Assembly (NCBI GenBank): GCA_030704615.1
Contig: CM060732.1
Coordinates: 17,422,001 to 17,486,000 of the forward strand
DNA from: Takakia lepidozioides
Lineage: Eukaryota > Plantae > Bryophyta
Direction: 5' to 3'
DNA: 64,000 nucleotides
Part shown: piece by piece, positions 1 to 64,000 of the stretch
How the letters are laid out: the number at the start of each line of letters is the position of its first letter
Numbering within the stretch: position 1 is the stretch's first letter
Position numbers and translations under genes: made by a program
The notes under the pieces: generated by a model
The model's input: the letters and a program-made list of their open reading frames with translations, nothing else
Told to the model about the DNA's origin: nothing
Database searches by the model: none

Positions 1-3000
1 GCCACTAGTCCCATAAGCAGTGATTTCAACAGCCGGACTTGCAATGGGTGTGTGGAAGACAAGCCTAGCTCCAGTGGAAGGGTAGATAGCAACTTGGAGA
101 GTGGCCTGGTGTTCCGGAGCTACAAGAGGGCAGGATTCAAGTCAATCAAGGAGCTCTCTGAGGCCATTCGCGAAGAGGAGTTGCTAGACATCATGGTGTT
201 GCTGTATCATCTGGGACCTGCTCAAAATTTCAAGCAGGTATTGCATGTGCAGAAAAGCACGTCTGATCTGCTGGATGTGAGGATAGGGGACATTTTTATG
301 TATTGTTGCGGGAGACCCTCTTTGAAAGAAGAGACCTCCTTTGAAAACATCAGATAGACTGTCATAGGCACCTCTTTTAACTCAGTTGGGAAGGCTTTAG
401 ACAATATCGGAAAGCCTTCTTGGATTGAATTCTGGGGTGAGTATGCACATCAAAGTGATGTGACGGTGTTGTTCTACAAGGACCTGTGAAAGATCAGAAT
501 CAAGCTTGTTGTCACTGTTTTTTCAAGCCAGTAGACGCTCATGTTTCAGGCCATTGTCAGCATTTTTTAACTTCATAGTCAATTCTTTCGCTTCATGCCT
601 GTGCAGTTGATTTAGTAACATTGCTTGTGGTTGAATAATAATCTAGTTCTTGAGGCCTGTTTGTTATGATAGAGAACTTAATTTGTCCTTAGATGTACTC
701 ATTTCCTTCACCCTTTTCCCTTCGTGCTACCCCAAGGGGCTTGAGGGTGGAGGAAGCAACATGCTGGGTCTTGGGTCTAGGAAGTTGCAACCACCTTTCA
801 TATTTTGTTGTTGGGTGGTCATTAGGCATCCGAGCAGTTCTTCCAGAATCAGGGTGTTAAGTTTAGTTTCCCATATGCCAGCGACAGGGCCGCACAGGAA
901 AGAAAATGGGCATATTCTTATGAAGTCTCTTTCATGGCAGATTGGGTGTGCTGTTAAAGTCGACTTTTTGTTAATATGTTTTCTGGCTCTGTACACTTGT
1001 TGTGCAGGCTTCGTTTTTTATGCAGCATCAGATGCAATCTGTTGCACAGCTGGATGATACTGACCGTCAGATTCGTGGGGAGAGGATCTCAAGTGATTAT
1101 TTGAAGCGGCTGAAGGAAGCCCGAACATTGTACAGGGAGGATTTGATTGATTGTGTGCGGCAGTGTATGTGGTATGTAATTACCAAGTCCGACCTCTTTT
1201 AGTGAACTTAATAACCACTCTTCCACTCAAACAAATTACAGATGCTCGTGGAAGCTTCTTGGGAGACTCATCCGACAATGCACAGTTCTAATTTTATCTG
1301 CTGTGTGTAGGTACCGAGTCACTATGTTTGCAAGGTGGAAGCTGAGGGGGATGTATGCGACGTGTATGTGGCTTGTTCAACTTTTGTTGGTATTGAGCAA
1401 AAGGGACCACCTCTTCAGCTATGTTCCGGAGTTCTATGTTGAAACATTGGTATGTTCTTGTTTGCAGAACCCCCTGTTTTGGTGCAGGACAGGTTGATTA
1501 GGCAGTATGCTCATGCAGTACTAATGTGTCTTTGGGCCTGTTTTGTTCCCTTCTAAAGTGATCTGACATTTGCACTAAGCCTACGTTGGATGTGCATGCA
1601 GGTTGACTCTTTCCATGCCCTGCGGAGAAGTGATCCTCCCTTCGTTTCGCCATCCTCACTTCTGCAGCAAGGGCTCTCTCCTTTTGTATGTGCACTGTGT
1701 GTGTGTTGGTGGTGGTGGTGGAGGCAGGGGGGGTTTGTGTGGGTTGGGTTATGGAGGGTCTGGAAAGTTGCATTGTGTTGATGATTATTTGTATAAGAGA
1801 AGAATTCCAATGACTTTGCAACTATAACCCTCCTTTCCATTATTTTTCATTTCTCCTCAGGCATCCCTCTCCATGTCCAGTTTACATCTTTCTGTTAGGA
1901 CTGACTCTCCTTACTGAATCTGCTGCAGGTGACATTCCTGGTAACACATTTCAGTGATGCCAGGATAGCAAACTCAGATGTTCGAGACATCCTGTTGCAG
2001 TCAATCTCAGTGCTGGTTCAGTACAAGGAACATGTAATTGCCTTTGAGCGCAGCCAGGCAGCTCGTGAAGGCATGGTGGGGTCTCTTTTGATTGCTTTTG
2101 ACAACCGCTTTTGGATCCCTGTGTCCAACATACTGTTGCGACTTTGTAAGGGTTCGGGTTTTGGAGCTTCAAAGTGTTCGTCACATGGAGAGTCTTTCTC
2201 CCCTCATTTTCAGGTGGGTCCTGCTCTTGGATACTTGGTGCATTTGTGAGTATTCCAGAGAAGCAGTACCAAGGCCAGTAGATTCTCTGAAACACTGGCA
2301 GAGGATGAGTGAGACATTTCGAGAAGGGGAACTAGGGTGGGGAATTTGGGTTCCATAAAATCTGCTTAGGTTCAATTGGTTGATAAGCAAGTTGTGTCTG
2401 CAGCGTTTGCTGAAGGAGAAGTGCATGAGTGACGAGAAGCTGTTTGCTTCGTTTCTTAATCGTTTGTTCAACACACTGAACTGGACCATCACTGAGTTCT
2501 CAGTGGCTATCAAGGAAATGCAGGAACAATCTGACCGTCGCCAGGTGCACACTCAGGCTTGCTTTATTGCTGAATAGGCTTCAGTCCATATTTGTTGATT
2601 GGGTTTTTATGTAGAAGGCTCGATACAAGCCACATGTGTTGCACTGATCAGGTACATGTGAAAGGAATGCTGGAAAGGTCAAGGGAACAAAAAACTGTTT
2701 GCACCATGTGTCTCAGCTATAGCTTGAGTGCTCTGCTGTGACAGCTTTCGATGCATGAAGGGATTTCTCATCTCCAAATCTGAGTGAGAAAAGTAGTGAA
2801 GCTCACAATAAAGGCTAATATATTGCAATTCTCTCAAGATATTTGTGAAGATGGTTCTGAGGTCGGTTATTACTAGTGTTGTTATGAATCCCTGTCACCT
2901 TCATGTTCGGTCGAGGGTTCCACTGAAAGATAGTTCATGTTGGGGATTCTTTTTTGCTGGATCAGGCTTCCCCAGCGTATTAGACACAAGGTCTTGAGAC

Positions 3001-6000
3001 AAACCAACTCACTACTCCGTCCTATTTTTGGCAGTATAACCCAGGGTGTGTCATAGTCAGTGGCACAATCCATTTGCAATGCATGAGTTGCAACAGGTGT
3101 TTGGAGATGTAGACCATTAGACTGTGTGGGGTGCAATTCTCTACCTGCTGTATCAGGGTAGTTGAAGTGATCGGTTTGTTTTTATTTAGGTGCCAGATTT
3201 GCAGCAGAGGAAGTGCACGATTATGTTTGAGCTGTCGTGCAACTTGGAACGGATACTTGAATTTTTCACCCAGGAGTTGCCACATGCCTTCTTGCAAGGG
3301 CCTGAGATGAATGTTATCCGACTCTGTGAGCTTATTATCTTTGTTCTCAACCACACCACTTCAAGTGCTGATGCCCAGCTCTTTGACAGGTGGGGTCTCT
3401 CTCTCTCTCTCTCCCTCTGTCTCTCTCTCCCTTCCTACACTTACCTGGGCGTTGAGTTTTCCTCCAATTGTAATTGGGATGCACATATCCGGAAAGTTGT
3501 TCAAACTGGCAAGGGCAAAGCTCTGGGGCTCACTAAATTTTCCACTGCAGAGGGGTCAACTCTGAAATTAAGAAAACCATGCTTTGTCGCGTTATTAGAC
3601 CTGCCTTGGAGTACGGATCTGCAATTTGGGTTGATAACTCCAACCAGGCTAAGTCTCTAGAATCCAACTTTGAAAGTCTCGAGGCTGAGCCAAAAGCCCA
3701 GGCCCTCCTGAGGCCTAGTTTTTGGGCAAATCACACACTGCAGATTGATGCTTGTGTGAAGGGATTTCTAGAGGATATCTGGAAAACCCGGATTAGTTCT
3801 ATATATGGAGCTAAGTCTTACTACCAACGTCAGCCCCTGACAGAGGTAGGTTCTGTCCCTTTTGTTCCCACTCAAACTGGGCGCGGGGTCAATGGCCACA
3901 AGGCTACGGCAAACAACGTCTTATGAGTACAATCTCTAGAATCCATTCAAGTGGGGGTGCTTAAGGAGTGTATGTCAGCATGCTCCAAAACAGCCAATGT
4001 GGCTGTTCGGGGTGAGTTTGGCATTCCGTCCTTAAGCTCCCAACGAGATGAATTCAAGGTCAGATGGTGGGGTCAGCTGCAACATATGCCCAACACCAGA
4101 TATCCTAAGTTAATCGACTCTATATCTTGGAAACAGGACCGCCCTGTCAAACAGGCTAAGTCCTGGCAGAAGAGAGTAGAAGAGATTCTCAAGGACCTGG
4201 ACCTGGAGCCGCAAGTCTTGACCCTGCTGGATAAATCTGACTTAGAGGCTGTAGTGTCCAAAGCCATGTCTGTTGCCATGAGATTGTCTGATGAAAATGA
4301 AGTTAGGCACTTCCCTGAACTTGTTTCCAGTCAGTGACATGGGGGAGGACATCTTGGATGACCTCAAGGGTCTACCCACTCTCGGCACTAGACTGAAATT
4401 TAAACTCAGGGCAGGAAGTCTACCTTTGAACAGCAAACAGAAGCAGAGAGGAAAGGGAGAGTGCAATTGCCCGTTGTGTGGGCAATCTGAAGACAGTATT
4501 CATTTTCTGATACACTGTCCGGGGTTCTCTCACCAAAGAGACGCTCTCTTCAAATCTATCAAGGGAATTGTGCCTGTACCCCTGTTTACCAACTTTGAAA
4601 GTCTTGAGGCTGAGCCAAAAGCCCAGGCCCTCCTGAGGCCTAGTTTTTGGGCAAATCACACACAGCAGATTGATGTTGTGTGAAGGGATTTCTAGAGGAT
4701 ATCTGGAAAACCCGGATTAATTCTATATATGAAGGTAAGTCTTACTACCAACATCAGCCCCTGACAGAGGTAGGTACTGTCCCTTTTGTTCCTGCTCAAA
4801 CTGGGCGCGGGGTCAATGGCCACAAGGCTACGGCAAACAACGTCTTATGAGTACAATCTCTCCCTCTGTCTCTTCTCCTTTTTCTATGGCAAACATTGTC
4901 TTATGGTACATTCTTTTCCTTTTTTCCTCGGAGGAAGAGACAAAACTACTTGTCATGATGAATTGGGGAAGGATACGTTTTTGAGGCAAAGAAGTCTGCA
5001 AGTGCCACGAATCGCTAAACAGACATTGAAAGAGTTTGGGTGTCGGTTGCAGCACTGTCAGGCAACAGGGTCAATCCCTGGAGAAGGTCAACAGAGCTAT
5101 GATTTTAGCCCCCCTTGTGGGCATTGTGTTGAACCTGGCGGGTGCAACCTCAGTTCCCAATCATGGCATGACATACAACATGGCACATGTGATTGCTAGT
5201 GTGGATGTGTCGGCTGCAGTTCTGTCCAATTTTCAGTACTTAATTGATTACAACTGGGTGAGTGTCCTCACAGTTGTAGGTCAGCTTGCACACAGTCATC
5301 AAGAGGGATAACATGAGGTTGTTAAGAAGAGGAATGTCAGGGGAGGGTTTGTTGAGGTAACCTCCCACATGCCTTGATAAATCTGTCGTATTTGTGCAGG
5401 GTTGGCCTTTTAGCTTTCTCTTCTCTCTGTATACCTTAAGTCCATTTTCCAGCAAGTAGCGCTTCTTTTCTTTCATGACAAAAGGGATAAGGAGAGTTTA
5501 AAATGACGTGATTTGTGCACGGGTGAGTGTGCTTGGATGTTTCTTCTGAGCAAAAAGAGATTTTGTGTTTGCCTTAAAAGGTCCTAGGTCAAAAGGTTTG
5601 CAACAGAAAGGCACAGACGGATAGATGATTGTGTTGCTTGAGAAGTCTTCACTGTGATGACATGAAGTATTTCCATGGCAAAGGGGGCACACAACTAATT
5701 CACTTTGCAATTCAAATTTGTTTGTGAAATGCAGGAGGCCACATTCAAGGGTGATCCTTCAGTCAGAAGAGTTGTGGATCTCAAGGCATTTGTCTCCAAG
5801 CTTAAGTTTGAGGCTGAAGAGGCAAGGAGACAAGCCAGTCAAGAGGAGTTACATGAGCTTCTAGCAGCTGGAGTGGATATTACCGCTGGTACATCATGCC
5901 ATGTTCTTAGTTGATGTCTTCTTTTGGAATTTATAGGATTGTCATGAAGATTATGTCAAGATGATCAGGTACTCCACAGAATGCCTGGAGAGGTTTATGT

Positions 6001-6428
6001 ATATGCTGCATGAAACACCTTCAAAAAGTATGGAAATTTGCGAGCTCCTTGGAACTCTCTGAAGAGGAACTATGGTGTTTGTTGCAGATATACTCGGAGG
6101 ATCCAGAATGGTTGACAAGGAAGAAACATGTAGCATTTGCTATGCTTGTGACGTGGACACAATGTTTGTACCCTGCAAGCACCAGTCTTGCCTCCGCTGT
6201 ATTTCGAGGCATCTCCTCAACAACCAGCGGTGTTTCTTCTGCAATGCCACCATCTCTGAGCTTTGCTCCATGTTGACAATCACCTCTGCAGACAGCAGCC
6301 AGTGCCCGGGGGGTCCTAACGGGACTGTGACTGAAAGTGGTACACATGAGCATCTCCCTAGTGGGAATTCAGATGACAAACAATCATTTGCAAGCAGGGG
6401 TCTACCAATGAGGCAACATAACAGATGA
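1..6428 (+). CDS. RKP: RING E3 ubiquitin ligase, RKP/KPC1 (RNF123)-like; 3' part, spliced
   Basis: GT-AG exons approx. <1-237, 1008-1171, 1311-1449, 1602-1685, 1929-2213, 2404-2544, 3190-3389, 5053-5257, 5735-5888, 6088-6428. Peptides YVPEFYVETLVDSFHALRRSDPPF and FLNRLFNTLNWTITEFS; C-terminal C3HC4 RING CSICYA..PCKHQSCLRCISRHLLNNQRCFFC. Confidence 0.93.
3435..4857 (+). mobile_element. 5'-truncated non-LTR retrotransposon (RTE/RTEX-like) in an RKP intron, containing a nested copy of its own 3' end
   Basis: Frameshifted RT C-terminus (YTYLGVEF..., VIRPALEYGSAIW, VAVRGEFG) and zf-RVT-like CPLCGQSEDSIHFLIHCP. 3665-3935 duplicates 4589-4857. Flanked on both sides by TCTCTCCCTCTGTCTCT. Confidence 0.85.
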
Positions 6429-7974
6429 CAACTTACTGTAATAACTGTCCACTTTGAGTGTCGGTGATGTATAATTGACCTCTCAGTACAATGCTGCGGA
6501 CTGGAGGCTTGGCGAGACTGCGACCACCAGCCAGTAGGTTCATCACGAGGTCTACATGCATTTGTACATTTGGTTGTGATTTGACTAATACCTCATAATA
6601 CCTCAAAAGCAGGTCAACAGGTCAAGTGACAGTGCTCTTATGCCAACGATGCTTACCCAGATTTCCTCAATCAGGCTGTCCCATACTATCTGTTCATTCA
6701 AATGGTAGGTTTGTCTTCTTTTCCTGTCTTCGGTTTTGAATGGTACCATATACAGCACCTTTCACTTCAAGGTCAAACTCATAGAAGTAGAGAGTGAGGA
6801 AAATTGAAGTTTCACATTTCCCATTGGAGTCAAATGAATAGGATAGAGTCAATACGGCATAGTAGATAGAAAATGACTTGATCCCTAGAAGTGTTACGAT
6901 TAGTTTTGGTCATGACAAAAGATGGATCGAGGATAGAACAACAACGTTTTCCAGGCATCATTGCTAGATTAGAGAAATGATTCTGAAACATCCATATCCC
7001 ATTGTTAGATTTGCATTTATAATGAGTCTGGGCTTGCGAAGGTGTGTCAACTACCCCTAATGATTGGACATTGACACTGGCTTTTGAAACAAGACGTGAT
7101 AAAGTTCTCTCTTCAGAGAGGCTTTCTGAATATGGGATCCTGGAGCCTGTTGAAGTTGATATTGATTTAACTCTGTTGTGTCCTTTGGTGATTATCTTCT
7201 TGGTAAACGTTAGTGCTCTCTGGCAGATGCAAGATGTCATGCAGAAGTCATGTAAGCATGCAAAGGCAGTGTAAGTTGCTTTTGTCATGCTTGTGGTTGC
7301 AGCTTCACTGGACTTTATCATGTTAGACGGGCAAATGTTCCTGAGCATTATAGGTTGTAGAGTTGCAATGATCCAACGCAAGTGGTTCAGTCACAGCTCC
7401 TCAGGAGACGAGACTGGCTTTGTGTGACAGGCTGCATGGGGAATCTGCATGTTTCCATCCAGCAGAGTTCCGCCAACGATAAAGGAGATGACAGACCAAT
7501 TTCTCAACTTTCTGCTCTATGCAACACATACATAAGTGCCAGTACTGACTTTTGGACTGTGAGGGGTTCATACTTCATACCACAAATGCCGCTGGAGCTC
7601 CGAACTGGAAAACTGCAATTACTCAGAGCTGGTTTTGTGCTGGGAAAAAACTGGGTATAAAGTGTCTTGTTCATACACAAACCTTGATCTTGGTGAATGT
7701 GATATTGTCATTGGCCTGCGTGCTTACTACATACATTGAAAGGCAAACTATGAACCTTCTTGATGTGCATTTTTATTGCCTCTGGCTGTGGACGCTTCTC
7801 ACTTGACCTCTATTCAAAGAATGTACTATTCAAAGTTTGAAATCCAAGAAATGTTGTTGCAGCTTGCAGCACCCGAACCTTTAGTTCTCTTGTCGGGAAT
7901 TGCATTGTCCAGTGGAATGAGAGCCATTCAGACGAGGTGTATGACATTAAAACCTTGTATGAGAAACTGTCACA

Positions 7975-8185
7975 TCTTTGTTGGCTCTCTTGTAGAGAGA
8001 GACTTAGCGGAGACATGCAAGTCAATGGAGAAAATGTGGTCAAAGTACCTTACACCATGTCAAGGCGCTGATTGGTGTGTTGTGCTGAGTCATGATTGGT
8101 GAGTCATGCTCCCTAGTCTTACCTTCCTCTTATGTTGTGCCAAAGCAAAGCAAGAGAGCCAATTGCCGTTTGAGGCTTGTTCTTA
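7975..8185 (+). repeat. Dispersed ~200-bp repeat upstream of CSN8; second copy inverted at ~16060-16245
   Basis: CAAGTCAATGGAGAAAATGTGGTCAAAG..CTTACACC..GTCAAGGC..GATTGG..TGTTGTGCTGAGTC..CTTACCTTCCTCTTATGTT.TGCCAAAGCA is found in both copies. Confidence 0.75.
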
Positions 8186-8513
8186 ACGTCTTTCACCCAC
8201 TTTCACTTGCAGCACCAACTTTCCATTCAATGGCTCCATTCATACTCCGATAAAGATGCTCAAACCGCTCCATCTTTCTCCTAGTGGAAATGGCCAATTC
8301 TCTTCTGTCAAGACATAGCCCCTCTCTCTCTCTCTCTTAGAGCCTCATGATGAAGATTGCAAGGCCCATCCCTTCATTCATCCATTGCTTCCATGAAAAT
8401 TCATCCATACCACGATGAAAATAATCCAACTAGACTTCACAAAACTAGGGCAGGAGTGATCATCCTCAACGGAAATCTAGGGTTTGAGGGGGAGGCGAAG
8501 GTGAGAGAGAGAG

Positions 8514-10627
8514 ATGGCAATACCAGTGAATGGAAGTGTGGCTGGGCCGTCTGGGATGAGCTTCAATGCTGTGTATGAGGCCATTAAAGCAGGTCTATTT
8601 GCAGATCTGGCGAACATCATCGACACTCTTGAACTTGAGGTGTGCTATCAAAATCCTTCGAATTGTTGCCTTGAAACTCGTCTGATGAAGCAACTGATTG
8701 CGATATCCTTGGGTCTTGGGAACTGTGTCGAACCTCTATCTTGTGATTGTCGGTCTCCTCCCCTCGATCCTTCTCAGCAATTAAATTGTATTACCATAGA
8801 ACCTGTAGAAGGGGAAACCACAGATAGAATAGTGGAGGAATGGACTCATCAGCGTGTGCCTGCGAGAGGGTCTTTTGGCAATAGAAATTGGTCCTAATTT
8901 GGATGGAGCACACCACGGGAGGGAGTGAGAGTTCTGCAATTAGAGACATTTTGAAACATGCTAAACGTCTGCGAGGGATTCACAAGTATGGTGCTTATAA
9001 CCTTTGCACCGGACTACTTGGAGCTTGGGAAGGGAAGGGAAGATACAAGAATTGATAATACGCATTGGAGGTGAAGTCAGACAGTTGCAAACAAGAGTAA
9101 CGCAACGCAGAGAGAATGTTGCATTTGATGTTGGTAAATTTCGTGCTGGGATTCTTGGGGGCAGGCAGCAGCCACTGGAGCCTCAAAGCCTCTGGATTGG
9201 CCTTATACCGTACACATTCTTGGCCATGTTGTGATCCATGATTTGTAAGTTCTTTCTCTTCTCAAAATCATGAGGCCAGCTGACAGATCTGCCTGCATTA
9301 TGTCTCAACCACTGTGAAAAATTGTCTTAATAGTGGTGCCGCATGTTATCGTAAAGGTGAGGCGTGGAGGTCACTGTCAATTCAAGGGTATCGTCTTACT
9401 GTTGGAATTGAGTCCCAAATCCTGCACATGGATACTGAGATTCTCAATCAATTTTCTTTCTTACAGAGATAGCGCCAGATTTGTGTGGAAGCGAACACCA
9501 GATTCGGCAAAGCAGAGTTATCCAGAGTTGAGGGCGGTGTGGAAGATAGTGCAGTGCATGTGGACGCATGACCATGCTGGTGTTTATGAGGCCCTTCGCA
9601 GTTATGGCTGGAGCCCGGAGGTACAGCAAGTTGTTGCTGCAGTGGCTGGTGAGTGTCTTTGTTATGGGATTTCCACTCCATTTGAAACACTTACTGTCCA
9701 CAATGAGATCGCAGGGGGTCCATTAGAGTCCACAGTCTATGAGATGGTGCAAGGATTGTGAAAACTCCCTACCGTTTTGATCGGTGTATGTAGGCAGGAT
9801 GTTTTTTCTTTTTTGATTGAAATAGTGTTCTGCACATACCAGGTGTTCCATTTGATGGATATGGTGGGTGGTTTTTGAAATGTTCAGAGGACTATTCAAA
9901 GGGTATGTTGAGATTGCTGTCAATAGCCTATTCGACAATCAGTGTTGCAGATGCAGCTGGTTATTTGGGCTTGAGTGAAAACAATGTGGTAACGTGTAAG
10001 TCTCTCTTTCCTTCAGGGATTACATCCGTAGAATCATGACAAGAACAATTGCTAAACCCAGTTCTGATCGTATGAGCAGCTCAAACTTCTAGGGGAAGTG
10101 ATTGTGGGTACTAGGTGACATATGTTTGGCCTAGTATCTGTCCATGACCATTGTAAAGCTCAGTGCTCACTTCTATGCTGAAATTCTTGGGGTGAGTTTT
10201 GGCCTTTTATTTATTTTGGTGTCGATGGAAAATGGTGCCAAGTCCCCACTACACAGGATTCTTAGGGCCACTGGGTCATTAGGAGAAGCATTGGCCACAG
10301 TAATCCTGAAATCTCCCTAAAGTGGCCCTGGGAAAGTATTATGCTCTTACCAGGAGGCAGTAGCCCTCTAAACAGTTGAAAAGGGCACTTCAATTTAGAC
10401 TGCTGCCTGTGGGTGTCTCTTGCTCTTCTTTGGAATGGTGTCTTGACATGGGAAGTGTGGTGGGTCTGGTGGGTCCGCTGTCAGTTACTGTGCAGCAGCA
10501 TGGATGGGTGCTGGATCCAGTTTCGAAAATGCTAACCGTGAGGCCAATGACACTAGCAGCCAACAAGAAGACTGATGCCAGCCAGCTGCAGAACCTGACT
10601 GAATATGTCTTCCATTTGGAACATTGA
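8514..10627 (+). CDS. CSN8: COP9 signalosome subunit 8
   Basis: Exons approx. 8514(or 8556)-8639, 9165-9244, 9467-9648, 9888-9995, 10485-10627. Peptides DWPYTVHILGH, DSARFVWKRTP, WTHDHAGVYEALRSYGWS and the hallmark C-terminus LQNLTEYVFHLEH. Confidence 0.93.
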
Positions 10628-11915
10628 TTGAGAATCCTTGCAAGGTCTGAAATTTTGACCTTACTTGGAGGGCTCTGTTACTTCTTATGGGTCGCCATAA
10701 CTTGCACACCCTTACTAACTGCCCAACTGGGTTTCAGCAGGTAAATTCCCTAGAGTTCAAGGGCACATCACAACAGATGTTCACCAGGCAACCGGAAGAC
10801 GGTCTGTTCTCTTCCTCTCTCTTGCATGTACCCGGATGTTTTGAGGAATTCTTCAGCATTTGTCCCTCCCTCTCCCTTTTTCTGGTCTGTTGAACCAGAG
10901 GTGGGATGTATATGGCCACAAGGCGACGACAAGCAAAGCTAATGAGGACGTGTCCATCTCTTACTCTCTCCAGAGGCACCATTGCCTTCTTGCAGGCTAC
11001 TAACTACTTCCTAGTCCTCCCTTGGCTGTGGAGTACGAAGGTCAGATGTAGTTTGGTAAGGTCCAAGTAGGAATGCTCCATGTATTTTGGATCCCTATGC
11101 GAACAGACCTATTGCTCGAAACCGCGGCGGTGTACTTTATGTCCGGTATAAACCGAGTTTGGTTGGTTGTACAGATGTCATGGTTGCTTGTCTGTTTGGC
11201 TGGGCTTGGGCACTTGCAGTTTTACTTGGAATGGACATTATGATTGAAATATATTCCTGCTCTCTTGAAGTGACGAGTGTTAAGTGGGAGAACGTGAGCC
11301 TAGATTTACATGTTAATTACTGTGGGGCTATTCATTGCTCCATTTCTTTTGGATCCTTTGAAGTGTTCAGCTCATCTCATCAGTGGGCAAGTCTAATCTC
11401 AATTTAAATGGCTGAAAATATTGTTCCATGCGCAAGCACGACAGCAATGTGATTCAGAACTGAGAAATGTGCATTATGTGCACGGCGAAAAAATATTTCA
11501 AATGGGAGTAGTCCCATATTACAAGCTAGATGTAGGATCAGCGTTGTCATGACCCATGTCCGTAAGCAAGTGTACACTGATTTTCTCAAGGGAATCTCTA
11601 TAGAGCCAGACAAATTCAGATCAAAATGGTGAAGGACTAAATGCTTGTACAAATTGGTCAATTTAACAGTACAGGCCAATGGCCCAGAGTTCTCTTCTCA
11701 GAAATTGAAAAAAGAGAGCCACACACTGATCTAAAATGTGGTCTTGCAGCAGCTTGAAATTTGCTTCAGAACTTACTGAAATGATTTGACTGAGGAGAGC
11801 AGCTGGCCCACCTGGTTCTATGATCTGGTTTTATTGTGATGAGATTAGGGTTCTCACCAGGATTTGTGATTATGTGAACTATTTTTTTCTTGTACATGGA
11901 ACTATAAGGTTCCTT

Positions 11916-14900
11916 TCATGATCTGCCATTCAATTGAGGCTTCTCCTCTATTTGAAGAACGGTATCATTCTCTAGAGATTTCTCTGGGTTCCCTTGTCCC
12001 AGATTGTTGGCAGGCTTAACTAAATTGATGTCACCTTGGATGTCATCGATGGTCCGCTTGGGTCCATCGAAGTTGTGCCTGGCCGTGACAAACCAGTAGG
12101 TGAGGCCAGCTGCAATGCAACCCAGCAGACTGATAGGAGCATAATTGAAGGTGGAGGCAGTAACAGGGTAAGCCGGAGGGAAACAGAAGAGGACAGACAT
12201 TACGGCACCCCAGAGAGCTCCCCAACCGCCTATCCAGATGCCATAGCGACCAAGAGAGAAAGGTCCTGCCTCAAATCTGTTATTGAAGAGGTGGCGGCAG
12301 ACAAGCACAATTGTGTAGGGACCGTAGGCAGTGATAGTGGACATGGCTGTAATGGCAGTGAATGCAACGGAGCTGCCAAGCGATGGCAGTGTGCAGATGA
12401 AGGAGCCGATGACGGTGACGATGGTGGCATTTATGGGGATGCGCTCTTTAGCGGTGAGTTTCGTTAACCAGCCGTGGGCGGGCAAGGCCACGTCTCTGGC
12501 CATGGCATATGCCTGCAACATCACAGCGCAAGAGTAGCCTTTAGAAACAGCTCCGGCAAAGGTGGGAGGAGCATCTCAGAGAGAATGCCTTCAGGAAGAG
12601 TACAAGGTCTACAGAGAGTTAAGCCTGGAAAAGAGAGACTATACCATGCGGGCAGTAAGGGTAACGTTTGTGATGTTTCCAAAGAAAAGAGACACGGCAG
12701 ACAAGGTGGTGAAGGCGATGGCGCCTGCAGTGCCATGGCCATACTTGGCGTGGAATGCGTCAAAGAAAATCTGGCTGCCTGCTGATGCGTCTCCTCCTCC
12801 TGCCCCACACCCACCATAGCTTTTTCAGCGCACCGATGAATTTTCACCCTCCTCTACATTTCAACCTGCAAATATGAAGTTCTTTTCTAGTGAACTGACA
12901 TAAATGTAATCTTCGGTGAACATGCCAACTTTGGTCCGCATCTAGCTGGCCTTCATGGGTTATTCACGACGTGAGTTCAAAACACTCGAGAAGTTGTTTT
13001 GTCAGACCTGGTTGTGCGCCAACGTATAAATATGCTGTATCTGGTGGGACGGGAAGAGGACTAAAGGAATGGAATGGTACTTTATAATGTCTGCGGGAAG
13101 CTCAAAGAGCTTATGGGACAAGAGGAAGAAATGAGATGGTACTTTATAAATTCCGCGGAACGCTCAGGAAACAAACAAAGATGAGATTACCTCTATAACC
13201 AAACATATATCACTCAAAAAGGCCAGTCCAAAGCGGTAATCACCTGTGGTTGTGTTGGAACCCAAAACATTCTCGGGGATCTGGATGCAGAAGGTCATGA
13301 CAAGGAGGAGAAGGAACTCGGTGGAGGCGGTCACATACACACTGTTGATCATGGCGCGGGGGCCTGCCATGGCTGCGGTGGTCACCTCTTCCACAACGTG
13401 TGACCCGACTTCAAAGCCCGTGAGAATGGACTGGGCATAAGGAAGCCCCAGAAGAACTACCAGCACTCCACTGCTGATGCCTTGGTCAGGAGCTTTGACG
13501 AAAGATGTGAAGACAAATTTGGCACTTTGGTAATGTGGGACGATGCTAATGAGAGTGATGCAAATCACGACTGTGGAAAAAATTTGGAACCAGGCGCCAA
13601 TTGCACTTAGAATTCCCAGCCACCGCGTGCTGACGATGGAGATGAAAAAGTGCAAGATGAAGAGGCCCGCCGTCACCCCGCAAATCTATCCCATCCAACC
13701 AAATAGAGTGTGCAGATCAGCAAACTGTAACAACAACATACCGTACTAAATATATAGAGATCAGAAGACCGCAGTGTGTTTCTTCTCGTACAACTGTCTT
13801 TGGCAGCTTCGGAAAGCTGATCATCTTTGAAAGCAAAAACTGTGCACGTAAATACTCAGGATATGGAGAGAAGTCTAGATTCCTGATATCTATCTCCCTG
13901 AGCATAGCCGCCTTCGAAAAGATCGCTTTAATGAAAATTTCAGATATGGATCAGCATCTGGACTGTTCTGGTCTGGACAAGATCACCGATACAAGGGGTG
14001 GGCAACCTAGTTCCAGGCCAAATGCTGTGTTTCTTGGCTACAATATTGCTGCTGAAGTGTTGCGTTTGAAGAAAAGAGTACTAGCACTATATAATCATGG
14101 GACAGGCTCTTCCAAGCCACTTGTGAATTAATGTCGTACTTTGATTATATGTACACTATGAAACAAGAGAGGATTGGTGGGGGGGTACCTGTGCTGCAGA
14201 GAGACTGTAACCATTGGCCTGTGCACCGCCCGTGCCCAGGAGGACGATGGTGCCTATAAACTGTGCCAGCAAATACTCATTGAGCGCAGTCCCGCAGAAA
14301 GAGCCCACGAGATAAATCCAACCCACGAACCATGAGAGCCAGGGCGCGTGTTTCTTGGGTACTAGCTGGGCTACCCAGTAGTACACACTCCCGAGTGTAG
14401 GAAATGCTGAGATCACCTGCATACAAGGTAACAAATTTCCGAAGGCTTAGTGGACTTAGAATGTGTACATGCAGGAAGCAAAATGGGGATGCATGTGCAG
14501 ACCGTAGGTGTACATATATGAGACCACCATTGTTACGAAGCCACTTACCTTCAGCACTGTCAATTGCTCAAGGTACCGAATGTTGCTCAAGGTGTTCACG
14601 ATATTGTGTCATTGATGAGGATTGTACAATTCATGCTCGTTGTTCGCCGAGCAGGGCTACAATTTTGACGCATGATTGCTCAAAACAATACCAGAGTGGG
14701 AATTCGGACAACAATGGTCGCTCTGAAGATTGAAGATCGGGTTCAGGAAGATCCTTCAAGGTCGAACCCTCCTGAAGAAGGATTTTCAGCGAGCACTACG
14801 ATTGCAAGTGGGAATATTGTTGCATGATCAAAAGCAATTGGCGCAAGCCTTCCAGACGTATACTGTAAGTTCAATGACTATGACATAACTAAATGTTCAT

Positions 14901-15238
14901 TGTTTTGGTCCTTCACTACGTACTGCATCGATGTGGGCTAATGCATCGCCCATTACCTCAGACATCCCATAGGCCATACACAACGTGCCTACAGTGGTGG
15001 CGATATACCCCCACATGATGGTAACTGGTCCACCATAAGAGTACATAAACCCGTAGTACCCCGTGATGAAGCCCAGAGGCGCAGTGTAGGAGAAGGTGTA
15101 GGCCCATTGTTGAAAGGGGCTCATCACGCGCTTGTACTCCTGCTTGTATCCCAGTTCATTGAGCCTCTTCTCATCCTCGTCTGCGGTACTGATCGGACCC
15201 CTTTCATCGTCTAAATGTAACACCTTTCCGGTGTCCAT
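11916..15238 (-). CDS. APC-superfamily amino-acid/GABA permease (BAT1/GABP-like)
   Basis: Exons approx. 15238-14957, 14416-14189, 13685-13244, 12778-12645, 12512-11916 (a small extra exon is possible). Motifs RLNELGYKQEYKR, YGGPVTIMWG, SAFPTLGSVYYW, YAMARDVALP, GPFSLGRYG, FNYAP. Confidence 0.9.
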
Positions 15239-16059
15239 TGCGACTCGCGGAAAGAGGGATAGCAGAGGAGTTTGGGAGAAAGGGAAGTCTAGAAAGCTAG
15301 AGAGAACGAGAGAGGTTGAGCCTCCATCGGGTGAAAGGCAATATCTAGAGAGAGTCTAGACAGTCAATCAAACATAGAGAGGACGAGAGAGGAGACACAG
15401 AACATGGGCGATCCCTTGATAAGAGTGACCCAATTAAGCTACCGATTGGCCAGCTTCCAGCAAGATCTCACCTCCTAAACAGATTCGTGGAGATTGAACT
15501 TCGAATATTTAAAAAGAGACCTCGACAACCAACTGCTGCCCAGCTGCGGCAAGAACCTCACAGCGACAAGCAAGAAAAAGAGATACCAGGGATAGAAGGC
15601 CCAGCAGGAAGTCTGACAGAAGGAGCAAAGCTTCTACAGCCTTTATAATGGCACACCAGCCAGTCTGCCTGGCATGGAGACATCATCACGGCCCACAACC
15701 ATCGCTGTGTTGCTTTCCACCTTCACCGCATGATCTTCCCCTGTGGCTCAGGTGACCTCCTAATTATCCTTTGTCTTATCACACGCCTTACCTTTCTAAT
15801 AATCCCTACATTTCTTACGAATCCGAACACCGTCTACGGTATTTCCAAAACAAACTCGTTTTGGTGTGAGAAAAGTTGCTATCGGATGGACAGCCGCACT
15901 AGTCTGACAAACCCAATTCAGTTGTTGCACAGCCCGGGCCGCATCGGAGCCGGCCTTTTGGGGAGGGCGTTACACTTCCCGTTATTAATTCTCTTTGAAA
16001 GACGCCCGACTGGAATTTTCCCCTCCGAGTCATGAACTTCTCTCCGTCCAATTTCAAAA

Positions 16060-16245
16060 GAAAACAAGTCTCCAAGGGCAATGGGCTCCCTGCTTTGGCA
16101 AAACATAAGAGGAAGGTAAGAATACCTAGCACGACTCAGCACAACACGCCAATCGGTGCCTTGACCCGGTGTAAGGTCCTTTGACCACATTTTCTCCATT
16201 GACTTGAACATGATGCGTACTCTCTCTCTACAAGAGAGCCAACAA
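16060..16245 (-). repeat. Second copy of the ~200-bp dispersed repeat, upstream of the permease
   Basis: Reverse complement matches 7975-8185; both copies give the ORF-track peptide KSMEKMWSK.LTP.QG.DW.VVLS. Confidence 0.75.
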
Positions 16246-19042
16246 AAGCAGTTCTGTTGTTTCTTAAATTCGAACTCTGTGATATGCCAGTTCATGATAT
16301 GCTACTATGAATTTCAAGTTTATTGTCTCAGTTGGATAATTCAGTTGGGAAAAAAAATTTCTCATATTCTCCACAACTGAGTGGTATAGGTAATTAGTAT
16401 AACTACACTCCCCTATTTTTCCGAATCTTCCTTTCGGAGTAATGAATATCAATATCATGAAAATGTTTTGTTAAGAGATCAGTGTCCATCAGTTTACCTC
16501 ACACCCTCCATAACTTGGAAACAGCCCAGAGAAATTCCTCTCACACTCCTCAATTAAATAAGCCAGTCTCAGTACTTCCCATTAGCAGAGCTTGTTGTGA
16601 ACCCGGTACCACATCCAGCCCCAGATCTTCTTTGAATGGAGGCACCTTATATCAGCTATTGAAAATGTAGATGGATACTGAATCTTTGAAACCTGGATGA
16701 TTTGATTTTTATTTTCTTAAAAACAGGGGACAATTCGAAATTGAGACTAAAAAGGAGGAAAAATAAGCATCCAAAGGAGCCATGAAGGCTTAAAATATAG
16801 GGGGCACCATCCCGTATTTGTATTTTATGCAACCCCATAGAGCTGACGCAAGCGAGGTGGAGAAAATAACCACCCAGGAAGGGGAATGGATGATTAGATT
16901 TGGTCTGTGCTTCCCCAGTGGTCTTATTTATCGGAGCTATTGACCCCTGTTCTGGAAATATATATCGGAGTTATAACACAAGGTTATTTCTTATGACGGA
17001 CAGGCTTCCTCCCCCTTAAGTTCCCAAGCCCTTTTTTGACTTTTTATCAATTTTGAGTACCCAGCTGCAGTAAATTGCCCCTAGAAACCTACCAAAAATC
17101 ATCCAAAGATTCCATCCTTATAACAGTGGGCCCAGCTCATTTATGCATGACATACCAAAAAATGAGCCAAGTCCACCGTGGAAATTGTGAGATTATAACA
17201 TTGGCCTGGACCTCAAATATCAGGTCCCAAAGAAAAAGTGAGAAAGAAATAGGTTTGACCAAATCAAAACCTAGCTTTATCCAATTTTGCTTGCCCCAAG
17301 ACCCACCATTTCCAAATCAATAGTGGAGTGGCTATGACCCCACTAAATTGCAGGTCCAACTGATTTTTTCACCTATGGTTGCTTTGCATGCAATTACATA
17401 GGGGTAATAATCTCAAAATTGACAAGAGAAAATGTGCCTCCAAATGAAGTACTTTTTTTTCTACAAACTTTTTAAAAGCCAATGGTGGATGTGTGTCTAT
17501 AATGCTCACACACCACAAGGTGAAGTGCTTTTTCCAAAATTGCTAATTTTCTGCCAAAAATGGCCTTTGGAGTGCAATCTGTTTTGGGCTTGTTTACCTG
17601 CCACGTCAGCGGTCAACAAGCCCTTTTCAGGCCCCAAAACGTAAATGAGAGATCTAAGATATTTTTTGTAGGTCGCAGCTTTTGTTTTCTTTTTAAATTT
17701 GTTTTTTGCATCAAACTCGAGACAAATCCCTTGTCATTAAAGCTTCAGGAGTGGGCCCCATCAGATTAGATCTGCAAAAATTTGGTCGAACTGCAAATTC
17801 AAAGTGACCCGATTCAGGTCGCTTGGGAACTTGGGTTAAAGAAGAACTTTTAAAGAAGAAAGAAAAATAGAAGCTATATTATAACGTAGAATTATTTATT
17901 TGCTTACTTGTGATTTAAAGAAACAAAAGGGCAAATTTTCCTCAGCAAGGGCGACAGTAGTGAACTTTATGCGCCGGACGCGTGCAAGCATAAAAACCAT
18001 GCAGTCTCTTTATCCATGGAGGTGCCGAGTCCTGAGTATGACAAAACCACCTGCCTTGTTTTGCCGCTCTCAAGAAGCTATGAATTTATCTTGCAGTGCA
18101 GTAGGGAAATGTGACTACTCTTTTTGTTTCGCTGTTCAAGGTTGGAAGGGCAATGAAGGGTACAATTTTTGTTGCGCTACTTGCGTCCGTAGCAGTAGAG
18201 AGTCATTGCTGACATAATCACGGCTTTTAAACATTGGGGTGGTCTACACCCACCAATTGTCTCGGATCGCGACAATTTGAGTGCTTGTCGTGTTCGGGTC
18301 CCCACTTCTTATTAACATTATAAAGCCGAAAGTTTGTGGAGAGTACATCCAGGGGTCGGTTGAGTCCCTCTTGAGTAGTACATCCTCTTGTTAACACTTG
18401 CTACTTCCATGGCTTCCCGGATAATCAGTTTTCCCGGGCGGTCACTCCCTAAGAAAATAATCAGGTCCGAATATTATTTAGGTCTAATATTTTGGCGAAT
18501 GAGAAAAGTGCAGGAGCCCACCCGTTCTGCCGTACCCGGGCTGCAGCCCCCGTTCGGTCGCGGCCTGTGGCAACCGCGGGCCAAGGGCCTCCGCGGTGCG
18601 AGAAGAGCACCCAGCGTGGCCGCGCGTGGGGAGGGTCTGCCACGGACCGGCCGTCCGGGGCATCTGTGTGGTGGGAGCGTGGCTGCGCAAGTCGACGGCC
18701 GTCGCCACGCGCCCGGCACAAGCCCCCCGGTGCCCACGGGTCAACGTCTCCCGTCGTCCTCACTCTGGGCCCAGATTCCCGTAGGCTTTTAACTTTGAGA
18801 CTGTCTCCGACAACCACAAATTTGATTCATGAAAGGAATGTGTGTGAGAGATATAGTACCCACGATCAATTGGGGGGAGATTAGAAGGTCAGGCAACCCG
18901 GCAACCCGACACTGTGGGAAGAGCCAATCAGTGGGGCCGACGGGAGGCTTGGAGAGGAGGGAAATGGCTCCACAGGCTGCACACACCTGTACGTATAGAA
19001 GTAGGGGGTACGCGTAGAAGCGGGGTTGATGGGAGGTAGACA

Positions 19043-19640
19043 TCAATCAATATATGAAGCAATATATGAAGCGAGACGTTTGTTTGTTTTGTTTGTTTTG
19101 TTTTGTTGAGATGTCCCAAACCGCAAGGCCCTGGCGCTGGTGCTTGGTACCGTTGGAAAGCCCTCGACGAGGAGGGGTGCATGGGCTTGGTCTCATGATT
19201 TTTGGACAAGCGGTGAGGGAGATGTGGAATTCCAAGTACTTTTGGTCGCTGGAAATTCACAAAAAATAGAAAAAATGGCAAAGTGGGCAACAATGGTTGG
19301 AGCCTCGACACGAGAGACATCAAGGGAAAGGTCTCTGGTTCAAATCTGGTCGTAGGCTCTGTGGAAAAAAACTTACTTAGATGACATTGAACACTTGGGC
19401 CAACGGCAAAGGCTACCCTAGAGGTTGCATTTGGGCCTCGACATAGGAAACGCACTTTGATATATAGGGGATTGCACTTGGACTTCGATGACACTGGACA
19501 CTTGGGCCAACGACACAGGCTACCCTAGAGGTCGCATTTGGGCCTCGACATAGGAGACGCACTTGTATACATACATAAGGGATTGCACTTGGGCTTAGAT
19601 GACACTTCACACTTGGGCCAACGGCACGGGCTACCCTAGT
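19043..19640 (-). mobile_element. Non-autonomous Helitron/Helentron-like repeat, single unit
   Basis: On the minus strand it starts ACTAGGGTAGCCCGTGCCGTTGGCCC, has ~110-bp internal subrepeats and ends (CAAAA/CAAA)n-CGTCTCGCTTCATATATTGAT. No TIR and no coding capacity. Class assignment is by architecture only. Confidence 0.55.
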
Positions 19641-21635
19641 GGGTTTTTATATAGAGGATGGGATGGGGCCACCTTCCATAAGCAGCGGTGGGCCCCTTCT
19701 AGAAGGCTCCACCACCGCCTCCAAAGACTATATAAGGAGGGTAAGGGTTCCATTTTATTACGCCTCCTTTTTGTGGGCTCTGCAATCAGGGCCCCTTATA
19801 AAATAAAAATTTGGAATCTGAACCTATCTAATTAGAAACTCTCTTACTATATACTAGAATCATTTTTGCACCATCAAAAGTTTTAAGAACACAGCCATAT
19901 ACAACCACAATAGCTATTATATGTATTTTTGCTGATATACATATCATCCATATAACAAAGCTACAATTGACAAGGTTGGGACCAGCCCTTGTTTTTCATT
20001 TCTGAAGTTTCACAGTCAGCAGGCTCCTTGGAATTGGTGATTATATTCAAAAAATTTGGTGTAATGGCTGGCAATAATACTTAAATTCAGGTTGAGTTTT
20101 GGCGAAGTGTGAAACCAAATAAAAAGATGGAATGTTGATGGGGGAGAGCTCCAGGGAGATGGCGGAGAGGCGCGCAACGGTCTTCTCGTCTTCCCCGACT
20201 CGAATCCATGCCGCAGCGCAACGAGACCATCCTGTCGCTGGGACGATCATTCCCCTTCTCTTCAAGCCGGGCCTAACCTTCTTTTTTATAGGATCTTCAT
20301 GGTGTTTCATTAACATTCTCTCATCCTCGCCTCCATCCTCATTCTAAACCCCTCCTCATTCATCTCCATAGTCTCATCTTAAGCCACACCCCCCTTAGTG
20401 TCACCCTCGGTGCTCTATCGCTTCAGCCGCCAAACATTAATATCGTACGTCCAAAGCGACCCTTCCCCCCTCTTTCTCACCCCTCGTTGTCCACCATCGT
20501 ATTCGGGTCTCTCATCGTCTCTCTCCTTGCAGTCTCCCGTCAGTGTCTAATCCCTGCTCACGCCGAGGCATCCCTGCAGCTACTTCAGGCTGGTCACTCA
20601 GTTCACTTATAACCATTTTATCGCGTTACTCCCCCTCTAAGCTACGTTACATATGGCTCTCTGTTTTCGCTCCCGCCGGGCCCAAGCCGGGGCCTACACA
20701 TACCTTGCATCAAGACATGTTCTTTTCGGTCCCTCACCCGAACCCATACCCGATCTGGTTACCGGAGGTTTATAACGGTTTATTCTGGAGCACACCTACG
20801 GACTGCTATGAACTAGGGCAAGAGCACCCCCCGTGCCACTCAATGTTGCCCGTGTGCTTCGTACTTTGGGCGGACAAGGCCATGGCCCGAACTGTCTGAC
20901 CGTTGCACTCAAGAAGGACGAGTCGATTACCACCAATGGTGCAACAGCGCTGCTCAAGCCCTCACCGTGCTCCAGTATGGGTAAGTTAAGTGCATTGCGA
21001 GCTCCGTGGGCCACATCTCAACTATGGAGAAGCTCTATCCTTCCTACTGCCCGCTGGTTAACTGGCTTCATCTGGGCCCAGGGATGTCTGCTGTTTACCG
21101 TGCTGTGACCCATGAAGGTGCTGATCCACTAGGGTGGAGTCTTGATCACACCTCGAACACCACTATGCGGTGCCCACTCATTGTGGCTTGGCAGCCAGTA
21201 AATCTCACTGCAAAGTTCATCATGGTCTACCCCAGCAGCGTGGACTACCCCCGGAGCGTGGAGACCACCCAACCCATCGCCCCCAACAACAATGGAATCC
21301 ATATCAGAGAACTCAAAAGAGGTGAACAATTCTGAACCGGCGGGAATCGTACTACATGCACATGTTATAACAAATGGCTGCCCCAACACCCTCCGGCTAG
21401 TAGGGAACCCTCTCACTTCCTCTCGTTTCTGTGGATGTTTTCATTTCCCCATCAAAGACAATGGCATTTGAATTCACTGGTAACGAACTCTTCGCATGTT
21501 CTGCAAAGGTTCTTTCCTGGGCTACTCACTAATCGCTTGTGGCGTTTCAGCCCCCTGCATGCACACTTTCACTCCATATTTGGTCTCTCCGGAGATAAGG
21601 GCAGGCTCATCAAGTGTCACCATGTTGTTCTTATT

Positions 21636-21667
<32 letters not shown>

Positions 21668-21820
21668 CAATTCTCCATATGCTTGCCTAGATCCATGCCT
21701 GATGGACCCTATGCCCCCTCGACTCTATAGCCCACTTCCAAATGGGTGTTTTTGAGGTCTCTTCAGACAACAATTGAAAGCATGGAGGGTACTTGAAAGG
21801 GATTGAATACATAGCAGAAG

Positions 21821-22710
21821 GGGTGTGCATCAAAGCACACCGTTTCTGCCCCATCCAAAAGGCTTTTTTTTGAGGTCTCTTCAGACAACAACAAAAAGCA
21901 TGTAGGGTACTTGAAAGGATTGAATACAAAGTTGAAATGGTGCGCGTCAAAGCACACCGTTTCTGCCCCACCAAAAGGCTCAAATTTGTTTGCAAATTAG
22001 ACGAGAACACAAAGCCTAAAGGATCCTTGAAAGGGGTCGAATACAATGCATAAATGGTACCAGAAAACACTGCAAAGACGGTGTGCGGTGGCGCACACCG
22101 TCTCTGCTCCCTGTCAAGGTTCCTTTTTGTTTGAAACTTTGAGTGGAAGCGAAGGCAGTGATTAGGAATGAAGGAGATTCAGAATGATGCAGAAATGGTG
22201 TGCATCACCGCACACCGATTCTGCTGTCTCATTCGCTTCAGTTCCTTTGAATGCGCAGGCATGAAAAGGAGTTATGTGTACTGGGTAGAAGAAGGTTGAA
22301 TACAATGCAGAAAGGGTGTTCGTCGCCGCACACCCATTCTTCCCCTCATAGATCTTGGGTAGCAGTGTTGCAAGAGTAGAGTCTGCAATTGCAACGTCTT
22401 GTATTTCGGTGTGATTCGACACACCGATTAGGCTCTTCATCTAGAAATGGGGTCAGGCAGAATGGTGTGCGTTGACGCACACCGTTTTTCCAACCAACCA
22501 GGGGGGAAAACCAAAAAAAAAAAAGTTGGGGGGGGGGACAGAGGAGTGACGGGGCTTTAGAAGGTGTGCGGCAACGCACACCACTTCCCAGTGCAAAACA
22601 AAACGTGAAATTTTTTCAAGACAATGACTGAGGTGGAGAATCAATGACCGGCCTGGACAAAAATGCAGTAGAGAGTCGGCCATTGAGGATGTGCGTCACC
22701 GCACACCCTT
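21821..22710. repeat. Degenerate array of 22-bp palindromes, subfamily C (GGTGTGCG-N4-CGCACACC core)
   Basis: Copies start at ~21821, 21938, 22079, 22196, 22314, 22407, 22463, 22562 and 22687. Confidence 0.75.
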
Positions 22711-22779
22711 TTCAAGTGCACTGAACACGAACAAAAAAGAACAAGAGGCCAATGCATGAAGGGGATGAATTACCATCTC

Positions 22780-23115
22780 GCCTGGACAATCCCCTTTGGT
22801 TAGATACATCGTGTTGACACAGTTCCAAGTCTTTACTGCCCCGCATCCCAGAGGCTTTCAAGTAACTGGCAAGAGCTCAACGACAGCGCAGGTTGATCGA
22901 CTGGATGAGGACAAGAACTCCTGCATCTGAAAAGAAGAAGTTGCAAAAGGAGAACACCCACCGCCAGTACCGTTCATCAAAGGAGTTCCAGGTTGGGCAA
23001 GTATCCGCTGGAGGCACATCTGGAGTTCTGGGAGTCCATCTGGAATATCCAGAATGACCAACTCTGCTGCAAATGTCTTTTCTTTGCCGTTCCTCTCCAT
23101 TCCCTTTCGCACTAG
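22780..23115 (-). pseudogene. Fragment of the transposon-borne MTase gene (subfamily C), frameshifted
   Basis: NGKEKTFAAELVILDIPDGLP / PDVPPADTCPTWNSFDERYWRWVFSFCNFFFSDAGVLVLIQS closely matches the exon at ~46292-46625. Confidence 0.85.
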
Positions 23116-23219
23116 GAAGTGGTGCGATAGATGATATATGAACGTTGGATGATATATGAGGGATGGATGATAAAGGTGGAGTCCTAGATGGGTGGACTCT
23201 GGAGATTCGATCCGCGGAA

Positions 23220-26106
23220 AATGCGTCTCCTATGTCGAGGCCCAAGTGCGATCTCTAGTGTCCAATGTCATCTAAGTCCAAGTGCAATCCCCTCTGCATC
23301 AAGGGACCTGTAGTTTGGGAGATCTCCACGTCATTGTTCCAACAAAGCCCACTTTGCTATTTTTGCAATCTCCCCTGTCGAGGCTTCATATATTGATATA
23401 TCCACTTTGCTATTTTTCGCAAATTTCCAGCGACCAAAAGTACTTGAAATTCCAAATCTCCCACATGAAGGGCCAATCACTGATCCTGGAAAGCCCACTT
23501 TGCTATTTTTCCCGAATTTCCAGCGACCAAAAGTACTCAAAATTCATGGGTAGCCTGTGCCGTTGGCCCAAGTGTCCAATGTCATCTAAGCCCAAGTGTA
23601 CGATCTTCTACGTATCCTAGTGTGTCTCCTATATTGTTGAGGCCTAAGTGTGACCTCTAGGGTAGCCTGTACCTTTGGCCCATGTGCGAAGAATTGAGAT
23701 CTTATAAGACTAAGTGCAATTTCCTATGTATCCCAGTGCGTCTCTTATGTCGAGGCCCATGTGTGAAGAATTGAAATCTAAGACCAAGTGCAATTTCCTA
23801 TGTATCCCAGTGTGTCTCCTATTTCAAAGCCCAAGTGTGACCTCTAGGGTAGCCTATGCCTTCGGCCTGGGGGGGTCACTATATGTATTTTTTCCATATC
23901 ACGTGCGTACAAAGGTATATTTGTACTAGGCTATACTTTTAAAATTTTACATTTTTTTCCACCCTATCTTTAGGTAATATTGTAAAACCCTTTGTTTTCT
24001 AACACCCTATTTTTTTAATAATTTTCTTTTGCAACAATTAATTAGATCATATTTTAAATTGTTCTTTTAAATAATTACGGAATTTCAAAGCATGTACACA
24101 AACAAGTACATTCCATATAGCATAAGTCAAATGTAGGACCCAAGAAAAAGTTTAATTTTCATTAGTCACGAACTCATTCAAAGCCGTAGCATCATTTGGA
24201 TCTAAAGAGCACAAGTTTTGAAATGGTTCATATGCCATAGTCACTGTTGAGATTACGATATCAACATCAATCCACTGTGTATCACTGGAATCATATGTCA
24301 ACTTCAGGTGACCTCTACCTGATTTCATCCTGATGGATTAGAGCTGGATGAAATATGAGAAACTTCACAAGGATGGATACATTATACTGTAGATAAAACC
24401 CTTTATTACATTAACTTTTTAAATAAAACTCTCGATTATTTGTGATTTTTAAAAAAAAAACCGGGTGAAAAGATATTGCCCTACCATATTTTCTAAGTAA
24501 TTTTTTTTCTAAAATTTACCTTAAAAATATTACACCCTATATTTGTTCTCACGCGGTTTTGAAAATATGGGGAGTGACCCCAGGGTCTTCGGCCTATGTG
24601 TGAAGAATTGAAATCTAAGACCAAGTGCAATTTCCTATGTATCCCAGTGCGTCTCCTATGTCGAGGCCCAAATGCGACCTCTAGCGTAGCCTGTATCGTT
24701 GGCCCAAGTGTCCAGTGTCATCTAAGCCCAACTGTAAGATCTTTTATGTATCCCGGTACGTCTCTATGTCGAGGCCCAAATGCGATCTCTAGTGTAGCCT
24801 GTGTCGTTGGCCCAAGTGTCCACTGTCATCTAAGCCCAACTGTAAGATCTTTTATGTATCCCGGTACGTCTCTATGTCGAGGCCCAAGTGCGACCTCTAG
24901 GGTAGCCTGGGCCGTTGGCCCAAGTGTCCAATGTCATCTAAGTCATCTAAGTCTAATCATTTTTTTTCCACAGATCCTACGACTAGATTTGAACCGGAGA
25001 CCTTTTCCTTGATATCGCTCCTGTCAAGGTCCCAGGAATGTTCACTTTGCTATTTTTCACGAATTTCCAATGACCCAAAGTATTTGAAATTCCGTATCTC
25101 CCATACCGCATGTCCAGAAATCATGAGACCAAGTTGGTGCACCCCTCCTCATCGAGGGCTTTCCAACGGTATCAAGCACCAGCGCTGGGCCCGCGGTTGG
25201 GGACATCTCAACATGACAAAACGAACAAAACACACAAACAAACAAACGTCTTGCTTCATATATTGACTAGGGGAATTTACTGATTAGTAATATATCCAAT
25301 CATTATTGATATATCTCCCGTCTCTAGGGTAGCATGTGCCGTTGGCCCAAGTGTCCAATGTCACCCAAGTCCAAATGCATTTTTTTTTCACAAATCCTAC
25401 AACCAGATTTGAATCGGAGACTTTTCCCTTGATATCTCTCCTGTCGAGGCTCCAACCATTTTCCCAGGAATGCCCATTTTGCCATTTTCGTGAATTTCCA
25501 GCGACCAAAAGTACTTGGAATTCCACATCTCCCACACTGCAGGTCCAAAAATTATGAGACCAAGCCCGTGCATCCCTCCTAGTCGAGGGCTTTCCAACGG
25601 TACCAAGCACCAGGGCTGGGCCCCGCGGTTGGGGACATCTCAAGGGCTGGCCCGCGGCTCGGGACATCTCAATGTGACAAAACAAACAAACTAACTAACT
25701 AATTGGCTTCCTTCATATATTGACTAGAGTAGCATGTGCCGTTGGCCCAAGTGTCCACTGTCATCTAGGTCCAAGTGCAATCCCCTATGTATCAAAGTGC
25801 GTCTCCTATGTTTAGGCCCAAATGCAACCTCTAGGGTAGCCTTTGCCGTTGGCCCAAGTGTCCAATGTCATCTACGTAAGTTTTTTTCCACAGAGCCTAC
25901 AACCAGATTTGAACCAGAGACCTTTCCCTTGATATCTCTCCCGTCGAGGCTCCAACCATTGTCCTAGGAATGCCCTTCAACTGCATAGGCTACACTAGAG
26001 GTCGCACTTGGGCCTCAACATAGGAGACACACTAGGATACATAGGGGATTGCACTTGGGCTTGGATGACAATGGACATTTGGGCCAACGGCACATGCTAC
26101 CCTAGT
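23220..26106. repeat. Cluster of the Helitron-like non-autonomous repeats, mostly +, with an inverted unit at ~25985-26106
   Basis: Repeated CTAGGGTAGCCTGTGCCGTTGGCCCAAGTGTCCAATGTCATCTAAG and CCTATGTCGAGGCCCAA modules, plus the CAAACAAAC..TTCATATATTGACTAG end module. Confidence 0.8.
23869..24586. mobile_element. 718-bp AT-rich non-autonomous DNA transposon (MITE/MULE-like)
   Basis: 9-bp TSD CTTCGGCCT at 23860-23868 and 24587-24595 interrupts a repeat unit. Imperfect TIRs GGGGTCACT..ATTTT..CGTG.G.ACAAA. Confidence 0.7.
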
Positions 26107-26136
26107 AACAGTAAAATAGGTTGAAATTTCATATCA

Positions 26137-29114
26137 CATAATGTCGTGCCTGCAGAACCAGAACTGGGTGGTTGTCGCCTCCGCAAACTTTGCATGGACA
26201 AATCTTCCTGTAAAAGTAGGAGCAGGGACAGCCCCATCTGGATTCCTCCTTATCATCTCTAAACAACGTTGCCGTGTATCCACACGAATTGAGGAACACC
26301 TTCCTCGAAACGACGGCTTTGTGCGAGCAATTCTCCACTGTGAGGCAGACACAGTCGTCTCCACAATGGCTTGGCCATACTGCATAACAGCGGGCGGAAT
26401 GTGGGGCAAGGGAGCGGTGGGAATTTGTTGCACGAAATCCCCGGTTGAAGGCGAGGGCGATCTGGAATTTCTTGGGCTTCCACTGCTGGAAGACACATTG
26501 TGCGGCAACATGACGGGACCTCGAGGTGCTGTCCGAATGTTCCTGTCGGATCTCCAGGAATCCTCTTCGCACCCGGGTTCCTCTTCAATCCTCCGCCTGA
26601 CAGGGCGAGTCCGGACGTCCCCCTCTAGGTGTTCACCTCTGCGGTGCAGAGGCGTCCCTTTGATCTTCTCTCGCAATGTTGTCGCCCATTTCACTGGATT
26701 CTTGGACCTCGAAGCTGTTCGTACCAACAATTCCTCCCTGTCCGGCCCAAAGCCCCATTGTTTGCCGCTCAGGAACTTGTAGTACGTGGCTTGCTGCATG
26801 ATTGCTCTGTCGATGTCCTCCGTTGTGGCCGTCACTACGTCCACCAGATGTGCGGTAGAAGACGCTCGCCAGGAGGAGTGGACCGATTCTGCCATATTCG
26901 TGTTCGGCATGTCCGTGTCGGAATCCAAGCACCGCTCCTAGAAGGACACAAACAACGGTGAGGGACCAATCGAAATGTCCGTAACAGAAAGACAAATGAA
27001 CGAAAATGACAGCAGCCTACCTCCCGCATGTACTGTCCGAACTGTCGATACCAAAAATGCCACCACCCCAACCAGCTGTGCAATGCTCCCAGATTGGTTG
27101 TCTCCACTGCACCTGACGTGTTCCACCAAGCCTCGATGATAGCAAACTTAACCTCCGCGTCATCAAATGTGGGTGCATCCTTCCACGCCGTACAAAGGAC
27201 ACGGTGTTCAGCCTGGAATGAGCTAGCAACAAATTTGGTAGTGTAGTGGGATAGACTCTGCATCCAATGGAATCCACAGGATCTCTCTTTCCCCTCCATT
27301 GGAACATTGGGGTCCTCACCGTACACACGCCGCACCGCTGCCCAGTTGGCCTGAGCGTTGTCTGCCATGAATCCCCTGAAATTGGGCTCTGGCAATCCCG
27401 CCCTTGCCATCTGCTCGTTTATGCCCTCCCACAGATGCATCTCGGACTGTGTGTCCTCCCCTTTCATCTCGCAGATTGCAATCGTCATGAGCCTCTTGGA
27501 GTGATAGTCATAAACATGCGCACCCATAGTCACCCACTGATGGTTTGTAATTCGCTTGATGTGATCAAACATCACCCAAGCATTCGACAAGTTTCCAGTT
27601 GTCATGCGAGTGACCAAGTCGACTCCACTCCCAGGCCCACACGTCGACATTTTGAAAATGTAACAACGATCGGATTCGCTGCCTTGCCCTGGAAACCTGC
27701 TACCTTGGATGTAGTCATATCCAGTCATTCGTTTCACCTCCAGGATTGAGTACATGTACGACCCCCTGCCGAACTCCTGCTTGCAAGATACGATGTGATT
27801 CCGCACATTCGGACTACAAACGTGCGAGACGGACTCCAAGAGGTCACGCATCTCGTCTTCGGTCAAGGGCTCTCGGTCGGAACCATCTTCAGACATGATT
27901 TTGCCAAGAGCAATCTTGTGGGCTGCCTTCAGCTGAATCTGCTTTGGTCTGGCTCCGGGGCTCAATTTCACCTCCTCTTTTATGATGTCGTGTGCTTCCT
28001 GCACAGCCTCACGCATGTTGCCTCTCGCCAAGGGGTGGCAGTGGACCCCAACGTGTATGCAAGCTCTAGTCAAGTCCGGGAGCAAATGGATTACGTAATA
28101 TTGCTTGGCTCTGCACATGGACATGCACGTCGGTGGTTCTTTGCAATGTGCACACTTGAAAGAACCCGCAGGAGCTTGGCTGGAGACAATGAATGGATGA
28201 TGCGTTGTGCCAGTCCAATCCGTCTCGTTTCTCCGCCCTCCTTTGGAGAGAAAGTGGAAGCAGGTGGGATTGAGGCACCTCAGCTTCCCCGCACAGAGGA
28301 CATATCATACACGAACACCATCAGCAATTTTCGTGCTACTGGTCTTCGTCACACACCAGGGGTGTCCGTCATGCTTTCGATCCATGTCTGTTAACATCCC
28401 GGAGGCTTTCTTTGACGAAGAAACAGGTGGAAACTCGAAGATGACATTGCCATCGACTTCGGGAGGCAGAAAAGTTACCTTTTTGACTGGGAATTTGGCA
28501 TAGTCGAGAGCAGCCAGCTCGGAGCGAGAACCATCGAGGTGATGTTGTCGTAGGAGCTGCACAATGGACCGGGTTGGAGTTATGCGAGAGGGCACATGCG
28601 TAGCACCTACAGAGACGTCCATGCCGGATTTGAACGACCGTGTGGAGGACATGGGTACCTCAATGCAATCATCTTCCTCGTCGGAAATGTCGAATACGTC
28701 CACACGAGAAGCTATGGAGGGTCTTGACGGTCCAGGTCGGGAATGATTATCGTTGCATACCTCTCTGTTGGCAGTGGCCGCCTCTCGGTTTCCGGACTCC
28801 TTTGTGGATGGTGTGGGCAGCGACTGATTCGGAAAGGGAATGGGCATTCCCACAGCTCGGTACAGGATGGTGTCTGACGGGGGAACGTGCCATTCGATTC
28901 CGCAACCTCCGTCGTTACCTAGCACGACAATGGTCTCGTCAACCTGTCCAGGAACATCCTTCCTTTCTTCTTCCAAATAAACTGTGCCCGGTTTGAGCTT
29001 GAATTTGGAACAAAGGTAAGTTTCAGTCACTCTGCAAAGTCCTCCCTCGTTTGGGATCCAGGCTCTCCCAAGTTGCGGAGGACAGCAAACTATAGCGTAG
29101 GAATTCGGAGCCAT
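26137..29114 (-). pseudogene. MULE-type DDE transposase with N-terminal GCM-like zinc domain (copy A)
   Basis: ATG at 29114 (MAPNSYAIVCCPP). In-frame TGA at 28305-28307 where copy B has Arg. Motifs WVMFDH, FMADNAQA, SCGFHW (CxxH) and NTNMAESVHS; intron ~27018-26940. Truncated before the SWIM finger. Confidence 0.9.
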
Positions 29115-29543
29115 CGAACACCGCACGGAGTTGGCAAGTGCGAGGTTCAGTATAGCGACAGACCAAGGCTCACAGGCACCATCTAAGTGGATCTGCGGAG
29201 TCCATCGACAATTGGAAGTCGCACATTGAAGTGGAAAGTATTGTTTCAAGCTACATGCATGAAGGTGGGAGGTTTGATTCCATAGCCAGTGAGTAGGACA
29301 ATGATGGCCGATTCGGCGACGAAATAACATCTCCTGACAGTTTCTCCTGAGGGTGGATCCAGCAGTATTCTCGGTGCAGACAGGAACGTTCGCACTGACA
29401 AGTGCCAGGACTGCTGGTTAAAACGGTCAGACAACCAAGTTGTGCTCATCAAGACTGGCCGCAATTGTGTTGTTTCGGAACAATGCAACCCATTGAGGTT
29501 CCAGATTTCCCGTCACGAGTGATTCTGTCGATTGCTGGTGGAC

Positions 29544-31195
29544 GGAAATACGGCGCCGCATTTCCGTATTGCATCTTGGTCATGCAACAGAGCGACGGAA
29601 ATGTGGCACCGAGTTTCCGTCCGGGGGAAACCTTTATACTCTCCAGAACGGAAATGCGGTAACGCATTTCCATCCAGCAAGCACGGTATGTGAAGGTGGA
29701 ACGGAAATGCGGTACCGCATTTCCGTTCTGATTGAGATTTATGAACAACGGGAACAGAAATGCGGCACCGCATTTCCGTCCGAGTCGCACTTTTCGACAT
29801 TCCAGAACGGGAATGCGGCGCCGCATTTCCATTTTGTATCTGATGCATGGAGCTGAGGGATAGAAATGCTGCAGCACATTTCCGTCCTTAAAAGACATTC
29901 ATACTCTCGAGAACGGAAATGCGGTACCGCATTTTCATTCAACAAGCACGGTATGTGAAGGTGGAACGGAAATGCGGTACCGCATTTCCGTTCTGATTGA
30001 GAATTATGAACAACGGGAACAGAAATGCGGCACCGCATTTCCGTCAAAGTCGCACTTTTCGACATTCCATAAAGGAAATGCGGCGCCACATTTCCATTTT
30101 GTATCTGATGCCTGGAGCCGAGTAAGATTCCGACAGCTTCATACAGCGCAATTCCGACCGGTTGAGACATTCACACTATCCAGAACGGAAATGCGGCACT
30201 GCATTTCCGTTCTGACTGAAAATCGTGAACCATCGGAACTGAAATGCGGCAACGTATTTCCATCCGAGTCGCACCTACCATCATTCCAGAACGGAAATGC
30301 GACACCGCATTTCCGTTCTGACTGAAAATCGTGAACCATCGGAACTGAAATGCGGCAGCGCATTTCCATCCGAGTCGCACCTCCCAACATTCCAGAACGG
30401 AATGTATTAGATTAAAAGGGAAATGCGGCACCGCATTTCCGTTCTGATGAAATATCCTGAAACATCGGAATTGAAATGCGGTACCGCATTTCCGTCGGAG
30501 TCCCACCATCCGACATTCCAAAACGGAAATGCGGCACCGCATTTCCGTTTTGTATGTGAGGCATGGAGCTGTGGAACGAAAATGCGGGAAGGCATTTCCG
30601 CCAGCGTCAGACGTTAATACTCTACAGAACGGAAATGCGGTACCGCATTTCCATTCTGACTGAAAATCGTGCACAACGGGTACAGAAATGCGGCACCGCA
30701 TTTCCGTTCGAGTCGCACCTTCCGACATTCTCGAACGGAAATGCGGCGCCGCATTTCCGTTTTGTATATTCGGCCTGGAGCTGTGCTACGGAAATGTGTT
30801 GCCGCATTTCCATCCATGTGAGACCTTCAACCTTTCCAGACCGGAAATGCGACACCGCATTTCTGTCCAGGTGAGACCTCTATACTTTCCCGAACGGAAA
30901 TGTGGCACGGCATTTCCATTCATCAACTAACGTATGTGAAGTGGGAACGGAAATGCGGCGCCGCATTTCCCTTCTGAATCTCATACATGGAGCTGTGGGA
31001 CGGAAATGCGGCACCGTATTTCCGTTCAACAACTAAGGTATGTGAAGGTGGAACGGAAATGCGGTGCCGCATTTTCTTCCAACAAGTACGGATGTGTAGC
31101 TTCGTGATGGTACTTAACGGAAATGCGGCGCCGCATTCGCATTCTCGCTCCAACTCATCAGACGCTGGGACGGAAATGCCTTGAAATGTGAACAC
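29544..31195. repeat. ~30 palindromes GGAAATGCGG-NN-CCGCATTTCC at a 53-bp period, between the divergent transposase and ParB-MTase genes
   Basis: Starts at 29544, 29597, 29650, 29703, 29756, 29809, 29862, 29915, 29968, 30021, 30074; 30187-30346; and 30419-31055, each step 53 bp. Spacers are variable, with a partial 5-unit (265-bp) higher-order repeat. Confidence 0.95.
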
Positions 31196-31576
31196 GTGGA
31201 GCAACGGAATTGCTGCACATGTCGGCACTCTATCTGACTGAAGGGGCATGAGGCGGCGCGGCCTGACCGTTGGATAATGATGTTTGATTTTCGGACGGCG
31301 GGCGTACCCTCAACGATTCGAATTTCGTAATGACGCAAACTCCACGAGGAGACACTTTCGTCCAACCTTTCGAACCCAAGTGGTGCATCACCGCCGTTTC
31401 ATCTACTTTTGTCGTGTCTCCTCAGTCACCCCTCTCGCGCCCTTTCCATCTGCACTCTTTGCCCCTTTTTCCCTCTCTCTGTTCTTCTTATGCTCGAACC
31501 TGAGAGGGGGGGAGTTCGTGCACCAGACAGGAGACCTCGTCGCAAGCTCCGGAAATTATACTTCGGACGTAGGCCA

Positions 31577-34500
31577 ATGCCGAAGGGGAGGAAGCAGATG
31601 CGTCTACAGGAGGAGATTGCCATCTCCGAGCAGCAGGCCACTCAGGCAACCCAGCCACCAGTGAGAGCTCCATGCGATCGGGCTGCGCGCAGCTGATCGA
31701 GCACCGAACCCCCCATTTTGCTTCTGTAATTCTTAGACTGAATGCTAGGAGACTTGAATGCAGAACATGTTTGCATGCCTAACAGGAAAGGTGGACGTGC
31801 TGGAGGGATCGCAGGAATCCGAAGAGCCGCAGGAAGAGTCCGAGGAGCTAGCTGCAGCACGTACACCCACCCGATCCCCGAGCGCGGGTACTCCTGCCGG
31901 GCCTAGCCCTCTGCGATTCAAAGACGCGTCTTCGAAGGGCAAGTTCAAAGTCTCAGAGATCGACTCGCGTTCTTCGATCATGGAGAATCGCCAGCAGGGG
32001 TCGGGCCCTTCTCCAGCAAAGTCGAAGAAGAAGCAGCCCGTCCCTCTACTGGCTTCTGAACCGGCTCAAGCCGATTCACCCCCCCCAACGCGAATGAAGC
32101 AGCAGGGTAGAAGACAGATTCTATTGCAGCAGACACCTTCACCTGCAAGGATGAGGAAGCAGAAGGCAATCAGGGCGACGGCCGAACAATCTCCCGCAAA
32201 ACCGCTTCCACGAGCTGAAGCTCAGTTCCTGGAGATTTCCCGCCTGCAGATGTTGGGGCCGACTCTGCTGCAGCGAAGGCAATGGGATCGACCGTTGATC
32301 TCGATTTGGTACCGGAGGAGGGTGCTGCCGCTGAACGTTCGCAGGCAGACCTCACCACCGATGAGCTAGCAGGCCCGGAGGAGGCCTCTGCAGTGGCAGA
32401 ATTGCCCGCACACAGGCCCCAGAGTGCAGCTCCAGTTGAGGATGCTCCACCTGCTCAACCACTACCGGCACCTACAGACATGTCTCCGGAGGATTTCAAA
32501 AGTGCAGCGGATAAAATGTTGGAGGAGACACACAGTAGCATTGGCAGAGTTCTGGGCAGCAGGGTATTCCAGCGGACTCTTCGAATCCCACTCTGTCGCA
32601 TGGTCTCCCTTCCCATCGTCAGGCAGGCCCTTCCCGGAGATGTGGATAAGCTCAAGTTCGCATTTCGAGAAGGGTACCGTCTGGGATCGGCAGCGTTTTA
32701 CGTTTCCATAGAGAATGAGGACGGCGAAACCCGTGGACCCACTGCCGATGAATTGTCAACGTGGGATACCCACTGGCACACTCGCAACCACGAATTCGAG
32801 GCGACGCTGAAGGGTGATCCCGACTTCGGCCATATGTCGGGAAAAATGTTCTTTGTGTGGGACGGGAATCACCGACTTCTCGCCTGGTGGGAGTACATCA
32901 AGCAGAACCATGCCAAGCACATTGGCTGGCATTACATGGTGGAGTGTGTCATCCTCAAGGTGAAGGCGGCAGACTCCTCCCTCCTCAAGAATGCCATGGC
33001 GGACCTCAACTCGTAAGATACTCATACCCTCCCTAGCACATTCGAAATGCGGTGCCGCATTTCGGTTTCCATTCTGGTTTGATTCCGTGCTTCCGTGTAC
33101 TGAACTGGAGAGTGTGCCTTGCAGGGTCACTGAGAATGCGTACGTGCATACCCACATGGCACATATGCTGTACAGGGTGAGGAAAACTGGTCTTACTGAT
33201 CCGCAGATGTTTGCGGAAATGCTGGAGCCGGAGCTCATTCAGAAAGCCGTTGCAAAAACAGACCGGACATGGTATCGTCTCACTATGGATGGAATGGTGG
33301 AGGTGATATACGAAGTAAGTCGTGCTCCATTTTCCCTCTGCTCATCCTTCCCCAATTTCCAGTAATGTTTCCACATGAATCGAATGTAACGCTTCTGCAT
33401 GTTTTTGTTGGCAGTCAAAATCAAGCTGGATTTGGCCCATGCCAAACGCTTCTTCATGGAAAGTGAGGGGCAGGTCAAAACGTTGCAGTCATTGACTGAG
33501 CACTTGAAGGAAGCCGGTGTCAAGTCCAGAACCAAATACAAGTCAAAGCTTGTGAAGCTGGTGGCAATTGCAGATCCGGCACTTGGAAAGGACTTCATCC
33601 CCGAGATTGCAAAACACTATTCTCGGGCCATGCAGCCGACCATGCAATTGGAGAAACTGCATCACCTCTCAACGGCATGTGTGGAGGCGAAAGAGAAGGT
33701 GAGGTTTCAATGCACTGAATTTCCTTCCTAGCAATAGCCACTCTCTTCCAGCCACTGACATTGGATCGGAAATGGCAGACACGGTGGCTGTCGATCTGGA
33801 ATGCATCCGAGAGCATAAGGACAATGTGGTCTTTTCCACTGGAAGTTTCCGACCCTGCAGTGGATGTGTGGCTCAACCGTATGACTTGGTGGTTCCAGGT
33901 AATTCAAGGTACTTCCCCAGATTTGCTTTTCTGACATGAATTCCCTGAACTGCTACGTGACAATGCATTTGGGAATGGCAGGTAATGTCGAATGCAAAGG
34001 AGCAAGTCGTAATGCACACAATTCGTTCGGCTTGTACGTCAAATGGGATGGAACACAGACATTGGAAGACTACGTGACACGTTTCAGATGTGCGTACAAG
34101 GACAACCTTTTCGCCAGAGAGCTACAGACAGCAAGAAGGAGCGTGGAGTTTACACATCAGGAGGGAGCGGGGAAAGCTGCAATGCGAATTGTTTACAGGT
34201 GAAGCACAGCTGCCCTTGTATGCGAAGCCTGGTTACGAGGTTTGTCTCGGAAATGCGGCACCGCATTCGCATTTTATGTTTTCGGTGGCACTCTGCCAGT
34301 AGGTTGGTCTCAAGTTTTGCTCACGCATGCTGACTGCCTTGCAGGTATATGAAATACGTGCTCCTTCAGACAGGGGCCTGGCTCAAGAGCCCCCGTTCTT
34401 CATGGCTTGGACCGTGGCGGGCCCAAGCTGTGTCTACACACCCGAGATGCAGAAACAATGGCATCCCGCGCATCTCGTTGGATGCCCGTGGTACCTGGAC

Positions 34501-36689
34501 ATGTCTGGCGGTATTGTTGACGAGTCTGAGAAAGATCTGCACGCCTTGGCAGAAGAGAAGAGAAAGGAAAGACGTGTCCCTGCTGGGCCAAAGTCGGCAA
34601 AGGAATCTGCTGCTCTGGAAGAATCCAGAAAGGCAGCTGAGATGGCACAAAAGACGGTGGATGCAGCTGTGCAGGCCCAACAGAAGGGGTCGAAGAAGAG
34701 GACTCGCCAGCAAGGAGCAGCTGTTGTGACACCCGCCAAAACGAAGAAGCAGAAACAGCCTGTTCAGGAAGAGGGTGAGGAAGAGGACTCCGATGGAGAC
34801 TTTGCAACCAGCCCACCCCCCCAAACGCAGGCTGCCCCTGTGCCCACCGTTGTCACCAGAGGCACGAGAACTGGCTCGGCAAAGAAGGCACTCTTCAACC
34901 CCCCAGGGGGGCACCCTTTCGAGCCGGTGGAAATGAAGAGGCCGAAAGTGGCTCCCGAAACTGTAGTCCAGTGTGTAAATGAGAGTTTCTTGGCGGCTTT
35001 GGATGGACGGGCAGCCAAGTTGGCATACATGAAGACCATGGAGGGTCTGAAGGGCAGAGCACTGAAGAAGGCGACGCCGAAGAGCCTTCCGACACCCAGG
35101 ATTTCAGATATGGTCTCGTTCTTTGAGAGGGTGTGTGCAGACAAGGATTGTAGGAGGGGCGGAAATGCCACCGAGTGGTCTTGCGATATGATCATCTTGG
35201 ATATTCCGGACGGAGAGCCTGTGGAAGGACTGCAAGCTTTGCCATCTTGGAACAGGTACTCGGAGGACTTTTGGAAGAAAGGATTCGGGCTTGCCCGCAT
35301 GGTGTTGGACGACAGAGGCTGTGTGGTTGTCCTGGCGAGCAGAGGAAAAAACACTCAGACAGGAATTGCGAAGTGGACCCGCAAGAGCGCCGTCCCGATT
35401 CTGAAAAAGAAGTGGACGTGCATCAACACACTGGGCCTTCGGTCGGAAGGGAAGAAGGTGATTACGACACTGGCACTCGTCCATTCATTTGCTTGGGTGC
35501 TTTCAAATGCGGTGCCGCATTCGGTTTCTAATCGTTTTCCCCCTGTGTATGCAGACGAAGCAGTTCGATGCATACTGCTTTGTGAAGGAAAACTCCACCT
35601 TTGCTTTCCGGAAGGAGGGAGGAAAGGTTGACCCGAACTGCGACCCACTCGATTACGACGTTCTGTTCAACAACGTTCCCAAGGAACTTCTCCCTCATAG
35701 CCTCACTTCAACGGAACCCCTGCGGTACTCACGGACTCGGAGCCCTGCCTTCATTCAGACAATTATGGAGACATGCACAGACGTGGAGGCACAGTGCTGG
35801 ACCTCATCTGTGGGACAGGTATGCAGAATCTTGATCTCTGCTGTTCTGCAAATTCTCGTTAGGATGTAGTTCGCAACATCTGAAGCGCCATGTGGTAATG
35901 TGTGGATGGCATTGTAACAGGTGCCTCAATGTGGGCTGGGCGGTTTTCCGACCGGCACCTCTTTGCCTACGAGGAGGATTCATCCGTGTGGGGATCCCAT
36001 CTGGAGGGGCTGCAACGGAATGTGAAGGCTCCCGACAGAGCGGAAGTCTCCTCGGATTCGTCGGAGTCCGAGGAAGACACAGTGGACATTGATGCAGAGG
36101 AGAACCCGGAATACGAGTGAGTGCAAACATTGTAAGTTTGCAAAGCCTTCTGGGTCATTTATGTCAAAGGAATTTCCCGACTGTGGTTCTCATTAGTCTC
36201 GTTGATGATTGTCATGTGCAGGATTGCAGGGTCCGGGTCGAAACATGTAGGGCCTACACTTCCTGCCAGGAAGAATGTCCCGTTCTTTGCGAGGGCCGAC
36301 TTCATGACGAGCCCGGTGAGGGACTACTCCCTTCCTAGTTATGCAGCTAACTCGCAAATACAGCGATTAGAAGAAGTGAGAATCCCAGTAAAGTAGAGCA
36401 GATTTTGGAGAGGGCTAGGGAGGACAGAAGGATAAGGAAAGAGTTGGCAGCAGCTCAGACAGGTAGACGGGTACGAAAGTACATATGTGATTCAGCGGAT
36501 GAGAGCGACGCAGACAGGGAGGAGGACGACCCAACGGAGGTGAGATGGACAGTTCCGCAAGGGGAAGATGGGATTTTCGAAAGCCTGGCCAACGAGCAGT
36601 CCGCTGGAGATGAGAGAGGCACTGAGGGGGTGGAGGAGGAGCAGGACAGTCTAGAACAGGATGAGGATTCCGATGATTTTCAAGATTAA
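31577..36689 (+). pseudogene. Spliced ParB/Srx-domain plus beta-class amino-DNA-methyltransferase-fold fusion gene (copy A)
   Basis: About 10 GT-AG exons, approx. 31577-31660, 31749-33012, 33125-33314, 33415-33698, 33779-33898, 33982-34198, 34345-35457, 35555-35818, 35921-36116, 36222-36689. ParB-like IPLCRMVSLPIVRQALPGDVDKLKFAFREGY...FFVWDGNHRLLAW. MTase motif IV region CDMIILDIPDG; motifs X-I-II RSPAFIQTIMETCTD..GGTVLDLICGT|GASMWAGRFSDRHLFAYEED. Frameshifts near 32220-32280 and 35783; stop at 36394. Confidence 0.82.
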
Positions 36690-36876
36690 TAGAATTTTAA
36701 TGAAGTCTCTGTAAATGTAAATTCTCTTCCAGAGTATATAAAGAAAATTCTGCCCGACATTCGTGACCCCTCTCCAGTGTGCATTCCAGCCACACAATCG
36801 CCCAAACCAGGACGCTCCCAAATCAGAAATGGGTCAGGGCATTTCCAAAATTTTGGCAACTCTAAGAACCTCTTTT

Positions 36877-37655
36877 GGAAATGCGGCACCGCATTTCCAA
36901 AACAGGGGAGGGACTAATTTTTCCATTTCAATGTTGGCATAGTAAAAAGTAATCTGAATTGGGAATGCGGTGCCGCATTCCAAAATTTCCTTTGTCCACA
37001 CGCCAGTTTTGGCCTCTCCCGCTCATTGCATGGATGCCACCACGCTTACAGAGGTCGAACAAGGAGGTCGAACAAGGAGGCCGACATGGCGGGATTGGAA
37101 ATGCGGTGCCGCATTTCCATATTGGGGATGGTGGTTGTTCGAACTGCAGACCCATCAGCAAAAACTGGCACCGCATTCCATTGTAAAAAAAAAGTCGATG
37201 ACGGACATGGAAATGCGGCGCCGCATTTCCAGAACGGACATCGCAATTTGTCAATTTGCAGACCCTCTCTCGGAAATGCGGTAACGCATTCCATCGCGCT
37301 GGTCGGAAATAGGTGCACTTTTCGAAGTGTTGGACGGAAATGCGGCACCGCATTCCCTTGTCCAAAAAGAAGTTTCCATTCCCAAGCTGGAAATGCGTCG
37401 CCGCATTTGCAATGCCAACCTCGTTTTCTGATCAATTTATAGACCCGTGTTGGTATTTCGTGTACCTGGACGGAAATGATGCACCACATTTTCTTGTCCC
37501 ACATGGAAATGCGGTGCCGCATTTCGATGTCCGACATGGAAATGTTGTGCCGCATTTCGATGCGGACATGGAAATGCGGCACCGCATTTCGATCCCGACA
37601 TGGAAATGCGGCGCCACATTTCCATGCCGACATGGAAATGCGGTGCCGCATTTCA
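36877..37655. repeat. Second subfamily-A palindrome array, downstream of the MTase gene
   Basis: Copies at ~36877, 36961, 37097, 37209, 37272, 37336, 37389, 37472, 37505, 37538, 37570, 37602 and 37634. Confidence 0.9.
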
Positions 37656-38168
37656 ATGTCCGACATGGCGTTACTCTGGTATATTCTTGACACATGACTC
37701 ACATACCGGTTACTCTGCTTTATTCAACCAGACAGACAAATTGTAGAAATGAGACATCAAATTGTAAACAGTGGGCCAAATCCGAGAGTTATTCAACACA
37801 ATGAAACACAGTCATACATAAGTGAGGTACATTCCAGGGCACACTCCAGGGCACATTTAAATTTCCCCCGTACAGGATCCTGGACCGATGAAGATTGGCT
37901 GCTGCATGAATGTAGCCGTTTCAGTTTCCTACCCTGCCATGCAAAATGGGCAGTCACTGCCAGGTGGGCCGATAGCCACTGGACACGACGAAGTCCATCC
38001 CCTCTTCGATGTAATGCGGCGCCGAATTTCCATCCGGGGGGATGGACTTCGGTGGCAGATCTCAAACTATAACTTGTTGATGAGAAAGATGTATGGCTTC
38101 ATCCACCGCTGGCGTGATGAACACGTTCCACCTCCGTCGGTGGGTACGTGTGACCCAGATGCTCCATT

Positions 38169-38843
38169 TTGGAGGCCGGACTGCTCTTCCGCTTCGTATC
38201 TTTTCCAAAATCTAAGGGCTTCGTAGCTGTCCGCAAGGTCATCGGCATCCAAGTCGTCCTCAGGTCCTCCTTTGCAAGGATGCCGTGCTTCCGGAACCGG
38301 GTCGACTGCCCCTTTGGAGGCATCGATTATGCAATGTATTCGGCCACATCGGGAGACATTGTTATCTGGTACACAGATTACACAGAAGATACTGGTTCGA
38401 TTGTGGAAACATTGGTGGCTTTTGAGTATATCGTAGGCCACTACGCCTTCGAGCGGGGTGACGATCTTGGTTTGAGGAGTCCGTGGCTCCTGCGCATCCT
38501 CGATTCCGATTTTCCCAGCTACGACGGTCACCCATGCAGAAGAAGGCGCACTGCTATGCTGTTGCGGTGGAACTGCTGCCACTGGACGTGGGTGGACTCC
38601 ATCGGAGAGACCTATTCTCCTCGAGGAGTGCGCTCCTCTTCTCCATTGTATGGGGACATTCGCATTGGTGTGGACGACGAAAACGTGAAGATTTCCATAT
38701 TCGATGGTGGTATGATTGAAGGGCAGGACATTGTGGTGAACATCACTAGGGGCGGTACAACGGCTGCAATCGACTTTACATGGAGGAGCCCCAGGACTCA
38801 TGAGCTAGTTCTGAGAGCAGTCGAAGTCCCATTGACAACGTGA
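38169..38843 (+). CDS. Hypothetical third ORF of element A; strand uncertain because antisense ORF 38067-38801 is also open
   Basis: 224-aa open frame between the second array and the TIR; no motif recognised. Confidence 0.3.
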   Translation: MEAGLLFRFVSFPKSKGFVAVRKVIGIQVVLRSSFARMPCFRNRVDCPFGGIDYAMYSATSGDIVIWYTDYTEDTGSIVETLVAFEYIVGHYAFERGDDLGLRSPWLLRILDSDFPSYDGHPCRRRRTAMLLRWNCCHWTWVDSIGETYSPRGVRSSSPLYGDIRIGVDDENVKISIFDGGMIEGQDIVVNITRGGTTAAIDFTWRSPRTHELVLRAVEVPLTT

Positions 38844-39306
38844 CTTGTATTCAGTAGGCACAGGGCTCAAGATTTGAGGGCACAATCAGCACAATAGACG
38901 TGCTTCAAATGCAATTCATGTGGATCAATAAAAACCTCATTGTGCCCTCTTTTTATTCTATTCTGTGTCCATTGTTCCGAGAATGCGTCATTGCTCATTT
39001 CGTTTGGGATTGGGAGTGTGGGTGAATTTTGCAAATGGCTGGTAGGCTGAAATGGGCCCCCATTGTACAGAGCAGTACCACCCTACCATTCGCGAAACAT
39101 TGCCTTTCAATATATAATTCTAAATAACATTGCCGAACCTCCTTCATCGGGAGGTCCTTCTCCCCCTATGACCGTGGCACCCTAAACCCTATTCCCGCGG
39201 ACACTCATTTCCGGAAAATAGTGCTGCTCATGTTTTTTTCCACACTTACGACTCTGCTCATGGCTCATGCCGCTCATGGCTCATGGCTCATGAAATAGCA
39301 GCCCCC

Positions 39307-42300
39307 CATTCAGCTTCTTATAGTTCACACATACTCTTAGTTTGCCATTCTTCTTGGGAACTATAACAATGGGTGACAACCAAGTTGTATACTCTATTGG
39401 GTATATAAACTTAGCCTCAGCCAACTTCTTTATCTCTTCTCCAACCTTCTGTGCGTAGTTGGGATTCATTCTATACCTCGCCTGCTTGATTAGTACTGAC
39501 CCTGGTTCCAGTTCAATTTTATGCTGACAGACTTCAGGTGGTATCCCTTTTAGATCCTCATAGCTCCAAGCAAATACATCTCTGTATTTGATGAACAAGC
39601 TTTTAGCTTCTTCGAAGAACTCTGGCTCCAAATCAGCTCCTACTTTCACCATTCTCGGTTCCTCCTGAGTTCCCACATTTACTTCTCTCACCTGCTCATC
39701 AGCTGTGATTGTCCAACCAGTCACCACTTCATCCTTTAAGCTCACAGTGGCTGGTTCTTCTAGGATTTCTATCTCTCCCTCCTTTTCTTCATAGAAATGT
39801 GGTGGGTAACAGTTGGTTTCCTCTTCAATTGGTGTTGCTGTCACTACACCACAGCAGATACCTCTCAAACAACTTAGGCTTTCCAGCCGCATCTCTGCAA
39901 CCTGCTCCCATTCTGGGTGTGCAGCAAATAGGGTAGCTTCCTGCTCCTCATCCAGTCCTCCCCTCCAGTCATACTCTCTGACTCCTCGAGGTCTTCTTGT
40001 AGCAGGTAATCTACTAGATTTCTTTGTGGTAATTTGTATCTCATGCATCCCATTATGCACAGTTAGTAACTGAGAATTCCAGTCATGGAATACCCTGGCC
40101 TGTTTCAGCCACGGACGTCCCAATAATAAGGAGTAAGCCTCCATGACTTCATCCATTTTTAATACAGTTATTGTGATCATAAAGATCATTTTCTGTATCT
40201 GTATCTTAACTCCTCTTATTAATCCCAATGGCTGTACACTTCTTTGATCTGCCATTGTTACTGTAAATGGGGCTGGTTTCATGTTACTTAGACCAAGCTT
40301 CTTCCTTAATTGGTCTGTCATGATATTTACTCCAGAACCACCATCTATCAGTACATCAGTTAGTTCTGTGCTTCCAATTCTCAATTGGATTATTGGCATA
40401 GAATCATCAAAGTCCATGACTGGTTCTCGCCCTTCCGGCTTCACATTATAACTGGTCACCTTGCTGTTCAGGTCTGTGTTTCCTGTCTCTTGGGCAATTC
40501 GATTGATTGCCTGATACAGCCTGTGCCTACAATAAGGTGCCACAGCTAATAGCTGTCCAATGGTAATTTCTGCTTTGGTCTGACATATTACTTCAGCCAA
40601 AGTCTCTTCATTACTTTGCATGTCTGCATCTTCTTTTTTCCTTTCTTCCTCACTCCCCTCTTTTTCTCCATCCGAATCAGAGGAATCTGCCACAGGAATA
40701 TCCGTACTCTTTTGCATTTCCCTTATAGTATCTGCCACTTCCTTGTGCAGTTCCTTCTCATCTTTCCAAGTCTCTTCATCTTCAGGCATATCATTGCCAC
40801 TTCCAGTCTCATCTTCTTCCTCTTCTACTGGAGGTATTAGTTTGGCTTTACTTCTTGTTACTATCATTGTACTTACTTCTGGTACAACACATGGCCTAAC
40901 CATGTGAGCTGCCACCACTGGGCCCTCATTCACAGGAGCTCTCATCTCATTCTGGTGTCTTATCCAGAATGAACAGGCTGCCTTGCGATGTCCTGGCTGA
41001 TTACAATAGTAACATAGCTCTTCACCATTGGGTCCTCGCCCTTGGTCTGTTCTTGGATTATTTCTATAATCCTGATTCCCGGGCTGGTAATTCCCCTTGG
41101 ATTACCCTGATAGTTGCCTCTGGAATTTCCTTGGTAATTCCCTCTTGAATTACCTCTCCCTTCCATGCCATTGTTATAACCACCAGACCTACCATAGTGG
41201 TCCTGATCATTATTTCTTCTTGGCTGGGGCTGCACTTGATGCACCCTTACTTGCCTAGGTTCTCTTGCAGCTGTCCTTCTGTTGTAGTAACAATTCTCAG
41301 TAGAATGGTTATCCATTTTACAGATAGTACAGTGTTTCTCCTTCATGTGGCATTCTGCAGTGGTATGGCCTTCATTCTGGCACTTTGCACACCATACACC
41401 CTTCCTCCAATGTGTTGCAGCCTCTGTGGCATACTTCTTCAAGATTTCTTCCAATCTTTTCTCATAGTTATCCCTCTTCAACTTTTCCTTTCTCTTACTC
41501 TTTCTTTTTAGTTCTTGCTCTTCTTCTTCATCTGACTCATCTTCAGAGTCCTCATCTTCCTTTTTCTCTCTCCTGAGCATTCCCAATTGCTCAATTCTGT
41601 TTGCAGTTTCAAATGCCTCCTCCACTGTATTATGGGGTAACATATCCACTTTCTTCTGCAACTCTGGTCTTAGTCCACTCACAAACCAAGTCTTCTGTAA
41701 ACCGGGTGCTGGTACTGCAGCCAGCTTTTTCATCATCAATTCCATCTTCTCCATATACTCTTCAACAGTTTCATGCTTCTTCTGCTTCAGCTGTTGTAAA
41801 CTTCCATACACTTCATCCTCAGTTTTACTTGTCCTGAACCTATTTCGAAATGCTGTATTCAAGCCATTCCAGGTTAGAAAATGATTATCAGGGAATCTTG
41901 CATACCATTCACTTGCTTTCTTGATAAGTGAACAAGGAAACAGTCTCATCTTGGCATCATCGCCATTCTCATTGTTCACTATACACATGTGCTCAAATTG
42001 GCTAATGTGTACATCGGGATCCCCTTTTCCTGAATATATTGGAAAGGGTGGTTTTGCCCGTGTTGGTTGTAACGCCATCTGTGGCCCTACCTTCTGCCCA
42101 CTGACAGGTGCTGGCACCCTTGCTGGTGCTGGTCCTTCTGGACCTGTTGTTTTTGTGGTGGATCTTCCACCAAGTGGTGGCCCTTGAGCACTCCCTGCTT
42201 CTGGCCCCACGATATTCACAGTATTCCCAGCTTCAGTTGCACTACTTCCCACACTCCCTGTCCCCCCAGAGCCAGATTCAGGCAGCCCGCCTGATCCCCC

Positions 42301-42828
42301 TGAGCCGACACCTTCGTTGGCCTGTGATCCAAGTGCTCCACTTGATCCAGGTCCAACGGGTTGGGATGTCCTGGTTGTAGTCTCAACCTCAGCTGTTGGG
42401 TCTACTTCTTCATATTCTTCCTCTTCTAATTTCTTCTCTCTGTTTTCATCCTCCAAGTTCTGCCCTTGGGTTTCTTCTTCACTCATGTAACTCAACTGTA
42501 ATGGTGTTGGAGAGTCTGAACTCTCCGTTGGCTCTGCCACATCCTCATCTCCTTCTTCATCTTCTGCTTCAGAAACTGGAGTTCCTGCTTTTGGTGTTCC
42601 ATGCCAACTCTTATCAAAGATTTCTGTCAAGTCTTTTATCCAAGGATGTACCTCAGATCTTTCACCTCGTGATTGATCTTCTTCCTGTACCAATTCCCTT
42701 AATCTTTCTTGCAAAGAAACAGAAGGAGTGGCATCCAACTCTAGTTCTTCCGGTATAGGTGATGCACTTTTGATCTTGATGGTGTGAGAGGTCCAGATGA
42801 TTCCCCTATGTCTATTCCTCTCTCCCAA
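39307..42828 (-). pseudogene. Gypsy gag-pol polyprotein with one frameshift, truncated in RT
   Basis: Retrotrans_gag-like YSGKGDPDVHISQF..LFPCSLIKKASEWY; zinc knuckles CAKCQNEGHTTAEC, CTICKMDNHSTENC and (pol frame) CYYCNQPGHRKAAC; protease VLIDGGSGVNIM; RT WLSPIVIVPKKNGKLRVCVNYKKLN. Frameshift near 41095. Confidence 0.92.
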
Positions 42829-42929
42829 AGATATGGATAATTAGCTTTCAGATAGCTTTCTCTTTTTGATGAATATCTTTGTCGTCTAGCTTCTTTTTCA
42901 TCACTCATGTCCCATGTCTTTCATTTCTT

Positions 42930-43625
42930 TTAATGTGGCAATAACCAAAACTCTCTTCTGTAATATCTCTCGTATATGCCTGGATTTCTTTCAAGCTTCA
43001 ATGCACCCTTGGCTATACTTGAAGTCTCCGTTACCATATAACCATATGGCAAACAAGTCTGAAAAGCTGTTCTTGGTGTGAGTTTGATCCACAAAATATC
43101 CTTTGGAATCCAATTCTTTACCAGTACAAGCTCTTCATGCATATGAGTATAAACATTCACCTTTCTTTCTTCCCAGCCTTCAAACTCTACTCGTTTAATG
43201 GATAGCAACGCTATCACATAAACTAATGTTGGTAACCAACGTGCTCTTCCTCTACAGGCTACCTGATAAATCTTTATCACTCCTTTCTCCAGACCCCATT
43301 CTGGATCAGCATCATGCACTCGTTTAAGAATATTTTCTTTACATCCGTCTGGCAATTCCAAGAACCTTTGAAAGAATTGTTTGGACAATCTTTCTTCCTT
43401 CGTTCCACAGGGAATTTGATTCACTTCAAATTCTTTAATGGTCCAACCACCATGATCCCACCAGATGCCTGTCACATCTGGTTGTTCATGTCCCAGGTCC
43501 CCAGTATGGTCGCCAAATGTCGCGCGGCTTTTACTCACCCATCCCTTCGCTATCCGAGGCGGAAACTCCAAGATAGAAGAGTTGGAAATCTCTAAGTACT
43601 CAGCCCGCGCAGAACAATCAGTCAT
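42930..43625 (-). CDS. Extra ORF upstream of gag, unknown function (231 aa)
   Basis: Open frame on the gag strand. A related sequence recurs at 48059-48238 and 54472-54710. Confidence 0.55.
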   Translation of the reverse strand: MTDCSARAEYLEISNSSILEFPPRIAKGWVSKSRATFGDHTGDLGHEQPDVTGIWWDHGGWTIKEFEVNQIPCGTKEERLSKQFFQRFLELPDGCKENILKRVHDADPEWGLEKGVIKIYQVACRGRARWLPTLVYVIALLSIKRVEFEGWEERKVNVYTHMHEELVLVKNWIPKDILWIKLTPRTAFQTCLPYGYMVTETSSIAKGALKLERNPGIYERYYRREFWLLPH

Positions 43626-44142
43626 GACCTACAGCCAGTGTATCATGGGGGTGTTTCCTATTTGTTTCCCTTTTCGCATTCATCTTAGCTACCTTACCAT
43701 TGATAATTAAGTATCAGTTTGCTTCATCAATCTATCGGTTTCCTTCACTCATCCATTCAATCCACAGCTTCACTCAGATCTCTCTACACAGTGTGATTGT
43801 ATCGTATAAGTATCAGATTATGATTTATCAGGTATCAGGCCGAAGCCATTATGTCTCTAATCTGCTCTACAATATCACTACAGCTTTGCATATAACAAGC
43901 ATCTACTAATCCTCTTTCCTCCTTCATCGTGCTCACCGACTTCCGCTCCCGCCTGACTCCGAAGTCCTCCCCGAATAATGATAATAATGATCCCTTCATC
44001 ATTCCCCGTTCTTCCCTTTATCCTCCTATCCGCGGTTCTAACCGTTTCCCTCTCTAACCGTCGTATGTGAACTAACATGTTCCCTTCACTGGTGTTGTTC
44101 CCCACAGTCGTTCCCTGTCCTACTCTTCGTTCCCTATTATCG

Positions 44143-44426
44143 TGACAGCTGTGTCAAGCGGTGACTGGCTGTGTTTGGCTGTGTCGGGCTGTGACTGGCT
44201 GTGTGGCTGTGCCGGGCTGTGACTGGCTGTGTGGGCTGTGTGGGCTGTGTCTGCTGTGACGACTGTGACGGGCTGTGTGGGCTGTGTGGGCTGTGACGAC
44301 TGACGGCTGTGTGGGCTGTGTCTGCTGTGACGACTGTGACGGCTGTGTGGGCTGTGTCTGCTGTGACGGCTGTGTGGGCTGTGACAACTGTGTGGGCTGT
44401 GACTGCTGTGTCGGCTGTGTGGGCTA
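44143..44426. repeat. GGCTGTGTG/GACTGT low-complexity tandem array in the gypsy 5' region
   Basis: Directly visible short-unit tandem repeats. Confidence 0.85.
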
Positions 44427-44551
44427 TGTAACCCCCCTCTACAGTGCGCTGCTGTCACCCCTAAGGTTCCTGTTTGTCTCAGTCTGTGCAAAAATTAAGG
44501 GTACCCTACAGATCCCGTATAAGTGTTTAAGTCCCCTACCGTCCTCTAACA

Positions 44552-47500
44552 CTACCCCTGAGGAGAGAAGGACAACAAAGGGGGTTGAGAGTCACATCCA
44601 AAAAGAGATGACGGCCACAAGAAGGACTATTATGAGTGCTTTTGTTAAGCAGTTGAGAATTGCTGACCCATCATTCGGACCGCAGTTTCTTCAAGAGGTG
44701 AAAACCCATTACAACAAGCCAGGCAAGCCGGAGATGGCCCAGGAGAAGTTACACAGGTTGTCTATTGCCGTTGTGTCTTCAGAACAGAAGGTGAAGTGGC
44801 TACAGATATGGAACTCCGATCCCACTGTTAGGGATACCCACATGTTCCCCAGGCCGGAGAAAGAGAAGAAGACCCAGCGTGTCATTCCTGTCAGTGACAA
44901 TGTGCTGGACACATGGCTTCACAAGGTCACTTACTGGAGCCAGGTATGATGTCCTTTACTGTGTCACTTTCTTTTCGTTTTTTCTGTCATTCTCTTTCCA
45001 TGTTACATTGGCTGTGATTGTTTTTGGGTTCATTCTTGAATTCAAATTGTTTTGCAGTTGGAGGAAAGGGCCCGGTCGGTTCTACATACGCAGCTGGCTG
45101 ACTATGGGATCACCATGACAACACCAAAGGTCTCCTTCCAAGCATACATGAGGAAATGGAGAGCCACAATGTGGCAATCTTGTTTCTTTAGAGAGTTCAG
45201 CAAGGAGGGTGGCATCAGTCGAACAAATGAGCTTGACCAGCAAGAGAAAAGAGAGGAAGCCTGGAAACGAGGCCTTTACAGGTGCGAAATGGACTGTGCT
45301 TCTTGTATTGCAAATCCTCCATCCAACCTGTTTTGGGCTGGCTCATATGAGTTTGTGGTGCCGCACACTCATTTGTTCTATCCGTGTGTAGTACCACCAA
45401 CGTGCATACCCTGGGCCCTTCAGGCTATTTTGTGTGCGGTGGTTGCAGTGTACTGTGCCGCATACTCTTTTAGGGGGTCTTCGTGATGTGGTGGAAAAGC
45501 TGGGAGACAATAATTGCATTGCATAATGAGGCTGTCTCTGTTCCTGCAGGTACATAAAGTATGTTCTCATGGCAGAGAACTGCTTGGACAAACATCCTGA
45601 TTTCGTGGACCTTTGGCTTGTCCCTGCTGGCAACCAGACCATGTTTACAACGGGGATCTTGCATGACTGGGGCCCTGACCATCTTTCGGCTTGTGGTTGG
45701 TATTTGGATTGCCCTGTTTCTGAGACCCCAGCTCAGGAGGTGTCTTTGAGGAGAGAGAATGAGCGTATAGCAGCCACCGCCGCAGCAGCCGACCTCGACA
45801 TTCATGATAGAAATTTGAGGACTCTTGCAGAGAAGGAGCCTCCCGCTCAGGATACCCCGGGTAGAGGTAGAAAGGCAAAGGGAAAGGATGTTGCTGGTGG
45901 TGTGGGGAAAGGAAGGGGTAGGGGGCACAAGGGCAGGTAGGTGGGCAGGGAAGTGTTGCAGATACTGGCCCTGTGGTGGATGTCCTGCAGACTCCACCGC
46001 ATGGTAGGGGATCCGGGAGAAAGAACAAGGGGGTGGTTGATCCCAAGGACCCGTACCATGCAGTGGAGCATCCCACGAGGGTCATTCGTCCTACCAGGTT
46101 GGAGATGGCCAATGTCGGGTTCCTTGCCATGATGGAGTCCAAGAAATCTGATTACAAGGGCGAGCCATCACCAATGTGGGAGAGGATTGTGGAGTTCCTC
46201 GGCACGGTGCGTGTTGTCTTTTGCTTCCTGTCTGTTGTGGGCATGGATCGTTTCAATCCTCTTGAGCATTCCATTGCATGCTTGTTTGCAGGCTAACCAA
46301 ATCCTGGGTGAACGGGAAGGAGAAGCCATATGCAGCCGAACTCATCATCTTGGACATCCCTGATGGGTTGCCAGTCCCGGATGTCCCTCCATCGGGTGCT
46401 TGTCCAGGTTGGAATGCTTTTGATGAGCGCTACTGGCGGTGGGTTTTCTCCTTTTGCAATTTCTTTCTGTCCGATGCAGGTGTTTTGGTGCTCATCCAGT
46501 CCATCGACCTTTGCTATCGCCGTGCACTTGCCAGCTATTTGAAAGCCTCCGGTATGAGGGTCCTGAAGACATGGAATTGTGTGAACAGCATGTACCTGAC
46601 GAAGGGGGATCGTCCGGGAGAGATGGTAAATCGGCTTTCTTATTCCTCTTCTTGGTGGTTCTCGGGTGGAGTTGCATAAGTCGCTCAAATGAATATGTAG
46701 GGGCCTGGTTTTCAAGCTTCTTAGTTCCTTGTGGATGTCTTGTTCGCAGACTCGTTTGTTTGAATTGTTTGTCTCGTCCGAGTGCATCCACCTACGACTC
46801 CAACCGTCATTAGGGAGTTCGCCATCACTCATGGGGGCAAGTCGAGAGGACAGATCCTCCCACGGATGACATGCACCACAACTACGTGGACAACAAAGTG
46901 TGCTTGCGAAGGGGGAATGGGGTTCCTTGGAGAGGGGCCAGGGAGAGGAGCCTGGCTTTCATTCAAACGATTGTGGAGTGCTGCACCTACACAGGTGCCA
47001 GAGTTCTGGATTTGTCAATGGGCACAAATTCGTCTCTTCAACATTCACATTTCATGAGGTTTGTTTGAGCTTGCACTTTCAGCACTTCCCACTGCTCCAA
47101 ATGTGTCTTCAATGTCTGTTTCTTTCATTCTATTCCACTGCAGGTGCTTCATACCACGCTTGCAAGGCCAGTGTGCGACATCTCTTTGGGATTGAAGGGG
47201 ATGCTGAGAATTTCAAGAACCTCCTGATGGGTTTGGGTGGACACACTTCTCAAGTCATTCCGAAGCCCCTTCCCGGTGATCTTGATACAGGGGAGACTTC
47301 CGACAAGGAGCTGGATGACGACTTTGCCTGTGAGTAAGTTCAACCTGTGGATGCTTGCATTGTTGTTTCAATACCCAGAATCACTGTTCTTAAGGCAAAG
47401 TGCACATGGGAGACATCCTCTTCGTTGGACTTGTGCATTGCATCATTATGTTCAAAATGGGTTTTTGTCCACTTGTGCAGGAGTCCGCGTGCTTCCTCTG

Positions 47501-47560
47501 ACCCTCCAGGGCTATCACACCTTTTTTGACTTCTTTCAAGTCCTCCTCAGTCTTACGTGC
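44552..47560 (+). pseudogene. Second, diverged MTase-gene copy (subfamily C), lacking the N-terminal ParB part
   Basis: IADPSFGPQFLQEVKTHY..EKLHRLS aligns with copy A IADPALGKDFIPEIAKHY..EKLHHLS. Also AELIILDIPDGLP and WRGARERSLAFIQTIVECCTYTGARVLDLSMGT|GASYHACKASVRHLFGIEGD. Shares several intron positions with copy A; donor near 47028 is mutated; the 3' end is approximate. Confidence 0.85.
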
Positions 47561-48334
47561 TACTTGTCTATGCGGAGGCACTCGCAGCAAGCATGTCCAT
47601 TCGTGGCACTTGTAGTCCAACCATCGACGGCCGTGGTATAAGACGTGGTGTTGGGGGCGGAATCTTTGTGGATGACATAGCATAGGAGGTTGATACTGAT
47701 TCTGATGACTGTGACACTTGATATGAAGTTTTCTTTTGCTTTCAATCGGGGCCAATTTTGAAATGGGATGGTTGTGTGTCCTTGTTGTCCTGTTTGCAAT
47801 GTGTGCGTGGGATGCAAATTCATGGGAACAAACTATCGTTGGAGATGGGGGTTGCATGGACAGCCCGGATTGTTCCTTCAATCTATTTAGTGTTTTGCGG
47901 AGCTCACAGGCTTGTGTGCATTGCAAAAACAAACAAACGTCTTTGGTTTGGGTACCTAGAGCATTCTCGCATCATTTGCTCGTTGGTCTCCAAACCATTC
48001 ATGCTAGAAGAATGCTCGGTAAATCCATCATGATAAAGTCCACGTGATCAAAGAGCGTTGTCGAGCGGCTTTTACTCACCCATCCCTTCGCTATCCGAGG
48101 AGGGAACTCCAAAATAGAAAAGTTGGATATCTCTAAGCACTCAGCCCGCTCAGAACAATCAGTCATGACCTACATCTGGTGTATCATGGTAGTGCTTCTT
48201 GTTTGTATTCCTTCTTGCCTTCATATCAACATATTACCGCTTTTACTGGGGGCTGCTATTTCATGAGCGGCATGAGCATGAGTGGAAAAAAAAAAACCAT
48301 GAGCGGGCCATTGTGTGTCCACGGAAATAGGGTT

Positions 48335-49825
48335 AGAAATTCGGCGCTCCGAGTTACCTGCAGGATGGAAATTCGGCGTCGAATTTCCATCCGTTAGGTA
48401 AGTCGGAGCGCGGATGGATGGAAATCCGGCGCCGAATTTCCATCCTGCAGGTAACTCGGAGCGCCGAATTTCCATCACGCAGACAATTCGGAGAGCGGAT
48501 GGATGGAAATCCAGCGCCGAATTTCCATCATGCAGGTAATTCGGAGCGCGGATGGATGGAAATCCGGCGCCGAATTTCCATCCTGCAGGTAACTCGGAGC
48601 GCCGAATTTCCATCATGTAGGCAATTCGGAGAGCGGATGGATGGAAATCCGGCGCCGAATTTCCATCTGCCAGGTAAGTCGGAGCGCTGAATTTCCGTCA
48701 TGCAGGTAATTCGGAGAGCGGATGGATGGAAATCCGGCGCCGAATTTCCATCCTGCAGGTAACTCGGAGCGCGGATGGATGGAAATCCGGCGCTGAAGTT
48801 CTGTCCACCAGGTAAGTCGAAGCGCCGAATTTCCATCCTGCAGGTAATTCGGAGCGCAGATGGATGGAAATCCGGCGCCGAATTTCCGTCATGCAGGTAA
48901 TTCGGAGCGCGGCCGGATGGAAATTCGGCGCCGAATTACCATCCTGCAGGTAATTCTGAGTGTGGCCGCTTGGTTTTTTGGTCTAAAAAGACACTAAACC
49001 TTTAGTTTTGTGGCTGAAGTCCACTTTTAGACACGTTTTTCAGGGAATTCTCGACTGCTAGAGAGAAATTCCTTGCTTCTTTTCCATCCCGCTTAGTTCT
49101 TATATGGAAATTCGTTGCCGAAATTCCATCTGGCCGCGATTGCAATTACATGCCGAATGGAAATTCGGCGCCGGTTTTCCATCCCCTCCGCCCGAGTCGG
49201 CTTTATCCCGGCGCCCCCTGTTGGATATTCGGTGCCGAATTTCCGTCCGGGGGTTGTAATGTGACGGCCAGGTGCTAGCCTCTCCCCCCGAGCCGACTGC
49301 ATCCGAACGGCCCCGGATGGAAATTCGGCACCGTTTTTCCATCCAGGGAGGTTTTTATGTCGGCCAGTTTTCGGCCTGATCCCCCGACACGACTTCCTTT
49401 AGGGGGGCCCGGATGGAAATTCGGCGCCGAATTTCCATCTGGGGGATGTTCTCTGTCGGACAAGTGCCGGCCTCTCCGCCCGAGGCGACTTCATCCGGGC
49501 GGCCCCTGTTGGATATTCGGTGCCGAATTCCCGTCCGGGGGTTGTAATGTGACGGCCAGGTGCCAGCCTCTCCCCCCGAGCCGACTGCATCCGAACGGCC
49601 TCGGATGGAAATTCGGCGCCGTTTTTCCATCCGGGGAGGTTTTTATGTCGGCCAGTTTTCGGCCTGACCCCCTGACACGACTTCCTTTGGGGGGGCCCGG
49701 ATGGAAATTCGGTGCTGAATTTCCATCCGGGGGATGTTCTCTATCGGACAGGTGCCGGCCTCTCCGCCCGAGTTGACTTCATCCGGGCGGCCCCTGTTGG
49801 ATATTCGGTGCCGAATTTCCATCCG
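48335..49825. repeat. Subfamily-B palindrome arrays GGAAAT(T/C)CGGCGCCGAATTTCC
   Basis: Starts at 48367, 48420, 48505, 48558, 48643, 48728, 48781, 48866, 48919 (53/85-bp steps); then 49106, 49159, 49223 and every 96 bp to 49799. Confidence 0.93.
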
Positions 49826-50126
49826 GGGGTTGTAATGTGACGGCCCGGTGCCGGCTTCTCCCCTTCAACCGACATCATCCGGGCGGCCCCCCACTTTCTG
49901 ACTGCATACCGTTGGCAGTTATTGCGCAAAGACCAGGGGCCGCATTCCGGAGAAAATGTTCATTAACACTCTGACTGTGGATTTTTGAGATAGTTGGATC
50001 CCTGGATTTGGATCAGGCTTCGTCGCTCGGACAAATCGGCACCGCATTCCTTCCCATCGGTGCATCCCCCTTCTACTAGGGAGCTTGCCCGCACGCCATC
50101 CTGGCAGTCTTATGTGCACATCTCCC

Positions 50127-53100
50127 ATGGCGGAAAACCCGAGCGCTACAGTGTACTGCCCTCCTCACGAGCATAGAGCTTCATTTCCTTGCAGAGGGGG
50201 CATCTGCAGTGTGATGGAGAAATATCTGTGCGTTCGATACCACCTGAAACCGGGGTCGGTTTTTTTGGAGGAGGAAAGGAAGGACTCAAACGGCGTTGTT
50301 GTCGAGAGTATTGTTGTGCTCCACGATGATTTCGGCGATGGCAGAGAATGGCGAGTTCCACCATCGGACAGCGTCATATACAGGGCTGTTGGGGACTTCA
50401 CTTGCCCGCCAAATGCACCTTCTATCTTGGCGCCTTCCACAAAACAATCCGCGAATCAGAGAGTGGGTACCTCAAAAAGAGAAGTCCGCAACGAAGTAAA
50501 TCCAGAGCCGAACCCATCAATGAAGACGAGCGAGAACCGGGTTGTTCACAACCTGTCCGACTCCGATGAGGTCATGGAAGTTCCGAGATCGTCCTGGAGA
50601 TTAGGCAAGTCCTCAATGGACGTCAGTGGACGAGGGAGTCATATTCCCAGCACGAGCACCGCAGTTCGATCTATTCTTGAAATTCTGCGAGGGCTTCACA
50701 TGGAGGGACACCGCTCGGAGCTGGCCGGGCTGGATTATAGCAAGTTTGCAATTAAATCGGTTACATGCCTTCCCGCAGACGTCGACGGTAATATCTTCTT
50801 TGAGTTCCCTCCTCGGACGGACTACTCGAGGGCGTCCGGAATGTTGACAGATATGGATAGAAAACATGACGGTCATCCTTGGTGCGTCACCAAAACCACT
50901 AGCATGAAGATGCTCGATGGTGTGTGGGTGCGCTATGTTGTTTGTGCGGGCGCGTTGCGGTGTTTCTCCCCAACTTGCTTCCACTTTAAATCCAGAGGTC
51001 ACAGGAACGAGACCGATTGGACAGGCACAGCTCATCAACCATTTCGAGCTCAGGAGAAGGTTCCGAACTCCACATTTAAGTGTGCGCATTGCAAAGAACC
51101 ACCACACTGCATGTCTGTTTGTAATGCCAAGCAGTTCTATGTGTTGCACCGTTTCCCTGACCTCACCCGAGCTTGCATACACGTTGGTTCCCATTGTCAC
51201 AAATTGGCGAGGGGGAACTCGCGGGAGGCTGCCCACAAGGCAAAGCAGCTCGTTCAGGAGGAGGTTAAGTTGAGACCGGGTGCCAAACCCAAACAGATAC
51301 AGCTCCAAGCCGCCCATAAGATGGCATTGGCCAGAATTATGTCGGAAGACGGCTCCGATAGAGTTCCTCTCGATGAGAAGGAAATGGAGGCATTGCTCGA
51401 GTCGGTATCCCACGTCTGTTCACCGAATGTCCAAAACCACATTGTCTCATGCAAATAGAAAATTGGGCGTGGCTCGGATATGCACTCCATTCTGGAGGTG
51501 AAGCGACGATGTGGATATGACTACATTCATGGAAGTAGGTTTCCAGGACAAGGGACTGAGGCAGATCGTTGTTTCATATTCAAAATGTCCACGTGTGGAC
51601 CTGGCAGCGGCGTCGAACTGGTCGACAGGATGACAAGTGGGGACTTGTCAAACAGTTGGGTCATGTTCGACCATATCAAGCGAATTACAAATCACCAGTG
51701 GGTGACAATGGGTACACATGTCTACGACACCCACTGCAGGATGCTAACGACAATTGCTATTTGTGAGATGAAAGGAGAGGACACACAATCGGAGATGCTT
51801 CTTTGGCAGGGAATAAACGAACAGATGGCCAAGGCGGGATTGCCCCCTCCCAATTTCCGTGGTTTCATGGCGGACAACGCACAAGCAAATTGGGCTGTCA
51901 TCCGAAGGGTGTACGGGCAAGACCCCAATGTTCCCATGGAAGGCAAGGAGAGATCTTGTGGGTTCCATTTTCTGCAGAGCCTTTCGCAGTACACAACCAG
52001 GCTCGTGGCGCCAGATTTCAGAGAGGAGCACCGTTCCATGTGTCTTGCGTGGAAGCGCGCTCCCACCTTGGATGATGCAGAGACACAGTTTGCATGTATA
52101 CGGGCTTGGTGGACATCGTCAGGTGCTGTAAGGAAATCAGACGAGGGAACAATGGTCAGTTGGCTAGCATGGTGGTATTATCGTTTCCTCCAGTTCGGCG
52201 ACTATATGCGGGAGGTGAGTTGCACGAATTCGCGTCCCGTTGAATATTATTCTTGGCATTATTTGTAACTTGCTTGTAACCTCAACATGTGCTTGTGCAG
52301 GAAATGTGTCTCGACTCCGATACCGACATGCCCACAACAAACATGGCCGAATCAGTGCATTCTTCCTGGCGTGCCTCCTCTGCGGCGCATCTGGTGGACA
52401 TCCTCACTGCCACAACGGAGGACATTGTGAGGTCAATTATGCAGCAAAGCAAGTACAACGAGTTCTTGAAAGGGAAACAGTGGGGCTTGGGGCCGGATAG
52501 GCAGGAAATGCTGATGCAGACTCCCTCCAGATCGGAGAATCCTCGGAAGTGGGCGGCGGCCTTACGAGAGGGCCTTCGGGACACGCCATTGCTTCGAAGA
52601 GGCCAACATTTGGAAGGAGATGTTCATACCCGTCCAGTGAGACGAAGACTTGATGAGGCACCTGGGCAAGGAAGAGGATTCATGGCGAGCTGACAAGAAT
52701 ATTCGCACGCTTCTTCATGGTCCTGTGATGTTGTCCGAGGAGGTCTCGTCGAGCACCGCAAGTCCTGCACGTTCAAGATCGCCATCTCCTTTTAGCACAG
52801 GGCACGTGCCCGGGCAACATAACGAGCCATCTGTAGTAAAGCAGTACAACATTCCCATTGTGGAGACAAGAGTGTCGGAGTCACAGTGGAGAATTGCAAG
52901 GACATTGCCGGCATTTCGAGGGAAGTGCTGCGCCATCCGGGTGGATACGAGAGCACGCTGTGGTGAGATGATTCGGAGGAACCCACACGGTGCTGTACCT
53001 GCACCTTGTTTCAGCGGCAGATTTTTGACTCCCACATTTGCTCACGCAGACGTTTTGGTTCTGTAGGCACGACATAATGACCTGTGTATTTGGCAAGCCC

Positions 53101-53667
53101 AAGTACGGGATTCAGGGAATGCCGGAGCCTTCGGGCGTCTGGCCTGTTGCACCGGGTTGCAGCCTCTCTCAGAATGAGGCGGATGCTCTATCTGCAACAG
53201 GATTTCGAATGGTGCAACGCACAGACGTCCCGACCCACGCATTTCCAGTTCATCATACCCAGCCATTGCAGACTGCTCGGTCCTGTAGAGACGGATTGGA
53301 CAATTCTGCACATCCCACAATGCGATTCGGAAGAGTGAAGAGACGACACCCTCCCAACAAGTTGAATGAGACTCGGATTGCCAATGCTCTTGGGATGGCT
53401 TGCACTATTCAGAGCTCCGTCGACGTACCTCCACCCGGCCTTGGGCGTGTTTATTGGATGGCAACGGCCGGCTCGGCTGTACGCGACGATGTATACACAA
53501 TTACGATTGGAGTGGAGCCGACTTGCAATTGTACGGACTTCTCGTTGATGGAAGCAAAGAAGGGTTCAAAGTATTATCCGTGCAAGCATCTGTATTACAT
53601 TTACCTGAAGAGGTTGAGGATGAACGTGACTATTGATGACTTTATTCATGCACAAACTCCTCCTTAG
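50127..53667 (+). pseudogene. MULE-type transposase with GCM-like, DDE and SWIM domains (copy B)
   Basis: KHDGHPWC..CAGALRC....C..CAHC......C..HVGSHCH; WVMFDH, FMADNAQA, SCGFHF, TTNMAESVH; SWIM PTCNCTDF..YPCKHLYYI. TAG at 51456 (Gln in copy A); intron 52215-52300; frameshifts near 52670 and 53045. Confidence 0.92.
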
Positions 53668-53843
53668 GGATTCCAGAAATCATTGATGGGGCAAAGGGAA
53701 TCCTCCATATGGATATTTTCAATTGCATTTTCATGTATCAGACTTTTTTTTGCAGTGTAATGAAATGCACCCCAAAACTCCTGGAATGAGGCAATATTCC
53801 ATTCAAACTGAGATCCAACAGAAGCAGTTGTGGGGCCATTTCT

Positions 53844-54240
53844 GGAAAAATGACGCCGAATTTCTCTATTTTGGGCCGAAAACTGGCTAAGTCCCAACAT
53901 GCACTGGTACCCCTGTGTCTGGAAAAATGGCGCCGAATTTCCCTATTTTGGGCCGAAAACTGGCTAAGTCCGAACATGCACGGGAACGATGTCTGGAAAA
54001 ATGGCGCCGAATTTCCAGTTACATGGCCCAGAATTGCCCAACATCTGTGCAATCCCCGGCACCATGTACCGAAATTCGGCGCCACATTTCCAAATTTTGG
54101 GCTTACACACCTGTCATGAGGGGACCTATAGCCGCGGAATTCGGCACCATTTTTCGCCAGAGAGACCTATTACCGCGAAATACATCGCGGTTTTTTCCGG
54201 TTACGGACCTTATTACCGCGAAATTCGGCGCCATTTTTGC
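53844..54240. repeat. Right subterminal repeats of element B (AAAATGGCGCCGAATTTC and its inverse)
   Basis: About 7 partial B-type palindromes in both orientations. Confidence 0.8.
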
Positions 54241-54709
54241 ACATGTCACTGGGAATTGGCATGAGCGGAAGACGAAATATCATGAGCACAACTCTCAAAA
54301 CTACAATTTTCCCTTCAAGGTGCCGAATAATATATTTGTTTTTTCTGACACATTGCATTAAATTAATGTTTTATAATGTTTTCTATTTTCGAAATTTGTA
54401 CTTCTGCTCATGAAAACCGATTGTCTTGCTACTCCGCTCATGCCGCTCATGCTCATGAAATAGCTAACCTCCTTTTACTCACCCATCCCTTCGCTATCCG
54501 AGGAGGGAACTCCAAAATAGAAGAGTTGGATATCTCTAAGCACTCAGCCCGCTCAGAACAATCAGTCATGACCTACATCTGGTGTATCATGGTAGTGCTT
54601 TTTGTTTGTATTCCTTCTTGCCTTCATATCAGCATATTACCTTACTGTTTATATTTGAAAAACAGTTTACTTCAGCAATCTACCAGGTTCCGATTGCTCA
54701 ACCATTCAT

Positions 54710-55120
54710 AGAGGAAAGGGAGAGTGCAATTGCCCGTTGTGTGGGCAATCTGAAGACAGTACTCATTTTCTGATACACTGTCCGGGGTTCTCTCACCAAA
54801 GAGACGCTCTCTTCAAATCTATCAAGGGAATTGTGCCTGTACCTCTGTTACCAACTTTGAAAGTCTCGAGGCTGAGCCAAAAGCCCAGGCCCTCCTGAGG
54901 CCTAGTTATTGGGCAAATCACACACAGCAGATTGATGCTTGTGTGAAGGGATTTCTAGAGGATATCTGGAAATCCCGGATTAATTCTATATATGAAGGTA
55001 AGTCTTACTACCAACGTCAGCCCCTGACAGAGGTAGGTTCTGTCCCTTTTGTTTCCGCTCAAACTGGGCGCGGGGTCAATGGCCACAAGGCTACGGCAAA
55101 CGTCGTCTTATGAGTACAAT
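54710..55120 (+). mobile_element. Another 5'-truncated 3' end of the same LINE family found in the RKP intron
   Basis: Near-identical to 4448-4857; ends TTATGAGTACAA followed by (TC)n. Confidence 0.9.
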
Positions 55121-57309
55121 CTCTCTCTTTCCTTGAATGTGGATACGTTCTTTGTAACAACACTCAAGAACTGAAGGAGAGGGATCAGGAACTGATGGAG
55201 CTGACTACACTATGGCTACAAGCAAGGTATCCATTCAGACTCCTTCAACAGTGTGATGGGCTGCTTAGTACGGCAACAAAGAGAGAGTTGACACTATGAG
55301 GAACTTACATGGACTTGACTAAGCTCTCCTCTGAGTCTAGGAATACTTGTGCAAAAGCAAAGGCGTCCATATTGGTCCCCACTTGAATACTTGGTCTTCC
55401 TTTTGGGAATAGGTGCTTGTTGTCATGCTTACTGATTAAGCTCTACTCTGATTCTATGAATACTTTTGCAAACCAAAGACCTCTATGTGTCCCCTTGCTC
55501 GAGTATTTGGCTCTATGAAACCTTCCTCTTGGGAATGGTTGCTTACTGACATGAGACCACGCCCCCTCCCTCTGGAGCATGTGCTGAAATAGGTGCTACT
55601 GAGTTCTGTACCTATGTTGACTGAAATGGCTGAAAGGGCCTCCCTTACCTCTCCTCTCTTTGCTAGTATGACCTGTTGCAGGGATGACATTGATAACAAA
55701 TGTGAAGGGGTTTAAGCCTGGGGGTCCACAGGGATCACTAACCTGTTGGCTGGTTGGTTGGCTGTGATGGATCCAGGTGATGCCACTTCACCTTCTTTTG
55801 TTGCAGGAAATGCTACTAAGGGCAAGAGACTTAGGGAGTGAGGCTTTGAGCTCTCTCAAACCTCAAATCTGTTTGTATGTGTTGATTATGTACTACTGCT
55901 GTTTTTGCTCTGTTTGATTTGATGGATCTACCCACATGGAAAGGAGTTGCGTTTAAGGAGACACTTGTGCTCTTCCTACTACTACTGTCGCTTCCTATAA
56001 TATGAAAGTGAGGAGGCAGATCTGTTCCTTAGAAGGGCCTACCTTGTGTGCATGTGATTGCCACTTTGCACATCTAAAAACTGGTTTTCCAGGAACGATA
56101 TGTAAAGGAAGGTATGGAGGCAGATCTGGGTGGAGACAGTTTGTGGTGCCTAGATTAGGCTGTATGATGTCGTTAAAAAGAGGCAAACACAGCACATTGT
56201 GCTTAGTGTTTCCTTGTCTAGCTTTGACATGCTATGTGATTCTCTCCCTCTTGTGCCAAGTGTCAATCCAGCAGCAGAGGTCATCCTAGAAACAACGCAG
56301 AGGTTGACTCCTTGGTGTGAATTTCAGGAGACGGACAGTCAATGTTTGGCCCTGAACAACAGCTCTCCATTAAACTTCACTTCTACAAAGAGACTTTCTC
56401 GTTATGAGGGCCAATTCTACATTCATGCCTTCCTACCTCTCGGCAAGGCAGTTTGCATCCCAAGGGCTGTGGGCAGCACCTTCAGACAAGGTTTCACACC
56501 CTCCAGATTGAGACAGGCGAATGGTGTACAATTTGTTCTGTCTTTACAGTAGAGACAAAGCAACATGTCCTCTCATGTCTGGATACTGTTGATGTCAGAC
56601 AGAAGCTTTCAGATTTCTGAGTGCCTTGGAGCCGACATCCATGAGGCAGTTCATCTTGGGGTATTGTTTTGTTTGATGTTTTTCCAAGTAGTTGTTTGTG
56701 TTTTACTTGGCGACTGTCTTGTTAACCCCTAAACTTCCTATAGATAGAGCTTTTTTTCCCCCAATTTTTCTCACCCCCCGGGTTATTAAACCAGCCACCC
56801 ACTTACCATGTTGCATCCCAAAAAGCGCACCTTACATTCCTGTTGCTACCTATAACATGCATCCAGTTCCAAAACCCTGAAAGTTTTGACCACAGAAATC
56901 AGTCAAAATAGCTCCTGTTTATCAAAGTGCTTCTCCAATTAGAATATTATAGTGTTTCGATTGGTAATTTCCAAATCAGCCATTATCAAGAAATTGGAGT
57001 GCATGGTTGATTTCTCTTGGCCATTCTTTTACAATGGCAGATTCAACCACTTTTTCCCACTACCTTCTTTGTATGAGTTTTTGTTGGGGTTTGTGAGCGG
57101 CACAAAAGAGAGGGAAGATACTCATGTCGTGTTAAGACATGGACAAGACCCACTAGGGTCATTGTCAATTAAAGACATAAACAGCCCATAAACAGGCCAC
57201 CATCTAACACTTCCATTCTTGTCATGACTTCCCAATTGATTTCACCCAATCATTCACGATAAAACAGGGTGGGAGGGTGGGGTTTGTTTATGTATAGGTC
57301 ATGACAACA

Positions 57310-58590
57310 AGACAAGCATATAAGCAAGCATCTTGTGTACTGAAAAATTAGTGCTGCAGCTTGTCAAACCTTTTCCTGGCATCATAATTACAACAAGACA
57401 TGCATTCTAGGGTATGTAAAGCCAGCTTGCAATATTACAGATTCAAGACATGCCTTTCAAGTAAACATCTTGGGTAAAATAATTTGCAGCAACCTACCTT
57501 ATCAGTCAACATTACCCCAAGACTTGCACATAACAAAGCATCTTGGGTATCTGAACTAGCCAACAATCTTTACAGATTCAAGACATGCATTCAAGCAAGC
57601 ATCTTGAGAATGACATCAGATTGTAGCAGCCAACCTTACCATTCATCATTGGATCAAGACATGCATAAAGCAAAACATCTTGGGATGAGAAAACATATTG
57701 TTGTAGCTTTGCCATACCAGTCATTATTTCATCAAGATATGCACCAAGCAAAAAATCTTGGGTATATGAACCAGCCTACCATTTTTCAGATTCAAGACAT
57801 GCATCCAAGCAAGCATCTTGGGCATGACAAAACAGGTTCAGGAGGTCATGACAAGGTCAAACAATACTGGCTGGAGTCCATAAATCTTACCACCACCAAT
57901 TTTCAGGATGCTAATGCAAGGGTTTGCAAAAGTACTTCCCTATGATCCATTACAAACCAAATCATGGCCAAGAAACAAGCATGCCAGTGCCTAAACAGGC
58001 TGCTGCCATAAAATCCAAGGTTAAATGGACCAGCCTGCAATTTTTCAGATTCGAGACATGCAACCAAGTAACCCACTTGGGCATGAAAAACAGATTGCAG
58101 CCTCATTCTATATAGCAGCCTCACCAGCCTGTCATTTTATCGATTCAAGACGTGCATTCAAGCAAGCATCTTGGGCATGACAAACCAGGTTGTTGCATCC
58201 TACCTTACCAGCCTTTATTTCACTAGGACATGCATCAAGCAAAATATCTTGGGTATATGAATAGGCCTGCAATTTTTCAGATTCAAAACATGCATCCAAG
58301 CAAGCACCTTGGGCATGACAAAATGGATTGCAGTAGCTTACCGTACCAGTCATAATTATACCAAGACATGCACCAAGCAAGGCATCTTGGGTATGTGAGA
58401 CCAGCCTGCCGTTTTACAAATTCAAGATATGCACTTCAAGCAAGCATCTTGGGTACCCGAGACCTGGCCCTCTTGGCCAATAAATTTATCAAGACATGCA
58501 CTGATAAGCAAACATCTTGGGTCCTTAAATTGCAGGTCACGGGCCTGATGTCATGACAAAGCTAAAATCACTGGCTGGAGTCCATTAAAG
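57310..58590. repeat. Diverged tandem repeat with ~60-75-bp units (TCAAGACATGCATCCAAGCAAGCATCTTGGG core)
   Basis: The core recurs more than a dozen times. Confidence 0.8.
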
Positions 58591-58597
58591 CGTCTCA

Positions 58598-61310
58598 GGT
58601 GTCATCTATGTCCAAGTGCAATTCCCTATATATCCAGAGACCCTACAATTTGGGAGATCAGATGGGGTTGGCCCATATGTGAAGACTTGAAATCTAAGCC
58701 CAAGTGCAATCTCCTATGTATCCAAGTGCTTCTCCTATGTAGAGGCCCAAGTGTGACCTCCAGTATCCACTGCCATCTAAGTCCAAGTGCAATCCCCTAT
58801 GTATCCAAAGACCTACAATTTGGGAGATCTCCATGTCATTGCCCACTTTGCTATTTTAGCAATCTCCCCTGTCGATGCTTCATATATTGATATATCCACT
58901 TTGCTATTTTTTGCAAATTTCCAACAACGAAAAGTACTTGAAACTCCAAATATCCCCCATGAAGGGCCAATCATTGCTCTATGCATGAAAGCCCACTTTG
59001 CAATCCCCGACATATCCAATTGTGTCTCCTATGTCGAGGCCCAAATGCGACCTCTAGGATAGCCTGTGCCATTGGCCCAAGTGTCCAATGTTATCCAAGT
59101 CCAAATGCATTTTTTTTCCACATAGTCTGCGACCAGATTTGAACCTGGGACCTTTCCCTTGATATCTCTCATGTTGAGGCTCCAACCATTGTCCCAGGAA
59201 TGCCCACTTTGCAATTTTCGTGAATTTTCAGCGACCCAAAGTACTTGAAATTCCACATCTCCCACACCGCAGGTCCTAAAATCGTGAGACCAAGCCCGTG
59301 CACCCCTCCTCGTCGAGGGCTTTCCAACGGAACCAAGCACCAGCGCTGGGGCCTCGCGGTTTGGGACATCTCAACGCTACAAAACAAAACAAAACAAACA
59401 AACAAACGTCTCGATTCATATATTGATAGGGTAGCCTCTGTCGTTGGCCCAAGTGCCCAGGGTCATGTAAGCCCAAGTGCAATCTCCTATGCATTCAAGT
59501 GTGTCTCCTATGTCTAGGCCCAAGTATGATCTCCAGGGTAGCTTGTGCCATTGGCCCAAGTGTCCAATGTCATCTAAGTCATCGAAGTCTAATCATTTTT
59601 TTCCACGGAAACTGCGACCTGATTTGAACCAGAGACCTTTTCCTTGATATCTCTCCCGTCGTGGGTCCGATAGTTGTGCCAAGAATGCTCACTTTGCTAT
59701 TTATCCCGATTTTCCAGCGACCCAAAGTACTTGAAATTCCACATCTCCCACACCGGCAGGTCCAACAATCATGAGACCAAGCCCGTGCACCCCGCCTCGT
59801 CGGGCTTTCCAACGGTACCAAGCACCCGTGCTGGGGCCCCGCAATTTGGGACATGAAACCTACGCGGACAGTCACAGAAGTATATATAGGGAGTAGTAAC
59901 CCCGAGAAGGGTGCAAGCCCGTTGGTGACCAAAAACTAGTGAGTGAGCGAGCGAGCCGGAAAGTGACCAAAGAGAGGGGAGCTATTCCAGACTGCCATCT
60001 GACAAGACAAAACAAAACAAAACAAAACAAACGTCTCGCTTCATATATTGATATTTTTTGTGAATTTCTAACGACCAAAAGTACTTAAAATTTCAAATCT
60101 CCCACGTGAAGGGCAATCACTGCTCCAAGAAAGCCCACTTTGATATTTTTCCCAAATTTCCAGCGACCCAAAATACTTGAAATTCCACATCTCCCACACC
60201 GCGGGTCCAAAAATCATGAGACCAAGCCGGTGCACCCCTCCTCATCGAGGGCTTTCCAGTGGCATCAAGCACCGGGGCTGGGCCAGCGGTTTGGGAGATC
60301 TCAACGACACTACAAAACAAACAAAACAAAACAAAACAAACGTTCGATTCATATATTGATATGGTAGCCTGTGCCATTGGCCCAAGTGTCCAATGTCATC
60401 TAAGTCCAAGTGCAATCCTTCCTGTATCCAAGTGCGTCTCCTATGTCGAGGCCCAAATGCGACGTAGCATGTGCCGTGGGCCCAAGTCTCAAGTGTCATC
60501 TAAGTCCAAGTATAAGATCTTCTATGTATCCCAGTGCGTCTCCTATGTTGAGGCCCAAGTGCAACCTCTAGGATAGCCTGTACCTTTGGCCCATGTGTCA
60601 AGAATTGAAAATCTAAGACCAAGTGCAATTTCCTATGTACCCAATGCGTCTCCTATGTTGAGGCCCAAATGCGACCTCTAGTGTAGCCTATGCCGCTGGC
60701 CCATGTGTGAAGAATTAAAATCTTAGTCCAAGTGCAATCTCCTATGTATCCAAGTGTGTCTCCTATGTCGAGGCCCAAATGCAACCTCTAGAGTAGCCTG
60801 TGCCGTTGGCCCAAGTGTCCAATGTCATCTAAGTCATCTAAATATAATCATTATTTTTCCACAGAGCCTACGACCAGATTTGAACCGGAGACCTTTTCCT
60901 TGATATCTTTCCTGCCGAGGCTCTAGCCATTGTCATGAATGCCCACTTTGCTATTTTTGCAATCTCCCCTGTCGAGGCTTCCTATATTGATATATCCACT
61001 TTGCTATTTTTTGAGAATTTCCAGCGACCAAAAGTACTCGAAATTCCAAATCTCCCACGTGAAGGGCCAATCATTGCTCCAGGAAAGCCCACTTTGCTAT
61101 TTTTTGAGAATTTCCAGCGACCAAAAGTACTTGAAATTCCACATCTCCCACACTGCATGTCCAAAAATTATGAGACCAAGCCCGTGCACCCCTCCTCGTC
61201 GAGGGCTTTCCAATGGTACCAAACATCGGCTGGGGCCTCACTGTTTGGGAGATCTCGACGCTACAAAACAAACCAAAACGAACGTCTCGCTTCATGTATT
61301 GATATCAAAT
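58598..61310 (+). repeat. Third cluster of the Helitron-like non-autonomous repeats
   Basis: Same modules as 19043-19640 and 23220-26106. Confidence 0.8.
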
Positions 61311-61447
61311 AATTTTTTTATTTCGAATGAATTCATCTCATCACACGTGGCAAGACTAAACTTCTAGTAAAAATTTACATCGTGAACAAAGGAGAAGATG
61401 AAAACTGTTCACACATAACCGTTTGAATTGTTGATCTTTTGGGTAAA

Positions 61448-63640
61448 TCAAGGATAAAGTTTAATGCGATCAGGAGACTCATGAGGCCATAGTGAGAGAC
61501 ACTGCCCTCCGTTGCCGGAGGGTGTGAAGTCCATATCCCATAAGTCACTGCTGGCTTGCAAACTGGTTGGCGTCGATGAATCTATCTGATCTGCTAGAAG
61601 GGGTCGAACTACTTCCATTTCCCAGAGAACTGCATCAGAGCTCAGAATTTGCAGCAGTGTACTAGTGCAGCTGGAAGGCTCCATACAATCCCCAAAACAA
61701 GAGGAATATGAGGGATCGTCATTTGCAGTGCTTTCTAGATGTTTAACATGAAGACTGTCGTTGATTGGACATGAGTGTTTTTTAATTTTATCTAAACTAG
61801 GTTTAATACTACATGGGCCGTGAACATTAAGTGACAGATTGTGGAATGCTGCTTGTTCAGTGCTCAAATCGCGACTAGCCTTACAGTCCGATGTTACTGT
61901 GAGAGCTTGACTAGGTTGTACAGCTAGTCGTCGCATGTTGTGCCCTTCAATTTGGTCCCGTGATTGTGACGAGCTGGTTACAAGTGTTGATTCTCTTGTC
62001 TTGTGAATGTCCAACTCTGAGGCTGATGGATTGTCATATGACTCGGATGTGATGCCGTGAGCAGAGGATGAAAGGACTTGGTGCTCTTCATGATCTGGGA
62101 TTGATTTTGAAGGGTTCGAACAGTTGATGTCGTATTTTGAGGCATTTTCTTTGTCATTCCACACGTTCTTCACATCAGAGACTGCCGTGACGCTACTTTT
62201 CTGCCGCAGTAGAAGGGTAGTTTTGTTACAAGGTTGCTTGACTTGAGAGGAGCCCGCATAAGCAACACTTTCGCACGCCCGTAGTGGTGTTGTAGGATTG
62301 GATGTGAAGCAGTCACTGGTGCTGGTCTCGCTCTCTTTTGTTAGGGGTCGATGTGTGGAGGGGTCGATGCCCATCCTCTGCAACTTTTTCTTGAGATGAG
62401 TGTTCCAATAATTTTTTATTTCGTTGTCTGTGCGCCCGGGCAATCGACCTGCTATGACTGACCACCTGGAGTTCCAAAAGAAAAGATCATATAAACAACC
62501 TCTTGCTGGAAAACCAACTCCTCTTCAGGAACGTTGCGATGTCACAAGGTATAATCTCACGATAAGACTGCCAAGAAGCTGCTGATCCCACGACCCAGGT
62601 GCTTAGACTAGATATCACCTTAAGTAAAGTCTCTCTGATCCCTCAGAATAGGAATGTACAGACATGTGAAAGGAACCTAGATTATTAAATGATCCATTAG
62701 TCATCTAGTAAAGAGACGCAATTTGCGAATCCGTCATGATGCTTGCATTTCGCATGAACTGATCTCAGTGGGTTGTCAGTATCTGAGCACTCAGCAACAT
62801 GGGCTGATTAATGTTGTTGTTGTGGGTCGGGTTATGTACAAACCTACACAACAATTTAGCAGCTGGTCACGGATCAGTAGGACTGAGCACTACCAAAGTC
62901 TCCATGCAGGGATACATAACCTCAGGTGTAACCGGGCATCAACTAATTGAGGAAGTATATCGTTAAATGATCTGCCGAACAGGTGCCGAGCACTGACCTA
63001 TTTCCTAGAGTGGAGTGCATATGAACGATAAGCTTATCCTCTTCTTCAGAAATGTTGCCACGCTTGAGATCTGGACGAAGGTAGTTGATCCACCGGAGCC
63101 TGCAGCTCTTACCACAGCGAAGTAGGCCTGGAATATGCACCATGTACATTGAGAAACTACCGAAATATATTGATGTCGCTCTTCAAAATATCCTTTCCTT
63201 TAGAGCATTGGAATTTCACATTTTGGTTTCAACGGCTCTAGTTCTCGTAGAGTGCAGTGGAACAAGTTGGCCCAACAGCAGCATCACTTATAAAAAGCTC
63301 ATGGCCGCCAGACTCTCTACTGGACCCTGCAACTAGATTTGAATATTCCTAAGATATATGATTTAATTTAGAAACTTGGCTCCTCCTTACTATAATTTTT
63401 CAAGCTCGCGAGCGCCGACACTTCTTGAATATATCATATATGCAGGTGCCTGCAGCTGACAGTCTATTATTTACTTAAAACTTATAGTTGAGCCTGGAAG
63501 TACGAACCTGCAGCCTTCGGCAACGTGCGCCAGCAGCCTTCCCCATGCGCGCTGATGTATGCCATCAGTCTACGATCCTCCTCCCGTGTCCAAGGTCCTC
63601 TGTTTAACCCCACTTTCGTGCAGCAGGGTTGTCGTCCCAT
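61448..63640 (-). CDS. R2R3-MYB transcription factor
   Basis: Exons approx. 63640-63508, 63127-62998, 62466-61448: [33 protein letters not shown]|[28 protein letters not shown]|[29 protein letters not shown]. Confidence 0.96.
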
Positions 63641-64000
63641 GCTAATTCAGGGCACTGCTCGCCCACTGTTCGCAGTTCTTGATGAAAAAGAGGCCAGGGC
63701 CTACATTAACTCAATAACACAGTTCTATAAGTGAAGTTAATAGTCAGCATCGAATTGGTAGTTCATGTCATGTTGATTCGGACCTTGTTATAAAGGTGGA
63801 GTGAATGGGAGGGGATCAAGAAAGAATCGCTTTCACGAACGGTTCAGCGGTTATAGGTTCAAAGAGTATATTGGTAAAAATTTGGGATTTGTTGCACAGT
63901 GGCCCTGACCTGAAGTCAATGACCCCATATAATACTTGGAAGAGGCCTACATGGCATGAGCACTCTTCGTAATTACTCCTTCTTTTGGAATGCTCGTTAA

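Follow-up and report, generated by a model that had tools for sequence, protein, structure and literature searches.

Accessory genes encoding ParB-like and N4C/N6A methyltransferase domains have been reported on giant DNA transposons of brown, red and green algae, where they adjoin inverted-repeat arrays and have given rise to the same methylating-clamp hypothesis that is weighed below (PMC12477816; bioRxiv 10.1101/2025.02.11.637652). The 21.5-kb Ectocarpus transposon Sola1-1_Ec32 carries a ParB-like and DNA methyltransferase accessory gene encoding 1104 aa (Dinatale, Craig et al. 2025, PMC12477816). In red-algal Plavaka elements, PF01555 is found in PAG2, and the N-terminal domain of PAG3 is ParB-like, with 7BNR as its best HHpred match (Petroll et al. 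2025, bioRxiv 10.1101/2025.02.11.637652), and Chondrus Mutator elements also carry PAG homologues (bioRxiv 10.1101/2025.02.11.637652).

From our analyses of the window, by which we mean the whole 64-kb stretch of Takakia lepidozioides DNA, we conclude that the gene at 31758-36689 on the plus strand (gene 2) is very probably a genuine accessory gene of a land-plant Mutator-like cut-and-paste DNA transposon family, a judgement that takes its identity, both its folds and its membership of the element jointly. Its product is predicted to combine two folds, one a nucleotide-binding fold of ParB/sulfiredoxin type and the other a DNA amino-methyltransferase fold of bacterial type from which the customary catalytic motif is missing; its function is putative. 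Gene 2 is not new as a kind: it falls into a class of transposon accessory genes with ParB-like and DNA-methyltransferase domains that was published in 2025 for Ectocarpus and red algae. Our literature search returned no report of such a transposon gene from land plants, the precedents coming from brown, red and green algae.

Gene 2 comprises nine exons (31758-33012, 33125-33314, 33415-33698, 33779-33898, 33982-34198, 34345-35457, 35555-35818, 35921-36116 and 36222-36689) rather than the roughly ten of the initial annotation, which had correctly recognised a spliced gene on the plus strand. All eight introns are GT-AG, and the spliced reading is one uninterrupted ORF of 1370 aa once a single base is added after each of positions 32233, 33419, 34019, 34376, 35787 and 36348. 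As the six additional bases are present in every read contig spanning them, the gaps are probably assembly indels; the reading frames at 34376 and 35787 are further supported by a paralogue. Introns 33699-33778 and 33899-33981 are spliced out in one contig of run X1, a transcript-like or cDNA-like contig from a run whose RNA nature is a guess. Between gene-2 copies, 14 synonymous and no non-synonymous substitutions were found over aa 234-1299, and the gene, including the whole C-terminal domain, is thus under purifying selection. Within the approximately 550 aa that separate the two domains lies a conserved middle module.

The N-terminal domain (32576-33013, plus strand, aa ~274-419) contains an IPLC...VR segment and the ParB/Srx signature VWDGNHRL that had been noticed at the outset, here located at 32855-32878 (aa 367-374 of 1370). 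Its AlphaFold model, built from window positions 32540-33013, has a pLDDT of 92.7 and aligns with Caulobacter ParB 7bm8 at a VIA Z of 8.3 (rmsd 2.5 Å, 97 aa). When 48,161 chains were searched exhaustively by structure, the 12 best matches all had the ParB/Srx fold, with Z falling from 7.9 to 2.5, and the best other fold reached Z 2.2. GmrSD structures are also among the structural neighbours, and the ESM-Atlas neighbours are ParB_N and DndB clusters. Structure therefore bore out the expected ParB assignment, whereas the expected profile match did not materialise, Pfam giving no ParB_N match for this domain. The domain keeps the IPL...R box and a GxxR-type loop (DGNHR); G-N-H-R is nearly invariant across 63 homologues, in which P17, L18, C19, V27 and R28 are conserved too. 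We take DGNHR to be as close to the DGQHR/DGQQR seen in DndB and DUF262 as to ParB's GERR. Searches of the gene-2 protein for a ParB box III (ENLQR-like) and for an HTH or other DNA-binding domain identified neither.

The C-terminal domain (35038-36060, plus strand, exons 6-8) is predicted to have the fold of beta-class N6A/N4C DNA methyltransferases. The motif-IV equivalent IILDIPDG (35191-35214) precedes motif I, VLDLICGTG (35794-35922, spliced), and RHLFAYEED (35953-35979), so that these coordinates uphold the beta-class order read originally from the sequence. Since introns and a frameshift interrupt the window domain, a liverwort homologue from Riccia was modelled in its place (P0153:925-1180, about 27% identity to the window copy, pLDDT 68); the homology to the window domain covers P0153 residues 914-1010 and beyond. 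With this model, Foldseek retrieved CcrM, M.BceJIV, M1.HpyAVI, MboIIA, RsrI, the rotifer N4CMT and PvuII (E 5e-11), and VIA gave Z 17.7 over 215 aa to the beta-class N6A/N4C methyltransferase fold. A family profile matched M1.HpyAVI among PDB sequences at E 7e-4. PF01555 matches 12 of 23 family members (best E 1.9e-7), at the motif-I end only and mostly just under the gathering score. The SAM-binding motif I and the subsequent acidic strand are kept, but the catalytic (D/S/N)PP(Y/F/W) motif is absent from all 33 family sequences in which this region was visible; each of them reads D-[ILMFV]-[PS]-x-G at the DPPY position, with a variable residue (D/T/S/I/R/F) at the aromatic site.

The transposase gene of the same element (unit 1) lies on the minus strand at 26134-29330 in three overlapping or adjacent ORFs (28305-29330, 26835-28124 and 26134-26928), the frame changes between which represent either introns or indels. 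It is 53-74% identical at the amino acid level to a second copy in the window at 50061-53079, 35% identical to positions 6088-7191 of a Riccia locus (L001) and 44% identical to positions 2842-3786 of a metagenome contig (L003). A Pfam search with it returned nothing even at E<=10, and its ESM-Atlas features, 173 of them shared, assign it to MULE clusters at 0.95. The transposase and gene 2 are arranged head to head, as originally described, with a palindrome array of 53-bp period between them. The initial annotation had placed both genes in a TIR-bounded unit at 26137-39306, of which the right end stands and the left does not. At 39270-39307 the minus strand reads GGGGGCTGCTATTTCATGAGC followed by CATGAGC repeats, and GGGGGCTGCTATTTCATGAGC at 39307 is identical to both ends of the sibling element described below, so that 39307 is a genuine family terminus. 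It abuts a Ty3/gypsy reverse transcriptase ORF that is broken after ...VCVNYKKLN; gypsy gag/protease ORFs are also present there. Position 26137, by comparison, is only the stop codon of the transposase, and an unrelated repeat family starts about 30 bp further on; a comparison of 26050-26500 with the reverse complement of 37650-39400 scored no better than shuffles. The window does not contain the left terminus of unit 1, and gene 2 sits between the transposase and the verified terminus at 39307.

In array 1 (29544-31140), between the divergent genes, the 22-bp palindrome GGAAATGCGGNNCCGCATTTCC is present 25 times; it has 42 matches in the window where none is expected, and 19 of 22 intervals in this array measure 53 or 106 bp. 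Array 2 (36877-37655), downstream of gene 2, has 11 cores and ends 1.65 kb from the unit 1 terminus, with a hybrid core beyond it at 38013. All 38 occurrences of the core AATGCGGNNCCGCATT in the 64 kb fall within 29547-38028, against 0.01 expected. Exact cores also occur in gene-2 introns 1 (33046-33061), 5 (34252-34267) and 6 (35506-35521), in agreement with the earlier reading that palindromes flank the gene and lie in three of its introns.

The sibling element (unit 2, 48248-54471, plus strand, 6.2 kb) has the 8-bp duplication CTTTTACT on either side. It consists of a TIR, a regular array (48370-49817) in which the palindrome is the variant AATYCGGCGCCGAATT, the degenerate transposase at 50061-53079 and a second TIR; gene 2 is absent from it. 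A 5'-truncated and frameshifted gene-2 paralogue at 44569-47235 (plus strand), outside unit 2, covers aa 504-1180 only, at 29-51% identity, and is without the ParB part. A third copy at 22646-23106 (minus strand) is a fragment with the motif-IV region of the C-terminal domain. In Riccia sorocarpa, L001 has a transposase (4794-7614, minus strand), gene 2 (10001-13843, plus strand) and palindrome arrays between the genes (8504-9372) and at 14652-15166. L003 has a transposase (2109-4486, minus strand) and gene 2 from 9568 (plus strand), and no clear palindrome array separates these genes. The family includes more than 40 Riccia proteins and occurs in two Adiantum species, with 462 representatives at E<=1e-3, many database homologues being fragments.

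That the same transposase/gene-2 pairing recurs in Riccia and the metagenome contig, with synteny conserved at 30-46% protein identity, argues against a host gene fragment captured once in Pack-MULE style, and supports the tie between gene and element first proposed from the palindromes. A capture of this kind, or a decaying functionless pseudogene, would account for the six frame-breaking gaps, the two fragmentary copies elsewhere in the window and the frequent fragments among database homologues. The gaps are, however, filled in every covering read contig, a spliced transcript-like contig exists, and all 14 changes in the conserved core are synonymous; this reading is disfavoured and we regard it as highly improbable. 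With gene 2 taken as an accessory gene, we propose that its protein would be recruited to the phased palindrome arrays of the element, either directly, by ParB-like nucleotide-switched DNA binding, or via the transposase, and would there promote expression or transposition of the element by acting on its DNA or chromatin, as a form of self-marking or anti-silencing. Action at the arrays is put forward tentatively. Given the non-canonical catalytic motif, deposition of 6mA/4mC is no more likely than occupancy or SAM-dependent regulation, and CTP binding, clamping and spreading are things that we only infer.

The model of the initial annotation, put forward for the algal genes as well, goes further: an active DNA N6-adenine/N4-cytosine methyltransferase would load at the palindromes in the manner of a CTP-dependent ParB clamp, spread, and methylate the element. 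The beta-class fold with intact motif I and acidic strand, the ParB/Srx fold with its conserved GNHR loop, the helically phased arrays flanking gene 2, the purifying selection over the whole C-terminal domain and the published idea for algal homologues or analogues are all consistent with it. The replacement of DPPY in all 33 sequences, together with the negative searches of the gene-2 protein for box III and an HTH, makes this model unlikely in our view, and the lack of a canonical catalytic motif in every member showing the region renders marking of the element by methylation doubtful. The palindrome reader could instead be the transposase: the arrays would be subterminal transposase-binding sites, as in En/Spm or Ac, and gene 2 would have a role unrelated to them, for instance in assisting transposition or in counteracting host silencing in trans. 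That the sibling, bounded by TIRs and a target site duplication, keeps an array and a transposase without gene 2 suggests as much. Its array begins about 120 bp from the terminus, palindrome sequences differ between subfamilies with differing transposases, and L003 carries both genes without a clear array. Yet it is gene 2, not the termini, that the arrays of unit 1 and of Riccia flank, array 2 ending 1.65 kb from the unit 1 terminus, and exact cores lie within three gene-2 introns. Palindromic sites are classically read by ParB-family proteins, and red-algal arrays adjoin the ParB-bearing PAG3 gene. Transposase-binding sites are therefore a possible explanation, although not one we would expect to prevail.

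Among known systems, the VANC proteins of Arabidopsis VANDAL MULEs are, in the account cited in bioRxiv 10.1101/2025.02.11.637652, additional element-encoded anti-silencing proteins that act on the element's own motifs. To that extent they offer a functional analogy only, that of a Mutator-superfamily element encoding an extra protein, and VANC has neither a ParB nor a methyltransferase fold. Marchantia MpDN4MT1 and the bdelloid N4CMT share the beta-class fold (rotifer N4CMT 8s9m, Z 15.3), but MpDN4MT1 is a host gene with a catalytic TSPPY motif and expression in spermiogenesis, whereas the gene-2 family is transposon-borne and lacks a TSPPY-type motif. The chromosomal ParB/Noc/KorB CTPase clamps resemble the N-terminal domain in fold (Z 7.9-8.3, rmsd 2.4-2.9 Å, 90-97 aa), in the GxxR-type loop at a strand-helix junction and in having palindromic sites in arrays on the associated DNA. 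They differ in that identity is only 10-15%, with no Pfam ParB_N match, in that neither an HTH nor a C-terminal dimerisation domain was recognised in the gene-2 protein, and in that its nucleotide binding is putative. Prokaryotic and phage ParB-associated N6_N4 methyltransferases, like CcrM, M1.HpyAVI, M.MboIIA, M.RsrI and M.PvuII, share the motif IV region placed before motif I; the likeness extends to VIA Z 15-17.7 over ~200 aa and to motif I, (V/I)xD..G.G, with an acidic strand after it. In contrast to them, gene 2 is an intron-containing gene of a eukaryotic transposon, its product lacks (D/S/N)PP(Y/F/W), and of PF01555 it matches nothing but the motif-I end.

The algal transposons are closer. 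In red-algal Plavaka elements, tandem inverted-repeat arrays likewise adjoin the ParB-bearing gene, but the host superfamily is EnSpm/Plavaka and the two folds reside on separate proteins, PAG2 with the methyltransferase fused to SET and PAG3 with ParB fused to a 2OG oxygenase, whereas here they share one polypeptide, about 550 aa apart. Ectocarpus Sola1-1_Ec32, to which gene 2 is likened by published description, belongs to Sola1 and a brown alga, as against the Mutator-like element and land-plant-type genome here. Both encode one large protein with both domains (1104 aa versus ~1370 aa here) and an N4C/N6A-type methyltransferase domain, from a gene on the strand opposite the transposase of a large DNA transposon, and for the Ectocarpus protein, too, binding and modification of its own element has been proposed (PMC12477816).

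The bulk of a large DNA transposon, referred to as unit 1, occupies positions 26134-39307 of the window. Its transposase (~1000 aa) was located by ORF search on the minus strand (ORFs 28305-29330, 26835-28124 and 26134-26928) and is followed by 1.6 kb in which the 22-bp palindrome GGAAATGCGGNNCCGCATTTCC is arrayed (array 1, 29544-31140), by the multi-exon accessory gene, gene 2, on the plus strand (31758-36689) and by a second array of the palindrome (array 2, 36877-37655), a single palindrome being common to both arrays. Its 16-bp core occurs 38 times in the window, all within 29547-38028, for a chance expectation of 0.01. Exact cores at 33046, 34252 and 35506 agree with the initial annotation, which had placed the palindrome in three introns of gene 2. 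In array 1, 19 of 22 spacings are 53 or 106 bp. The spacings in unit 1 (53, 106, 64 and 113 bp; 29547-31137) and in a sibling element, unit 2 (53, 85, 138, 96 and 192 bp; 48370-49817), are near multiples of ~10.6 bp, with one 73-bp and one 240-bp spacing as exceptions to the phasing. Spacing of this kind would place the palindrome sites on one face of the helix.

The terminal inverted repeats that the initial annotation had placed at 26137 and 39306 are not real, as 26050-26500 and 37650-39400 match each other no better than shuffled sequences do. Exactly three sites in the window carry GGGGGCTGCTATTTCATGAGC with CATGAGC repeats after it. One lies at 39307 in right-end orientation and interrupts a Ty3/gypsy reverse transcriptase ORF after ...VCVNYKKLN; the other two, at 48248 (left-end orientation) and 54471 (right-end orientation), bound unit 2. 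The right terminus of unit 1 at 39307 is genuine and its left terminus is absent from the window. Similarity between the two units ends at the transposase stop codon, 26137, with an unrelated repeat family from 26106. The homology break at 26137/53079 was considered as an element end and rejected, because it has no inverted partner and coincides with the stop codon. Searches for the rest of the gypsy reverse transcriptase and for another copy of ATTCAGCT, the putative target duplication, were meant to place the left end of unit 1 and found neither. The interrupted retrotransposon (39308-42828, minus strand) consists of gag (Retrotrans_gag, Ty3_capsid), protease and the first part of the reverse transcriptase, which is broken at 39308 by the unit 1 terminus; the remainder of pol is nowhere in the window. 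The short repeat family that stands in place of sequence beyond the unit 1 transposase stop codon is MITE-like and internally inverted (24596-26106, 19060-19640 and 59000-61280).

Unit 2 (48248-54471) is a complete, TIR-bounded 6.2-kb sibling with the 8-bp target duplication CTTTTACT on both sides and 21-bp termini that agree with each other at 17 of 21 positions and have CATGAGC repeats. Inside it lie an array of a variant palindrome (48370-49817) and a degenerate, frameshifted transposase with 53-74% identity to that of unit 1. Gene 2 is lacking, and unit 2 looks like a deletion derivative of the family without this gene. A 170-240-bp repeat is present three times in direct orientation (43518-43759, 48059-48238 and 54472-54708); two of the copies, 98% alike, lie immediately to the left and right of unit 2, an arrangement that suggests insertion of unit 2 where two tandem copies of the repeat met. 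A 5'-truncated paralogue of gene 2 (44569-47235, aa 504-1180 only) lies outside unit 2, and an additional gene-2 fragment is found at 22646-23106.

Pfam returned nothing for the raw ORFs of the transposase and gene 2, and the MULE profile PF10551 did not match the transposase even at E ≤ 10. ESM-Atlas features, 173 of them shared, put the transposase in MULE clusters at 0.95, its ten best named matches all belonging to the same clan; direct reading of the sequence revealed a D..(~67 aa)..D..(28 aa)..CxxH arrangement that fits MULE transposases. The Mutator combination of an 8-11-bp target duplication with TIRs is seen in unit 2, while unit 1 shows the right terminus at 39307 only. Taken together, the MULE-cluster features, the TIRs with their 8-bp target duplication and the spacing of D..D..CxxH make the transposon very probably Mutator-like. 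Adjoining transposase ORFs overlap by 30 codons in different frames in both copies (26835-26928 and 52310-52400), which could reflect a small intron, a frameshift site or an indel.

Gene 2 is spliced. A contig from read run X1 (possibly RNA) joins 33634-33698, 33779-33898 and 33982-34148, with two GT..AG introns removed. At positions 32233, 33419, 34019, 34376, 35787 and 36348, all read contigs that span the site have one extra base relative to the window. With these six bases added and eight GT..AG introns removed, nine exons form one unbroken ORF of 1370 codons, and the frames at 34376 and 35787 receive independent support from a diverged paralogue elsewhere in the window. The substitutions that distinguish the read contigs from the window were mapped on this model. 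Among the 40 best-supported of 165 differences, 14 synonymous and no non-synonymous changes fell in aa 234-1299, and all non-synonymous changes in the same sample were confined to the low-complexity N-terminal 232 residues and the acidic C-terminal tail. The pattern over aa 234-1299 argues strongly, on substitution data, that gene 2 is under purifying selection and that the frames of the model are correct. Since the read contigs carry the extra base and all substitutions in this stretch are synonymous, the six single-base gaps in the window are likely assembly indels and not signs of decay.

When ORF 32219-33013 was used as query (HMMER, 1.84 billion representatives), 462 proteins were retrieved at E ≤ 1e-3, all aligned to query residues ~118-264. 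Those with names belong to one liverwort, Riccia sorocarpa, and two ferns, Adiantum nelumboides and A. capillus-veneris, the remainder being mostly metagenome or Logan ORFs. An AlphaFold model of window positions 32540-33013, built from a 63-sequence alignment, is confident (pLDDT 92.7). In a Foldseek search of the PDB, the first 48 matches to this N domain were all ParB/Srx proteins, with weak E-values of 8.6e-3 and above. An exhaustive VIA comparison with 48,161 chains gave Z ≥ 2 for only 14 chains, the best 12 of which all have the ParB/Srx fold: scores run from KorB (7.9), PadC (7.8) and Srx (6.9) down to Osa (2.5), with pNOB8 ParB, serine kinase, Atu1540, SbnI, Spo0J, GmrSD and SspE among the others, and the first chain of unrelated fold has Z 2.2. 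A second look with VIA aligned 97 residues with Caulobacter ParB (Z 8.3, rmsd 2.5 Å). The shape neighbours of the N domain in the ESM Atlas are ParB_N (PF02195) and DndB (PF14072) clusters.

The N domain contains a phosphate-binding loop of the GxxR type (GERR, GCHR or DGQHR type). Among the 63 sequences, G109, N110, H111 and R112 show conservation of 90% or more, up to invariance, and P-L-C and V-R near the N-terminus of the domain are also nearly invariant. DGNHR or EGNHR is found in 91 retrieved homologues. In the model, the GNHR site lies at the junction of strand 104-108 and helix 110-123, as in the ParB/Srx family. Pfam ParB_N (PF02195) and related profiles matched neither the window ORF (E ≤ 1) nor ten long homologues (E ≤ 0.1). 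The N-domain profile had no match among PDB sequences, phmmer of both gene-2 domain ORFs against the PDB gave chance matches only, and no phage genome matched the ParB domain by tblastn. No helix-turn-helix or C-terminal dimerisation domain was recognised after the N domain by profile search of the PDB or by Atlas features. From the structural comparisons we conclude that the N domain is a divergent member of the ParB/Srx superfamily, with putative CTP binding. The ParB fold that had been read from the sequence of gene 2 is borne out by Foldseek, VIA and the ESM Atlas, with no Pfam match. The ~550 residues between the two domains of gene 2 contain conserved blocks common to the window genome, Riccia and Adiantum. 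Within them, aa ~420-745 (window 33125-34510) show the blocks DPxLG..F, W.L, FRY..VW and CPWW.D, and profile search of the PDB and Atlas features matched this module to no known family or structure.

For the C-terminal ORF region of gene 2, no homologous protein was found within the length range 243-773 aa. Both ends of the window protein find a counterpart in a full-length homologue from Riccia, P0153 (1207 aa, KAL3677308.1), which is 33% identical in the N domain and 27% in the motif-IV region. The N6_N4_Mtase profile PF01555 matches P0153 and two fragments from Riccia, P0151 and P0154, with E 5e-5 to 9e-6 and 23.7-26.2 bits (gathering threshold 26.7), covering only profile positions 165-218 of 221, the motif-I end. 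It was matched by 12 of 23 alignment members at E ≤ 0.01 (best 1.9e-7), no other Pfam family was matched, and a few Riccia family members have a precomputed PF01555 match. A family profile searched against PDB sequences retrieved M1.HpyAVI (E 7e-4), followed by CcrM, an N4C methyltransferase and M.RsrI. The C domain was modelled with AlphaFold on residues 925-1180 of P0153 (pLDDT 68, pTM 0.73). Foldseek matched this model to CcrM (E 5e-11), then to M.BceJIV, M1.HpyAVI, M.MboIIA, M.RsrI, rotifer N4CMT and M.PvuII, and a second look with VIA gave Z 17.7 over 215 aa for CcrM, 15-17 for other beta-class enzymes and about 10 for MT-A70 enzymes. The matches of the C domain to phage genomes by tblastn were weak (E 0.01-0.1), and each of them was to a DNA methyltransferase.

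In the window protein, IILDIPDG (aa 973) precedes VLDLICGTG (aa 1142) and FAYEED, which is the beta-class order, with motif IV before motif I. The initial annotation was right about the methyltransferase fold and this order, since the Riccia homologue matches the CcrM structure and the motifs follow in beta-class sequence. The SAM-binding motif I (D.F.G.G) is kept, as is the acidic residue with which the following strand ends (VLDLICGTG...FAYEE in the window, IVIDFAGGWG...IVAE in Riccia), and the region aligns to DIVLDPFMGSGTT...IGIE of M1.HpyAVI. The catalytic motif IV, (D/S/N)PP(Y/F/W), is absent: none of the 33 family sequences that show the motif has PP followed by an aromatic residue. All 33 have D-[LMIFV]-[PS]-x-G instead, with a variable residue at the aromatic position; the variants include DLPSG (12), DMPTG (5), DLPTG (4) and DMPSG (3), and the window has DIPDG. 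Several Riccia members (P0151, P0153, P0154, P0172 and others) bear the UniRef label 'Trimethylguanosine synthase'. Because Pfam and structure indicate an N6_N4 DNA-methylase fold, this label looks like an annotation artefact, and the database name is corrected by the analysis of gene 2.

Gene 2 is the element's own gene. In unit 1 it is situated between the transposase and the true terminus. The Riccia sorocarpa locus on CM100801.1 (L001) has the same arrangement, with a transposase homologue on the minus strand (4794-7614, 35% identity), a first array of the palindrome ATTCCGGCGAG(G/C)CTCGCCGGAAT (8504-9372), P0153 on the plus strand (10001-13843) and a second array of a different palindrome (14652-15166). 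The divergent pair recurs head to head on the metagenome contig L003, where identity is 44% for the transposase and 46% for gene 2, and more than 40 members of the gene-2 family are annotated in Riccia. This synteny, the head-to-head pair on L003 and the multiple Riccia copies corroborate the ownership that had been proposed from the sequence of the window. No clear palindrome array was found between the genes on L003 or upstream on L002. The arrays that flank the gene-2 homologue on L001 consist of two palindromes, ATTCCGGCGAGSCTCGCCGGAAT (8504-9372) and GTCCAGCGGAnnCCGCTGGAC (14652-15166). An inverted repeat on the Riccia locus (2129-2171/15990-16033) was considered as the ends of a Stowaway MITE; this reading was dropped because the subterminal region of unit 1 has a similar TCCGGAAAT(A/G)AGTGTC motif.

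We tentatively propose that the gene-2 protein acts on the element at the palindrome arrays, as an accessory factor that would be brought there directly or via the transposase and might then protect or mark the element, DNA methylation being one among several possible outputs. The simple model is that of a ParB clamp that loads at the palindromes and methylates DNA, but two facts cut against it. The DPPY motif is gone throughout the family, and unit 2 retains a regular TIR-proximal array without gene 2, as expected of subterminal repeats that bind the transposase.

A further reading, which we regard as improbable, is that the family is a eukaryotic ParB-type nucleotide switch, encoded by transposons, that coats or bridges the element, loading at the helically phased palindrome arrays, and that its methyltransferase fold, with DPPY replaced by D-x-P-x-G, no longer methylates bases and now serves as a SAM sensor or as a reader of DNA or flipped bases. 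If true, this would be a partition- or nucleoid-occlusion-like form of self-recognition on land-plant chromatin, and not a simple 6mA or 4mC writer. An accessory factor acting at the arrays is the reading that we favour.

Among transposons, known cases of an encoded protein that recognises the element's DNA and acts on it are very few, and VANDAL/VANC is the sole tested case named by Petroll et al. (2025, bioRxiv 10.1101/2025.02.11.637652). Accessory genes combining ParB and methyltransferase folds have been described in elements of brown, red and green algae (PMC12477816; bioRxiv 10.1101/2025.02.11.637652). In Ectocarpus, Sola1-1_Ec32 encodes, opposite the transposase, a 1104-aa protein with ParB-like and N4C/N6A methyltransferase domains (Dinatale et al. 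2025, PMC12477816). Of the red-algal genes, PAG2 combines PF01555 with SET, and PAG3, which has a ParB-like domain and a 2OG oxygenase, is adjoined by inverted-repeat arrays; homologues in Chondrus Mutator elements are also noted (Petroll et al. 2025, bioRxiv 10.1101/2025.02.11.637652). Gene 2 is real and interesting, but it belongs to a kind already described in algae, where function is likewise only predicted. For the gene-2 branch, the published reading that such a protein methylates its own DNA may be wrong, because the DPPY motif is lost family-wide.

The analysis shows that land-plant lineages too have this kind of gene, in Mutator-like elements and under apparent purifying selection, the carriers being the window genome, one liverwort, two ferns and many contigs from environmental samples. 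We found no report in the literature of such a transposon gene in land plants, and a land-plant ParB-linked clade is not among the eukaryotic adenine methyltransferases surveyed by Iyer, Zhang and Aravind (2016). Its occurrence in both algae and land plants points to an old and widespread transposon strategy and brings experimentally tractable plants within reach. The 4mC enzyme of Marchantia differs from gene 2 in having a TSPPY motif and being a host gene, whereas gene 2 lacks DPPY and is borne by a transposon. Judged by the published descriptions, gene 2 resembles the algal accessory genes in lying inside a DNA transposon on the strand opposite the transposase, in combining ParB-like and PF01555-type domains, and in having inverted-repeat arrays nearby.
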